A DNA stretch of 64,000 nt from Candidatus Poribacteria bacterium (GTDB taxonomy: Bacteria > Poribacteria > WGA-4E > WGA-3G): the NCBI GenBank assembly GCA_963663765.2, contig CAXXUA010000006.1, positions 384,001 through 448,000 on the forward strand, read 5' to 3'. A program made the position numbers and the translations under genes. Under the pieces are notes generated by a model. The model ran no database searches and had not been told where the DNA came from. It saw only the letters and a program-made list of their open reading frames with translations. Within the stretch, counting starts at the first letter, position 1. Each line of letters opens with the position of its first letter. Positions 1-64,000 of the stretch are shown one piece after another.

Positions 1-4
1 CTTC

Positions 5-613
5 CTTTTAATCGAACCAGTTTGGAATAGAAACTCAACCAATCGTATCTTACTTGATTTCAAATCATATACTTTTAATCGAACCAGTTTGGAATAGAAA
101 CAACACATTTATTGCATCTAATTGAGCGTTCTTTAAACTTTTAATCGAACCAGTTTGGAATAGAAACTTGTAATTGGTCGGCATATCAAAGTTGAACTTG
201 GTTTTCTTTTAATCGAACCAGTTTGGAATAGAAACTTCTCAACTTGCTGATGCCTGTGATGCCTTTGTCTTTTGCCTTTTAATCGAACCAGTTTGGAATA
301 GAAACTGATGTAGCATTTCCTGAATTGTGAGTGAACGGTTTCTTTTAATCGAACCAGTTTGGAATAGAAACATTTTCAGATCTCCCAACACCGAAGCCAA
401 CCCCAAACTTTTAATCGAACCAGTTTGGAATAGAAACGGTCTTATTGTCCTTCTTCATATAGCCGTCTCGCTTCTTTTAATCGAACCAGTTTGGAATAGA
501 AACTTGATTTTAAATATGTAGTATGGAATGGCTAGGTTTGCTTTTAATCGAACCAGTTTGGAATAGAAACTTTTGCCACGCATTCCTACTGATTTTAAGT
601 CTTTCCTTTTAAT
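5..613 (+). CRISPR. CRISPR array fragment A (repeat CTTTTAATCGAACCAGTTTGGAATAGAAAC), 9 full repeats plus a truncated one; runs off the window start
   Basis: Identical 30-bp repeats at 5, 72, 138, 207, 276, 342, 408, 474 and 541 with unique 36-39 nt spacers. The tenth repeat is cut after CTTTTAAT (606-613) by a MITE. Confidence 0.98.
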
Positions 614-1189
614 CAATACCTTCGGCAATAATAGACATACTTCCAGATTGTGCGGGTAGTTGTAGCACATTCTTCCAGATTGTGCATATAAATTATTCTG
701 TCAGATTGCTGATATAGTCATTTCTATTGTCAAATTAGAGGATGTGATAACAGGGTTATTCAGTTTTCAATATTATTGATAATATTTTGCTATGTCGTTA
801 ATTTTATGTGTTGCCATCTTGTCCATGTCTTTAGTCCCGTAGGGACGATATGTTTATAGAAACATGTTATCTATCCCTCTTGAGTTCCGTAGGAACGACA
901 TAGAAAAATAAACATATCGTCCCTACGGGACTAAAGAGCGATATTCATTTTTCAATAATCTAAAACTGATGCAGAAAGTTCGGTTAGGAAACCCAACCTG
1001 GGTATTAACTTTCAGTAAATCTCAACAACAGAAAACTCTTAATACTAAATAACCCTGCTATGATAAAAAAACTTCAACGAAAACCTGAAGTTATTTTTAT
1101 TTATATAATCCTAACAATATCACAGAGCAATGGTAGATCAACACTATATACTCATTCAACTGAAGCACTCAAAAATGGCGAAGGTATTG
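614..1189 (-). mobile_element. MITE family A (TIR CAATACCTTCGCCA) carrying a nested family-B MITE at 751-1057
   Basis: Ends are CAATACCTTCGGCA and TGGCGAAGGTATTG. The body is the reverse complement of the copies at 36833, 49206 and 57177. The inner element has CAGGGTTATT/AATAACCCTG ends. Confidence 0.9.
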
Positions 1190-1394
1190 GTATATATTTA
1201 ATTGTTTTTATGCTATATTACGTGTATAATATATACATATTAGTCGTATTAGGTCGTATTAGGTCGTTTTAGGTCGTATTTAGTCACATTTAGATATATT
1301 AATCAGTCTATATCCTATTATGTTTTATGTATTGGTAATATGTTGGTAGCATATTGAGTTGCCATAATTGTAAGGAGTAAATTTTACGCTCTTC

Positions 1395-1786
1395 CGTCAA
1401 ATCCCCATGCTTTAGCTTGTAGGATGTTGACGGCTAAAGGTGTGATAGTCCAAAACAATTGAAATTCACACAGAAATGTGGTGTATTACTATTAGCACTT
1501 GGTTAGGGTTCTTCCCTCTCTCAATCTCTGAGAGAGGGAAGAACCCTAACCGATCCCGTGAGAAGTATCATGAGTGTGAAGTGCTATTCCACTAAAAACT
1601 ATATCGGTAACATCGCGTAATCTCGTAGTAGCAGTGAAATGCACACGTTGCGTTTGCTACCACTTTTCAACTTTCAAAACAGGCAGGCTTAGCTGCCTAA
1701 AATGGAGCAGATGTAAGACGTAGCTCAGATCGGCTGTCCGCGAGGAAGCACAAGCCCCAACGTTTACGCAGTGGGCAACTATGACT
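1395..1786 (+). mobile_element. Non-autonomous IS200/IS605-type remnant (end hairpins and tnpB-3'/omegaRNA-like tail, no intact ORF)
   Basis: Left hairpin CGTCAAATCCCCATGCTTTAGCTTGTAGGATGTTGACG. The right part GGAGCAGATGTAAGAC...GAAGCACAAGCCCCAACGTTTACGCAGTGGGCAACTATGAC resembles IS605 right ends. Confidence 0.55.
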
Positions 1787-2156
1787 CTCAAGATTCGGTC
1801 TAAAAAGAGGGTAAAGTGAAGATTAAGGCAACCTTTGATGTTTTAGTATTTCTTATGGCATTAATGGTTCTCTGTATGCATTTTACTATTTTGGCACAAG
1901 AAAGTTCATAGTTGGAAGATGCTGAAGTCGCTGTTAATCAAGTGGAGTGGGGTTCCTATGTGGTTTCCGACGGTTATTGTGGTTTTTACGCTGTAACCAC
2001 CGTCTGCAGCACGGTTCGTTGGAAAATCGCTAGAATATAACTGTATTTGTATACAAACTTACAAAGCAAAGGTCCGGAACCGTCAAGCAGGTCCTGTTTT
2101 CTGGGTTGTTTGGCTGGATGGCTTGCTTTATACTTAACCGGTCTGGTATCCAATCA

Positions 2157-2711
2157 ATGAAGATTATAGAATCTCTGTTGCCGCATCGCCCTCCATTTTT
2201 AATGGTTGAATCAATCATTGGATACATAGGTGGTGATACTCCTATTCTCAATGCGGAGCGACCTATCTGTCCCTCTGAGTCCGTGTTCTTCAGTGTTGAA
2301 CCGCCGTTGCATTGGCCATCGGTGTACATCATTGAAGGGCTGGCACAATGCTGTATTCTCTTGACTCTTATTTGGGCATGTGAACGTAGGTGTGAGGCGG
2401 ATGGATTAGGCGCGGAAAATGTGAGTGATCTTTTCACAAACACAGAGAGTGTTGATAACGACTACACTTTGGCGCAATTATTAGAAAATTTGACAGACAA
2501 AACAGTGAATGATGTTTCCAGAAAAGGCATGTTAGCTTCGGTAGATGTTGAGATCGTTGGTAATGTTCAAGCAGGCAAGTTACTTCAATATAGGATAGAA
2601 CTGACACGTGTGTTTGGAAGATTCGTCAGCTTTGCGGTACAAGCATCTGTTGAAACCCAGGTTGTCACCCATGGTACGATAGTGGGTGCACAATTGGAGA
2701 ATTATTTATGA
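2157..2711 (+). CDS. FabZ/FabA-like hotdog-fold dehydratase
   Basis: LLPHRPPFLMV motif and IIEGLAQ. ATG at 2157 chosen over the upstream TTG. Confidence 0.8.
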   Translation: MKIIESLLPHRPPFLMVESIIGYIGGDTPILNAERPICPSESVFFSVEPPLHWPSVYIIEGLAQCCILLTLIWACERRCEADGLGAENVSDLFTNTESVDNDYTLAQLLENLTDKTVNDVSRKGMLASVDVEIVGNVQAGKLLQYRIELTRVFGRFVSFAVQASVETQVVTHGTIVGAQLENYL

Positions 2712-4252
2712 CGCGCTATTCCGATGTAGTAATCATTGGTGGCGGCCTTGCGGGGTTGACTTTGGCACTTCAGCTGCGGCAAACGCTTCCGACACTCAGT
2801 GTGACAGTGCTTGAGCGGCACCGATACCCTGTTCCTGAAACAACTTTCAAGGTTGGTGAGTCAATGGTCGAGGTCTCTTCTTGGTATCTTCGAGAAACGT
2901 TGGGTTTAGGCGATCATCTTCTTGCGTCACACCTGCCCAAGTTTGGGTTGCGCTTTTTTATGAGTAACTCAGACAACAGGGATCTGGGATGCCGTCCGGA
3001 ATATGGTCTGCTCAGAATTCCAGAAGATATGCCCACTAAACCAAAGATGAACCTGCCGGGAATCCATCTGCCGACATATAACATTGACCGGGGACGTTTA
3101 GAGAACCATCTTCTGGAGTGCTGTCGCAAGATTGGTGCTGAAGTTATAGAAGCGTGCAAAGTTAAAAGTTTGAATCTCGGTGATCCGCATGAACTTGTCA
3201 CCGACACAAGTATGCCCAATTCAAAACTACGGTCGCGTTGGATTATTGACGCAACTGGTCGTGCGGGGTTCCTCGCGCGGCGTTTGAAACTTAGACAGAC
3301 GCGAGAACATGAGGTCAATGCTGCATGGTTTCGGCTTGCTGGACGGATAGACCCAGATTGTTGGAGCGAGGATACAGCGTATCACGATAGAACACGTCCA
3401 GGTCTACGTTGGCTAAGCACGAATCATTTAATGGGAGACGGTTACTGGATCTGGCTGATTCCACTTCCAAGTGGTGCTACGAGCGTCGGCATTATGGCAG
3501 ATCCTAACCGGCATGCGCTTGAGCAACTCAACCGATTTGAAAAGGTGTTGACTTGGCTTAAACGACGGGAACCGCAACTGGCTGAGGTTGTCAGTTCTAT
3601 GGAACATCTGGACTTTCACGCCATGAAAGCGAGATCTTATCTCTGTCGTCGGACACTTTCGGCGGATCGTTGGGCACTCTGCGGTGAATCCGCTTTTTTT
3701 GTAGATGCACTCTATTCACCGGGCGGCGATTTCATCGCTGTGGGGAACACCCTCATCACACAGATGATTGCGGCAGATTACGCCGAAGATCGACTCCGAT
3801 TAGCAATTCTTGCCAGATTTGGTGAGGGGTTGCTTAAAGGCATGTTCCGGCACTATTTTGGGTTGTATCACGGAAACTACGCGTTGATGGGGAGACCTGG
3901 AACCATGCTACAGAAGGTTGCATGGGACACTGCCGTTTACTTCGCTTACAATGTTCTGCTTTTCTGTAACGATCATTTCTGTGACCCTGGGTTTCACCAG
4001 ATGATTAAAAAGGAAAATGCCCTATTAGAGAGTCTGCAACAGCGTATGATACACCATTTCAAACGGTATGAATCACCAAGAAACTCTTACGCTGGGTACT
4101 TTATTGATCAAGCCTATGTTGAGCATGTTCAGTCGCTCTATTTGTCCAGTGAAGACCGTTTAGAAGATGTTGATGTGCTCAAAGCCCGGTTAAAAGAAAA
4201 TATAGATATCTTAGAGGATTTTAGCAAAACAATAGAGGAAATTGTGAGGTGA
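2708..4252 (+). CDS. Flavin-dependent halogenase
   Basis: GGGLAG FAD motif, KVGES, HLPKFGLRFF (candidate catalytic Lys), and the WxWxIP signature WIWLIP. Confidence 0.85.
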   Translation: MTRYSDVVIIGGGLAGLTLALQLRQTLPTLSVTVLERHRYPVPETTFKVGESMVEVSSWYLRETLGLGDHLLASHLPKFGLRFFMSNSDNRDLGCRPEYGLLRIPEDMPTKPKMNLPGIHLPTYNIDRGRLENHLLECCRKIGAEVIEACKVKSLNLGDPHELVTDTSMPNSKLRSRWIIDATGRAGFLARRLKLRQTREHEVNAAWFRLAGRIDPDCWSEDTAYHDRTRPGLRWLSTNHLMGDGYWIWLIPLPSGATSVGIMADPNRHALEQLNRFEKVLTWLKRREPQLAEVVSSMEHLDFHAMKARSYLCRRTLSADRWALCGESAFFVDALYSPGGDFIAVGNTLITQMIAADYAEDRLRLAILARFGEGLLKGMFRHYFGLYHGNYALMGRPGTMLQKVAWDTAVYFAYNVLLFCNDHFCDPGFHQMIKKENALLESLQQRMIHHFKRYESPRNSYAGYFIDQAYVEHVQSLYLSSEDRLEDVDVLKARLKENIDILEDFSKTIEEIVR

Positions 4253-5028
4253 GTATACACGTTGATCGTGTGAGGGTGCGGTTATCTCAATTATTCCGTG
4301 ATATACCACAGCCTTCGCCTATTGATGTCCATCCAAAAATATATGAGCGTGTATCGGATGCACGTGCATACTTTTTGCGTGGATTCAGTGAAGCACTGAA
4401 GGTTCCACCGGAAGCACTGCCTAATCTTTTGCAGGTTACGCCATTTCAAGGGCGTGGTTTCGCAATTGAAGGTATGGCTATGGCACTTACCTTAATGGAT
4501 GAATTAAGCCCAGTACCATATAGTAGGCTCTGTGTCTTGTTTGATGGTAGATCAGCTGAAGAACAGACACTTGCTGCGATTGGTGTCGGATGGGCAAGTG
4601 CGCGCTTGGGCAAACCGCTTGACTGGTCACCGACGGCGTTAGGTTCACATTATATGTCCGCAGTTGTAGACGGGTACGGCTTTCACCAAGGATTCTTCCA
4701 TCTCCAGCGGTTCACAGGCAGAGGATTTCCTATGAACACTGGCGTATTAAGCAATTTTTATGATATAGGTCTCGGACGTGCATTGTGGTTTGTTCATATC
4801 GGTCGCGTTGAACCTATTGTACACACGATTGACAGATTTTTACCGGACCGACGTATTCAACTTTGGCAAGGGGTCGGTACTGCTTGTGCTTTTACGGGTA
4901 GCACAGAATATGCAGCGGCACAGATAGGTGAAGCCGCTGCAAAGTTTGTGTCTGATTTTCAAATAGGATTAAAAACTGGCAAGCAATTGCTACATAATTT
5001 CGCTAAACAAACGGAGAAAATAAAATGA
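4249..5028 (+). CDS. DUF1702-like protein
   Basis: GFAIEGMAM, GVGWA, DGYGFHQGFF, GLGRALWF and LWQGVG motifs match my recollection of DUF1702 (UnbL-like). Confidence 0.7.
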   Translation: MSIHVDRVRVRLSQLFRDIPQPSPIDVHPKIYERVSDARAYFLRGFSEALKVPPEALPNLLQVTPFQGRGFAIEGMAMALTLMDELSPVPYSRLCVLFDGRSAEEQTLAAIGVGWASARLGKPLDWSPTALGSHYMSAVVDGYGFHQGFFHLQRFTGRGFPMNTGVLSNFYDIGLGRALWFVHIGRVEPIVHTIDRFLPDRRIQLWQGVGTACAFTGSTEYAAAQIGEAAAKFVSDFQIGLKTGKQLLHNFAKQTEKIK

Positions 5029-6116
5029 AAAGAAGAGATTTCTTGATAGGTGGTATGGGTGCCCTGGCAGCCGGTGTCACCGGTTGTGCGGGGATCAACC
5101 AAGTTATTGCCCCAAGTTGGTCCGATGTTACGCCTTTGGAGATGGATCGTTTTCTAATTGCTTCGGATGAAGCAATGAATCGCATTGTGGAAAACCCAGA
5201 CGGAGGGCACGCTATCAGTAAACTTCAACAGAAACCGATGCGTGAAAAAGACGCACAGCTGTTCCGTCAAAGTATGCGCTCTCTCCTACTCGTCGGCAAC
5301 TTCGGTGATTTATCTGTAGCTGGCCAAGTGCATCCGGGTGTCCAGAAAAGGCTTCACTACTCTGCTCCAGAGATGGGTGCAGCGGCCTTTGGTACAATGA
5401 ATCAGATGAGGTCGCTGTCTCCGACTGCGCGTGCCGATATTCAATCAGTTCTCCGTGAAGATCCCACGCTTGGTGCTCAAACGCTTGAGGCAATGGACCT
5501 TGAAGCTGCTGCTGTCGGGGCATCTAATCGTCGCCGAAAGCAGTTGCATGTGATAGGGCAACGTATCATTGATCGTTTGAAGCATTCCTCAGACATGTTT
5601 ATTAACGAATATGTCACCAAATGCGAAAAACTTGCAGCCTTATCAGGTTCCGCTGCTGAAACGCAGCGATTTATGGCGGCGCGCATAGGGCAGGCAGCTT
5701 TTAAAGCCCGGCTTAAGGAAGCAGAAAACGCGGTTCGGTATTGGCAAAAGCAGGATCTTGAAGATATTCCCATTAGCTATCAACCGGTGACAGATAAAGG
5801 AATAAACGACGAAAATTTGCCAGATGTTGCCAGCCAAGATCAACGCAAACCACAGCAGTTGCCGAAACCGGGAAATATAGCGAGCCAAAGTGGTAGCGAG
5901 CCAAGTGATGGTTGGTACAGATCAGGTTTATTTATGCTTGGGATTAGTAGTGTAGTCTTTGTGAGCGGTTTGGGACTCATCGCAATTGGTGGTGGCATAG
6001 ATTCAGAAGTGGGCAACGTTGGAGCAATTATGACCATCGGAGCTGTGTTACTTGGGATGTTTAGTTGTTGTATTATCCTCATCGGAGGTATTATAGATAT
6101 ATTTGATGGTCCATGA
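5025..6116 (+). CDS. Tat-exported putative lipoprotein with C-terminal transmembrane helices
   Basis: MKRRDFL twin-arginine motif, VTGC lipobox-like site, and two hydrophobic C-terminal segments. Confidence 0.7.
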   Translation: MKRRDFLIGGMGALAAGVTGCAGINQVIAPSWSDVTPLEMDRFLIASDEAMNRIVENPDGGHAISKLQQKPMREKDAQLFRQSMRSLLLVGNFGDLSVAGQVHPGVQKRLHYSAPEMGAAAFGTMNQMRSLSPTARADIQSVLREDPTLGAQTLEAMDLEAAAVGASNRRRKQLHVIGQRIIDRLKHSSDMFINEYVTKCEKLAALSGSAAETQRFMAARIGQAAFKARLKEAENAVRYWQKQDLEDIPISYQPVTDKGINDENLPDVASQDQRKPQQLPKPGNIASQSGSEPSDGWYRSGLFMLGISSVVFVSGLGLIAIGGGIDSEVGNVGAIMTIGAVLLGMFSCCIILIGGIIDIFDGP

Positions 6117-8041
6117 AAATTGTCGTCACTGGTCTCGGGGTACACTGTGCTTTGGGCAAAAACATTCAAACGTTCTGGCATGCTATAGAACAAGGCAGCA
6201 GCGGTATTGCATCTATCAATCGCTTCAACGTTGATTCATTTGATACCGAGTTGGGGGCGATGGTGTGTTCGGGCGATCGCTACGACACCGACGCACAACG
6301 TCTCTTGGCTTACGGGTGTGCTGCAGCCACTGAGGCGCTCCAACATGCCAAAATTGGCAATAGGGATCGAGTTGGCTTGGTGCTTGGGACTTGTAATGGA
6401 TTGTTGGGGAGAGAGTTACACAGTGTAAGCACTGATCTCGCGAGCACCTTGAAACTTGAAGGACCCGCTATTACTGTTTCAACAGCGTGTGCATCGTCCG
6501 CGCATGCGATAGGGTTCGCTGCAGATTTGGTACAACACGGTGTCGTTACGTCTGTTCTTGCAGGTGGCGTAGATATTCTCAGCGCAGAGATTTTCGCTGG
6601 ATTTCACAGTTTGGGTCTTCTCTCTAAACACCCGTGTGCGCCCTTCAGTACAAATATTGGAACTACCCTTGGTGAAGGTGCTGCGTTTATGGTTCTTGAA
6701 TCTGAATGCTCAGCGAAAGCACGGGATGCTACACCTCTGGCAGAATTCATGGGCTACGGATTGTCTGCCGATGCCTACCACGATACAACGCCTATCCCGT
6801 CAGGCTTAGGGATGTCACAGTCACTTACTGTTGCTGTGAAGGATGCAGGACTTACCTCCGAGGAAATTAACTATCTTAATGCTCATGGCACAGGCACAGC
6901 CTCGAACGATGCGTCTGAATGGCGGGGAATTCAGCGCGTCTTCGGCGATTTTGCTAACCTATTACCAGTTAGTTCAAGCAAGAGTTTTCTCGGCCACGCA
7001 CAAGGTGCTGCCGGTGCACTTGAGGCAGTGGTAACTTTGATGGCTATGAAGCACAAAGTTGTCCCTCCGACCATCAATGTTACGCAACTCCGTCGCAACG
7101 CTCCGACGGATCCCGTTGCAGAACCAAAACCGAGACCGTATATGATACGGCACGCCATAAGTACCAATGCGGCGTTTGGAGGTGTCAACACTGCCTTGGT
7201 TTTTGGGCAAGCAGATGGGACACCACGAGACCAGAGAGAAGTTCCACGTTTTATAAGCCTTACTGGCGAGGGAACAGTTCAAGATGGTCAACAAGTTATC
7301 CAGTTCGCGCCGCGTCCTGAGCTGCGAGGTATAGATATGTCAGCGCGCCTTCTCGCCGGTGCGACCGGTGCTGCCTTAGCAGATGCCGGAGTCCGCCTTC
7401 GAACATCAGGCTGCGAAGAGGTTGGTCTTTTCGTTGGTCAGACCCGAGTCTCGCCAGAGAGTGTCAAAGCCTTTGATAAAAGTGTTCAAGCAGGCGGATT
7501 AACACACCTTTCGGTAGCTGCCTTCACGCGAATGGTCTGTAATTATGCGACCGGTGTTTGTTGCAGACTTTTTGGATTAAAAGGTCCCACAGCGACACTT
7601 TCAACCGGAGTGGATAGTGGACTTACGGCTCTTATTTTTGCGGCAGACCATCTCGCCTGGCGTGATGATGTTAATCACCTATTGGCTGCAGCAGTTGACG
7701 AATCGGACGAATCGGATAATTATGAAAATGGAGCTGCCAGTATTCTTCTTAAAGCGGGAGAAGCGTCTGCTCCTATTAATCTAACCGGATGGGCACTTGC
7801 AACAAATTGTGAATTAGCTACTGAACGGGCTTTGGCGAATGCATCTCTCAACCGCGAAGCGGTTGTGCCGATGGCTGTTCCGGGACCCCCTACCGTTGCT
7901 GGACTTTGGGCAGTTATCGCTGCTATGGATGCCTTAAAAGCAGGGGCAAATGGGCCTTTCCTTATATGTAACCGAGGTGAGGGATCTGTAGGCGCAGCTG
8001 TCATTCTGCAAACTGGGAGCAAAGCATGCAACCTGAACTAA
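6113..8041 (+). CDS. Beta-ketoacyl-ACP synthase (KASII-type) fused to a second, CLF-like KS domain
   Basis: TACASS, NAHGTGT and KSFLGH catalytic triad motifs in the first domain. The second half has KGPTATLSTGVDSG, lacking the catalytic Cys. Confidence 0.85.
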   Translation: MKIVVTGLGVHCALGKNIQTFWHAIEQGSSGIASINRFNVDSFDTELGAMVCSGDRYDTDAQRLLAYGCAAATEALQHAKIGNRDRVGLVLGTCNGLLGRELHSVSTDLASTLKLEGPAITVSTACASSAHAIGFAADLVQHGVVTSVLAGGVDILSAEIFAGFHSLGLLSKHPCAPFSTNIGTTLGEGAAFMVLESECSAKARDATPLAEFMGYGLSADAYHDTTPIPSGLGMSQSLTVAVKDAGLTSEEINYLNAHGTGTASNDASEWRGIQRVFGDFANLLPVSSSKSFLGHAQGAAGALEAVVTLMAMKHKVVPPTINVTQLRRNAPTDPVAEPKPRPYMIRHAISTNAAFGGVNTALVFGQADGTPRDQREVPRFISLTGEGTVQDGQQVIQFAPRPELRGIDMSARLLAGATGAALADAGVRLRTSGCEEVGLFVGQTRVSPESVKAFDKSVQAGGLTHLSVAAFTRMVCNYATGVCCRLFGLKGPTATLSTGVDSGLTALIFAADHLAWRDDVNHLLAAAVDESDESDNYENGAASILLKAGEASAPINLTGWALATNCELATERALANASLNREAVVPMAVPGPPTVAGLWAVIAAMDALKAGANGPFLICNRGEGSVGAAVILQTGSKACNLN

Positions 8042-8328
8042 AAGAAAAAATTGAACATCGTGAAAATACACTCAATCGTGTGATTGAACTGCTAATTTCC
8101 GGTCTGCAACTTGATCGTTCTTATGAAGAATTAGATCCGGATACACCCCTTTTCGGTACCGGACTCGGGCTTGACTCTGTAGATGCTGTTGAGATCGTTG
8201 TGGCTTTGGAATCGGAATTCGGTGTTTCACTTGAGGAAGGTGATAGCATGTTCGCCCTACGCACAATTAATTCCCTTGTGGATGTGGTACTGAGTCAAAG
8301 TGAGGATAATCTTGATGACGGAAGCTGA
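8026..8328 (+). CDS. Acyl carrier protein
   Basis: PLFGTGLGLDSVDAVE phosphopantetheine attachment motif. Confidence 0.92.
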   Translation: MQPELKEKIEHRENTLNRVIELLISGLQLDRSYEELDPDTPLFGTGLGLDSVDAVEIVVALESEFGVSLEEGDSMFALRTINSLVDVVLSQSEDNLDDGS

Positions 8329-9343
8329 AATTAGTTATCATGCTATTCGTAACTCGGTTGCTTTTGCTGAAGAACCTGAGCTGCGGTGCCTGCAGCTGAC
8401 TGGTAGCCAAGCCATTGATGTGCTTGATGCCGTATGTCCATGCGATATCTTTCTTCAAGATGGGCAGATGAAGCACACATTGCTGCTGGACGATACGGGT
8501 GTCCCTTTTGCTGATGTGTATGTTTGCAGAGAAGACGAAAATGCGTATCTGATTGGCTATGGATCCAGTGCTGATGAGATTACCGACTGGATTACCAATC
8601 GCGCAACCGGTATTACCGATTTTTCAGTGGTCAATCTTGGCGAGTCATACGATAATTTGACAATTGAGGGTCCCTATGCTTGGGAACTGTGTGCGGAAGT
8701 ATTCGGGGCTGATATGCTCGGTTTACCCTATTTGGGGATGCAGGTGTTGAATGAAATGCTTGTGTTTCGTGCGGGCAGGACAGGGGAATATGGGTATCAC
8801 CTATTGGTGCCGACGGACCAAAAAGACAGTTGGATTGAAAATTTGCTTGCTACAGGTGCAGCATTCGAGATAGCACGCGCCGATGCGTCTGTCCGAGCCC
8901 AATGTGTATTAGAAAATTTCTTCTTTGATATCAATAGAGAAGGTGCGTATAATCTGACACCTTTGGAGTTGCAGCTACAGTGGCGGTTGTCCTCACAGAA
9001 AACCGCGTATCCCGGTGCTGAAGCGATACACGCGCGCCGACAATCTGGATGGACGCATAGGCTCACCTGTTTTACTACACCGGACCCTGTAAATGCTGAT
9101 GCAGAAATTACCTGTGAAGGTGTAGTCGTTGGGCATGTTTTAGTGGCAGGATATTCGCCTGCGCGAGGTGATTACGTGGGTAAGGCGTTGCTTCGCCAAC
9201 CGTATTGGCACGCTGGTTTGGATGCCTTTCAAGTCGGTGATATTCCTTTAAAGACCATCTCGGCTCCAGCGATCAATAACCTGAGTTTAAAAGTTAGCCC
9301 CTACCGTCACAGTTTTCACACGCGAGCGGAGGACCTAATCTGA
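8315..9343 (+). CDS. GcvT/aminomethyltransferase-like folate-binding protein
   Basis: YHAIRNSVA, EGPYAWEL, RAGRTGEYGY and GYSP motifs of the GcvT fold. Confidence 0.75.
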   Translation: MTEAEISYHAIRNSVAFAEEPELRCLQLTGSQAIDVLDAVCPCDIFLQDGQMKHTLLLDDTGVPFADVYVCREDENAYLIGYGSSADEITDWITNRATGITDFSVVNLGESYDNLTIEGPYAWELCAEVFGADMLGLPYLGMQVLNEMLVFRAGRTGEYGYHLLVPTDQKDSWIENLLATGAAFEIARADASVRAQCVLENFFFDINREGAYNLTPLELQLQWRLSSQKTAYPGAEAIHARRQSGWTHRLTCFTTPDPVNADAEITCEGVVVGHVLVAGYSPARGDYVGKALLRQPYWHAGLDAFQVGDIPLKTISAPAINNLSLKVSPYRHSFHTRAEDLI

Positions 9344-10086
9344 TGCGTTGGGAAGGTTCAACTGTGTTAGTCACGGGTGCTTCTCGAGGATTGGGAGGGA
9401 TCATCGCTAAAGCGTTTGCAGACGAAGGTGCCTTCGTCGGGATTGGTTACCGTCGCTTTGACAAGGGTGCTGAGAAAACGCTTGCCGAGATCCGCCGAGA
9501 TGGTGGAAGTGCTACACTGGTAAAAGCAGATGTGAGCGATGCTGAAGCAGTTGACAAGGCGATTAAAGTTTTCCTTGTTCAGCGTGAAGGTATTGATGTG
9601 TTGGTAAATAACGCAGCAATTGTAGAGGACAAGCCTTTCGCGCTCATGTCTACAGAGAGTTGGACAGCAATCCTTGAAACTAACCTCGGCGGTGTTTTCA
9701 ATTGTTCACGAGCAGTGGTCCGTTCAATGATGGCAAAAGGTAAAGGTTCTATTGTAAATATTGGTTCTGTAGCGGGGCTTATTGCTAGTCCTGGACAAGC
9801 CAATTACGCAGCATCTAAAGGTGGAATTATGGCTTTGACGCGTACTTTAGCGGCTGAACTTGCCCCTAAAGGGATTCGTGTTAATACTGTGGTGCCTGGA
9901 CTTCTCACAGAAGGTATGGCACAGCGAATGAATAGACACCTTGCTGAAGAGAAGCGATGCCACATTCCCTTAGCCCGTTTTGGAAACCCCGAAGAGGTTG
10001 CTCACGCAGTGCTTTTTCTCGCTTCCGATGAGGCGAGTTATATCACAGGGCAGCAGTTAGTCGTAGACGGAGGGTTGTCATTGTGA
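9343..10086 (+). CDS. fabG: 3-oxoacyl-ACP reductase (SDR)
   Basis: TGASRGLG, NNA, YAASK and YITGQ-x-x-VDGG motifs. Confidence 0.9.
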   Translation: MRWEGSTVLVTGASRGLGGIIAKAFADEGAFVGIGYRRFDKGAEKTLAEIRRDGGSATLVKADVSDAEAVDKAIKVFLVQREGIDVLVNNAAIVEDKPFALMSTESWTAILETNLGGVFNCSRAVVRSMMAKGKGSIVNIGSVAGLIASPGQANYAASKGGIMALTRTLAAELAPKGIRVNTVVPGLLTEGMAQRMNRHLAEEKRCHIPLARFGNPEEVAHAVLFLASDEASYITGQQLVVDGGLSL

Positions 10087-10943
10087 AGACTGCCCTTCTC
10101 TTTAGCGGTCTGGGTGATCCCACTACGCACACAGTCCTGCAGCGGGAAATGGCACAAGATTCTCGATTGATTGAATGTGCTCTTCGTGCCAGCAACTGTA
10201 CTGCTGACTCGCTTTTTTCTGATGATGGACGCATGCTGCAGTTAAGCGAGGTAATTCAACCCTTACATATTGCTTTAGCGTTGACACAAGCACTCAGGGC
10301 GCGGGAGGAGGGCTTTGAAGCAGATTTCTTTGCTGGTCATTCTTTAGGAGAAGTCGCAGCATGGACATTCGCGGGCGCGATGTCCGCTGAAGATGCCATC
10401 GAAATCGCTGCAGTTCGGGGACGATCCATGGGGGCCGTTGCTCGTATCTATGAAGGCGATATGCTCGCGTTAACTGATATTGATGCGGGTGGGGTGCAAA
10501 AAATGCTGACTATTGGACAGACACACGGTCGGTTGACCGTGGGAGCATACAATGCACCTCAAGAAGTCGTTCTCACGGGAACGTTTCCGGCATTACAAGC
10601 AGTCGTACCTCTTTGCCAATCCCGCCGTTTAAACGTGGGCGGTCCCTGGCACAGCCCGCTTATGAAAGAAGCAACCCCAGAACTTGCTGCAGCGTTAGAC
10701 AGGGTGTGCATCAGACAAAATATTCGTCCTATTATTTCTGGAATCACTGGGGCTTGCATCAATGACACAAAAGATATAGTGTCTCAATTTCTGTCACAAT
10801 TGACTGAACCCTTACATTGGACGACTGCCCTCGCCACCTTAGCCTCATTAGGGGTTGAACGTTTCGTGATAGCAGGTCCGGGTAGAACACTCCGTTATTT
10901 GGTACGTCGTAATCTCCCCCAAGCAAAAGTAGCGTTGATATGA
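10083..10943 (+). CDS. fabD: ACP S-malonyltransferase
   Basis: GHSLGE active site and GPWHSPLM. Confidence 0.88.
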   Translation: MKTALLFSGLGDPTTHTVLQREMAQDSRLIECALRASNCTADSLFSDDGRMLQLSEVIQPLHIALALTQALRAREEGFEADFFAGHSLGEVAAWTFAGAMSAEDAIEIAAVRGRSMGAVARIYEGDMLALTDIDAGGVQKMLTIGQTHGRLTVGAYNAPQEVVLTGTFPALQAVVPLCQSRRLNVGGPWHSPLMKEATPELAAALDRVCIRQNIRPIISGITGACINDTKDIVSQFLSQLTEPLHWTTALATLASLGVERFVIAGPGRTLRYLVRRNLPQAKVALI

Positions 10944-10990
10944 AGTAGTCCCAAATTCTCTTATTTGACCTTGTTCAGGGAATACGCCTC

Positions 10991-11545
10991 TTGAAAGATG
11001 ATAGAAAATTTCTTATCGGTGCCGATGTCATTGCACACTTGATACCTGAGCGGCATCCAATGATTATGGTTGATCGGGTTATTGGTTATAGGAGTTCACC
11101 GCGACTCCAACTATCTGCCGAACGCTATGTGTCTGCTAACGAACCGGTATTTGTTGGGCATTTTCCAGATTTAAAATTGTGGCCCGGTGTTCACACTATT
11201 GAGGGTCTCCGACAATGCTGTGTACTTCTTGATGTCATTCGCCAACTGGAAAAAGTAGGGATGCTTGACGGACTTCTTGAGCTTCAAAGGGGCTATACGT
11301 TACAACTTCAAGTGGATCAAGTTCTGTGTCAGCGTGTGCTTGATACCCTACAAAGGTTACGTCAGCTTGAGCAATTGCCCCTTAGATTACGCGTAAAACT
11401 GCTTTCTCCGATTTTCGCGGGATGTACCATTGCGTATCAGGTCTATCAGAATACCCCAGACGTGCAGAGTTGGTCAGTACAAGCCGAAGTCAATGGGCAA
11501 AGCGTTGCGAAAGGAGAAATTGTATGTACATCTTTCGCTGGCTAA
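10991..11545 (+). CDS. Second FabZ-like dehydratase
   Basis: LIPERHPMIMVDRV, FVGHFP and WPGVHTIEG motifs. Confidence 0.8.
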   Translation: MKDDRKFLIGADVIAHLIPERHPMIMVDRVIGYRSSPRLQLSAERYVSANEPVFVGHFPDLKLWPGVHTIEGLRQCCVLLDVIRQLEKVGMLDGLLELQRGYTLQLQVDQVLCQRVLDTLQRLRQLEQLPLRLRVKLLSPIFAGCTIAYQVYQNTPDVQSWSVQAEVNGQSVAKGEIVCTSFAG

Positions 11546-12867
11546 CGTTGATGCTGGCACTACTCATTTGCGGTTGTAGTAAGGAATATCTCGTTTGGTA
11601 CGGTCACAGTCCTGACCGCCTCCACCGAGTAGAAGTCATTGAAAAAGATAAACGTCAACAACTCAAGTTAGACGCAACACTTTCGCAACCTTACCTTGGT
11701 GTGGCACTGGAAACCATTGTCTTTAGTAAAGATTCCAAACGTTTTGCCTATGCTGCTGAGACAGATTCGGGTTGGGTTGTCATCGCTGATGGCGTGCATA
11801 GCCGTCCATGGACAGGCGTCGGAGAAGTCGTATTTGGTCCTCAGCATCAACTCGCTTATGTTGCTGCGGATTCGGAAGGTTGGCGAGTTATACTCGAAAG
11901 CACACCGAGCTCTCCGTTTGAAGCTGTAATGCAAGGATCGCTTACCTTATCACCCAGGGGGTGCCGCCTCGCTTTCGTGGTTGTTGAGGGTAATCAATTC
12001 CGTGTCATTGTGGACGGAGAGGCTGACCCACTTTATGACGCTATTGGTATGCTTCGGTTCGTACCTATAGGTGAACAGTTCGTCTATGTTGCCAGAATAG
12101 GTGATCAACAATACCTCGCCTTAGATGAGAAATTGCTGGGACCGTTTGATTTACTTGCTGATTTCACCTTCGGTCCAAACGGCAAATTAGGTATACTGGC
12201 TCGATACAATGACGGATGGCAAGCAGTAATAGATGGTCAAAAGAGTGAAGTCTTTGATAACTTAGGCAGCATTCAATTCTCGCAAGGCGGACAGTATGCC
12301 TATGCTGCCGAACTGAACGATAGCTGGTTCATTATCCGAGATGGTGAACGCAGTTTAGCCTTTAGCAGCGTCAATCAACTTACTTTTGCGGGGGAGTCAT
12401 TATTCTACAAGGCAAGTTGTGACAGCGACAACTTTGTTGTCTCTGACACTATTCGCGGCCCATCATTGAAATGGGTAGGACGTTTGATTGTCAGTCCTGA
12501 TGGGCTTCACCTCGTCTACATGGGACAGCCTTGGGACGGGAGCGTCTCAGTTTTTCACAATGGGACGGTGAACGCTGTCCCTTACGCGCTAAAAGGCACA
12601 CTCGTTTTGAGCAACGACTATCAACATTGGGCATGCTTAGTGCAAAACGAAATTGATGGGGGCATTGATATTGTTGTTGATGGACAATTTCGTTACCCTT
12701 TTGATTTGGAAGAGATGATGGCACTCATCATGTTAACCCCTGATGCTTTGAGTTTCCAACACGAAAAAATGATACGCCGTTGGGTTAAAGCGGAACTCGA
12801 ACACTACTACGCCAAAGCAGCATCAACACAATCGTCTGAAAAGTCTAAGAATTCAACGCAAAAGTAA
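11524..12867 (+). CDS. Lipoprotein with repeated beta-propeller-like (TolB/PD40-like) blades
   Basis: LLICGC lipobox and repeated FS-x-DG-x-x-x-AY units. Confidence 0.7.
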   Translation: MYIFRWLTLMLALLICGCSKEYLVWYGHSPDRLHRVEVIEKDKRQQLKLDATLSQPYLGVALETIVFSKDSKRFAYAAETDSGWVVIADGVHSRPWTGVGEVVFGPQHQLAYVAADSEGWRVILESTPSSPFEAVMQGSLTLSPRGCRLAFVVVEGNQFRVIVDGEADPLYDAIGMLRFVPIGEQFVYVARIGDQQYLALDEKLLGPFDLLADFTFGPNGKLGILARYNDGWQAVIDGQKSEVFDNLGSIQFSQGGQYAYAAELNDSWFIIRDGERSLAFSSVNQLTFAGESLFYKASCDSDNFVVSDTIRGPSLKWVGRLIVSPDGLHLVYMGQPWDGSVSVFHNGTVNAVPYALKGTLVLSNDYQHWACLVQNEIDGGIDIVVDGQFRYPFDLEEMMALIMLTPDALSFQHEKMIRRWVKAELEHYYAKAASTQSSEKSKNSTQK

Positions 12868-13776
12868 TCTGAAAAGCATATAATGGGAAATATATGCAGA
12901 AAACGGAAAAATATCTGCAAGGAGGTACGCATGAAAGCAGGGTTATTCAGTTTTAACCATTTTTCACATTTTTGTGAGAAAATCGCGACCGGGAGGTCGC
13001 TCCTACCGCATTGGGCATGCTTAGTGCAAAACGAAATTGATGGGGGCATTGATATTGTTGTTGATGGACAATTTCGTTACCCTTTTGATTTGGAAGAGAT
13101 GATGGCACTCATCATGTTAACCCCTGATGCTTTGAGTTTCCAACACGAAAAAATGATACGCCGTTGGGTTAAAGCGAAACTCGAACACTACTACGCCAAA
13201 GCAGCATCAACACAATCGTCTGAAAAGTCTAAGAATTCAACGCAAAAGTAATCTGAAAAGCATATAATGGGAAATATATGCAGAAAACAGAAAAATATCT
13301 GCAAGGAGGTACGCATGAAAGCAGGGTTATTCAGTTTTAACCATTTTTCACATTTTTGTGAGAAAATCGCGACCGGGAGGTCGCTCCTACCGCATTGGGC
13401 ATGCTTAGTGCAAAACGAAATTGATGGGGGCATTGATATTGTTGTTGATGGAAAATTTCAATACCCTTTTGATTTGGAAGAGATGATGGCACTCATCATG
13501 TTAACCCCTGATGCTTTGAGTTTCCAACACGAAAAAATGATACGCCGTTGGGTTAAAGCGGAACTCGAACACTACTACGCCAAAGCAGCATCAACACAAT
13601 CGTCTGAAAAGTCTAAGAATTCAACGCAAAAGTAATCTGAAAAGCATATAATGGGAAATATATGCAGAAAACGGAAAAATATCTGCAAGGAGGTACGCAT
13701 GAAAGCAGGGTTATTCAGTTTTAACCATTTTTCACATTTTTGTGAGAAAATCGCGACCGGGAGGTCGCTCCTACCG
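12625..13776 (+). repeat. Three tandem copies of a 384-bp unit (gene 3' end, left end of a family-B MITE, REP hairpin)
   Basis: Units start at 12625, 13009 and 13393 and are near-identical. They produce the artefactual ORFs at 12883 and 13267. Confidence 0.95.
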
Positions 13777-13931
13777 CGAGGTCTCTTTTTCAATTATCCA
13801 AAAATTAGGAAAACTGAATAACCCTGGGGTTGGAATAGAATATGCTTGTTTTAAAAATGAGTTAGGTTTTGATAATTAGCATTATCAAACATTATACAAA
13901 GTTCAACACTTTTTCAAAAAGGGAATATCGT

Positions 13932-14174
13932 ATGATAGAACTTATCAGATTTATTCTTTTCATGGTCATCATACTTACTTCAGCTATTCTGTGGTTTAAA
14001 TACAATAGCGGGTGGGTCACTGCAATATTGCTTGGTGGTCTTGTTATCGATTTTTGTTTATATACTTATTCTTTAAGTCGCGACGTGGATGGCGACATAA
14101 TAGAGGACAAACGTTTCAAAGTGTCTTTGATCAGTTATGTTTTTGCATTCCTTTTCATACTGGCTACTACGTGA
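13932..14174 (+). CDS. Small membrane protein, possibly degraded; paralogous copy at 40423
   Basis: Hydrophobic ORF with an ATG after AAGGGA. Region 13826-14302 is duplicated at 40319-40792. Confidence 0.5.
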   Translation: MIELIRFILFMVIILTSAILWFKYNSGWVTAILLGGLVIDFCLYTYSLSRDVDGDIIEDKRFKVSLISYVFAFLFILATT

Positions 14175-14232
14175 TATTAGCACTATCAAACCTATTTGTA
14201 AGGTTTCGGCTATACATTTAGTGATTATATTT

Positions 14233-14994
14233 CTAAGCTTTTGGAAGTGCATATACACCGCGTTGGACTCGGACAACCTCACCTTTTTCAACAAGCCTTG
14301 AAAGGGCATAGTTTATCGCTTGCAGTGTTCCATTAAGTGCAGCAACTAACTCGGCTGTTTTTTTCTTACCGTCAGAAAGCAAAGAGAGTATCTCATCTCG
14401 GTAAGGGGCACGTAAGATATTCCTACCTCTGATCTTTTGTAGGATACGGTTTGCTTGCCGGACAGAGCATCCCAAAATACGTTCCACCTCTTCTCTGCTT
14501 GTTTCGTCAGTAATATTTTCGCGTTCAGTTTCAAAACGTTGCCGTGTGCGTATCTTCTCCGCAAGTTTATCTATTCCACCAGCAATCTCAAAATCTTCCC
14601 AGTCAAAAAGTAGGACTTCCGGTCTGTTAGTGATGTTGGGTAGTTCTAAGCTTGATATTAAAACGATTTTTTTATCTGTGAAACGATCTAATCCAACGTG
14701 CCCGATAATTTGCATGAATACATTAATTACTACTTCTTCATAAATACTTTGTACGCGTTCGTCTTTGTAGTATCCTGTTTTCGAATCTCTTTCATAACAC
14801 AGCGGAATTTCGTCATTTCCAAACAAAATATGTGCTCTTGACCAAACAGCACGCGGTCCTACTTCTGGTGTGCCAATGATCCAGATAACATCTGCTGCCT
14901 CAAAAGATGCTTTAAATTTTCCGGTTTCATTAAAGCCTGATATGAAACAAACCTTTTCCTTTTCCACAGTCCCTTTTAAGTGTCTAATACCCAA
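14233..14994 (-). pseudogene. C-terminal fragment of a paralog of the 50527-53907 protein (wHTH end)
   Basis: ADVIWIIGTP, FDWEDFEIAGG and ILGCSVRQANR align with the C-terminus of that ORF. No proper start. Confidence 0.85.
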
Positions 14995-15064
14995 TTAACG
15001 TGAGTCGTCTTGCTAAGTGTGCGGTTAGGAAACCGCACCTACCGTTGGAAAAAGATAAATTACG

Positions 15065-16786
15065 TTAATTTGGTATAAGTTCGTGAAGTTCAGCGCGGAG
15101 CGCATTGATGGGTGCAAACAGTACCTCTTTGACAATAACAGGTGGGTCTAATAAGTTGCCATGCAGGATTTCGTAGCGCGCATCCCAGCAACCATATCCT
15201 TCTTTCCCTAACATTTGAAGAAAGAGGACGTGTTGATGTTGATTTTCCGATGTCGATGTGCCTTTATGGATATAATATGTTGCCTTACCGGTATTTGGAT
15301 GTAGGTAATCCTGCACCCTGCAAGAAAAGCGTATACCACCCAATTCTGTAAGTGTCAAGAGTGGATTTTTAACGAGATTAACAAGAAATTCAACACAGTG
15401 AAGAACAGCATCTGGGACTGCACATATTCCCTCATAAGTGAATACGAGATCGTGCCAATTTGCCCCGTTGTAACCAGAAGGGGAACCAGTATAAACGTTC
15501 ATCCCCCACGAGTTATCCCACCGTTCCATTGGCCAATCTTTTATTCCTTGGCGTTGGTAAAAACGTTCTCCACCAAAGAAACTCGGACCTTGGTCATCTT
15601 CAGGGGAGTGACCTATCGGCATAAAGGAAATACCAGCATCCTCTAAATCATCAAGCAACACAGGATAATTGCGTGCACAATAGATGCTGTGTTGATGCGG
15701 ATAACCTCTGTTGTGAATAGCAGGCATTATCTCTGTCCTGCGTTGCCTGATTTGAAAACGGAGCGAATAATAATCTATCATTTTTTCTGCGTCAAGTTCT
15801 AAATCAGAACTGAATAATAAGACGTAAGCTTGCTGTTTAGTGGTTAGGTTTGTTTTTTTGATACAAACGACATTCAATGGGTCGGGGAACTTTTTGTGGT
15901 GTAGTTCCATTTGATACACATCAGTTCTCAGATTGTCCTCTGTCTGTGTAAAAATAGAGTATTTTTCATCAATCTTATGTGGATTGACACGTTCTCCATA
16001 GATCGCACGCCGTCCGCGTCCCTTGTAAGGTGTTGTCGGTGGAAAATGCAACGCAGCATCGGTGCGTAGTTTTGAAATAAGATGGAGACCACATTGATTT
16101 ACCATTTGTAGAGCGTTATTATTTCCAAAATAGCCATCCAGGACAAAATAACGGATGGGTATCAAGTTATTTATTAGTTGTAGCACTTTTTTGAGCAGCG
16201 TTTGAAGTTGTTTCAAAGTATCACTGAGAACGACATCTCTTTTATTTTTGTTTCGGCTCCCTTTTGGACGTCCACCTTTAGATTTTGCTGTCTTGTTGGT
16301 GATGTCTGACTGTTTAGTCGGAGCGGCAGCAGGCTTTGAAGTTTTTTCACACCGAACGATTTGCTCAATAGCCATCGGGTAGGAACGTCGCTGAGATACA
16401 CTGACTAAGGATATGGCTAAGAACGATAAACCGGGTATGCTTTTCCCATGCAATGAGGAAAAAAAGCGTGATAAACCATAGGTGCATTTTCCATCTTTGC
16501 TTCTGACAACTTCATCGCCTGCTAAGATATAAACACTCTCATGATCAAGCAAGTGTGTGCGAAAAAAAGTCCAACACATTGTCGTCCAAGGAAGAACTGT
16601 GTTGAAAAAGCGTTGTATAGTGCGGTAACTACCTCCTTTTAATGTCCAACGAGAGATATTTAACATGGTGACCCGTCCTGTCATCGCAAGTAGTGCGAAT
16701 ACAACTTGACATAACTGACGGATCGTTGTTTTTGAAATACATGGATTAAGAATTGAAAAAAGTGCTATAATTTCTAACATGGGCAT
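15065..16786 (-). pseudogene. Chimeric ORF: truncated DDE transposase (IS701/IS4-like) fused to the N-terminal fragment of the 50527 paralog
   Basis: LAGDE and VLDGYFG acidic motifs, then YSLRFQI breaking just before the expected Glu of Y-x2-R-x3-E. RQRRTEIMP follows, homologous to RQRRTEVTP. Confidence 0.85.
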
Positions 16787-16855
16787 TTGTCCTTTTGTTT
16801 TGTGATTATAATGTAAACATTATAGGACAAAAGCCCATTTTATTCAACTAATTTT

Positions 16856-16869
16856 TGGCGAAGGTATTG
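16856..16869 (-). mobile_element. Terminal inverted repeat of the truncated IS, identical to the MITE family A TIR
   Basis: TGGCGAAGGTATTG, 70 bp upstream of the transposase start. Confidence 0.9.
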
Positions 16870-16892
16870 ATATAATACACGTTGTTTTCATC

Positions 16893-17472
16893 CTTTTAAT
16901 CGAACCAGTTTGGAATAGAAACATAACGATCTATGCTACGCTGTAGACCCTTGGGGTAACTTTTAATCGAACCCATAGGTGTCAACATAAGAAAAAGTCA
17001 AGTGCTAAATACCCCATCCCGGTAGGCATGCTTTGTAAGTGCGCCGATAAACACAGGATTGGAAAAGGCGCGCTTACAAAGCACCAAATCAACGGTATGA
17101 ATGCTGTTTAGGCATTCCCCGCCTACCTTGAGTGAGAAAATCGGGATTTCAAGGTTTCCCTCCTATTGGCAACGGCGCGCTTACAAAGCACGCTGCAGGG
17201 GAGTGCGGGTGAGTGCGGGGCGCGCTTACAAAGCACGCCTGCAGGAGAGTGCAGTTGGGTGGCGCGCTTACAAAGCACGCCTGCAGGGGAGTGCAGTTGG
17301 GTGGCGCGCTTACAAAGCACGCCTACCTTGAGTGAGAAAATCGGGGTTTCAAGGTTTCCCTCCTACAATAATATGAATCGCTAAGTTGACACCTATGGGG
17401 TACCTTTTAATCGAACCAGTTTGGAATAGAAACGGGGATAGTTGTCAGTTGTCAGCCGTAAGCCTTTTAATC
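16893..17472 (+). CRISPR. CRISPR array fragment B (trailer end, CTTTTAAT-type repeat), interrupted by a MITE
   Basis: Full repeats at 16893 and 17404, a partial one at 16960-16973, and a degenerate terminal CTTTTAATCG at ~17464. Confidence 0.9.
16974..17397 (+). mobile_element. MITE (TIR CATAGGTGTCAAC) carrying REP repeats, flanked by a 20-bp direct repeat
   Basis: CATAGGTGTCAAC...GTTGACACCTATG; flanks GGGTAACTTTTAATCGAACC and GGGTACCTTTTAATCGAACC. Confidence 0.85.
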
Positions 17473-17845
17473 GCTATGCGTTCGGAATCGCGGATTACAC
17501 GGAAGAACGCGGAGAAGAAACCTACATCTAATCTTATTCCTTAGAAAACATTTATCCTCTGCAATAAAATATCAGGAAGGGATCTTAACCGTGAGTCTGT
17601 CTGAACGAGGATGGACAGGATGGACAGATTACCAGGATTTACCTCATCAGATCCTATTTCAAAAGAGAGCATAAACGCATATCAAATACAATTGAAGAGG
17701 GAAATACCGGTTCAAACACAAGAGCAGAGGACGCGGAGAACGCGGGTTGGGGTACGGAATCGCGGGTTATGCGGATTGCGCGGAAGAACGCGGGGAGTTT
17801 CATCCGTGTAATCCGTGATTCCTTACACACCCTGCCAAACTATAG

Positions 17846-18124
17846 CAGGACTTACGCAGTTTCTTGATTTAATCAAGGATTATGTTGAAAATGATGTAAT
17901 TAATCAGTATTGTTATAGGGTTCCAGCGCGCTTACAAAGCACCAAATCAAGAAATCAAGAAATCAACGGTATGAATGCCTTTTGGCATTCCCCGGGTATG
18001 AATGCCTTTTGGCATTCCCCGGGTATGAATGCCTTTTGGCATTCCCCGGGTATGAATCATGGAGCATGCCACACGCGCATGCTTCTTTATGCATTCCCCG
18101 CCTACCGTTTTTGCGTAAGTTCTG
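17846..18124 (+). mobile_element. MITE (TIR CAGGACTTACGCA), 5-bp TSD TATAG
   Basis: CAGGACTTACGCA...TGCGTAAGTTCTG with TATAG on both sides. A shorter copy lies at 36960-37082. Confidence 0.8.
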
Positions 18125-18139
18125 TATAGTAATTAATTA

Positions 18140-18168
18140 TTGACAAGGAAGGCAAATATTGGTAAAAT
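18140..18168 (+). promoter_or_regulatory. sigma70-type promoter of cas6
   Basis: TTGACA-17 bp-TAAAAT. Confidence 0.7.
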
Positions 18169-18222
18169 ACAGATACTGATTTGAATGTTTTTTTCTATCC
18201 CCTTCACAAAGTATAATCGTGT

Positions 18223-18975
18223 ATGCGCATACAAATCCTTGCGGATGTCGGTAAAGGCATCACCTTACCCATCAACTACAATCACCTGCTTGTAGGTGTA
18301 ATTTACAAGTTCCTTGCAGAATCTAACTCGGAATATGCCGATTTTCTCCACGAAGAAGGCTACCACGTTGATGCGAAACGGTTCAAACTCTTTACCTTCT
18401 CGCAACTGATGGCTGAACGCAGACATATCAACGGTGATCAGATACATTTTCGTTCTGCTTTGACGTGGTTTGTCTCCTCTCCTATTGAACAATTCCTATC
18501 GCATTTTGCGGATACACTCCTCACCGGAGGTAGACTTTCGGTTGGCAAACACGACCTCAAGATTCGGGATGTGACAATCCCGCGCGCACCGCGTTTTCGG
18601 TCGGAGATGGCGTTCCGATGCTTGTCTCCGATCGTGATGTCGGCTGTGCGTGAACACGAAGGCAAACGTGGCATGCACTACTGCTTGCCTGACGATTCTG
18701 AACTCTCCGAACTCATCCGTCAAAACCTTATCCGCAAACATCAAGCGATTTATGAACGCACACCGCAAGACGATTCGTTATCCTTCCGTTTTGATGACCG
18801 CTATATCCATAGGAAACAGGGACGCGTCACTCGGCTTGTTGATTTCAAGGGCATCAAAATACGTGGGATTTTGTGTCCGTTTCGTGTGTCTGGCAGCGTG
18901 GCATTGATTCAGACGGGTTATGAATGCGGGTTTGGGGATAAGAATAGTGCTGGTTTTGGGATGGTTGGGGTTTGA
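18223..18975 (+). CDS. cas6: CRISPR endoribonuclease Cas6
   Basis: LPINYN, FKLFTFS, LSPIV and the C-terminal glycine-rich loop GFGDKNSAGFG. Confidence 0.96.
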   Translation: MRIQILADVGKGITLPINYNHLLVGVIYKFLAESNSEYADFLHEEGYHVDAKRFKLFTFSQLMAERRHINGDQIHFRSALTWFVSSPIEQFLSHFADTLLTGGRLSVGKHDLKIRDVTIPRAPRFRSEMAFRCLSPIVMSAVREHEGKRGMHYCLPDDSELSELIRQNLIRKHQAIYERTPQDDSLSFRFDDRYIHRKQGRVTRLVDFKGIKIRGILCPFRVSGSVALIQTGYECGFGDKNSAGFGMVGV

Positions 18976-18990
18976 GAGTCACGATTTTCA

Positions 18991-19022
18991 TCTTGACAGA
19001 TATATCAAGAACCTTGTATAAT
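18991..19022 (+). promoter_or_regulatory. Promoter with an inverted-repeat operator upstream of the antitoxin-like gene
   Basis: TTGACA-18-TATAAT, with the palindrome TCTTGA-N8-TCAAGA overlapping the -35 box. Confidence 0.65.
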
Positions 19023-19067
19023 GTTAATGCTTTTTTAGAAGTCTTAGAATTAATATAGGTTGTAGGA

Positions 19068-19289
19068 TTGAAATTTCAATGGGATAGTCAACATAACACA
19101 GAAATGCTTGATGAATATGATTTCAGCGAAGGTATACGAGGTAAATATGCTGAAAAATACTACGCAGTAAGAAATATGGTTAGGCTTGATGCGGATGTTG
19201 CCAAGATGTTCCCTGATACGAAATCTGTCAACGATGTTTTGCGAACGTTAGGTAAAATCATCGCAGACTATCAGAAAAAAGCATTATAG
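19068..19289 (+). CDS. BrnA-like antitoxin with a BrnT-like N-terminal stub (MKFQWD)
   Basis: EYDFS-x-G-x-RGKYA...V-x-LD-x-DVA-x-x-FP-x-x-x-SVN-x-x-LR pattern, typical of BrnT-associated antitoxins. Confidence 0.7.
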   Translation: MKFQWDSQHNTEMLDEYDFSEGIRGKYAEKYYAVRNMVRLDADVAKMFPDTKSVNDVLRTLGKIIADYQKKAL

Positions 19290-19332
19290 TCTTAAATGTC
19301 CGCGCTTCAGAGAGAAAAGCATACGTAGGTTG

Positions 19333-19472
19333 AGTTTGGAATAGAAACCTGTCTTGCTAAATTGCACGTGGTGGAAGTGTTAGTTTTAATCGCACCAGTT
19401 TGGAATAGAAATGTATATTGTTGTATAGTTTTATTAAGAACTGTAATTATCTAATCGAACCAATTTGGAATA
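19333..19472 (+). CRISPR. Degenerate two-spacer mini-array (putative crRNA-like regulatory RNA)
   Basis: Half repeat ending at 19348, repeat GTTTTAATCGCACCAGTTTGGAATAGAAAT (19383-19412), and repeat TATCTAATCGAACCAATTTGGAATA (19448-19472). Spacers are 34 and 35 nt. Confidence 0.88.
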
Positions 19473-19639
19473 TGTTAGGTTTTAGAATTAATTGGACATT
19501 ATTCGCCTGTAGGAGGGAACTCAGATTCCCGACTATCAGTGCCTTTAGTCGCGATTGGGAGATCGCTCCTACAAGTGTGGTGTATAATAATTTAAATAAT
19601 TCACGATAAACAAGAATTACGCCCAAAATAAAAAAAGAT

Positions 19640-19689
19640 TTGACATCCACTAATTATTAAGGTATAATACCAGTATATTGTTGTGTAGT
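19640..19689 (+). promoter_or_regulatory. Promoter of the cas8b-cas7-cas5-cas3 operon with the mini-array target site
   Basis: TTGACA (19640)-17 bp-TATAAT (19663), then CCA (19670-19672) and GTATATTGTTGTGTAGT. Confidence 0.85.
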
Positions 19690-19808
19690 AAGTAAAAAAT
19701 TGATAAGTTATTGACAATTTAATCCGATATGTAATAGTTTTACATGACAACCGTTATTTACTTACGTTATAATTATCTTTACATAGTCTTTTGTAGGAGG
19801 TGTTTGGA

Positions 19809-21578
19809 ATGGCAGAACAATCCACCCTTAATTTAGAAGATAATTCATCTCAATTAGTTTTAGAACTAACAGGCAATCCGTGGACAGATTTCGGCATTGT
19901 GAGTTTATGTGAAGAATTACGGATGGGTGCCCCAGATTTCTTGATTGAAGGGCCTACTTTGACAGAAAACGAGGTAACAATTACCATTAATGCTTTAGAT
20001 AAAGAGTCGGTAAAGGCTTGGTTTAATGACAGACTGAAAAGTCAGTGGAATCAGATATATTGGTTGAGCAAGGACGCAAGAATTTACAATAAGTCATTGA
20101 TGCATGACTTATCTCTAAAAACTGATACGGAAGGTTTCGTTGTTACCGACGAAAAAATACCGATTATGGAGAACCAAAAAAAGCGGATCAAGAAATTATC
20201 GCCGCAAACCCAAGTCAAAAATGAAATACGAGTTGCATCGCACCGATTGAATTTCATCGGTACGTTGGGAGAAGGAAAAACGAGAGATGTTCAAAAGATA
20301 AAAAGGGAAAAGGAAAACATTGTTCAAGCCTTCGTTGAAAATTGGATTTTACCTGAAGGTAAAAAAATATGCGAAATTTCTGGACGTGTAAGTAAGAAAT
20401 TAGAAGAGGCACATCAAGTGCTTAACCCTTTTTTGAATAAGCATCAAAACGTTAAAGTGCGCGGTTTTGGTGGAACAAACACTTACTCCAAGGTTAGCCC
20501 GATACTAAGATTTGTCAACCTTTGCACTACATTGGATCCGTCTATTCCATATATTTACAAACATCCGACAACATTTTTGATTTTACCAGAAATTGCTAAC
20601 TTATCACTTTTGACAAAGGTATATGGCTTATTGCAGATAAATCTCAAGGATATTAGTGATAAAAATGAACTTTCCACAGCAACAAACCTTCGTGGGATTC
20701 TGCGGACATCAGATGCATATTCGCTTGTAATCACATTGTTTCATAATATTTTCTACAAGTTTACAACAAAAGATGAATGGGATTTAGCCCCGTGGAAAGA
20801 ACCTGAAGAAATTCGACACCAAGTAACTCGGTGGGTGATTATTCCATTCGCGAGAGAACAAAATATCCGTTTCGGAAATTTCAATACAATAGAGGTGGAC
20901 CATAGACTTTACGATTTTATTAAACCGATTCGGTACAATGAAAACGATGACATCCGACTTGTACTGGATATCCTGAGTCGTATTAGTTTCAGTGCCGGTG
21001 GGGAAAACGCTGTTCGTTTATTAAGCAAGGCAATTGCAATCAGTGATTCCCAATTGATGAAAACTGCAATTTTTGGAATCTGGAAGCATGCTGATGCAAT
21101 CAATTTTCGTCCGCAAGAAGCTCGACCACATCCAATCAGATTATTACCACATTTCATTAGATATTTCTTGGAGGTGAATACTGTGTTAAATGATGAAATC
21201 CGTAAGGATTTACAAGAATTAGGACGCACAATTGGGTCCGTTTTTTCAAGCGATGTAACGCTGATTAGTAAACTTTACAACGTTTCAAGCGAGAACGCAC
21301 TTCGTGAATTTCTGAAGCAGTCCCAATATCGACTTTATAAAATTGGCCGGGTGGGTGAAGTAAAAGTCGATGGTTTTCTACACGCTGATGTGCAGGGTGA
21401 GAACAAGTCAATATCTAATGTCAAGGAAGAGCGAATCACACGCATATTAGATAAGTTATCTGAAGACACTAACGCTTGGAAACTGATTGCAGAGACCCTT
21501 TCAACGTTTGCAAGCCTCTACGCATTTAAGGCAAACTTTTTCAAATCTAAAAACCAAGGAGAGAAAGATAATGAATAA
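19809..21578 (+). CDS. cas8b: Type I-B large subunit (Cas8b/Cst1-like)
   Basis: Position before cas7, TGNPWTDFG motif, degenerate CEISG, and an AGGAGG RBS. Confidence 0.8.
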   Translation: MAEQSTLNLEDNSSQLVLELTGNPWTDFGIVSLCEELRMGAPDFLIEGPTLTENEVTITINALDKESVKAWFNDRLKSQWNQIYWLSKDARIYNKSLMHDLSLKTDTEGFVVTDEKIPIMENQKKRIKKLSPQTQVKNEIRVASHRLNFIGTLGEGKTRDVQKIKREKENIVQAFVENWILPEGKKICEISGRVSKKLEEAHQVLNPFLNKHQNVKVRGFGGTNTYSKVSPILRFVNLCTTLDPSIPYIYKHPTTFLILPEIANLSLLTKVYGLLQINLKDISDKNELSTATNLRGILRTSDAYSLVITLFHNIFYKFTTKDEWDLAPWKEPEEIRHQVTRWVIIPFAREQNIRFGNFNTIEVDHRLYDFIKPIRYNENDDIRLVLDILSRISFSAGGENAVRLLSKAIAISDSQLMKTAIFGIWKHADAINFRPQEARPHPIRLLPHFIRYFLEVNTVLNDEIRKDLQELGRTIGSVFSSDVTLISKLYNVSSENALREFLKQSQYRLYKIGRVGEVKVDGFLHADVQGENKSISNVKEERITRILDKLSEDTNAWKLIAETLSTFASLYAFKANFFKSKNQGEKDNE

Positions 21579-22551
21579 ACTTAAAGGTATCACTATAGTT
21601 TGGTTGAGTAAAACCGACCTGAGCAATCTCAACGCAGGTGAGGGTGGTGGCGGTAACGTTACCGAACTTAAGACTTATGACAACGGTAAACCGTATGCCT
21701 CCGGGCAGTCAGTCCGACATGCGCTCCGCGAGGCAATAGAACGTAACAATCCTGGAGTGTTCCATTGTACGCCAGAATCACCTTGCGGTGATATTGATAA
21801 TTGCTGGCTTTGCGATCTTTTTGGTTTTTTAAATCCAAAACTTGATGAAGGTTTTGACCGCAGATGGTCACCCATTAAAGCGACACCTGCTTTGGGACAG
21901 ATCGCAAGTGACATTGTTACCGATATGCTAATTCGGATGAGTGAAAAACCTAAACCGAGAACCAGAAGGGCACAAACAGAAGATGAACAAGAAAGTTCTG
22001 ACAACGAAGAACAGAGAAAGAGAGATCAGCGTATAGCGTACGTCCAAATGATGTCTAACGTATACCGTATAGGGCTTTCTCTTGACTTTGCAAACATTGG
22101 CTTCGCAAAAAAAGCCAAGTACGATGGTTCTGGTAACAAGGCTGAATTTAAAGGATGGGAAGAACTTGCTAACATTAGTTTGGACGATCGTAAAAAACGC
22201 GCTCTTGCTGTATTAGAAGCAATTGGCGGCATTGCAGATTTTGCGAAACAAGCACGAAACGCCGCATCGCTCTCACCCGATATTTTTATCGCATCAATCC
22301 ATTATCGTTATTCACACAGAACGCTTCGTGCTTTGGAGTGTGATGATAATGGCAAAGTCAGAACCGATACATTAAAGTTTATATTAAAAGATTTACAAGA
22401 CGACGGGGCAAAGTTGTTTTTTGGATTCACGCCAAGTGTGGTAGAAAATGACGACGAACTTCTTAAAACCGTTAAGGAATTCGAACTTGAACCTGTGAAT
22501 CCGATTCAGTCATTGAGAAATCTGTCGGAATTTGTTGAGAATGCAACGTAA
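21571..22551 (+). CDS. cas7: Cas7 (Cst2/DevR family)
   Basis: SNLNAGEG, PYASGQSVRHALR, DLFGF and R-x-SPIK motifs. Confidence 0.93.
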   Translation: MNKLKGITIVWLSKTDLSNLNAGEGGGGNVTELKTYDNGKPYASGQSVRHALREAIERNNPGVFHCTPESPCGDIDNCWLCDLFGFLNPKLDEGFDRRWSPIKATPALGQIASDIVTDMLIRMSEKPKPRTRRAQTEDEQESSDNEEQRKRDQRIAYVQMMSNVYRIGLSLDFANIGFAKKAKYDGSGNKAEFKGWEELANISLDDRKKRALAVLEAIGGIADFAKQARNAASLSPDIFIASIHYRYSHRTLRALECDDNGKVRTDTLKFILKDLQDDGAKLFFGFTPSVVENDDELLKTVKEFELEPVNPIQSLRNLSEFVENAT

Positions 22552-22608
22552 GAGTAAAAATCGGTTAGGGTGAATCAATTTTCACTCTAATTTCGATTGG
22601 AGATAATC

Positions 22609-23307
22609 ATGGAAAAAATTCTAACATGCGGTCTGCTTTGTCCATTCTGGACATCTTTCCGAAATCCAAGTACGGTGAATGTTCATGTAACTTATCCGTT
22701 CCCTCCGCCAACTACACTTTATGGCATGTTAAATGCAGCACGTGGTATGCCACAAGACTGGCAGGATGACCGTGATGAATGGCAGGTTTCTCTTGTTATT
22801 GAGTCAAAAGGGAAGTCAATTCAGACATTCAGCAAAATACTGAAAATCTATGAAGAAAAACGGAGTAAAGCGGATGCCGCAAAAGACGAATTTGGTAAGG
22901 CGTTATTTTATAAGATAACAGTCATGCGCCAGAAAATGATCGGTGTTGAATATAAGGCTTATTTCAAGGCACCAGAGAAACAACTTATTGAAGGACATCA
23001 AGCATTACTATCTCCACACTGGCCCCTTTACTTGGGCGAATCCGATGACCTTGTTGATGTGCTTTCACCTCGTATTATCGAAGTTGAACCAATTCCAGTA
23101 AAACGTATCCATTCAATAATCCCAGGATTAGAACATGACTGTCGGTTAGTAAAAGTCCCACACCGATTTGAAAAACAAGGTAAAAGTTGGCACGTTGAAC
23201 AACAACTCTACTCGATTCCACCTGAGAGAGGAATTCAGTTGAGTGAACCGAAATTAGCATATCCAATTGAAGGGAGGAATATAGTATTCAATGGAAATTC
23301 TTGGTAA
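22609..23307 (+). CDS. cas5: Cas5
   Basis: SFRNP, TYPFPPPTTLYGML and LYLGESDDLV motifs. Confidence 0.94.
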   Translation: MEKILTCGLLCPFWTSFRNPSTVNVHVTYPFPPPTTLYGMLNAARGMPQDWQDDRDEWQVSLVIESKGKSIQTFSKILKIYEEKRSKADAAKDEFGKALFYKITVMRQKMIGVEYKAYFKAPEKQLIEGHQALLSPHWPLYLGESDDLVDVLSPRIIEVEPIPVKRIHSIIPGLEHDCRLVKVPHRFEKQGKSWHVEQQLYSIPPERGIQLSEPKLAYPIEGRNIVFNGNSW

Positions 23308-25753
23308 ATCAAATCAAACATTGCTTGGGCATACCCGTGACTGCATGACTGTCTGTGATAGAATACTTTCCTTGCGCGAACCTTTTTTGCAGAACTTATG
23401 TGATCAATATGATTGGGATTGGGAGGAAGTGAAAGGTTGCGTTCGCTTTGCAGTTTGGTTTCATGACATCGGTAAAGCATCAAATCAGTGGCAGGAATAC
23501 ATAAAGGGAAATGGTAAATCAGTCACACACGCGCTCCCATCTTTTGCAATCGGCGCGATGAGTCTTGACATACGGGGATTTGAGAAAAGTCCAAGACTTG
23601 CTGCACTCTTCGCGATTTTAGCACATCACACGCAAATACTCCATAACGGTTCTTTTCCTGAAGAGAGATATCGGCGCAGTATTGATATACCTTTATCATA
23701 TCTTAACGAACATTTCGCAGCTTTTCGTAAAATTGAACCTAACTTCAAAATAGATGAATGGAATAAGCAGCAACTTCAGTTCAATCCTTTCTGTAAATAT
23801 TTAGACAAATTCAAAACAGAAGTACGAAATCATCCTGATTTACAATTTAAAACCCTTTATACCCTCATTCTCAACATACTAACAGCATCCGATAACTACG
23901 CAAGCAAGAATGAACCGAAAGGCGGTTCCCAAGATAAACCCCATGGTAGAAATCTTACTCTCGGGCAACTTATGCTAATCAACGATAAATTCCCGCTTTA
24001 CGACAATACGCCTCTGAAATTGTTGTCATTTTTACCAGAAGGTGCACAACCCAACAAGATGCAACAAAATATAGTAGCATCCGATTCTGACCGAATGATT
24101 CTAAACGCGGGATGTGGTGAAGGTAAAACTGCAGCAGCATTGCTTTTTGCACAAAGGTTGTTACAGGAAAATAAAATTGAAAGAATCATTCTGACACTGC
24201 CAACGAAATTCACAGCAAATAATCTATATCGGGATTTGGTTAGTCCAGATGGATACGATATTCCTGAGCAATTAGTTGGGATCGTACATGGCGATTCAGA
24301 ACAATTCCTGACGCAACTCTCAGATGATGGAAAAAAGCCGAATGAAGTTGAGAATGAGGAAAAGCAGAACGAAGCTGAGGAAACAAATGAGAATGTTAAA
24401 GCACAGGAATTTGAGAATAATTTCTATGCCAAACCTGTTACGATCTCAACAGTAGATCATTTGTTGATGAGTCTATATCACGGTTACAAATATGCCGATC
24501 GCGCATTTTTCAATATCGCCTCCTCTCTTGTAGTTTTCGATGAAGTCCACTACTATCAAGGAAAAACAACTAAAGCAATCGCAACGGCAATACGCCGCTT
24601 AACGCAGTTAAAAATCCCGCATCTTGTGATGACCGCGACGATACCAGACGCTGTGCGTGAACGTTTCAACTATCCTGAAAAATACCCATTTCAAAAAGCC
24701 CCCGCACTAATCAACGGCACATCAGACCCAAAGACTCCTTTTGAGATAGTCAAACTGAAAGAAACCCCATTGGATAAGGATAACGCTATTTCACCAGAAC
24801 TTGTGGATTTGGTCAATCAGAACCAAAATAAAAAACAAATCATCTTTGTTAACCAAGTCAACTGCGCAAAACATGTTTATCTTGCATTGAAAGATCAAGG
24901 TATCTGTGAAAACCTAATCTGCTATCATTCCGGTTTTATTGGCAAACATCGCGTTGAAAAAGAAATAATGATACGTTCACTTTTCAAGGGTTCAGATTCT
25001 TGTGTGTTGGTCTCAACTCAAGTAAGTGAACTTAGTTTGGACATCAGCGCAGATGTGATGTATTCTGAAATCGCACCGATAGACTCTATTGTACAAAGGG
25101 GTGGACGATTGCACCGAAACGGATGGAATATTGATGCACCTTGTGGATATGACCGCTGTAGAACTTGTGACCAAGATAGGGATGTAAACCATAGCACATA
25201 TCGACTCTATCTTATGCCTCCTTATGAGGACGAAAAAGCGTGTTTACCTTACGAACCTGACATCTTAGGCAAATCATGGAATGTTATTGGAGATCGTTAC
25301 ACGTTTGCTGATGCATGCAAGTGGGTAAATGAAGTATATCAAGATTGCCCAGTACTTATGCACACCGAACTTTCAAAAGCAATACACAACGATCTAATTT
25401 TTGGCAAAAAGCCACAAGACAACTATGCAGGAGAAAAAGCCGAGGAGGGAAGAGTCGTCATTCGAGAACAGAAATATCGTACTTATGATGTTGTTCCTTA
25501 TGATGAATTTGCCGAAATCGTCAAGCAGGATTATCGGGAATTCAAAAACTATCACCTGAGTATCCCGTCCTGGGCATTTTGGAAGGCTGAAAAGGGGAAC
25601 CAACTTCACCTTAAAGAGGGTAAACTTGAGATTAGAAATCCAAAGACAAAAAAGAGTACGACTCATCAAATTCCGTTTACAGTAATCCATGCGGACTATA
25701 ATTTTGATATTGGGCTTCCAGTAGGTTTAGAGAAACCTACAAACATGATATAA
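23291..25753 (+). CDS. cas3: Cas3 HD nuclease-helicase
   Basis: FHDIGKA, GCGEGKT, FDEVH, MTAT, STQVSELSLDI and QRGGRLHR motifs. Confidence 0.97.
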   Translation: MEILGKSNQTLLGHTRDCMTVCDRILSLREPFLQNLCDQYDWDWEEVKGCVRFAVWFHDIGKASNQWQEYIKGNGKSVTHALPSFAIGAMSLDIRGFEKSPRLAALFAILAHHTQILHNGSFPEERYRRSIDIPLSYLNEHFAAFRKIEPNFKIDEWNKQQLQFNPFCKYLDKFKTEVRNHPDLQFKTLYTLILNILTASDNYASKNEPKGGSQDKPHGRNLTLGQLMLINDKFPLYDNTPLKLLSFLPEGAQPNKMQQNIVASDSDRMILNAGCGEGKTAAALLFAQRLLQENKIERIILTLPTKFTANNLYRDLVSPDGYDIPEQLVGIVHGDSEQFLTQLSDDGKKPNEVENEEKQNEAEETNENVKAQEFENNFYAKPVTISTVDHLLMSLYHGYKYADRAFFNIASSLVVFDEVHYYQGKTTKAIATAIRRLTQLKIPHLVMTATIPDAVRERFNYPEKYPFQKAPALINGTSDPKTPFEIVKLKETPLDKDNAISPELVDLVNQNQNKKQIIFVNQVNCAKHVYLALKDQGICENLICYHSGFIGKHRVEKEIMIRSLFKGSDSCVLVSTQVSELSLDISADVMYSEIAPIDSIVQRGGRLHRNGWNIDAPCGYDRCRTCDQDRDVNHSTYRLYLMPPYEDEKACLPYEPDILGKSWNVIGDRYTFADACKWVNEVYQDCPVLMHTELSKAIHNDLIFGKKPQDNYAGEKAEEGRVVIREQKYRTYDVVPYDEFAEIVKQDYREFKNYHLSIPSWAFWKAEKGNQLHLKEGKLEIRNPKTKKSTTHQIPFTVIHADYNFDIGLPVGLEKPTNMI

Positions 25754-25766
25754 GGAGAACACAAAA

Positions 25767-26276
25767 ATGCAAAACCCAGAACACCCCAACATCACTGGCA
25801 CAGCCATCAACTACCTCTACATCTGCCAACGCAAACTCTGGTTCTACACACACCATCTCGAAATGGAGCATACCTCCGATAAAGTTGACCTCGGCAAACA
25901 CCTCCACGATGAGAGTTATCCACGCGAAAAACGCAGAGAATGGGATATCGACAGCCTCATCAAGATAGACTTCGTCGACAAACAAGGCATCCTCCACGAC
26001 ATCAAATTTGGCACATCAATGGAAACAGCACACATCATGCAGATATGTTACTACCTCTATCTGCTCAAACAGAAAGGCGTATCCAATAGGAAAGGCATCA
26101 TCAACTATCCCCGCCAACGGAAGACGACAGAAGTTGAACTCACACCCGAAAGAGAAGAAGAGGTGGAAGATTCTATCGCAAAGGTTAACGAAATATCAGC
26201 ACTACCTACACCTCCACACGCAGATTATATGAAAATATGTAAATCCTGCAGCTATCAAGAACTATGTTGGAGTTAA
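25767..26276 (+). CDS. cas4: Cas4
   Basis: ICQRKLW, KIDFVD, QICYY and CKSCSYQELC motifs. Confidence 0.96.
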   Translation: MQNPEHPNITGTAINYLYICQRKLWFYTHHLEMEHTSDKVDLGKHLHDESYPREKRREWDIDSLIKIDFVDKQGILHDIKFGTSMETAHIMQICYYLYLLKQKGVSNRKGIINYPRQRKTTEVELTPEREEEVEDSIAKVNEISALPTPPHADYMKICKSCSYQELCWS

Positions 26277-26286
26277 AAATATCCTA

Positions 26287-27760
26287 ATCAGGTAGGTGCG
26301 ATTTCTATACGGATTGGACTATAACAAGAAATTTAGCATTCTGTAGGTGCGATCTACGAATTATGATAGGTCGGGAATCGGAGTTCCCTCCTACAGAAGA
26401 AGGAAAGAGAAAAAATCAGGTAGGTGCGATTTCTATCCCTATTGGAATATAACAAGAGATTTAGCATTCTGTAGGAGTGATCTCCGAATTATGATAGGTC
26501 GGGAATCGGAGTTCCCTCATACAGAAGAAAGCAAGAGCCAAAATCAGGTAGGTGCGATTTCTATCCCTATTGGAATATAACAAGAGATTTAGCATTCTGT
26601 AGGAGCGATCGCCGAATTATGATAGGTCGGGAATCGGAGTTCCCTCATACAGAAGAAGGAAAGAGAAAAAATCAGGTAGGTGCGATCTCCGAATTACGAT
26701 AGGTCGGGAATCGGAGTTCCCTCATACAGAAGAAGGCAAGAGCCAAAATCAGGTAGGTGCGATTTCTATACGTTTTGGACTATAAAAAGAGAGTTAGCAT
26801 TCTGTAGGAGAGATCTCCGAATTACGATAGGTCGGGAATCGGAGTTCCCTCATACAGAAGAAAACAAGTGCCAAAATCAGGTAGGTGCGATTTCCGAATC
26901 GCGATAGGTCGGGAATCGGAGTTCCCTCATACAGAAGAAAGCAAGAGCCAAAATCAGGTAGGTGCGATTTCCGAATCACGATATGTCGGGAATCGGAGTT
27001 CCCTCCTACAGAAGAAGGCAAGTGTCAAAATCAGGTAGGTGCGATCTCCGAATCGCGATAGGTCGGGAATCGGAGTTCCCTCATACAGAAGAAAGCAAGA
27101 GTCAAAATCAGGTAGGAGCGATTTCTATACGTATTGGAATATAACAAGAGATTTAGCAGTCTGTAGGAGCGACCTCCGAATCGCGTTAGGTCGGGAATCG
27201 GAGTTCCCTCCTACAGAAGAAGCAAAGAGCCAAAATCAGGTAGGTGCGATTTCTATACGTATTGGAATATAACAAGAGATTTAGCAGTCTGTAGGAGCGA
27301 CCTCCGAATTATGATAGGTCGGGAATCGGAGTTCCCTCCTACAGAAGAAGGAAAGAGCCAAAATCAGGTAGGTGCGATTTCTATACGGATTGGACTATAA
27401 CAAGAAATTTAGCAGTCTGTAGGAGCGATCTACGAATCACGATAGGTCGGGAATCGGAGTTCCCTCCTACAGAAGAAGGAAAGAGCCAAAATCAGGTAGG
27501 TGCGATCTCCGAATCGCGATAGGTCGGGAATCGGAGTTCCCTCCTACAGAAGAAAGCAAGAGCCAAAATCAGGTAGGTGCGATCTCCGAATCGCGATAGG
27601 TCGGGAATCGGAGTTCCCTCCTACAGAAGAATGCAAGTGTCAAAATCAGGTAGGTGCGATTTCTATTGGACTATAACAAGAGATTTAGCAGTCTGTAGGA
27701 GCGACCTCCGAATCGCGTTAGGTCGGGAATCGGAGTTCCCTCCTACAGAAGAAGAAAAGA
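26287..27760 (+). repeat. Mosaic tandem REP array (77-bp and ~128-bp modules, ~14 copies) between cas4 and cas1
   Basis: Recurrent GTAGG(A/T)GCGAT...GTCGGGAATCGGAGTTCCCTC(C/A)TAC. Confidence 0.92.
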
Positions 27761-27777
27761 GTCAAAGGAGGCAAAAT

Positions 27778-28773
27778 ATGTCACGCAATTACTACATCAC
27801 GCAACCCGGCAGAATTCGCCGAAAAGATAACACTATCTACCTTGAACCCGAAGATGCCAAACGTATCCCTATACCCGTAGAAGACATAGACGCACTCTAT
27901 TTTTACGGAGAACTTGACCTCAACACCAAACTGCTCAACTTCCTCGCACAAAAGAAAATAGCCTTCCATGTGTTCAACTATTACGGCTACTATTCTGGAA
28001 GCTACTATCCGAGAGAATATCTCAACTCCGGTTCACTGCTCGTTAAACAGGTGCAGCACTATGAAAAACCGACGAAACGGATGGTAATCGCACACGAATT
28101 CGTCGCCTCCGCAGTTTTCAATATGCTCCGAATACTGCGGTATCATACCAATCGTGGCAAAGATTGCAGCACACAAATTCAAACAATAGAAACACTACTT
28201 AACGAAAGTCAAACTGCTACCAATACAAATCAGTTGATGGGATACGAAGGAACAATCCGAGACACCTACTACTCCGCTTTCAATACAATACTGGCGTTGG
28301 AAACACCTTTAGAAAGACGCGTTCGTCGTCCCCCAGACAATCCTATCAACGCCGCAATCTCATTCGGCAACTCATTGATGTATCCAGCGTGTCTCACAGA
28401 GATCTATCGGACACAACTCAACCCGACAATCAGTTTCCTGCATGAACCGGGAGAACGTCGTTTCTCGCTCAGCCTTGACCTTGCCGAAATCTTCAAACCG
28501 CTGATTATTAACAGAATCATCTTTCGTCTATTCAACCTCGGTCAGCTCAACGAATCCAAACATTTTGAAACGACCGTTGGTGCATGTTATCTGAATGAAC
28601 AAGGACGCAAAACATTTATTGCTGCTTTTGATGAACAACTCAAGCAGACCGTGTCGCACCGAACATTGAAACGGCACGTCTCATATCAGCGACTTATCAG
28701 ATTGGAGTGTTACAAACTCATCAAACATCTTGTCGGCATGGAGACGTATCAAGCACTCCGCCCGTGGTGGTAG
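27778..28773 (+). CDS. cas1: Cas1 (type I-B)
   Basis: RRKDNT, FNYYGYYSGSYYP, LMGYEG, SFLHEP and SLSLDLAEIFKP motifs. GGAGG RBS before ATG 27778. Confidence 0.97.
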   Translation: MSRNYYITQPGRIRRKDNTIYLEPEDAKRIPIPVEDIDALYFYGELDLNTKLLNFLAQKKIAFHVFNYYGYYSGSYYPREYLNSGSLLVKQVQHYEKPTKRMVIAHEFVASAVFNMLRILRYHTNRGKDCSTQIQTIETLLNESQTATNTNQLMGYEGTIRDTYYSAFNTILALETPLERRVRRPPDNPINAAISFGNSLMYPACLTEIYRTQLNPTISFLHEPGERRFSLSLDLAEIFKPLIINRIIFRLFNLGQLNESKHFETTVGACYLNEQGRKTFIAAFDEQLKQTVSHRTLKRHVSYQRLIRLECYKLIKHLVGMETYQALRPWW

Positions 28774-28814
28774 AGGCGAGATCACCTCGCCCGAAATACA
28801 AGGAGGCATTCACA

Positions 28815-29078
28815 ATGTATATCATACTCGTTTATGACATTGAGGTAAAACGTGTGGCAAAGGTATGCAAATATCTGCGTCAACATCTCAATTGGATTCA
28901 AAACTCAGTATTTGAAGGACAATTAACCAAAGCACAGTTCGCCCGCGTCAAATCGGGTTTAGCAGAGATTACCGATCCCGAAAAAGACTCTGTCATCATC
29001 TTTCAACTGCGCGATGCGAAATGGATGACCAAAGAGGTGATGGGTGTAGACAAAAATCCCGCCACAAACTTGTTATAG
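28815..29078 (+). CDS. cas2: Cas2
   Basis: ILVYDI, WIQNSVFEG and DSVIIF motifs; AGGAGG RBS. Confidence 0.97.
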   Translation: MYIILVYDIEVKRVAKVCKYLRQHLNWIQNSVFEGQLTKAQFARVKSGLAEITDPEKDSVIIFQLRDAKWMTKEVMGVDKNPATNLL

Positions 29079-29335
29079 ACTGGTGTTAGGGCAATAATCG
29101 GTCAACACATCTGCCGTCAACCTCTGAATTATAGCGAATATTGCGTTAATACTCTCTTACGAAATATAGTAAAAAGTGTCTATAAACGCAGTCAGGACAT
29201 ACTGCCGTCAACCTCCCAGAGAATTTGCACGATTGGAGGTCGACAGCAGACACCCAAAAAATCTGTGCAAAACAAAAATTAACTTGACAGGAACTGTGGG
29301 GGTTTGTTATCATATACATGTCATTTTCGGAGAGC
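29079..29335 (+). promoter_or_regulatory. CRISPR leader with promoter and repeated motifs
   Basis: CTGCCGTCAACCTC at 29111 and 29202, inverted GAGGTCGACAG at ~29236, and TTGACA-18-TATCAT at 29284-29313. Confidence 0.8.
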
Positions 29336-32300
29336 CTTCTAATCGAACCAGTTTGGAATAGAAACAATGCTGCGTTGGCAGATAAGGTTATGCAGCGTAT
29401 TGATCTTCTAATCGAACCAGTTTGGAATAGAAACTAGAGATAGAAAGTCTTGCACCTGAAAAGACATCGTTTGCTTCTAATCGAACCAGTTTGGAATAGA
29501 AACGTGTAAACATCGCAGGCAGGCTACCACTACCAATAGACTTCTAATCGAACCAGTTTGGAATAGAAACTTTCACAAACAATATGAGCATACCAACCTG
29601 ACGCTTTTCTTCTAATCGAACCAGTTTGGAATAGAAACAAAATCTATAACAGTATCATAACTCAAGATCCAAGACTTCTAATCGAACCAGTTTGGAATAG
29701 AAACGTCAATATCCAAAATCAGTTCCCCATCTTCAACATACCTTCTAATCGAACCAGTTTGGAATAGAAACCTCAAACTTTGTCTCTCTTTCAGGGAAAG
29801 AGATAGTCTTCTAATCGAACCAGTTTGGAATAGAAACGTAGTTTCCATAGATTAAACCCTCTGGAATATTACTTCTAATCGAACCAGTTTGGAATAGAAA
29901 CTTAACAAATAGCGTCCCGACTCTATGTTATACAGACTTCTAATCGAACCAGTTTGGAATAGAAACTCATCAGTGGACGAAACTTCAATCGCCTTAACCT
30001 ATACTTCTAATCGAACCAGTTTGGAATAGAAACGTATGAAGAAAGTGCGCTGCAAGCAGCGCGTATCGGCTTCTAATCGAACCAGTTTGGAATAGAAACG
30101 GTGCTGCTACTGGTTTGGTAGCAGAACGTTGACTTCTAATCGAACCAGTTTGGAATAGAAACAAAACTGCCGGAGGATTAGATTTCAGAAGTGATTTAAC
30201 TTCTAATCGAACCAGTTTGGAATAGAAACACTTAACAAGGGTATATCCGTGCTTGGCAAGCTTCACTTCTAATCGAACCAGTTTGGAATAGAAACAAGCA
30301 ATTCCTATATATATTTTTACTGATGTTTTAGTCTTCTAATCGAACCAGTTTGGAATAGAAACTATCCTATAGGTCACCCGAGATGTCCAGTTATACACTT
30401 CTAATCGAACCAGTTTGGAATAGAAACGTGAGACTGAGGCTGAGGTGAAGGCTCATGATCTACCTTCTAATCGAACCAGTTTGGAATAGAAACTTGTCCG
30501 TCTTCGACACTTCCGTAAGGATTTTGCTTCTAATCGAACCAGTTTGGAATAGAAACTAAGGTTATTTCAATATAGTCATCTTACGCATTTCAGCTTCTAA
30601 TCGAACCAGTTTGGAATAGAAACAAGCCGTTGCTGCTCCCAAGTTGTGGGAAGAATTTAACCTTCTAATCGAACCAGTTTGGAATAGAAACGAAGCAAAC
30701 GATGCAGAAAAAGCACGTGTCAATACTTCTAATCGAACCAGTTTGGAATAGAAACTGCAGGACTTTCAACTCGGATGGGACAACCGAAGCAGCCTTGTAA
30801 TCGAACCAGTTTGGAATAGAAACTCAATCGTTCCTGCCTTTATCATTTCGGTGCGGATCCTTCTAATCGAACCAGTTTGGAATAGAAACCCTGCCAGAAC
30901 TTGACAGACTATTTGACGACTGGAATATACTTCTAATCGAACCAGTTTGGAATAGAAACCCTTCACAGTGCCATCCGGGCAATTCCGATACGGTTACTTC
31001 TAATCGAACCAGTTTGGAATAGAAACTGAAACGCTCAAAGACACTTATTCGGACAAGGACTATCTTCTAATCGAACCAGTTTGGAATAGAAACTTTATCA
31101 GTTAACTCTTGCTGTTCTGTGTCTGATAACCTTCTAATCGAACCAGTTTGGAATAGAAACGTTGGCAGATGTATTTGTCTGTCAACCCATACCCGCTTCT
31201 AATCGAACCAGTTTGGAATAGAAACGCTCTAATAACTCCCCAACGTCAAGCATAACGTGACCTTCTAATCGAACCAGTTTGGAATAGAAACCACGCAATC
31301 CATTCTGTTCAGACGGAACGTAACAAACCTTCTAATCGAACCAGTTTGGAATAGAAACCTGCTTGCCTTTCTCTACTTTCACATTCTTGTTTTCCTTCTA
31401 ATCGAACCAGTTTGGAATAGAAACGATTTCATCTTACTTTATCTCCTCAATTATTTCGTCCTTCTAATCGAACCAGTTTGGAATAGAAACATTTGAGATT
31501 GACTTGAATGACGGCAAGGGTGCGCGTGACTTCTAATCGAACCAGTTTGGAATAGAAACACAGACTTTGATGGCACGATTGCACGTCTAAATACTTCTTC
31601 TAATCGAACCAGTTTGGAATAGAAACTCTTTTGCTGCTTCATAATCGTTTTGAATGTCTTTACCTTCTAATCGAACCAGTTTGGAATAGAAACATAGTCA
31701 TCACGGAAGACGAACCGCGGTGGACATTACGCTTCTAATCGAACCAGTTTGGAATAGAAACACGCGCAAGGACGAAGTAGCGAATATGATCTTTGACCTT
31801 CTAATCGAACCAGTTTGGAATAGAAACCCCTGCTACTGATGACGGCACACACTGGACACAGTTTCACTTCTAATCGAACCAGTTTGGAATAGAAACATTC
31901 AATTGGGACTGAACCTAACGTATCAGCAATACTTCTAATCGAACCAGTTTGGAATAGAAACATGTTTCCTTAGATGAAATAGGCGATATGTATGGATTGC
32001 CTTCTAATCGAACCAGTTTGGAATAGAAACAAATTGACAAGTTGTTTTTTATCGCCATCATATTCTTCTTCTAATCGAACCAGTTTGGAATAGAAACTCC
32101 CCAAAGAACCGTGAGGTTCTCTGTATAAAGTCATCTTCTAATCGAACCAGTTTGGAATAGAAACATAATAGCATACATATTTAGCTCGGCTATATTTGTC
32201 TTCTAATCGAACCAGTTTGGAATAGAAACCAGATACTTTCATATTCTCTTGAAGCAACAATTTCTTCTAATCGAACCAGTTTGGAATAGAAACATCGTTT

Positions 32301-35300
32301 CACTTCACGGGTATCTAACAAGGAAATATCACTTCTAATCGAACCAGTTTGGAATAGAAACCCAATAAAAATACCGCATACTCATGTTGAGTCGCACTTC
32401 TAATCGAACCAGTTTGGAATAGAAACTTTGTTGTCTGCGACAAACGCAATGCGAGTCATGGCTTCTAATCGAACCAGTTTGGAATAGAAACATTTGTAGG
32501 AATGAATGACTGTTAAGCTAATTTCATCTTCTAATCGAACCAGTTTGGAATAGAAACCATGTCTACGAGATACCCTACAAGTTATTAGACGCCTTCTAAT
32601 CGAACCAGTTTGGAATAGAAACTTGTATATTTCAACTTCAAGGGCATAATCTTCTGTACTTCTAATCGAACCAGTTTGGAATAGAAACTATGTTGAAAAA
32701 AGGTTGATGGAGAAACTTGATGACTTCTAATCGAACCAGTTTGGAATAGAAACTCCAGTCCTACCAACCTGACAACCTTGTCTGTCAGACTTCTAATCGA
32801 ACCAGTTTGGAATAGAAACAAAGTGAGTCGGCATTGCCGTTGCTGGGATTTACCGGTAACTTCTAATCGAACCAGTTTGGAATAGAAACTATCTCTTCCT
32901 TGCCAAGCACCGTCACAGACACCAGCTTCTAATCGAACCAGTTTGGAATAGAAACCTGAGAGACAATCCTGGTGGGATAGTTCCGTTTGCCTTCTAATCG
33001 AACCAGTTTGGAATAGAAACCCTGCTGAAGTTGAGATCACTGATAGTGCAATTATGCCTTCTAATCGAACCAGTTTGGAATAGAAACTCTTACCCGTCAG
33101 CGGACTAATAGCAGACTGCACGATGCTTCTAATCGAACCAGTTTGGAATAGAAACGATATTATCGCTTGTAGCGATAAAGAGTTTTATGACTTCTAATCG
33201 AACCAGTTTGGAATAGAAACTGTCCTGTCTGGCTTTGTAAATGGCTTTTCCTGTGTCCTTCTAATCGAACCAGTTTGGAATAGAAACGGAACTTCCACAA
33301 CTCGGATGACCTCCTCAACTTTTTCTTCTAATCGAACCAGTTTGGAATAGAAACTGGAGTGCTGCATATATTGAGAAATATGGGTATGCCTTCTAATCGA
33401 ACCAGTTTGGAATAGAAACTGTAATCAGAATTATCTATCAATAAATGTGATAACTCACTTCTAATCGAACCAGTTTGGAATAGAAACTTGCGTATTTTCG
33501 GAGTATGGGTTCAAGGTTCTTGACTTCTAATCGAACCAGTTTGGAATAGAAACGAAGGAAAATGCACGAGGGCGGCGCGGTTACTTATACACTTCTAATC
33601 GAACCAGTTTGGAATAGAAACGTTGACAAGTGAAATAATATCGGCTTCGGTGCTTGGGCTTCTAATCGAACCAGTTTGGAATAGAAACTTTGGTCAGCTA
33701 TTTAGGGATGTGTATTTATTACAAGACTTCTAATCGAACCAGTTTGGAATAGAAACTTTACACAGAGTTTCATTAGAGTCTACCCTACTTTTCTTCTAAT
33801 CGAACCAGTTTGGAATAGAAACACAACTGAAATTGCCCATCTTCAATCAAACGAAACATCCTTCTAATCGAACCAGTTTGGAATAGAAACTGTCACGAGT
33901 AACTGCTAAACAGGGCGTGACTTCGGTCGCTTCTAATCGAACCAGTTTGGAATAGAAACATTTTTACGAATATGTATTTTTCGCTTGTTGGGAGGTCACT
34001 TCTAATCGAACCAGTTTGGAATAGAAACCAATTCCTCAAGTCCAAACTGAACTCCCCATAAAGTCCTTCTAATCGAACCAGTTTGGAATAGAAACGCAGT
34101 CTATTGATGTTATGTGTAGGTAGTTTTTTAACTTCTAATCGAACCAGTTTGGAATAGAAACTTTATGTTTTGCGACATAGCAAACGCTACGGCAAGTTGA
34201 CTTCTAATCGAACCAGTTTGGAATAGAAACGCTCTTGCAGGGTTTTGATTGCTTGCTTGCGTTGCTCTCTTCTAATCGAACCAGTTTGGAATAGAAACAC
34301 CAAATTGAGACGTTAGCATTCTGTCATACTTGTACTTCTAATCGAACCAGTTTGGAATAGAAACTTCTTCAATATCTGGATACGATCTATTAGCTACAAA
34401 CTTCTAATCGAACCAGTTTGGAATAGAAACGAAGTTTCTCTTTTATCTCTTCATCGGTAATACGTTTAAACTTCTAATCGAACCAGTTTGGAATAGAAAC
34501 ATTTCTATCGTTGGCTTTCATCATGTTTTCTGCATGCACTTCTAATCGAACCAGTTTGGAATAGAAACGTCGATTTGCTTTTAACAAAGCAAGCGGTTTC
34601 TGATGTTACTTCTAATCGAACCAGTTTGGAATAGAAACTTTACGGGCACGCGTCGTTGGGCAGAGGAGGACGAGGACCTTCTAATCGAACCAGTTTGGAA
34701 TAGAAACCTTGCAATCGTGGTGACTGAGGGTAATTTATTTACCTGCTTCTAATCGAACCAGTTTGGAATAGAAACATTGGTGTATTGTAGGCTTCGCAGG
34801 CGGTTTCCTCTGACTTCTAATCGAACCAGTTTGGAATAGAAACTTACTCCATAGTCAGTCTTATTAGAGTGTGAGAGGAAACTTCTAATCGAACCAGTTT
34901 GGAATAGAAACTGCCTCTGTCTACAGACACATTGAGATCGCCATCTATCTTCTAATCGAACCAGTTTGGAATAGAAACCATGTCGAGAACTGCAATATAA
35001 TAACAATTCGGATCTTGACTTCTAATCGAACCAGTTTGGAATAGAAACTTGTGGAGTTGTCCACTGCATAATTATGCGCGGTGTTCTTCTAATCGAACCA
35101 GTTTGGAATAGAAACTTCAAAAAGGAGTAAGTAAAACGATGGCAAGTCTTACTTCTAATCGAACCAGTTTGGAATAGAAACTTTCTGTATCGTGAACTGA
35201 TGGACGATCTTGATCATCAGGGCTTCTAATCGAACCAGTTTGGAATAGAAACGAGAATATGTTTTATGAGTTGACGAAGCAGAAAGGCATACTTCTAATC

Positions 35301-36832
35301 GAACCAGTTTGGAATAGAAACATGTTGGCTTCGAGTATGCTTAGACTACCGAATGCGATCTTCTAATCGAACCAGTTTGGAATAGAAACTGCAATGCTGT
35401 AGAGGTAGGTTGTCAACTTAGATTCTCTTCTAATCGAACCAGTTTGGAATAGAAACTCAGTCAACTCGTCACGTAATTTCATATTAGACTTCTAATCGAA
35501 CCAGTTTGGAATAGAAACTCTGGGGGACTCAGTAGAAGTATAAACGCCACGTCCGAACTTCTAATCGAACCAGTTTGGAATAGAAACTACAATTTACCAT
35601 TTATGAAAACATGGTAAGGATAATCCTTCTAATCGAACCAGTTTGGAATAGAAACAAGTGTGAGGTTTGTGTAAATCAACTGCCATGTGATACTTCTAAT
35701 CGAACCAGTTTGGAATAGAAACTCAAATGATGCATATTGACGTTTGCTCCTCAGATGTCTTCTAATCGAACCAGTTTGGAATAGAAACCGATTCAAGATG
35801 AATTTGAACTCCCTTATCAGTGGACTTCTAATCGAACCAGTTTGGAATAGAAACTGCTACTAATAGCATTGAAACCGGTGAGAATATCAACCTTCTAATC
35901 GAACCAGTTTGGAATAGAAACCGCATGCCATATACCCCAAAATGTGTCCCAATTTTCTTCTAATCGAACCAGTTTGGAATAGAAACTTTGCAAAAGGTCG
36001 CTATAGCATGAATCGGATACGCTTCTAATCGAACCAGTTTGGAATAGAAACCGCGGTGATACCCAAACACCGCGACGTAATGCAGCCCCACTTCTAATCG
36101 AACCAGTTTGGAATAGAAACATCGCAAAAACAACGTCATCAATCGACATCGCCAGACTTCTAATCGAACCAGTTTGGAATAGAAACTGACCAATACAGGA
36201 TTCAAGCAATTCACTTTTATACTTCTAATCGAACCAGTTTGGAATAGAAACCTCCGTAAATACTACATAACGAAACCCACCTACACTTCTAATCGAACCA
36301 GTTTGGAATAGAAACGATGAATCGGTTAATACGGCTGCTAATATCAAAACTTCTAATCGAACCAGTTTGGAATAGAAACACGTCTTAGCAAAAGCAAGAG
36401 TGGTAAAAACAATTCTTCTAATCGAACCAGTTTGGAATAGAAACTTGAAATGCCAAGAAATCAATCGTGCAAATACTAAACCTTCTAATCGAACCAGTTT
36501 GGAATAGAAACAGTAGTAGAATGTAAATGTACAAGGTAGCATATCAGCAGGGCTTCTAATCGAACCAGTTTGGAATAGAAACGTCATCTGGTGTTTCCAC
36601 TTCATGGGTACTGCACATTATGCTTCTAATCGAACCAGTTTGGAATAGAAACTCGGATGCATGTGACGCGCAGCATTAGACATACCCGACTTCTAATCGA
36701 ACCAGTTTGGAATAGAAACTTGTTTTAACATCTAAGGTCCCCCTGAAAACAGGAAACTTCTAATTGAACCAGTTTGGAATAGAAACGTCATTGTCTTCTT
36801 GATGTTGCTTAATAACTTTATATTCTTCTTAT
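29336..36832 (+). CRISPR. Main CRISPR array (repeat CTTCTAATCGAACCAGTTTGGAATAGAAAC), ~112 full repeats plus an 8-bp stub
   Basis: Manual count; ~66-bp period. The repeat ends in the ATAGAAAC handle and the leader is on the cas2 side. Confidence 0.99.
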
Positions 36833-38787
36833 CAATACCTTCGCCATTTTTGAGTGCTTCAGTTGAATGAGTCTATAGTGTTGATTTACCATTGCTCTGT
36901 GATATTGTTAGAATTACATAAATAAAAATAACTTCAGGTTTTCGTTGAAGTATTTTTATCAGGACTTACGCAGTTTTCTTGATTTAATCAAGAATTATAT
37001 TGAAAATGATGTAATGAATCAATATTTTTATAGGTTTCCAGCGCGCTTACAAAGCACGCCTACCGTTTTTGTGTAAGTTCTGTTTAATTATCATAACGTC
37101 TACTATAGTTTCCTTGTTTTCGTCCAAACATGTCGGGATCCAGTTGATCAATGAGAGGTTATCAATCCCAGTCCCTATCTGATTTCAAAAGGGATCGAAA
37201 GGTCTCAAATCACGATACCCTACCTTTGAAACCCACATCATGACTGGGTACCAACATTTTCAAGGCATCTTTGTTATCGGAAAAAGCGATAAAATCGTAG
37301 TTTTTGTTTCCTTTTTCTTTGAAAGGTTCGTTCAAGTTCTGTGCTACCTTTTGAGGTATTATTTTCTCAATGCGGGTATGGGTTTGTGTGTGCTCATAGT
37401 TGGTATGGTTTTCCACATTCATTGGACAAAAACAAGGTAGTTTGGACAATTATCATCTTGTAGAAGTTGATTATTCAACAGAACGTCTATTTTTCTCCGA
37501 GTTTCGTCCATTTGTGAAACTGGAGAAAATGATGTGCTCCAGCGGAGTGTTATACCATTTTCATGTGATAATGTCTCATTAGCAGCGGAAATCTGGTAGG
37601 AGCGAACTCACGGTCGCGACCGGGAGGTCGCTCCTACCGAAGAGAGTAACCCCCTGCCAATAAACATTAGAATTCCTTAATGAGACAAGATTTATTTGAA
37701 TTGGTATAATACCATTTTCATGTGATAATGTCTCATTAGCAGCGGAAATCTGGTAGGAGCGAACTCACGGTCGCGACCGGGAGGTCGCTCCTACCGAAGA
37801 GAGTAACCCCCTGCCAGTAAACAGTAGAATTCCTTAATGAGACAAGATTTATTTGAATTGGTATTATGTGCGGCTCCAACATACCGCTCCGCTGGAGCGG
37901 GGATACGGGCTGACAATGTGACTATAAACATATTGCTCCGCTGGAGCAAAGAAAGTTCCGTTTTGGTCAGGGTTATTCAGTTTTAAAAGTTTTCTGTTAT
38001 TTTGATTTACTGAAAGTTAATACCCAAATGCAGTTTCCTAACTGCACCTTATACATCAATTTTAGACATCAATATTAGATTATTGAAACCTGAACATCGG
38101 TCTTTAGTCCCTACGGGACTAAAGACATGGACAATATGGCAACACATAAAATTAACGACATAGCAGAATATTATCAAAAATATTGAAAACTGAATAACCC
38201 TGTTATCATAGCGTCTAATTTGACAATAGAAATGACTATATCAGCAATCTGTCAGAATAATTTATATGCACATTCTGGCAGAATGTGCTACAACTACACG
38301 CACAATCTGGAAGAATGTGCTACAACTACACGCACAATCTGGAAGAATGTGCTACAACTACACGCACAATCTGGAAGAATGTGCTACAACTACATGCACA
38401 ATCTGGAAGAATGTGCTACAACTACACGCACAATCTGGAAGAATGTGCTACAACTACACGCACAATCTGGAAGAATGTGCTACAACTACACGCACAATCT
38501 GGCAGAATGTGCTACAACTACACGCACAATCTGGAAGAATGTGCTACAACTACACGCACAATCTGGAAGAATGTGCTACAACTACACGCACAATCTGGAA
38601 GAATGTGCTACAACTACACGCACAATCTGGAAGAATGTGCTACAACTACATGCACAATCTGGAAGAATGTGCTACAACTACCCGCACAATCTGGAAGAAT
38701 GTGCTACAACTACATGCACAATCTGGAAGAATGTGCTACAACTACATGCACAATCTGGCAGAATGTCTATTATTGGCGAAGGTATTG
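36833..38787 (+). mobile_element. MITE family A inflated by nested MITEs and REPs, inserted in a CRISPR repeat
   Basis: CAATACCTTCGCCA...TGGCGAAGGTATTG; flanks CTTCTTAT and CTTCTAAT (8-bp TSD, 1 mismatch). Confidence 0.92.
38268..38765 (+). repeat. 32-bp tandem hairpin repeat, ~15.5 copies
   Basis: GCACAATCTGGAAGAATGTGCTACAACTACAC units. Confidence 0.95.
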
Positions 38788-39056
38788 CTTCTAATCGTAC
38801 CAGTTTGGAATAGAAACTGAAGTATAGCATCAATAAACATAGTTGCTTCATCCTTCGTCTTCTAATCGAACCAGTTTGGAATTGAAACATTCATTATTTG
38901 AATGAGTGTTGCATCCATGCAATCCTTCTAATCGAACCAGTTTGGAATAGAAACGTGTCAGACATTGAGGATTCTTGATATTGCCGACTACTTCTAATCG
39001 AACCAGTTTGGAATAGAAACGGGGATAGCTATCAGTCATCAGTCGTCAGCCTTTTA
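38788..39056 (+). CRISPR. Trailer continuation of the main array (4 repeats plus a degenerate terminal repeat)
   Basis: Repeats at 38788, 38859, 38925 and 38991, and a CTTTTA stub at 39051. Confidence 0.95.
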
Positions 39057-39735
39057 TAGTGAAATATACAATTAACGACTTGTGCCAGTTAACCTATTGT
39101 TTTCAAAGTTTTTACATATATTAGGTTTATAATGCGCACATATCGTCCCTACGGGACTAAAGAGGATGTGCTATGACGTTTTTCTATAAACATATCGTCC
39201 CTACGGGACTAAAGAGGATGTGCTATGACGTTTTTCTATAAACATATCGTCCCTACGGGACTAAAGAGGATGTGCTATGACGTTTTTCTATAAACATATC
39301 GTCCCTACGGGACTAAAGAGGATGTGCTATGACGTTTTTCTATAAACATATCGTCCCTACGGGACTAAAGAGGATGTGCTATGACGTTTTTCTATAAACA
39401 TATCGTCCCTACCAAATCAACGCCAAATGCGCCAAATCAAGAAATCAACGGTATGAATGCCATTAAGGCATTCCCCGGGTATGAATGCCATTAAGGCATT
39501 CCCCGTATGGCATTTGTCGGGACTGAAGATCGTTTCAAACTATGAAGGACACCTGCAAAACGTCATGCTTATGTGAAACAATGGTTAACATATAGTTATT
39601 TAGCACAACTCGTATAATTAAGTTTACACTTGTTCTGTAGGAGCGATCTCCGAATCGCGACTGAACGCTTTGATAGTCGGGATTCGGAGTTCCCTCCTAC
39701 ACCTGAAAGTGTAATAATAATTCTAAAATCCACTA
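39057..39735. mobile_element. TA-targeting MITE (IS630-like ends) with a 52-bp tandem REP array (39139-39412)
   Basis: TA|TAGTG...CACTA|TA splits CTTTTA^ATC. Five or more copies of CATATCGTCCCTACGGGACTAAAGAGG... Confidence 0.7.
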
Positions 39736-40043
39736 TAATCACTATGCGTTCGGAATCTCGGATTACAGGGAAGAACGCGGAGAAGATACCTACATCTAAT
39801 CTTATTCCTTAGAAAACATTTATCCTCTGCAATAAAATATCAGGAAGGGGTCTTATCCGTGATCCTGTCAGAACCAGGATGGACAGATTACCAGGATTAT
39901 TCTCATCAGATCCTATTTCAAACGAGAACATAAACGCATATCAAAATCACTTGAAGAGGGAAATACTGAAATGATAATAATACTGAAAATCATGGTTTTG
40001 ACAATAAACAAGAATAGAGGATATGTGTTAACTTAGCAATGGA

Positions 40044-40318
40044 CTAGTGCTTAGTCACGTGTTTATTGATGGGGCTAAAAAGAAGTCGGGAATCGGAGTT
40101 CCCTCCTACAATACACAAGACTTCTGTAGGAGCGATCCTCGAATCGAGACCTACAATAGTATGTTGACTCAACACTAGTGCTTAGTCACGTGTTTATTGA
40201 TGGGGCTAAAAAGAAGTCGGGAATCGGAGTTCCCTCCTACAATACACACAATATACAAGACTTCTGTAGGAGCGATCTCCGAATCGAGACCGACAATAAT
40301 ATGTTGACTCAACACTAG
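40044..40318. repeat. Two tandem CTAG-bounded mini-elements carrying REP hairpins
   Basis: CTAGTGCTTAGTCA...TGACTCAACACTAG occurs twice. Confidence 0.7.
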
Positions 40319-40422
40319 GGGTTGGAATAGAATATGCTTATTTTAAAATGAGTTAGGTTTTGATAATTAGCATTATCAAACATTATACAAAGTTCAACAC
40401 TTTTTCAAAAAGGGAATATCGT

Positions 40423-40660
40423 ATGATAAAACTTATCAGATTTATTCTTTTCATGGTCATCGCACTTACTTCAGTTATTCTGTGGTTTAAATACAATAGC
40501 GAGTGGGGCACTGCAATAGTGCTTGGTGGTCTTGCTATCGATTTTTGTTTATATACTTATTCCTTTAGTCGCGACGTGGATGGCGACATAATAGAGGACA
40601 AACGTTCATAGTGTCTTTGATCAGTTATGCTTTTGCCTTCCTTGTCATACTGGCTACTAC
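40423..40660 (+). pseudogene. Frameshifted copy of the 13932 small membrane protein
   Basis: Near-identical DNA; AAACGTTCATAG here versus AAACGTTTCAAAG in the other copy. Confidence 0.65.
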
Positions 40661-41294
40661 GTGATATTAGCACTATCAAACCTATTTGTAAGGTTTCGGC
40701 TATACATTTTGTGATTATATTTCTAAGATTTTGGTAGTGCATATACACCGCGTTGGACTCGGACAACCTCACCTTTTTCAACAAGCCTTGAATACATTCA
40801 AATGGGTGTGTAATGTTTTTGTACAGAGGTACAAACTTTTGTTCTCTTTAGTCACGTAGAGACGCAATGTATATAGAAAGACGTTATCATCCCTCTCTTG
40901 AGTCACGTAGGAACGACATAGAAGGATAAACGTATCGTCCCTACGTGACTCAAGAAAATGGTTAATATTAACAATATTTCTTTATATTGACACCTAATAA
41001 CGTTTGTCAATCAAAATCGGTAGTTGAATTCGTAGGGGTTGGGTTCCCCAACCCGTTTGGTTTTTGAGTTTGCGTAGATCATGTATGGAAACCCCGCCCG
41101 TACGCTCAGTAACAAAAACTTTACACACCCCATTCAAATAATAAAGTGGATTAAATCTACTATTTATAATATAATTACAGTTTATCTATAAATCTTAGTT
41201 GGTGTGTTTTTTTAAACGTTACTTTAGTTTAGACAATAATAGGAGCGGACATTCCTCACCAACTTATAAGGATGGGAAGGAATGCCCAAATATT

Positions 41295-44015
41295 ATGATG
41301 ATATTTTCTAAATGGAATGTGGTTTTATTTATGTTAATGATTACCCTTTCTCTTCCTGCAGAATCGACATCTCAGCAGGAATCACCTGTTCAAGGAAAAA
41401 GGATCCATCGGTCTATTCCTCCGCAGGGAGCAAAGACCCACGTCGTTGTTCCTGCAGAGAGGTTCCGCGCTGGCGGGTTCAAACGTTGGTTCTACGGCAG
41501 TGACTACCGGGATCTCTGGACCACTCCAATTGAAGTTGCGGTCCTTGATCTCGACAGTGTAGGTGGCGGGTTAACTCCGCTTCGCACCGGTGGATTCGGT
41601 CAGTCTGTATCGCTTCATTTTACAGGAGAGGATGGTCGCCGGTATACAGTTCGTTCTCTGGACAAGGATCCTACCAAACGGAGGTGGGAAGAACTCAAGG
41701 ATACAATTGCCGACGATGTCCTTCAAGACCTGATCAGTGCTTTTCTCCCAACAGGTGGACTTGTCGTTGATGCACTGATGGCAGCTACGGGTATCCTCCA
41801 TTCAAAACATACGCTCGTTGTTATTCCGGATGATCCCAGGTTGAAGGAGTATCGCGAAGATTTTGCGGGTCTTATAGGTATGCTGCAGGAACACCCATCC
41901 GAAGGACCGGAAGGTACCCCCGGCTTTGTTGGTTCCCGACAGATCAGTGGAACAGAGAAGTTGTGGGAACATTTAGAAGAAACACCGAGCAATCGCGTTG
42001 ATTCACGAGCTTTTCTAAAGGCGAGACTGATGGATTTTCTCGTCAACGACAGGGACCGGCATCATGGTCAGTGGAGATGGGCGCGGTTCCCTGATGGCGA
42101 AGGTTATACTTGGAAACCAATACCAGAGGATCGAGATCTTGCTTTTGTAGACCTTGATGGGTTCGCCATGGCAATAGCGCGGAGAAGGCTTCCCAAATTT
42201 CTCATTAAATTCGAGGATAAGTATCCGAACTTATCGGGTTTGACAGTTTCTGCTTGGGAACTTGATCGAGAGTTCCTTGTTGAACTTAATAAGGCTGCAT
42301 GGGACTCTGTAGTAACAACATTTTGCAAAGATCTATCGGATCAGGTCATTGAGGATGCAGTCCGAAAACTTCCACACCCGTATTACGAAATGCTCGGGGT
42401 ATCTCTTACGAAGGCTTTAAAATCAAGACGAGACACATTACCTGAATTCGCCAGCAGATATTATAAGTTGATTACCCGTCGTCCAGAAATTCATGCTACC
42501 GATCAGAACGAGTACGTCCAATGTGAACATCTCTCCAATGGAGATTTAGTTGTCCGTATCGGTCTGATAGAAGGTAGTGATGAAGAAAGGATGAAACCTT
42601 ATTTTCAGAGGACATTTCATCCCGATGAGTCTCGAGAAGTCCGAATATACCTTCGAGGTGGAGACGACCGTGCGGAAATATCAGGGACAAAAGGTCGTAT
42701 TTCTGTTCGTATTGATGGTGGCGGTGGAGACGACACCTTTACAAACGCATCCGAAGTTGGTGCTTCAAAGACTCGGTTCTATGATTATCGTGGAAATAAC
42801 ATGTATGTGAAAGGAAAAGGAGCGAAAATTGATGAAAGTCCATACAAGCGTCCTCCTCCACAGATTCTCCTTCCAAATCAAACAAGATATGGCATGGATT
42901 GGGGCATGGAAACGTTTACTTTCCCGATGATTACGGTGAATCCTGATCTGGGTGTGTTTTTGAAGGGGCACAGCAGTTTGCAATATTTCGGTTATCGAAA
43001 ATATCCATATTCCTCGCAGCATTCTTTTGACCTCGGTCTTGCGTCTAATGGTTTTAATCCTTTTGTGTCTTATACTGGCAACTATCGCCATGTCCTGCAC
43101 GATCTCGACGTGAGGGTTCATCTCGAATACTCTGGAATCCAGATGATCCGGTTCAACGGATTTGGCAATAACACTCAGCTTCCAGCTTCTTCATCCTTCT
43201 ATAAGGTAGAACAGAATCATTTTCTCTTTGCGCCATCTTTAAATTTTCATACATATAAGCGTGAAGGAGATGAGCACAGTGATTCTATGGAACCGAGTCG
43301 TTCAGAACTAATCATCCGCTTTGGACCGATCATCAAGTATTCAAACACGTCACCAGATGCTAACAAAGATAGATTCATCAGTTTGTTGGATGAACCGCTT
43401 TACGGTACAGGTTCCTTCGGTCAACTTGGAGCATTTGGTAAAATCATGTATGACACGCGTAACAACCCAGCGTATACCACGCGAGGCTTTTTGGTCAGGA
43501 CTACTGCATCCATCTACCCAAGTGTCTGGGATGTAGAGTCGGTATTTGGCAGCGTAGATGGCGTAATAAGTACTTATGTGACGGCACCTATTCCGACTAA
43601 ACCGACACTGGCTCTGAGGGGCGGTGGTAAGAAAGTATGGGGAACCTATCCTTTTCATGAGAGTGCTTTTCTGGGTGGTCCCGGTTTTGTAGGTATCGGA
43701 TCGTCGGATAGTCATTTACGCGGTTTCCATAAAAATCGATTTGCGGGAGACACCTCACTGTTTGGTAATGTTGAATTGCGGTTGCGTCTCGTGCCGATCA
43801 CGATCATAGTGCCTGGAGAGTTAGGTCTGTTCATTGCAGCTGATGCTGGACGTGTGTTTTTTTCCGAAGATCCTAACGATGCCGACAAATGGCATAGTAG
43901 CATCGGAGGCGGGTTTTGGCTCTCTTTCCTCCGACACCAGCAAACATTGAGTGTTGCAATCGTAAATGGCGATGACTTGACCGGACTGTATCTACGCGCT
44001 GGTTTCATGTTTTAA
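41295..44015 (+). CDS. Omp85/BamA-TamA-family outer-membrane protein with an N-terminal kinase-like region
   Basis: Signal peptide; GGFGQS-x-SL, DRDRHHGQWRW and PEDRD; C-terminal barrel with LRGF-x-x-NRFAG and terminal Phe. Confidence 0.75.
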   Translation: MMIFSKWNVVLFMLMITLSLPAESTSQQESPVQGKRIHRSIPPQGAKTHVVVPAERFRAGGFKRWFYGSDYRDLWTTPIEVAVLDLDSVGGGLTPLRTGGFGQSVSLHFTGEDGRRYTVRSLDKDPTKRRWEELKDTIADDVLQDLISAFLPTGGLVVDALMAATGILHSKHTLVVIPDDPRLKEYREDFAGLIGMLQEHPSEGPEGTPGFVGSRQISGTEKLWEHLEETPSNRVDSRAFLKARLMDFLVNDRDRHHGQWRWARFPDGEGYTWKPIPEDRDLAFVDLDGFAMAIARRRLPKFLIKFEDKYPNLSGLTVSAWELDREFLVELNKAAWDSVVTTFCKDLSDQVIEDAVRKLPHPYYEMLGVSLTKALKSRRDTLPEFASRYYKLITRRPEIHATDQNEYVQCEHLSNGDLVVRIGLIEGSDEERMKPYFQRTFHPDESREVRIYLRGGDDRAEISGTKGRISVRIDGGGGDDTFTNASEVGASKTRFYDYRGNNMYVKGKGAKIDESPYKRPPPQILLPNQTRYGMDWGMETFTFPMITVNPDLGVFLKGHSSLQYFGYRKYPYSSQHSFDLGLASNGFNPFVSYTGNYRHVLHDLDVRVHLEYSGIQMIRFNGFGNNTQLPASSSFYKVEQNHFLFAPSLNFHTYKREGDEHSDSMEPSRSELIIRFGPIIKYSNTSPDANKDRFISLLDEPLYGTGSFGQLGAFGKIMYDTRNNPAYTTRGFLVRTTASIYPSVWDVESVFGSVDGVISTYVTAPIPTKPTLALRGGGKKVWGTYPFHESAFLGGPGFVGIGSSDSHLRGFHKNRFAGDTSLFGNVELRLRLVPITIIVPGELGLFIAADAGRVFFSEDPNDADKWHSSIGGGFWLSFLRHQQTLSVAIVNGDDLTGLYLRAGFMF

Positions 44016-44039
44016 CAGTACACATAGGAGGCATCTCGT

Positions 44040-44975
44040 ATGCTCAACAACATAATTATACGTCTCATTGCTTACTATGCCGCATGGCTTTTAGCTTTGA
44101 ATGGGATTTTTCGCCTCTTTCCGCAAATTCTTTATTACGTTGCCAAAGAGCGTGAACGAATTTTTGTGGGACAAGGATTGGAGGAAGGAGCCGCGGCATC
44201 CGTTCCGATGGGAATCATCCAGGAAGGAGTAGCAAGACTTGTTGATCCGGCACACACCATTCCGGTATTGGTTGCGATGATACTGGCATTTGGGGTTACG
44301 CTACCCATTACCTGGTTATATCGTTGGACGCGACCGCGAAAGAAATACACTCAATCTTTTGTACACACTTTGCTCATAATACCTATCACCATTTCACTGA
44401 TAGTTTTTTTGGTGAAGGGTAGTCTCGCGTTAGCATTCAGCTTGGCAGGAATCGTAGCCGCTATCCGTTTTCGTACCTCACTGGAAGAACCTATTGATTG
44501 TGTATACATGCTGATGGCAATCGGAATAGGTCTCGCAGCTGGCACACAACTTACGACAGTAGCTTATATTGCATCAGTGATTTTTACCTTCCTAATTTTA
44601 GGGGTGTGGAAAACCAATTATGCAGCACTACCCGTAGAAATAACCGGCTGGAAAATTGATAGTATTGATAAATTGGGTAAAGCCTCTATTGACGCGGACA
44701 ACCCTACTAAAGAAGCATATAATACCCAAATTGAAGTGTACACGACGAAGGTCAATGCAGCTAAAAAAGCAACGGCTCTAATTCTTGTACCTAATACTAA
44801 GCGATGGAAGATAACGGATGTGATTAAGAATACGGATGGAACTGACATCGTCGTGTTTGATATTTGGTTAAAGAAAAGCGTTGTCTTGACTACTTTCATC
44901 CAAGATATTGAAGAAAGCGGAAAAGGATATATCAACAACGTAAAACTGACAATGCAAAAACCTAATAGGGTGTAA
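44040..44975 (+). CDS. DUF4956-like membrane protein
   Basis: SLALAFSLAGIVAAIRFRT and IGIGLAAG motifs. Confidence 0.75.
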   Translation: MLNNIIIRLIAYYAAWLLALNGIFRLFPQILYYVAKERERIFVGQGLEEGAAASVPMGIIQEGVARLVDPAHTIPVLVAMILAFGVTLPITWLYRWTRPRKKYTQSFVHTLLIIPITISLIVFLVKGSLALAFSLAGIVAAIRFRTSLEEPIDCVYMLMAIGIGLAAGTQLTTVAYIASVIFTFLILGVWKTNYAALPVEITGWKIDSIDKLGKASIDADNPTKEAYNTQIEVYTTKVNAAKKATALILVPNTKRWKITDVIKNTDGTDIVVFDIWLKKSVVLTTFIQDIEESGKGYINNVKLTMQKPNRV

Positions 44976-44980
44976 CCACA

Positions 44981-45991
44981 ATGCAGAATTACGGAAATAA
45001 ACTCTTAATAGGATTCATCGGTTTCAGTCTTCTTATCTTCTTGTTGGCGAGGGTTTTAAGCGAGAATGATTCAGCAGACTTGAGTAATGAGAAGGTACAT
45101 AACGAGAATGATTCAGCAGACTTGAGTGAAAATGTGTTAATTGCCGATATCGATACTATGATTGATGACCTTCTAGTGGAGAAAAAGGTATCAACACAAA
45201 GGAATATATCTCTCGTAAGCTATAAACTGAAAGAAGAAGACATGACTCAATGGAAGCTGCCCGGACGTCTTGAGGAGATTTCTGGTTTAGCAATGACCGA
45301 GGATGACCGACTCTTGGCTCACAACGATGAAAAAGGTGTTATTCACGAGATCGATTATAGAAATGGGGTCATCGTAAAAGAATTTCAATTAGCGGATATG
45401 AAGGATCCAGTAACCGATGATTTTGAGGGTATTGCAACAGTAAAAGACAAAATATATATGGTTACAAGTTCCGGACGGTTATACGAGTGCAGTGAGGGAA
45501 CTGATGGAGAGTCCGTTTTATATAATATCTATACAACTGGAGTTGGCAGAGATTACGAAATAGAGGGTTTAGCATACGATGTAAATCATCAGGCACTTTT
45601 ACTGATGTGTAAAGAAGCTCGTAGTGAAGACCAAAAAGAACAGTTGGTCATATATTATTGGTCAACAGATGAGAAACAACTTATTGAAGGTGCACATATA
45701 GTCATACCTGTCATTGAATTCTCTCGTCATATTGAGGAAAAGATATTTCAACCTTCCGGTATTGAACGCCACCCTGTTTCAGGAAATTATTTTGTCGTGG
45801 CTGCGCGTCAGAAGGCTATTGCTGAGATTACACCAAAGGGTAAGGTCATTGCAGCTAAGCAGTTTCCTGCTCAGGAACATCGTCAGGCTGAAGGTATAAC
45901 GTTCACCGAGGACAGCACACTCATAATTGCTGATGAGGGTGCGGGTAAAAAAGCAAGACTAACGCTTTATCCGGTTTCCGATAGTCAGTGA
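44981..45991 (+). CDS. SdiA-regulated (YjiK-like) beta-propeller protein
   Basis: EISGL, HNDEKG, DFEGI, EIEGLAY and QAEGITF motifs. Confidence 0.75.
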   Translation: MQNYGNKLLIGFIGFSLLIFLLARVLSENDSADLSNEKVHNENDSADLSENVLIADIDTMIDDLLVEKKVSTQRNISLVSYKLKEEDMTQWKLPGRLEEISGLAMTEDDRLLAHNDEKGVIHEIDYRNGVIVKEFQLADMKDPVTDDFEGIATVKDKIYMVTSSGRLYECSEGTDGESVLYNIYTTGVGRDYEIEGLAYDVNHQALLLMCKEARSEDQKEQLVIYYWSTDEKQLIEGAHIVIPVIEFSRHIEEKIFQPSGIERHPVSGNYFVVAARQKAIAEITPKGKVIAAKQFPAQEHRQAEGITFTEDSTLIIADEGAGKKARLTLYPVSDSQ

Positions 45992-46082
45992 GTTTCCGAC
46001 TTGCCGCAACTTGTACGTCAACGACTAAAGCAAATGTAATGTCCAAACACCGTAATTAACGATAACAACCCACCCTCTTGTG

Positions 46083-47739
46083 CTTTCTTTTACCCATAAG
46101 TTTTCAGCTATAGTGTCTATCAAGGTTGTTTAGCTGGTATTGTTTTGTCCAGCCGCTTGAAAGAGAGCATAGGTGGCAGCAATATCAGAAAGCCTTTTCC
46201 ATCCTCGCCAGATAACAGTCACCCCCGGATTGCCATCGGACTTGCGTGCTAAAAATCCACCGAGTTTAGCAATCCAGACAACGACTTCAGACACTCTCGG
46301 TATTTTTTCGGGTAAAATTTGGGTCTTATGCGTTATACAGTAAAGTGCTTGCCATTCTATCTCTGTCAACACGCTCGTGCAATCTACATCCGGTGAGTGC
46401 CGATTGATGTGGGTCAGCCAGTAAAGTCGCCACGCAATTACACTCAGCAATGCGATATAGCGTTCAAGCCGGTCTTTGGTCTGCAAACGAACTGCCTCCG
46501 CCTTCATCCCAGATTTGAGCACTTTAAAATAAACTTCAATGTGCCAGCGTTGGCGATACCAGCTTATCCTTTCAACCGCATCGGCGAAGTCCGACACTTC
46601 TACATTTGTTATCAGAAGCCATTCCAAGGGCGTAGCACCCTCAGGCGGGTTTTTCTCTACTACCCATACAAGATACACATCTACAGCAGGCAACTCTTGT
46701 GATCGTGATGCTTGTGAACGATGTGGTGGGCGAAGCGTCGCTGTTGTAAAATGGACACTCAAGGTCGCCTCACGAGCAGGTTGAGACGCACGCACTGGCA
46801 CTTGTGCCGTAATCTCGCCAATAACAGGTTGACTTCTCACCAAATCACTCAGTTTACCGACATCAGCAGCAACCACACGATCCTGAGCCGCGCGTATCAC
46901 AAAAGGCAGTTCTTTTGCCTCTACGAAAAACTCGTAAATATCTGCTTCACGATCACACACACAAATCACCTCAACATCTGCTAATGTGTCTGAACGCAAC
47001 GCTGATAATGCCTCAATCCATTTGTAGCTCTCTTTTTCTATGAGCGGTCTGAACTTAGGGGCACTTTGAACGGAGGGTTCGCGAACCCAAACTTTATCTG
47101 TCAGACACCCTAACGGAAGACCCGCATCACTTACAATGAGGGTCGTGTGTTTGACAAGTCCCTGAATCTGTTGAGACTTGGTGCCGATTGAACCTAAACC
47201 CTCTGTTGCTGGGTGATCAGTGTAATTAAGAAAAGTCGTATCTTGTATCGCAAAAACACGACGATTTTTACACATCCGTTCAAGTGTTCTTTCAAAATGC
47301 GGTTTGAATATCTTTTCCGATGAGACTTTTTCATTGTCAATTAAACGATAGGCTGCTTTCACTGACGCCCAATCGCCACACGCAGCGTTGATCGCCGAAC
47401 CGGGTTGTGCCTCTAAAGCCTCCGCAATGCTGAGCAGCCGTTCATTGAGACGCATATCTCCCAAATCAAGACCTTCAAACTCTTGACGGCTCCAAGATGC
47501 AGATAACTCTTGATCGTTTTCAGGATTGTGTAAAGACATCATTCACTCCTATAGCATAAGCGTAATAAATGTTTATCGACTTTGTAAATATCACTTTTGA
47601 ACATAACATATTTGCTTTTGCTATGCAAGGAATATTAGAACTGACTTGAAAACTATACCATCTTTACCAAAACAACAGACATAACTCAACAAAAAAGAAG
47701 ATGTTTACTCAATACATCAAACTTATGGGTAAAAGTAAG
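46083..47739 (-). mobile_element. Intact IS4-family (IS50/Tn5-like) insertion sequence, 9-bp TSD CCTCTTGTG
   Basis: TIRs CTTTCTTTTACCCATAAGT and ACTTATGGGTAAAAGTAAG; TSD at 46074-46082 and 47740-47748. Confidence 0.93.
46130..47542 (-). CDS. IS4-family transposase
   Basis: LGDMRLNER, IQDTT, KESYKW, DREADI, YRQRWHIEVYFKVLK and LGGFLARKSDGNPG motifs. Confidence 0.96.
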   Translation of the reverse strand: MMSLHNPENDQELSASWSRQEFEGLDLGDMRLNERLLSIAEALEAQPGSAINAACGDWASVKAAYRLIDNEKVSSEKIFKPHFERTLERMCKNRRVFAIQDTTFLNYTDHPATEGLGSIGTKSQQIQGLVKHTTLIVSDAGLPLGCLTDKVWVREPSVQSAPKFRPLIEKESYKWIEALSALRSDTLADVEVICVCDREADIYEFFVEAKELPFVIRAAQDRVVAADVGKLSDLVRSQPVIGEITAQVPVRASQPAREATLSVHFTTATLRPPHRSQASRSQELPAVDVYLVWVVEKNPPEGATPLEWLLITNVEVSDFADAVERISWYRQRWHIEVYFKVLKSGMKAEAVRLQTKDRLERYIALLSVIAWRLYWLTHINRHSPDVDCTSVLTEIEWQALYCITHKTQILPEKIPRVSEVVVWIAKLGGFLARKSDGNPGVTVIWRGWKRLSDIAATYALFQAAGQNNTS

Positions 47740-48240
47740 CCTCTTGTGGAAGCGCGCCCCTCTTGTGTGAGGAGTTTTCAACCCCGATTTGAGCGGAAAT
47801 GAACTTAAATAATCGGGGTTGCAAACCCCTCCCACAAGAGGTTAAATCCTTAAGTTGACACCTAATGAGTTTTAACGTTCAAGTTGTGTATTCGTAGGGG
47901 CGTGGTCTCCACGCCCGTTCTACACAAACTCACAAACCAAACGGGTTGGGGAACCCAACCCCTACGTATTCAACTACCGATTTTGATTGTCAAAGTTCAT
48001 TAGGTGTCAACTTAAGAAAATATTGTTTGCATATTCTCTTGTGGGAGGGGTTTTGAACCCCGATTTGAGCGGAAATGCACTAAAAAATCGGGGTTCAAAA
48101 CCCCTCCCACAAGAGGTTAATATCCTTAAGTTGACACCTTTATTGTAGGGGCGGGGTTTCCTCGCCCGATTGGAAGTTCGTTTACACGGGCGGGGAGACC
48201 CCGCCCCTACGCACAGTAAAAAAAACTTTACACACCCCAT
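47740..48240. repeat. Cluster of paired REP-like hairpins (several families) with MITE ends
   Basis: GTGGGAGGGGTTTTGAACCCC/GGGGTTCAAAACCCCTCCCAC, GTAGGGGCG.../...GCCCCTAC, and TAGGTGTCAAC ends. Confidence 0.75.
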
Positions 48241-48326
48241 GCGCGTGGACGAATACGCGTATGGTATTCGCCATGATTCCACAGGTCGCTCCTACCAATG
48301 TGTCTTGTATCCAACAGAAGGCAAAA

Positions 48327-48731
48327 TTACCAGTTTTTTGCGTTTGCAGCGTATCTTTCACTGAAGTTAGTTGACATCTTGTAGGAGTGTCCTAACAAGG
48401 CTGTAACAGCATCATTTTCACATTTAAAGCATTCAAAGACCCTATTTAATCGCGTCATGACAGTAACGTTTCTGACGTGCTTGTTCATATTAATTACTGC
48501 GATTCTCCCTCCACATGGCAATATCGCTCCAGATATTTTCAAGAGTGTCCCGAGTCCAGCAGCATCTATTTGAGTAACCTTTTGAAAGTCAAACACAAGT
48601 TTTGGTGATAGGGTGCGTCCGCAGACTGTCTTCTTCACAGTTTCCAAAACTTGTTCAGTGCTTGGGGAGATAAATTCTCCCTTCAGTCTAAAAATAACGA
48701 TATCTTCTTTCTCAGATATAGTGATGAACAT
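48327..48731 (-). CDS. STAS-domain anti-sigma-factor antagonist
   Basis: LVFDFQKVTQIDAAGLGTL and TRLNRVF motifs. Confidence 0.8.
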   Translation of the reverse strand: MFITISEKEDIVIFRLKGEFISPSTEQVLETVKKTVCGRTLSPKLVFDFQKVTQIDAAGLGTLLKISGAILPCGGRIAVINMNKHVRNVTVMTRLNRVFECFKCENDAVTALLGHSYKMSTNFSERYAANAKNW

Positions 48732-49205
48732 AATGTATGTGCCCCAATTCTTAAGTGGAGAATCTCAAGAATCCCCGCTTGAGTAAGAGAATATGTCAAT
48801 TAGAATCCCAATTTGTGAGAACCTTATTTACGATATATATATAAATTATTTTGTACAAGTTGTAGAACGCGTCCTTTAGGTTCTGTGCTTCGCCTCCGTG
48901 TGCACGAATCGCACCTGCATAGGACATCTGGAGAATAAGAATAGGTAACATATAAAAAGAGAAAAGACCGTTGAATATTTGTTTAATTCAAATATCATGT
49001 TTTGTTTCCTCCAATCACATATCAATAGATAAATGGTGTCCTGTGGCGAAATACTGATAAATAGTTTCTATCAAAACAAGAGCATGTAGCAGATAAAGAC
49101 AATAATAGGACATATTTTATCGTATATATGTATTATTATTTATCTGTCCTAATATCAGTATATTATACTACACGTCAATTTATAAGTCAAATTAATTCTA
49201 AAGAT

Positions 49206-50265
49206 CAATACCTTCGCCATTTTTGAGTGCTTCAGTTGAATGAGTATATAGTGTTGATCTACCATTGCTCTGTGAGTTTGTTAGGATTACATAAATAATA
49301 ATAATAACTTCAGGTTTTCGTTGAAGTATTTTTAATTATCATAGCGTCTAATTTGACGATAGAATCTGACAGAATAATTTATATGCACAATCTGGAAGAA
49401 TGTGCTACAACTGACCACACAATCTGGATGAAGATTAATTTATTAATCGGGTAATAAATATTTTTCAGTTGGTAGGCGCGGTTTGTAAGCGCGCTCTTGG
49501 GACTTGATGTGCCAGCGCGCTTACAAAGCACGCCTGCAGTTGGGGGCGCGCTTACAAAGCACGCCTGCAGTTGGGGGCGCGCTTACAAAGCACGCCTGCA
49601 GTTGGGGGCGCGCTGACAAAGCACGCCTGCAGTTGGGGGCGCGCTTACAAAGCACGCATGCAGTTGGGGGCGCGCTTACAAAGCACGCCTGCAATTGGGG
49701 GCGCGCTTACAAAGCACGCCTGCAATTGGGGGCGCGCTTACAAAGCACGCCTGCAATTGGGGGCGCGCTTACAAAGCACGCCTGCAGTTGGGGGCGCGCT
49801 TACAAAGCACGCCTGCAGTTGGGGGCGCGCTGACAAAGCACGCCTGCAGTTGGGGGCGCGCTGACAAAGCACGCCTGCAGTTGGGGGCGCGCTTACAAAG
49901 CACGCCTGCAGTTGGGGGCGCGCTTACAAAGCACGCCTGCAGTTGGGGGCGCGCTGACAAAGCACGCCTGCAGTTGGGGGCGCGCTTACAAAGCACGCCT
50001 GCAGTTGGGGGCGCGCTGACAAAGCACGCCTGCAGTTGGGGGCGCGCTGACAAAGCACGCCTGCAGTTGGGGGCGCGCTTACAAAGCACGCCTGCAGTTG
50101 GGGGCGCGCTGACAAAGCACGCCTGCAGTTGGGGGCGCGCTTACAAAGCACGCCTACCGTGGCCGGATTAGCAGAATTACCCAAAGTATTTTTTAATCTT
50201 CATGAAGATTGTGCTACAACTGACCGCACAATCTGACAGAATGTCTATTATTGGCGAAGGTATTC
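49206..50265 (+). mobile_element. MITE family A containing a 31-bp tandem REP array (~21 copies, 49515-50157)
   Basis: TIRs present, (C)TAAAGAT duplicated on both flanks, unit GCGCGCTTACAAAGCACGCCTGCAGTTGGGG. Confidence 0.9.
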
Positions 50266-50526
50266 TAAAGATAATTAGCGGTTTTATCCGCGTAATCTGT
50301 GTAATCCGTGATTCTGTCTGACAAAGAGTGAGTCAACTCGCAAAAATAAGCTAACTCAAGGATCAACAACAGTGATAGAATTTACTCAATTAAATGAAAA
50401 CTGAATAACCCTGATTATTGAACGGAAAACTTGATTTGTACAAGTGATCTTTGATATAATAGTGATACAATTCAAACTCGGTGCGTGATAGGTTATGCCA
50501 TTGAGTTTAGGAGTTTGTCAATATCA

Positions 50527-53500
50527 ATGAAGTCATTAAAAGATATTATCCAGCTCTGTCATCAGCGACATCAAAAGCCTTTACGACAACGTAGGACAGA
50601 GGTAACACCTGCCGTCTATACGAAGGATCATCCGAATCAGTACACGGTTTACTGTGCGCACCGTTACCCTGTGATGCTTCATGCCTTAGAGCAAGCACAT
50701 ATTTCTTTTATGCCTATTGGTCGTGCCCCTTGGAACGATCAGGGTCCAAAGTATTTTAAAGGCAACCGTTTCTTGAAACGTCAGGGAATCACAGATTGGG
50801 AGATTAAACAGTGGAATGCCTCGTGGGGTATCAAGTTATATACAGGTATGCCTTCGGAACGCAACGGTGCGCGATGGCACAATTTGCACTTCAAGTATGA
50901 GGCGATCTGTGCAGCGCCAGATGCTGTTTCTGATTGTATCGAAGCACTTCTCAATATCATGAATAACCCGCTTTTGACATTAGGCAAATCGGGGGGGCTC
51001 CGTTTCTCATGTAGAGTCCAAGATTATCTTCATCCCAATACTGAAGCAGCGAAGTTGTATATCTACAAAGACATAGCAAAGGTAGAAAATATCTATCAAC
51101 GTGACGTGTATCTTGAGATATTTGGTGATGAAGGACATACTCGGTGGGATGCGCGCTATGAGCTCCTCTTTGGGAACCTGTTGGACCCACCTGTTATTGA
51201 CAAAGATGTGCTTTTTGCCCCCGTTGATGTGCTCCGTGCGAAACTTCACGAACCTGCTCCTGATAACACAGAAGGGAAACAAATTGTCACACGCATCCCT
51301 CTACCTCTCGGTTCAGAAAACCTTGATCATGCAAAAGAAGCATTTTTGCGGCGTGGATTTTCTTATCTCCGACAAAAGGACGGTTTTCACCACTGGACAC
51401 AATCCGAAGAAACTAATGGTGATGAAGAAGTAGTATTATTTGAAAGCGAAGGGGTCGTATGGATCCGCGCATCTACAGCTGATAGTGGGTTACCGACTCA
51501 GTCTACACCGATCACAGATATTTGGGACGATACAGGTATTTCACCCTTGATAGATAGTGCAAGCCCTTCTGCGAACGTAAAAATGAAGCAGGTCCGAAAA
51601 GAAGAACTCAGTCCATTGGCGATAAAACGACCCTCTCCCGTATTAGGACAAGATGATAACACCGAAAAGCAAGAGACACTCCAAAGGGATGTGTTTCAGA
51701 TAGAAAACGTGTTTGACCAAGGTATACGTATCCTTGGAATCATCACAGGCATAGGTCCGTGGGACCAACAAGCAGAAGAAACGTATTTCCTTAACGGGGG
51801 CGTAATTACCGTAAATACGCCAAATCTAATATCCGCAGAGGGAGCAGAGAGATACTTTCAGGAGCAAGATATACCCTCGGTTGTCTATTGGAAACCTCGA
51901 ACACACCTCTGGGAACAAGTCAAAGATATCCCGATACAAGAACGTATCAATACGCCATTTCAACATGGCAACGTCTGTGAAGACGCAGAAAGGTGTTTCG
52001 CTCTTGAGGAGAAAGGTGGAAACCCGAATGAAAGCATCTGTCCACAGTGTCCCGTCTATGTCGAGTGTCAGCAACACGGATATTTGTCCCAATTTGCCGA
52101 AGCACAAAAGGCAAAGGTACAATTGTTGACGATCCCGCACCTGTTTTTTGATCCACAATATACCGAATTAGTTGAACAGATTCTCACACAAAATGACGCA
52201 ACCGAACGACTTTGTGTTATCAATCAACAGCGAACACATAAGTTATTCCTTGAATGTAGCCTCTCAAAGAACGTTATGGAGGAATGGGTTACGAACTGGG
52301 AAGGTTCTGAATTAGGTAACTTCGCCAAAACATTGCTCAGTGCGTTGGATATTGAGGACAAGTTATATGGCGATGCTGTCAAAGGTATCCGTGCAGTGAT
52401 GCAAACCTTTGAATTGTTAGCAGAAACGCTTATACAGCAGATGTGTCAAGTGATTGCACGCGGCAGGTTAGTCGAACAAGAGTTCGTTGACCCTGATACC
52501 AGAAGGACATTGGCATGTTTTTCCATAGAATTTGAAGGGGGTGCCTCTGCATATATCCCCTTAGACAGTAGTGCTGCAGACAAACTCAACGAAAAAGGAT
52601 TACCCGTTTTACCTGCATCTTTTCCGCTCGACGCAGAAGACATAAGCGTTCCGATGTTAATGACGGAGGCAATTGCGTTAGGTATCTTGAATACAGACAC
52701 TGTTGGCACCATTGAGCATTTTCCCACCGTTTGTCGGCAGCAAGACTGGACATATTGGCACCAACTCAAAAGGTTTTTCGCATATTACAAAAGAGACACT
52801 GACGCACCGATCCGATGGGATGGCGAAGTTCTGCGCTTTTGGGTGCCACCCGTGCTGCATGAAAACGTCAAACGGCTTTTGTTGGTATCGTCAGTATTTT
52901 CTGAAGAACATCTCCACAGAGTTTTCCCCGATGAAAACCTGCAGACCCATTGGACTGACCCCATACCCTGGAGCCACGTAAGCCGCGTCTTTCAGGTCCG
53001 CACTGGCACCTATCCGTCTGAAACTATACTTGATTACCACAACTGGAGTCAGATCAGACTTTCAAAAACAGGACAACGTTTTCTTAGTAGCATCCAAGCG
53101 GAGATTGAGTCGGATTTGAAAGTTAAACATGCGATTTTAACCAATAAAGATATTGCCAGACGTTTGGACAATATAACAAAGAACAGGAACGTTTGCTTCG
53201 TAGATAATGTAAAGAAAATCAGGATGCCCGGTACCCTAACTGCAGATGTTATTTGGGTGATTGGAACGCCACGTCGTTCAACGACCGCTATTTGGCAGCG
53301 CGCACAGATGTTGTTTGGCAATGATCAAGAACCGCTTTCTTATGAATACGCAATAGAAACCGGTACCTACAAAGATGCACGGCTACAAAGCATTTATGAG
53401 GAGGATGTAATTTATACACTCACAGAAATTATTGTGAAAGCTGAATTGGATCAATTGACGGATAGACGGATTGTGTTGATCGCAGGGGTACCCCTTCCCA

Positions 53501-53907
53501 ACATTACAAACAGGCCTGAAACTTCCATCTTTGACTGGGAAGATTTTGAAATTGCGGGCGGATTAGATAAACTTCCTGAGATAATAGACATACGCGAACG
53601 TTTTGAACAGGAACGGGAAAACCTTACGGCTGACTCCAGTAGAGCGGAAGTGCAACGGGTATTGGGTTGCTCCCAGAGACAAGCGAACAGAGTTTTGCAA
53701 AGGCTTAGAGGGGGGAACATCCAACGTAAAACCTTCCGAGAGCAAATCCTTTCTCTCCTCTCCGAAGGCGAGAAAAAGACAGGCGAAATCACTGATGCCA
53801 TCAACGGACATCCAGAGGCGATACAACACGAACTCTCACGGCTCGTGGAGGCGGATGAAATTGTCAGAGTTCGCCGCGGGTTATATGCTTTATCAGAAGT
53901 TAGGTAA
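50527..53907 (+). CDS. Large hypothetical protein, possibly primase-like N-terminus, degenerate Cys-cluster helicase-like core and C-terminal wHTH
   Basis: CEDAERC...ICPQCPVYVEC-x-x-x-GYLSQ motif, HTH-like C-terminus, upstream TTGATT-18-TATAAT. Function inferred only. Confidence 0.55.
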   Translation: MKSLKDIIQLCHQRHQKPLRQRRTEVTPAVYTKDHPNQYTVYCAHRYPVMLHALEQAHISFMPIGRAPWNDQGPKYFKGNRFLKRQGITDWEIKQWNASWGIKLYTGMPSERNGARWHNLHFKYEAICAAPDAVSDCIEALLNIMNNPLLTLGKSGGLRFSCRVQDYLHPNTEAAKLYIYKDIAKVENIYQRDVYLEIFGDEGHTRWDARYELLFGNLLDPPVIDKDVLFAPVDVLRAKLHEPAPDNTEGKQIVTRIPLPLGSENLDHAKEAFLRRGFSYLRQKDGFHHWTQSEETNGDEEVVLFESEGVVWIRASTADSGLPTQSTPITDIWDDTGISPLIDSASPSANVKMKQVRKEELSPLAIKRPSPVLGQDDNTEKQETLQRDVFQIENVFDQGIRILGIITGIGPWDQQAEETYFLNGGVITVNTPNLISAEGAERYFQEQDIPSVVYWKPRTHLWEQVKDIPIQERINTPFQHGNVCEDAERCFALEEKGGNPNESICPQCPVYVECQQHGYLSQFAEAQKAKVQLLTIPHLFFDPQYTELVEQILTQNDATERLCVINQQRTHKLFLECSLSKNVMEEWVTNWEGSELGNFAKTLLSALDIEDKLYGDAVKGIRAVMQTFELLAETLIQQMCQVIARGRLVEQEFVDPDTRRTLACFSIEFEGGASAYIPLDSSAADKLNEKGLPVLPASFPLDAEDISVPMLMTEAIALGILNTDTVGTIEHFPTVCRQQDWTYWHQLKRFFAYYKRDTDAPIRWDGEVLRFWVPPVLHENVKRLLLVSSVFSEEHLHRVFPDENLQTHWTDPIPWSHVSRVFQVRTGTYPSETILDYHNWSQIRLSKTGQRFLSSIQAEIESDLKVKHAILTNKDIARRLDNITKNRNVCFVDNVKKIRMPGTLTADVIWVIGTPRRSTTAIWQRAQMLFGNDQEPLSYEYAIETGTYKDARLQSIYEEDVIYTLTEIIVKAELDQLTDRRIVLIAGVPLPNITNRPETSIFDWEDFEIAGGLDKLPEIIDIRERFEQERENLTADSSRAEVQRVLGCSQRQANRVLQRLRGGNIQRKTFREQILSLLSEGEKKTGEITDAINGHPEAIQHELSRLVEADEIVRVRRGLYALSEVR

Positions 53908-53957
53908 GACTTTGTCCAATTCCGTCCCTTCACCGCGCCCGCGATGATTCCAAACTG

Positions 53958-54082
53958 GTGTTGCACCATTAGCCGTTACATGCTAAAATGCGAGCAGAAC
54001 ACACATTGAATAGGAGTGGGCACGCAGCCCCAGCATAACACGGCTACACGGCAAAAGGGGACGACTGCCCGAAATGTTGATG
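53958..54082 (+). repeat. 125-bp direct repeat of the thiO promoter/leader/start (second copy 59857-59981)
   Basis: One mismatch between copies; contains TTGCAC-17-TAAAAT and ends in ATGTTGATG. Confidence 0.95.
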
Positions 54083-54310
54083 AATTGGGTACAATTTCAA
54101 GACATAATTTTCAACTTAGAACATGTCACACACTTCTATGTAATCGGATCAGAGAAAAACGCAGAAATTACTGCGTACCTCAATTTCGGATACCCAGGAA
54201 TGTGGGGTATCGGAGACAAGCAACACTATATTATAGTCGGCAAAGGCAAAAAAGAAGAATGTAAAAAATGGTTAAATGACATTCTTGCTGGTGAATACAA
54301 TATAGAATGA
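54074..54310 (+). CDS. Small hypothetical protein using the duplicated thiO start
   Basis: 78-aa ORF beginning within the direct repeat. Confidence 0.55.
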   Translation: MLMNWVQFQDIIFNLEHVTHFYVIGSEKNAEITAYLNFGYPGMWGIGDKQHYIIVGKGKKEECKKWLNDILAGEYNIE

Positions 54311-54636
54311 GGTAATGTCGGAGGTTACTCTCACATTGGTAGGAGCGATTTCCGATATTCTGTCTGAACCAGGGTTTCCAGGATGAACAGATTACCAAGA
54401 TTGTGAGTCTGGTGCTTTTTGCTGCCCTTTAATAAACAACACAAACGCCCATCAATAGCCCTGAATCAGGATGGTTGGAGAGTCGTTGACGATGTCACTG
54501 CGTTTGTCTGTCTTGATACGATACTGGTCTATAACCCACTCCAACGTAGAGTAGTGAATGCGGAAGGTTTATCACCACTATTCCAACGATTGATGTTCTG
54601 TAGTAATGAGTAATCAACAAGCAGACTGTCTTTATA

Positions 54637-56334
54637 TCACTGCGATTGCTGTGGAGGCGTTAGCATTGCGGCGATGTCAGCGGGGAGTTCTATATTAGTT
54701 TTCTGTTCAAAGTCTTTAACATTTTCATAGTCGTTGCGGAATGACTCAATAATATCATAACCCATGTTTTTTGCAGTCGTGAGGTCTGATTTTGCTTTTT
54801 CCCATTCTTGAAGATGCAACGAAGATTCACCACGGTTGTAATATGCCGCATTGTCCTCTGGATCCAGTTCAATCGCCTTGTCATAGTCTTGCATTGCACG
54901 TTCAAGATCCCCTTTGTCGGCGTAAGCACTACCACGGTTGATATTTGCTACACGCTTCTCAGGATCCAGTTCTATCGTTTTACTAAAGTCTTGAATTGCG
55001 CGTTCATAATCCCCTTTTTTCGCGTAAGCAATACCACGGTCATTATATGCTGTGCCTTCCTCAGGATCCAGATCTATCACCTTTCCAAAGTCTTGTATTG
55101 CATGTTCATGATCATCTATTTTCGCGTAAACATTACCACGTTCCAAATATGTCTTACTATCATCAGGTTTGAGTTCTATCGCTTTAGTGAAGTCTTGTAT
55201 GGCAAGGTCAACTTTTCCTTCAACTGCATAAACAAGTCCTCGACTTTGATAAGCTTCGTAGAATTCTGGATTCAATTCTATTGCCATGCTAAAATCTTTG
55301 AGAGCCTGAGTGGATTCTTGATTAAGTAAAGAAACAACCCCACGATAGAAATACAGAACATTTGTTGGGTTTAACTCTATCTCCTTGGTAAAATCCTCAA
55401 TAGATTGATCCAATTCATTTTTACCAAGGTAAGCAACCCCTCTATAGAAATATATTTTAGAATAATTTGGATCCAGTTGAATAACTGTGTTGTAATCCTC
55501 AATTGCACTATCGTCATCACCCATTTTGGTGTAGACAATCCCTCGGTTCTTATAGCTATTCAAGAAATCCGGTTTCAACGTTATTGCTTTAGTATAACAT
55601 CCCACTGCTTCAGTATAAGCAGCCTTTTCCTTTTCATTAGAGTCTGCTTCATCGCCGATCTTCTGCAAGGAAAGTCCACTGTAATATTCAGAGTAGGCAT
55701 CCCGATGTATTTCCTGTTTTCTTATGAAACTGTAAAGATCATTGAACATTGTATCTGTTGAGATGTTGTGTTCTGTCCTTAGATGTTGTAGTAACGGTTG
55801 CTTAAGATTGGCAGGAATAGTGACAATCTGTGATTTGTCTGGTTCAATAAAACCTTTGGGTGGCTGAACAAATACTATTTCCTGTGCGCTGAGACGATGC
55901 CGAGGATTTTTTGGTTTTAGTATCCAGTCCTCTATCATTGCAGTTTTCTGCACAATTACTCTTCCATCTTCGCCAAGTGCCCCATAACAAGCAAAGAAGA
56001 GTGCTATCAAGTGGTTAGTCGTGAAGTCTATCAGATTGGTTTTGCCACCATAATGTTGAAGTTCGGTTAATATGTCTAAGTCATTCTTTTTGTAAAGATA
56101 TTGCTTGACTTCGCCAATCATATCTCTTTGAACGAGTTCCAGATCAATCAATTCTTCATCACAATCGGCAAATTCTCTATAAAGACTTGAGAAGATTTTA
56201 CCAGTATCTTCTGGTTCACCACGATAGATGCATTCACTATCCGCTGATATTGCCTTTATCTCTTCAATAATTTCAAGAGCAGCCTTTTGTACGTTATCTT
56301 GAGAGTTAAGTTTCGTTGGCATATTCATTGTCAT
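54637..56334 (-). CDS. FRG-domain protein with TPR repeats
   Basis: IYRGE, LQHYGGKTNLIDFT and RLSAQ motifs, followed by many Y-x-x-RG...AI-x-DF-x-KAIEL-x-P repeats. Confidence 0.88.
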   Translation of the reverse strand: MTMNMPTKLNSQDNVQKAALEIIEEIKAISADSECIYRGEPEDTGKIFSSLYREFADCDEELIDLELVQRDMIGEVKQYLYKKNDLDILTELQHYGGKTNLIDFTTNHLIALFFACYGALGEDGRVIVQKTAMIEDWILKPKNPRHRLSAQEIVFVQPPKGFIEPDKSQIVTIPANLKQPLLQHLRTEHNISTDTMFNDLYSFIRKQEIHRDAYSEYYSGLSLQKIGDEADSNEKEKAAYTEAVGCYTKAITLKPDFLNSYKNRGIVYTKMGDDDSAIEDYNTVIQLDPNYSKIYFYRGVAYLGKNELDQSIEDFTKEIELNPTNVLYFYRGVVSLLNQESTQALKDFSMAIELNPEFYEAYQSRGLVYAVEGKVDLAIQDFTKAIELKPDDSKTYLERGNVYAKIDDHEHAIQDFGKVIDLDPEEGTAYNDRGIAYAKKGDYERAIQDFSKTIELDPEKRVANINRGSAYADKGDLERAMQDYDKAIELDPEDNAAYYNRGESSLHLQEWEKAKSDLTTAKNMGYDIIESFRNDYENVKDFEQKTNIELPADIAAMLTPPQQSQ

Positions 56335-56359
56335 CGGGAATCGGAGTTCCCTCCTACAG

Positions 56360-56671
56360 TTAACTGTCCAAGTTTCTTGCGTGCTTCATAATCGTATTAA
56401 ATATTATATCGCGTCTGCGTTGCTTGGTTTCCTTTACAGAAGTGAATGTGCTTTCTTCTGCATCATCTCTGACAGCATCGGATATCGCTTTCCTCAGTTC
56501 ACTTTTTGCATCTGCTGGTGGAGCAATATCTATGCCTTTAAAAAAGTCGTTCTTTAAAGTCTTAAGAATTGCCTCGCTTACACTGTATATGGTATCTTTT
56601 AAAGGCTTGAATTCACTTGTTTGCATATTCTTGCTGTCTGCGGAAACGGCTGCTATTTTTTTATTTGCCAT
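56360..56671 (-). CDS. Hypothetical protein
   Basis: 103-aa ORF with a GGAGG RBS. Confidence 0.6.
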   Translation of the reverse strand: MANKKIAAVSADSKNMQTSEFKPLKDTIYSVSEAILKTLKNDFFKGIDIAPPADAKSELRKAISDAVRDDAEESTFTSVKETKQRRRDIIFNTIMKHARNLDS

Positions 56672-56840
56672 TAGACTTCCTCCATTTTAAAATGTAATTA
56701 ATCACCAGAGAATCACTATGAATCATTGGAATCGTATGTATTAGAATTTCAACAAAAATTACATAATACCTGAAAAGATGTCAATAAATTTTCATTGAAT
56801 ATGTGATCAGTTTCTATTTTAGATATTGGTAACGGTGTAA

Positions 56841-59509
56841 TCATATATTTTCACTTTGCGTTAGGATCTCTTTGATGTCCTCTCGTAATGTAATATCAGT
56901 ATTCTGTTCAAACTCTTCAATGCTACCGAAATCTTCTTGAAATTTCTTAGCAACTTCCATTCCATTAGATTTTCCGGACTCTAAATCTTCCTTAGCTTCT
57001 TGCCAACGTTCTAATTTCAAGTACGCAGTGCCTCGATTGTAATATGCCTTACCATCACTTGGATGAAGTTGTATTGCTCTGCTAAAATCATCAACAGCAC
57101 TGTCAGGATCACCATTCTGAAGATAAGTTAAACCGCGGTATATATAGGTATCGGTATCATCTGGGTCTTTTTGTAACAATACCTTCGCCATTTTTGAGTG
57201 TTTCAGTTGAATGAGTATATAGTGTTGATCTACCATTGCTTTGTGATATTGTTAGGATTACATAAATAAAAATAACTTCAGGTTTTCGTTGAAGTATTTT
57301 TATTTATCATAGCGTCTAATTTGACAATAGAAATGACTATATCAGCAATCTGTCAGAATAATTTATATGCACAATCTGGCAGAATGTGCTACAACTACCC
57401 GCACAATCTGGAAGAATGTGCTACAACTACCCGCACAATCTGGAAGAATGTGCTACAACTACCCGCACAATCTGGAAGAATGTGCTACAACTACCCGCAC
57501 AATCTGGAAGAATGTGCTACAACTACCCACACAATCTGGAAGAATGTCTATTATTGGCCAGGGTTATTTAGTTTTCAATATTTTTGATATTATTTTGCTA
57601 TGTCGTTAATTTTATGGGGTACCATCTTGTCCAGTTTTTTAGTCCCGTAGGGACGATATGTTTATAGAAAATGTTTTCCACCCCAATTGAGTTTCGTAGG
57701 AACGACATAGAAGAATAAACATATCGTCCCTACGGGACTAAAGAACTGTGGAGGGTATTCGTTTTCTATAAACATATCGTCCCTACGGGACTAAATGGTT
57801 GACTCGCTAAGTATTTGTGTTTTGAATTCCCTAAATCCACCCCCTTTTATCCCCCAGCAAGCGGGGGAAAGGACTTTTGGGTTTATTCTGTCCGTTCTCT
57901 ACATAATAAATGTTTAGCGAGTAAACCACTAAAGAACTGTGGAGAGTATTCGTTTTCTATAAACATATCGTCCCTACGGGACTAAAGAGCGATGTTCATG
58001 TTTCAATAATCTAAAACTGGTGCAGAAAGTTCGGTTAGGAAACCGAGCCTGGGTATTAACTTTCAGTAAATCTCAATAACAGAAAACTCTTAAAACTAAA
58101 TAACCTTGTATTATTGGCGAAGGTATTGTTTGTAAAGCTTTAGAATAATTATCTATTGCCTTTTCAAGATCATCCTTGCCAAAGTGGACAAACCCAAGTT
58201 CTTTATAGACATCAGTTAGGTCCGGATCAAGGTCTATTGCATCGGTATAACTAACTATTGCCCTATCAATGTCACCTTTACTGAGAGATACAAACCCAAG
58301 TTCTTTATAGGCATCAGCAAAGTCTGGATCAAGTTCTATTGCTCGGGTATAGTCTAAGATTGCATTGTCAAAATCTACCTTCTCATAGCGAATAATACCA
58401 CGGTGGACATAAGTCTTAGCAAGATCTTTTTCCAACCGTTTCACCTTGGTAGGATTTTCATTACTTGTTGCTAATATCTCCTCCTTCAGTTCAATCGCCT
58501 TGTCAAAATCGTCTTTCGCTAAGTCTAGAGCATTTTCAATTGGACCTGCATCCAAATAGGCAATACCTCGATATTGATGTGCCCAGAAAAGTATATCTTT
58601 ATCCACGGTTTGCATATTTTTATCTGGTGGGGAGATTACTTCCGTATAGCATCTGATTGCTTCCACTAACTCGTTCTTTTGATGTGCCTCAATACCTCGT
58701 TGCAGATAACCTTGTGCATCGGGTTTGAAGTCTGGTTTGCTCTGGACATGTAAACTTGCAAAACCCTCTGAGTCAGGATAGATTGTTGCGTCTTTAATAC
58801 CAGTGACTTTATCCAATGCTCTCAGAATGGGTTGTTTTCCAATCTTCATGATGACGCATTCATCTGCGGCTTCAATCTTTGCACCGCCGAAGATAAAAAC
58901 GGATTGCTGAGCAATAATACGATTGTTCTGTAGCTTCGGTTGCCATTGATAAAGCGGGTATCTACTATTGTTATCCTCAGTGAAAAAGTCTCCAATGGTA
59001 TTTTCTTCTAACAGTTCGGAAGTAACTGTTCTATATCGTGATGGATCGTCAACACGAACTGCATAGACTTTCCCATCTACTTCTTTCTTCTCATCGTTTG
59101 TTTTCTCAACATCAAGATTGTTCTCTTTACTCAAGTCTTTTTCTATTTTAGTAGCGAGATGTTCACAAGCAAACCAAAGGGCAATTAATGCATTACTGGT
59201 AAAATCTATTAAACAGGTGGCAGCACGATAGTGCTGAAGTTCTGCCAACAACGCCAAATCAGAAAGTCGTTTTCCATGTAATTGATCATGGCCAAGAAGG
59301 CGAGCATTCTCTATCAATTCCTGATTTATTTTGAGAAGTCTAACAGGATTATGTTTGTCTAAACCTTGTAGACGGCGACTGGCAGATGCCTCAATTTTGT
59401 ATGTCTTGTTTGGCACCCCACGGAATAGATATTGACCGTCGTTGAATTGTTCTGCCCATTTCAAAAAACCGCCGAGTGTTCTAACCCGACTTGGTCCTTC
59501 TTTCGCCAT
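56841..59509 (-). pseudogene. FRG-TPR gene split by a MITE (5' part 58129-59509, 3' part 56841-57176)
   Basis: LFRG and LQHYRAATCLIDFT motifs. Removing the element and one TSD gives in-frame ...YSKALQKDPDDTDTY... Confidence 0.9.
57177..58128 (+). mobile_element. MITE family A (7-bp TSD TTTGTAA) with a nested family-B MITE at 57559-58108 (10-bp TSD TATTATTGGC)
   Basis: Both TIR pairs and both TSDs are visible. CAGGG ends with a 10-bp TSD are ISAs1-like. Confidence 0.93.
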
Positions 59510-59720
59510 ATAACCATTTTCTCCTTGATGTTAATCATACCACATGCTCCCTACTCATAGCAATAAAATGTCACAAATTTTATACGAGCCAACTACACGT
59601 TTAAGGAAACCTATACTGCCATCCTGGTTCTGACAATAGGGATGACAGCACAAGGACCCCGCCCTACAATGGAAAATTGGATTTCTGTGCAATAACTTTA
59701 CACACACCTCTGCATTCCAA

Positions 59721-59842
59721 CGAGGTTATTCAGTTTTAACCATTTTTCACATTTTTGTGAGAAAATCGCGACCGGGAGGTCGCTCCTACCGGGGGGTTTC
59801 TTTTTGGAAAAATCCAAAAATTAGGAAAACTGAATAACCCTG
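59721..59842. mobile_element. Short family-B MITE with REP hairpin
   Basis: GGTTATTCAGTTTT...AAAACTGAATAACCCTG, flanked by CATTCCAA on both sides. Confidence 0.75.
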
Positions 59843-59972
59843 CATTCCAAACACATGTGTTGCACCATTAGCCGTTACATGCTAAAATGCGAGCAGAACA
59901 CACATTGAATAGGAGTGGGCACGCAGCCCCAGCATAACACGGCAACACGGCAAAAGGGGACGACTGCCCGAA

Positions 59973-61118
59973 ATGTTGATGGATAACGATAAGATTATCA
60001 TTATCGGTGGCGGAATGATTGGACTGGGTATCGGATGGCAACTGGCGAAAGCTGGAGCCGATGTCACCGTTTATGAACGCGGACAAGCCGGACGCGGTGC
60101 CTCGTGGGCAGCCGGCGGGATGCTCGGACCAATTGCTGAGGCACATATTGACGAACTTGACCTGCTGAAACTCAGCAACCAGAGTTTAGCACGATACCCA
60201 GTATGGGTCGATGAGTTAGAGACAGAAACTGAGATGTCAATCGGTTACCGAGCAGAAGGCACACTCATTATCGGCATTCAACCTGAAGACGCAGATCAAC
60301 TCCGGCATGCTTATACCTTGTATCAAGGTTTAGGGATGAATGTTGAATGGTTGAGCGGAGTAGAAGCACGTGAGATTGAGGGTGCACTTTCACCCTATGT
60401 GACGGCAGCGATTCGTTGTGAAACTGACCATCAAGTTGATAACCGGCTGATGGTGCAGGCACTCCAACGTGCTTTTCAGGGACGTGGCGGTGTGCTACAT
60501 CAAAATAGTGCTGTTGACCAAATTGTGATAGAAAATGGCACTGCAACCGGTGTTCAAACACAAGATGGGTTTCAGGCTGCTGATACGTTGATTCTCGCTG
60601 CAGGCTGCTGGTCCGCACAGATCGACGGTATACCGGATACGTTTGTCCCACCTGTGCGTCCTGTAAAAGGACAGATGTTGGCGTTACAAATGCGTGGGAA
60701 AGTAAAGATCAATAACGTCATCCGCACCGTCAAGGCGAGGTATCCGATGCCGGTCTATTTAGTGCCGAGAACGGATGGCAGACTGGTCGTCGGAGCAACA
60801 ACGGAGGAACTCGGGTTTGACACGGATTTGATCGTTGGCGGTATATATGAATTGCTACACGGTGCGTGTGAAGCGGTACCGGGTATTTATGAATTGCCGC
60901 TGATTGAATCTTGGACAGGTTTACGTCCGGGTAGTAGTGACAATGCTCCCATACTCGGTAAAACACCTATAGAGAATCTGATATACGCAACAGGACACTA
61001 TCGTAACGGCATCTTGCTCACACCTATCACCGCTGACGAAATCGCTAAACTGGTCTTGACAGGTGAGACATCAGACACAATCGCACCGTTCCATCTGGAC
61101 AGGTTTTCAAGGGACTGA
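59973..61118 (+). CDS. thiO: Glycine oxidase ThiO
   Basis: GGGMIG, ASWAAGGML, PVKGQML, YLVPR, WTGLRP and GHYRNGILLTP motifs. Confidence 0.92.
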   Translation: MLMDNDKIIIIGGGMIGLGIGWQLAKAGADVTVYERGQAGRGASWAAGGMLGPIAEAHIDELDLLKLSNQSLARYPVWVDELETETEMSIGYRAEGTLIIGIQPEDADQLRHAYTLYQGLGMNVEWLSGVEAREIEGALSPYVTAAIRCETDHQVDNRLMVQALQRAFQGRGGVLHQNSAVDQIVIENGTATGVQTQDGFQAADTLILAAGCWSAQIDGIPDTFVPPVRPVKGQMLALQMRGKVKINNVIRTVKARYPMPVYLVPRTDGRLVVGATTEELGFDTDLIVGGIYELLHGACEAVPGIYELPLIESWTGLRPGSSDNAPILGKTPIENLIYATGHYRNGILLTPITADEIAKLVLTGETSDTIAPFHLDRFSRD

Positions 61119-61267
61119 CTTTTTTGGTATTTTCTGAACCATGATTTTCAGGATTATGAGTTTTATGCCGTTGAGTTCCATTCCGAAGATAGACTTTCTC
61201 TAAGAAGAAACATCTAATGGGAAAATCCTGGTAATCTGAAGATCTTGTGAATCCTGGTTCAGCAAAA

Positions 61268-61798
61268 CTACTTGACCTTTGAATGGTTGTTGGGGTTAGG
61301 CGGTGGAGGTTCATCAAATGGGAGTCCCTTCTCAGTAGCAGTAGTTTTGCGTTTCTCCCAATTTGCATACCATGCGCGATAAACCTCTTCGCGTCCTTGT
61401 TCCAAACCTTGTTCCAAACCTTGTTCTTTGCCTATTGCCTTGGCCTCTTCACTTGCAGCTGCTACGGCAGCGGCTATGCGTTTCTCTCGTCTTGCTTCAA
61501 TAAAGTCTGATAGTAACATCATTAGGTCTACAACTCCTATTATCATTGCGACGATTGCCCCGCCAACAGGGATAAACGCCGAAATGTCTTTCGTGACATT
61601 TTGAACGGATACATGTCCTTTCCAATTTTGTGAAATTTCAAATTCCAGCGCGATATATCCGTATATGAGTGCTAAAAGAGATATTAGAAATAGGACGATA
61701 CCTGTTTTTCCTGTTCTCCAGAAGTCTCGGACAGCTTGCCAGAAGGTGCTGACGTTTTTCAAAAATGTCCTCCGTAATGTTGTTGTACAGTAAAGCAT
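61268..61798 (-). CDS. Hypothetical membrane protein with an EQG-repeat tail
   Basis: Two hydrophobic segments and GKEQGLEQGLEQGREE; start codon uncertain. Confidence 0.6.
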   Translation of the reverse strand: MLYCTTTLRRTFLKNVSTFWQAVRDFWRTGKTGIVLFLISLLALIYGYIALEFEISQNWKGHVSVQNVTKDISAFIPVGGAIVAMIIGVVDLMMLLSDFIEARREKRIAAAVAAASEEAKAIGKEQGLEQGLEQGREEVYRAWYANWEKRKTTATEKGLPFDEPPPPNPNNHSKVK

Positions 61799-61900
61799 AT
61801 TCTATACAATAATATCAATAATATTTGCAGAGGGGGTGTGTAAAGTTTTTGCACAAACTGCTCATTCTCCATTGTAGAGCGGGGTCTCTGTGCCCCGCCG

Positions 61901-62975
61901 CATAGGTGTCAACTTAAGAAAAAGTCAAGTGCTAAATACCCCATCTCGGTAGGCGTGCTTTGTAAGTGCGCCGATAAACCCAGGATTAGCAACGGCGCAC
62001 TTACAAAGCACGCCTGCAGGGGAGCGCAGTTGGTAGGCGCGCTTACAAAGCACGCCTGCAAGGGAGTGCAATTGAGGGGTGCGCTTACAAAGCACGCCTA
62101 CCTTGAGTGAGAAAATCGTGATTTCCAGGTTTCCCTCCTATTGGCAACGGAGCGCTTACAAAGCACGCCTGCAGGGGAGCGCAGTTGGTAGGCGCGCTTA
62201 CAAAGCACGCCTGCAAGGGAGTGCAGTTGAGGGGCGCGCTTACAAAGCACGCATGCAAGGGAGTGCAGTTGAGGGGCGCGCTTACAAAGCACGCATGCAA
62301 GGGAGTGCAGTTGAGGGGCGCGCTTACAAAGCACGCATGCAAGGGAGTGCAGTTGAGGGGCGCGCTTACAAAGCACGCCTGTAAGGGAGTGCAGTTGGTA
62401 GGCGCGCTTACAAAGCACGCCTGCAGGGGAGTGCGGGTGAGTGCGGGTGAGTGCGGGGAGCGCTTACAAAGCACGCATGCAGGGGAGTGCGGGTGAGTGC
62501 GGGGCGCGCTTACAAAGCACACCTGCAGGGGAGTGCGGGTGAGTGCGGGGCGCGCTTACAAAGCACGCATGCAGGGGAGTGCGGGTGAGTGCGGGGCGCG
62601 CTTACAAAGCACGCATGCAGGGGAGTGCAGTTGAGGGGCGCGCTTACAAAGCACGCCTGCAGGGGAGTGCGGGTGAGTGCGGGGCGCGCTTACAAAGCAC
62701 GCCTGCAAGGGAGTGCAATTCAGGGGCGCGCTTACAAAGCACGCATGCAGGGGAGTGCGGGTGAGTGCGGGGCGCGCTTACAAAGCACGCCTGCAAGGGA
62801 GTGCAGTTGAGGGGCGCGCTTACAAAGCACGCCTGCAGTGGTAGGCGCGCGGACAAAGCACGCCTACCGTGGCCGGATTAGTAGAATTACCCAAAGTATT
62901 TTTTAATCTTCATGAAGATTGTGCTACAACTGACTGCACAATCTGACAGAATGTCTATTATTGGCGAAGGTATTG
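61901..62975 (+). mobile_element. Hybrid MITE (CATAGGTGTCAAC left end, family-A right end) with ~20 tandem GCGCGCTTACAAAGCACGC REP units
   Basis: The left part matches the 16974 element and the right part matches 50150-50264. Confidence 0.8.
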
Positions 62976-63052
62976 TACTTATAGTAGAAATAGATATAAT
63001 TTAGCAGAGACGATGAGAAATTAAAAGAAAAAATCAAACCATTTAATATTTA

Positions 63053-63606
63053 CTATAGTTTGGACAATTTCATCTTGTAGAAGTTGATTATTCAACAGAA
63101 CGTCTATTTTTCTACGAGTTTCGTATATTTGTGTGAAACTGAAGAAAATGATGTGCTCCAGCGGAGTGTTATGTTCGGCTCCAACATACCGCTCCGCTGG
63201 AGCGGGGATGCGGGCTGACAATGTGACTATAAACATATTGCTCCGCTGGAGCAAAGAAAGTTCCGTTTTGGTCAGGGTTATTCAGTTCTAAAAGTTTTCT
63301 GTTATTTCGAATTACTGAAAGTTAATACCCAAATGCAGTTTCCTAACTGCACCTTATACATCAATTTTAGATTATTGAAACCTGAACATCGGTTCTTTAG
63401 TCCCGCCAAATGCCACACGCGCATTTGGCGGGACTAAAGACATGGACAAGATGGCAACACATAAAATTATCGTTATAGCAAATAATCATCAAAAAACCTA
63501 AAACTAAATAACCCTGCGTTTTGGTCATTATGTCTTGATTTGGTAACATAATCGGTGAACCAATTTCTTATCAAAACATGTTGGAAGAAAATTGTCCAAA
63601 CTATAG
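63053..63606. mobile_element. MITE (TIR CTATAGTTTGGACAA, 9-bp TSD TAATATTTA) with a nested family-B MITE at 63273-63516 (TSD CGTTTTGGT)
   Basis: TIRs and TSDs read directly from the sequence. Confidence 0.85.
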
Positions 63607-64000
63607 TAATATTTATGAGATACGCTCTAGTAATGGTGATGGGACACTCGCTACTATTAAGTTTAAAGTAAACGCAATTAGAACTTCAAAATTGGGTTTA
63701 CGAGATGTCATCTTATCCGACCCCGAAGGCAATAAATCTTATGCATGGATTGAAGGAGTACAATTGCTAAAAAACACAATTACAGAGGATGGTCAAAGTA
63801 TCACCTGCTCAACAAATATCAGTGAAGACGTGAATAAGGATTGCCTTGTCAATATCCAAGATTTAATCCTTGTTGCTACTAAATTTGGACATGGAGGGGG
63901 AATTGCAGCAGCTGTTAATAGTGACGGAAGGGTTGACATCATTGACCTTGTCCTAGTCGCTGGGTCATTCGGAGATACTGCGGGTGCGCCAGCAGTCTAT
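63607..64000 (+). pseudogene. Fragment of a cohesin plus dockerin-like secreted protein; 5' part disrupted, runs off the window
   Basis: Open frame: SNGDGTLATIKF...EDVNKDCLVNIQDLILVA...VNSDGRVDIIDLVLVAGSFG. Confidence 0.7.

Follow-up and report, generated by a model that had tools for sequence, protein, structure and literature searches.

The regulation of cas genes by crRNA-like guides is already known, and the closest described systems are small, degenerate relatives of CRISPR arrays. CreR (Cas-regulating RNA) arises from degenerate mini-CRISPRs, and asymmetric decay of the creR and creA repeats is described in the same work (Liu et al., bioRxiv 10.1101/2023.03.10.532045). In Haloarcula hispanica, creTA lies in the cas6-cas8 gap of a type I-B locus (bioRxiv 10.1101/2023.03.10.532045) and includes a CreT RNA toxin with a divergent promoter; CreA of this archaeon also represses the cas8 promoter (44-fold in the mutant). 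In CrePA of the Acinetobacter baylyi type I-F system, a CreA-like RNA targets the promoter of the gene for a small protein within the cas locus, CreP, which has 103 aa and a KilAC domain (bioRxiv 10.1101/2024.01.05.574328). The regulatory mini-arrays of Shmakov et al. (bioRxiv 10.1101/2023.03.03.530964) consist of two repeat-like sequences around a spacer with partial identity to a cas promoter, next to a PAM; for I-F1 mini-arrays that work describes mismatches at positions 6 and 12 of the spacer, and for type I-B long gaps around cas6.

The locus analyzed here belongs to an uncultured Candidatus Poribacteria sponge symbiont (genome G000, 6.35 Mb) that is known here from sequence alone, and is contained in a window of 64,000 nucleotides (contig CAXXUA010000006.1, positions 384,001 to 448,000), to which all coordinates refer; its features lie on the plus strand unless stated otherwise. 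With CreR it shares a repeat-spacer-repeat unit inside the cas locus, a 5' handle upstream and a 3' handle downstream, the lack of an evident toxin gene, and a partial, seed-end match beside a PAM (a presumed one here) at or next to an effector promoter, which spans 15 nt in S. enterica and 16 of 17 nt in this genome (bioRxiv 10.1101/2023.03.10.532045). Unlike the described CreR cases, it is a bacterial type I-B locus whose promoters are of the sigma-70 type, a distal promoter carries the target past its -10 box, a second, untargeted promoter follows downstream, and an additional half repeat and spacer (psiR1-S1) precede the unit. CreTA has type I-B and the cas6-cas8 gap position in common with it, but combines an RNA toxin with archaeal promoters, whereas no toxin is recognizable here and the promoters are bacterial. 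The architecture reported by Shmakov et al. is also reproduced, with a presumed PAM, except that their I-B mini-array lies upstream of cas6 with targets before cas6, whereas in this genome the mini-array follows cas6 and the target precedes cas8b (bioRxiv 10.1101/2023.03.03.530964). The words Poribacteria and sponge have 0 occurrences in the main text of that preprint, the supplements of which, or those of bioRxiv 10.1101/2023.03.10.532045, could list the family; Poribacteria likewise has 0 occurrences among the best-matching literature listed on CRISPR, type I-B and PAM.

The locus begins with cas6 (18223-18975; NCBIfam TIGR01877 cas_cas6, E 1.8e-39) and continues with cas8b (19809-21578; PADLOC Cas8b, E 1.4e-11), which starts at an ATG at 19809 behind an AGGAGG at 19795-19800 and whose product has 70-84% identical proteins in Poribacteria records. 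These are followed by the open reading frames of cas7 (21487-22551), cas5 (22597-23307), cas3 (23291-25753) and cas4 (25767-26276), each with NCBIfam matches, by cas1 (27577-28773) and cas2 (28707-29078) with family matches, and by the main array A2 (29336-36786), which has 112 repeats and its own conserved leader. Every cas gene is present at this type I-B locus and the genome holds 307 spacers in arrays A1-A3, so that Cascade should be available to an RNA from the mini-array. The gap between cas6 and cas8b also holds two elements unmentioned in the sequence-only reading of this DNA: a conserved small open reading frame of 73 aa, orf73 (19068-19289), which has 75-91% DNA identity in many relatives and matches no Pfam, NCBIfam or PADLOC family, and a dispersed MITE-like repeat of about 130 nt (approximately 19478-19610, no strand assigned) with many copies of 78-89% identity across genomes of the genus. 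The latter sits between the last degenerate repeat, psiR3, and the targeted promoter, P1; homologous modules lack it and have 4-31 nt between these two elements. Since this mobile repeat has inserted there, the cas6-cas8b region appears to be in flux.

The repeat-like units of the gap were aligned to the 30-nt array repeat CTTCTAATCGAACCAGTTTGGAATAGAAAC. The half repeat psiR1 (19319-19348) is repeat-like in its 3' 15 nt only (19334-19348), which are intact and carry the 5' handle ATAGAAAC; it is followed by the first spacer-like sequence, S1 (19349-19382), which is 33/34 identical in the related genome G016. R2 (19383-19412) has 4 mismatches to the array repeat and ends in GAAAT, supplying an 8-nt 5' handle, ATAGAAAT, in which 7 of 8 bases are kept and the final base is T instead of C, a change common to G063b, G107 and G135. 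Next come the 35-nt regulatory spacer S2 (19413-19447), a creR-like psi-spacer with homologues in the same register in G107, G140, G154, G103, G131a, G135 and G063b, and the degenerate repeat psiR3 (19448-19477), with 8 mismatches. Decay is thus asymmetric: the upstream 5' handle is kept at 7/8 and the 3'-handle part of psiR3 at 19/22, with the 5'-handle part that follows destroyed (3/8), and the same asymmetry is present in G063b, G131a, G154 and G135. An Rfam search returned a weak, below-threshold CRISPR-DR2 match on R2 and nothing else, and the predicted fold of R2-S2-psiR3 is uninformative (z -1.32). A comparison of leaders found the conserved leader of arrays A1-A3 absent from the mini-array, which is therefore no acquiring array; together with the degenerate terminal repeat and the match of its spacer to a cas promoter of the host itself, this sets it apart from an ordinary immune array. 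The degenerate mini-array recognized in the sequence-only reading is thereby upheld, whereas its description as a two-spacer cassette has to be revised to a single regulatory unit: in G016, psiR1-S1 stands at the head of an ordinary array, with 91% conservation and with R2 conserved as well, and a genome-wide scan found no CCN-flanked target for S1. S1 was accordingly rejected as a second guide, its best matches lacking a CCN flank.

The targeted promoter P1 (19640-19668) matches the promoter consensus at 12 of 12 positions, with TTGACA at 19640-19645, TATAAT at 19663-19668 and a spacing of 17 nt. The presumed PAM, CCA (19670-19672), is followed by the protospacer-like target site (19673-19689), which is 16/17 identical to S2 positions 1-17. 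Comparison of S2 with 19673-19707 bears out to the base the seed match claimed at the outset, with identity at positions 1-12 and 14-17 and divergence afterwards, and the CCA and the perfect promoter are as had been described. The site begins 5 nt past the -10 box and 136 nt before the cas8b ATG, and covers the expected P1 transcription start.

Matches were scored over 15 positions out of 1-18, every sixth being left out, with a threshold of at least 14/15 and 12,699,234 positions scanned. The 6.35-Mb genome contains 5 copies of the 12-nt S2 seed, two of which are S2 itself and the target. At the threshold, S2 has 6 other matches genome-wide, and a CCN flank is found solely at the cas8b-upstream site; for 60 ordinary spacers, the mean number of matches genome-wide is 1.25. 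Among the look-alikes, the one at C15:137903 was dropped as lying within a repeat-rich coding stretch without promoter context, and those at C3:170314/170381 as having TCA flanks within a duplicated element, again without promoter context. The chance of an S2 match of at least 14/15 on the plus strand of the 331 nt from mini-array to cas8b is about 1.6e-4, with PAM and promoter uncounted, and a chance origin of the match is unlikely.

Homologous modules were sought in 85 cas6-downstream stretches from 81 genomes in Candidatus Poribacteria records. Spacer/target pairs occur in seven species (G000, G063b, G107, G131a, G140, G154 and G135) of two genera and four lineage groups, a patchy distribution (7/85 stretches), and in all of them the order is repeat, spacer, degenerate repeat, promoter, and YCN plus target. 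The target lies 1-9 nt behind TTGACA-16/17-TATAAT in 5 of the 6 relatives. In the sixth, G063b, of the same genus as the genome under study, the promoter is TTGCAT-17-TATAAT, with 14 nt from its -10 box to the target and 11 nt to the TCA PAM, and TCA plus target form a 25-nt insertion, directly before cas8b, in the homologue of P2, the proximal cas8b promoter of this locus. Spacers of different groups differ at 4-7 of 15 scored positions, which argues against the modules being one recently transferred segment. Spacer and target have nevertheless changed together: cognate pairs score 14-15 of 15 and pairs across the four lineage groups 8-12, with compensatory changes at 8 positions (1, 3, 5, 11, 13, 15, 16 and 17), so that the predicted conservation and co-variation of the spacer-promoter match in relatives was found in seven species. 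As a control, matches of at least 14/15 number 8 per 0.95 Mb in cognate stretches and 3 per 3.96 Mb in non-cognate ones. Mismatches of the six other pairs fall at positions 6, 12 and 18 in 16 of 18 cells and at the other positions of 1-17 in 4 of 90, and mismatches at 6, 12 and 18 are characteristic of R-loops formed by type I Cascade. The pair under study does not show this signature itself; its positions 6 and 12 match and its sole mismatch is at 13.

Two further groups of candidates were set aside. In G024, the mini-array spacer scores 14/15 against a site on the opposite strand that is flanked by AAT and precedes an HD-domain gene; this is a different system. The degenerate promoter, PAM and target pattern retrieved 53 loci in JGI metagenome contigs, none with a Poribacteria-type repeat, which were taken as chance. 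No phage-borne copy of the S2 guide was found in IMG/VR, where the remainder of the repeat is missing from all 12 loci that have the handle-plus-seed pattern.

The target flanks of the seven modules are CCA, CCT, CCT, CCT, CCG, CCG and TCA, that is, CCN in six and TCA in one, in agreement with the CCN/CCW flank that had been predicted; the PAM of the C. difficile I-B system is given as YCN/CCN. The mini-array of G103 carries a 37-nt spacer that equals cas8b coding sequence and starts directly after a CCN codon in 34/35 homologous genes. The ordinary arrays yielded no protospacer from which to read the immune PAM. Spacers of A2 have none in phage records or plasmids, those of A1 found among phage records nothing beyond 34 nt matched at 91-94% in Bacteroides phages, taken as chance, and the first 24 nt of the first spacers of A1, A2 and A3 (3/307 spacers) have 0 matches each in IMG/VR. 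Against the own genome, the 307 spacers yield one strong self-match (A2 spacer 22, 36/38, flank CGC) and otherwise nothing above 26/37; the 147 unique spacers of the relatives' loci yield one partial match (28/30, without a 5' match) to the genome under study.

Because the module is conserved, its spacer and target co-vary and mismatches follow the 6/12/18 pattern, R2-S2-psiR3 is best read as a degenerate mini-CRISPR of the CreR/CreA kind, which probably acts as a crRNA-like autorepressor guiding the cell's own Cascade to P1 before the cas8b operon. Transcription of the mini-array would most likely occur together with orf73 from P0 (18993-19022; TTGACA-18-TATAAT, 12/12 in the consensus scan), a candidate promoter upstream of both, or else through transcripts continuing out of cas6. 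Cleavage by Cas6 would yield a crRNA-like RNA with AUAGAAAU as 5' handle, the 35 nt of S2 and a 3' handle derived from psiR3, and the type I-B Cascade encoded at this locus (Cas8b-Cas7-Cas5) would take up this RNA. The complex would recognize CCA at 19670-19672, S2 positions 1-17 would pair with the template strand at 19673-19689, and RNA polymerase would be blocked at P1, as the paired site begins 5 nt past the -10 box and covers the P1 start site. Since pairing ends after 17 nt, the R-loop would be incomplete and Cas3 not licensed, resulting in repression instead of cleavage. Eight RNA runs each contained approximately 0.11-0.12 of the sampled words, and RNA contigs from two of the runs (assembled metatranscriptome, 2 differences) cover 19088-19290 in orf73 and parts of the dispersed repeat only, being uninformative on the mini-array and P1.

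The interval between the target and cas8b limits the predicted effect. P2 (19744-19773; ATGACA-18-TATAAT, 11/12 in the consensus scan) is the promoter conserved before cas8b in relatives, including those without a mini-array, and neither it nor a third promoter-like site at 19711-19738 is covered by the S2 target. With P2 downstream of the target, repression of cas8b would be incomplete, and the effect on cas8b may be modest. Autorepression of cas8b-cas7-cas5-cas3 by Cascade carrying the S2 RNA, as originally put forward, is thus sustained as regards the pairing, which is conserved and co-varies in seven species, and is restricted to at most partial repression. The output of P1 into cas8b-cas7-cas5-cas3 would fall as Cascade rises and increase when Cascade is in short supply, drawn off by other crRNAs or inhibited, with P2 as the floor of cas expression. 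The anti-CRISPR sensing attributed to this circuit derives from the CreR literature, not from this locus.

Other readings of the same module were weighed. The pairing may be functional and yet a relic in this genome, the module having once guarded an open reading frame of 121-132 aa as a CrePA- or CreTA-like addiction module, so that Cascade still binds P1 and cas8b expression is set mainly by P2, with little or no autoregulation. This small open reading frame is the first gene past the target, with cas8b next, in G107, G154 and G131a, persists as a remnant in G135 and is absent from the genome under study, where P2, the promoter conserved in relatives, lies before cas8b. However, a scan of the interval between P1 and cas8b found no terminator-like site, so that P1 transcripts are expected to run into cas8b, and P1, with its full consensus, is likely stronger than P2 (11/12, 18-nt spacing). 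The 16/17 match with an intact CCA argues for continued selection, and the target of G063b, of the same genus, lies inside the proximal cas8b promoter itself; we therefore regard the relic as improbable. A toxin-antitoxin function of the CreTA type, in which P1 would drive an unrecognized small toxic RNA within the 135 nt before cas8b, this RNA would be silenced by the S2 RNA and the cell would depend on Cascade, would fit the corresponding position of creTA in H. hispanica (bioRxiv 10.1101/2023.03.10.532045) and the poor conservation of CreT RNAs, which are undetectable by similarity (bioRxiv 10.1101/2024.01.05.574328). Against it, 19676-19808 contains no short open reading frame with a ribosome-binding site before the cas8b AGGAGG, no terminator-like hairpin and no Rfam family, although an RNA toxin may escape recognition by sequence, and from 19744 onward the interval is the ordinary cas8b promoter and leader common to relatives without a mini-array. 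Such a function is very unlikely here.

The mini-array could finally be what is left of a decaying ordinary array, its similarity to the promoter being due to coincidence or to a spacer that was once acquired from the own genome and no longer has a function. Decaying multi-repeat arrays do occupy the cas6-cas8b gap in several relatives, psiR1-S1-R2 heads an ordinary array in G016, and a mobile element has inserted beside psiR3. The chance of about 1e-4 or less speaks against this, as do the six other species, in which the architecture is kept, spacer and target co-vary and mismatches recur every six bases, which decay or shared ancestry alone does not explain; this reading is already disfavoured, and we give it hardly any weight. 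The autorepressor reading thus stands as a well-supported further example of crRNA-guided cas self-regulation.

In the sister genus, the targeted promoter precedes a different gene. The small open reading frame of 121-132 aa matches no Pfam or PADLOC family, and none of its 25 homologues has a functional name, one being labelled a hypothetical protein of Candidatus Poribacteria; its AlphaFold model has a mean pLDDT of 37.4, a quality too low to compare folds. These modules resemble CrePA in that the promoter of a small protein in the cas locus is targeted, and differ from it in the length of the protein, its lack of a Pfam or PADLOC family, its absence from the genome under study and the I-F setting of CreP (bioRxiv 10.1101/2024.01.05.574328). 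Lying behind a promoter predicted to be repressed, the protein is a possible Cascade-repressed toxin, toxicity being a guess. A broader and tentative proposal, which we hold to be rather doubtful as a whole, is that this Poribacteria family carries an ancient, diversifying I-B cassette of a guide plus a repressible consensus promoter, the ancestral cargo of which was the 121-132 aa protein, a new-family Cascade-repressed toxin in the role of CreP. The genome under study would have lost the cargo and re-used the cassette as a surge promoter, P1 being silent with intact Cascade and firing when Cascade is depleted or blocked, atop a constitutive P2; the seven co-varying pairs would then record the pairing rules (YCN PAM, positions 6, 12 and 18 free, 17-24 nt without self-cleavage).

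These findings extend CreR/CreA autoregulation to a bacterial type I-B system in a phylum of uncultured sponge symbionts, and the mechanism is supported by natural covariation, not by experiment: spacer and target change together and every sixth position is free. The covariation yields predictions for a Cascade that is inaccessible in its host, namely a YCN PAM and the length of pairing that does not lead to self-cleavage. The sister-genus guide would control an unnamed small protein, which is a concrete candidate either as a new Cascade-repressed toxin or as a new accessory protein, and the two-promoter layout of the genome under study, one repressible and one constitutive, suggests how the circuit may set both a floor and a surge of Cas expression.

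The gap between cas6 (18223-18975) and cas8b (ATG at 19809, preceded by AGGAGG) in G000, the 6.35-Mb genome whose contig C6 carries the window, contains a mini-array related to the 30-nt array repeat of this genome (CTTCTAATCGAACCAGTTTGGAATAGAAAC). It comprises a repeat remnant retaining only the last 15 nt (psiR1, 19334-19348), a spacer (S1), a repeat with four mismatches that ends in GAAAT (R2, 19383-19412), the presumed regulatory spacer S2 (19413-19447) and a degenerate repeat with eight mismatches (psiR3, 19448-19477) that keeps 19 of the first 22 and three of the last eight nucleotides. S2 is identical to 19673-19707 at positions 1-12 and 14-17 and diverges afterwards, with CCA directly 5′ of this site. 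The sequence agrees with what the sequence-only reading had reported of it, and the perfect promoter that it placed there, P1 (TTGACA at 19640, 17-nt spacing, TATAAT at 19668), scored 12/12 in a consensus scan, the target starting 5 nt past the -10 box. Leader comparison revealed no copy at the mini-array of the conserved leader common to the three large arrays of G000 (307 spacers together). In X12, a run containing the exact window, a second contig aligns to 19333-19410 with 19 differences and to 19795-19889 with 5, and the 384 letters of the window between these blocks are replaced by 781 others; it is a variant of the cas6-cas8b gap from another strain or locus.

A chance match was weighed by scoring 15 of spacer positions 1-18, leaving out every sixth, across 12,699,234 genome positions. 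The 12-nt seed of S2 occurs five times in the genome, counting S2 and its target, and six other sites match at 14/15 or better (flanks TAA, TCC, TCA, TTT, TAA), CCA being found solely at the site upstream of cas8b; 60 ordinary spacers averaged 1.25 such matches each in the same genome. Because S2 matches are so few, only about 1.6e-4 right-strand matches are calculated for the 331 nt before cas8b, with PAM and promoter not yet counted.

The sequence-only reading had also named spacer/promoter covariation in related genomes as a check, and such covariation was found. We surveyed the stretch 3′ of cas6 at 85 loci from 81 genomes of the order (26 loci from the genus, 59 from other genera), leaving out contig-edge loci and some further loci, and scanned each sequence following a repeat-like unit against its own stretch and against sites behind consensus promoters. 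Spacer/target pairs were present in seven stretches, scoring 14/15 in G000 (flank CCA), G063b (TCA), G131a (CCT), G135 (CCT) and G154 (CCG), and 15/15 in G107 (CCT) and G140 (CCG). Module order is constant among them: repeat, spacer, a second repeat whose following handle has been lost to decay, then promoter, YCN and target. In six, the target follows TTGACA-16/17-TATAAT after 1-9 nt, and in G063b it follows the -10 element of TTGCAT-17-TATAAT after 14 nt. Homologous spacers also occur in G103 and G001, where the contig ends before any target. As a control, matches of at least 14/15 numbered eight in 0.95 Mb of cognate versus three in 3.96 Mb of non-cognate sequence; all three have CC flanks and are probably, in view of the spacer-by-target matrix, cross-matches between homologous modules.

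All seven spacers align as homologues without a shift of register, and they form four groups (G000; G107/G140/G154; G131a/G135; G063b). Against its own target each spacer scores 14-15, compared with 8-12 against targets from other groups, and joint changes of spacer and target occur at positions 1 (G, A, T), 3, 5, 11 (G, A, C, T), 13, 15, 16 and 17. Outside G000, the six remaining pairs are mismatched in 16 of 18 cells at positions 6, 12 and 18 and in 4 of 90 at the other positions of 1-17; the relatives are kin rather than independent samples, hence counts are given and no statistical test. Common descent or duplication would not place mismatches at exactly these positions. Established type I Cascade structures show a flipped-out, unpaired base at each sixth spacer position, and we read the pattern as the mark that pairing within Cascade leaves on related sequences. 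For I-F1 regulatory mini-arrays, mismatches are reported at positions 6 and 12 (10.1101/2023.03.03.530964).

Other arrangements were observed at the loci of relatives. Multi-repeat arrays occupy the cas6-cas8b gap at L064 (G005), L054 (G035), L070 (G027) and L148 (G001), with the handle GGAATCAATA / GGAATCAAAAC in place of GGAATAGAAAC and irregular spacers of 38-64 nt; in G005 and G035 a conserved TTGACA...TAAAAT promoter directly adjoins the last repeat. In G024 (L075, ~2610-2710 when the locus is oriented by cas6), a mini-array of two repeats lies 5′ of an HD-domain gene, and its spacer matches an upstream opposite-strand site at 14/15 scored positions (flank AAT).

Six modules have CCN beside the target, and one has TCA. 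The first spacer (932-968) of the three-repeat G103 mini-array (L127) is a 37-nt segment from the coding part of cas8b (FVDAGVCGICEW); copies in 35 homologous genes are 26-34/37 identical, and 34 of the 35 begin right after a CCN proline codon, which fits acquisition beside CCN. The G103 contig ends without its own cas8b in the assembly, and this spacer may act as a further self-directed guide or may have come from a rival I-B locus. We can only infer a YCN/CCN PAM for this Cascade, because searches of phage and plasmid sequences, IMG/VR (three spacers) and the own genome, and of relatives' spacers against G000, found no protospacers of ordinary spacers that give a PAM. Type I-B of C. difficile is reported to use YCN in interference and CCN in adaptation, an analogy that shows only that the subtype includes such a PAM. 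Spacer 22 of array A2 (30756-30793) matches the host chromosome at 36/38 (C4:209444-209476, flank CGC), and the non-CCN flank would fit tolerance of this self-match.

The anatomy, the improbability by chance and the comparative pairing signature are directly supported. As to mechanism, the mini-array would be transcribed from P0, a promoter-like site (18993-19022, 12/12), or through cas6 read-through. The transcript would be cut by Cas6 and the product loaded into Cascade, which may then bind the P1 start site with a regulatory output there, the 17-nt match being presumably too short to license Cas3 and cleavage. One study reports 44-fold repression of the H. hispanica cas8 promoter by CreA, whose seed match is short, and finds 15 matching nucleotides enough for S. 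enterica CreR (10.1101/2023.03.10.532045). Two further promoter-like sites lie 3′ of P1 and its target, at 19711-19738 (10/12) and 19744-19773 (P2, 11/12), and no terminator-like site was found between cas6 and cas8b. In both G014 and G063b, the sole proximal cas8b promoter is a homologue of P2, and in G063b it has an insertion of 25 nt bearing TCA and the target. In G000, P2 has no S2 target, and therefore Cascade at P1 could remove only the P1 share of cas8b transcription. DNA searches found P2 and the cas8b leader conserved in the genus, and P1 with its target not conserved at the level of sequence in the 39 other genomes of that genus.

P0 lies 5′ of a conserved 73-aa ORF (19068-19289), located before the mini-array, with no family match in Pfam, NCBIfam or PADLOC. 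Its DNA is 75-91% identical in many genomes of the order, is jointly 91% identical with psiR1-S1-R2 in G016, and occurs with two differences in sponge metatranscriptome contigs. A MITE-like dispersed repeat of ~130 nt (~19478-19610), with many copies across the genus, follows psiR3. Downstream of cas8b, whose product has Candidatus Poribacteria proteins as nearest relatives, the order is cas7, cas5, cas3, cas4, cas1, cas2 and an array of 112 repeats; the cas4-cas1 interval (26286-27660) holds 1.3 kb of tandem 77/128-nt units, related to the ~130-nt element, that overlap the annotated cas1 ORF start. The stretch 15065-17433 upstream of cas6 holds a minus-strand IS701-family transposase gene and two solitary intact repeats (16893-16922, 17404-17433); these have the appearance of pieces from a disrupted array.

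Three sister-genus members (G107, G154, G131a) have an ORF of 121-132 aa as first gene behind the target (L103 of G154, 710-1090, minus strand; also L092 and L095) and then cas8b; only a remnant of the ORF is left in G135, and it is absent from G000 and G063b. It matches no Pfam or PADLOC family, its 25 homologues include none functionally named (one is labelled hypothetical protein of Candidatus Poribacteria), and its AlphaFold model is poor (pLDDT 37). The product may be a toxin repressed by Cascade or else an accessory protein, and since the ORF is the first gene behind the target there, the module may originally have guarded it.

The class is already published as CreR/CreA (10.1101/2023.03.10.532045), regulatory mini-arrays (10.1101/2023.03.03.530964) and CrePA (10.1101/2024.01.05.574328); a preprint treats phage copies of such RNAs, and a paper an I-B system switched between repression and cleavage via crRNA length. 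No mention of Poribacteria was found in the literature searched, supplementary files aside. Of the hallmarks of CreR, those that could be checked on sequence are all present in the G000 mini-array. CCA is its presumed PAM; between 19676 and 19808 neither a small ORF behind a ribosome-binding site nor a hairpin or Rfam family was seen that might mark a toxin, although an RNA toxin could escape such a search. R2-S2-psiR3 is a real feature, rightly read at the outset, and most likely a new example of the CreR/CreA type, whose value lies in the covariation across a family and in a small protein of the sister genus predicted to be under the same control.
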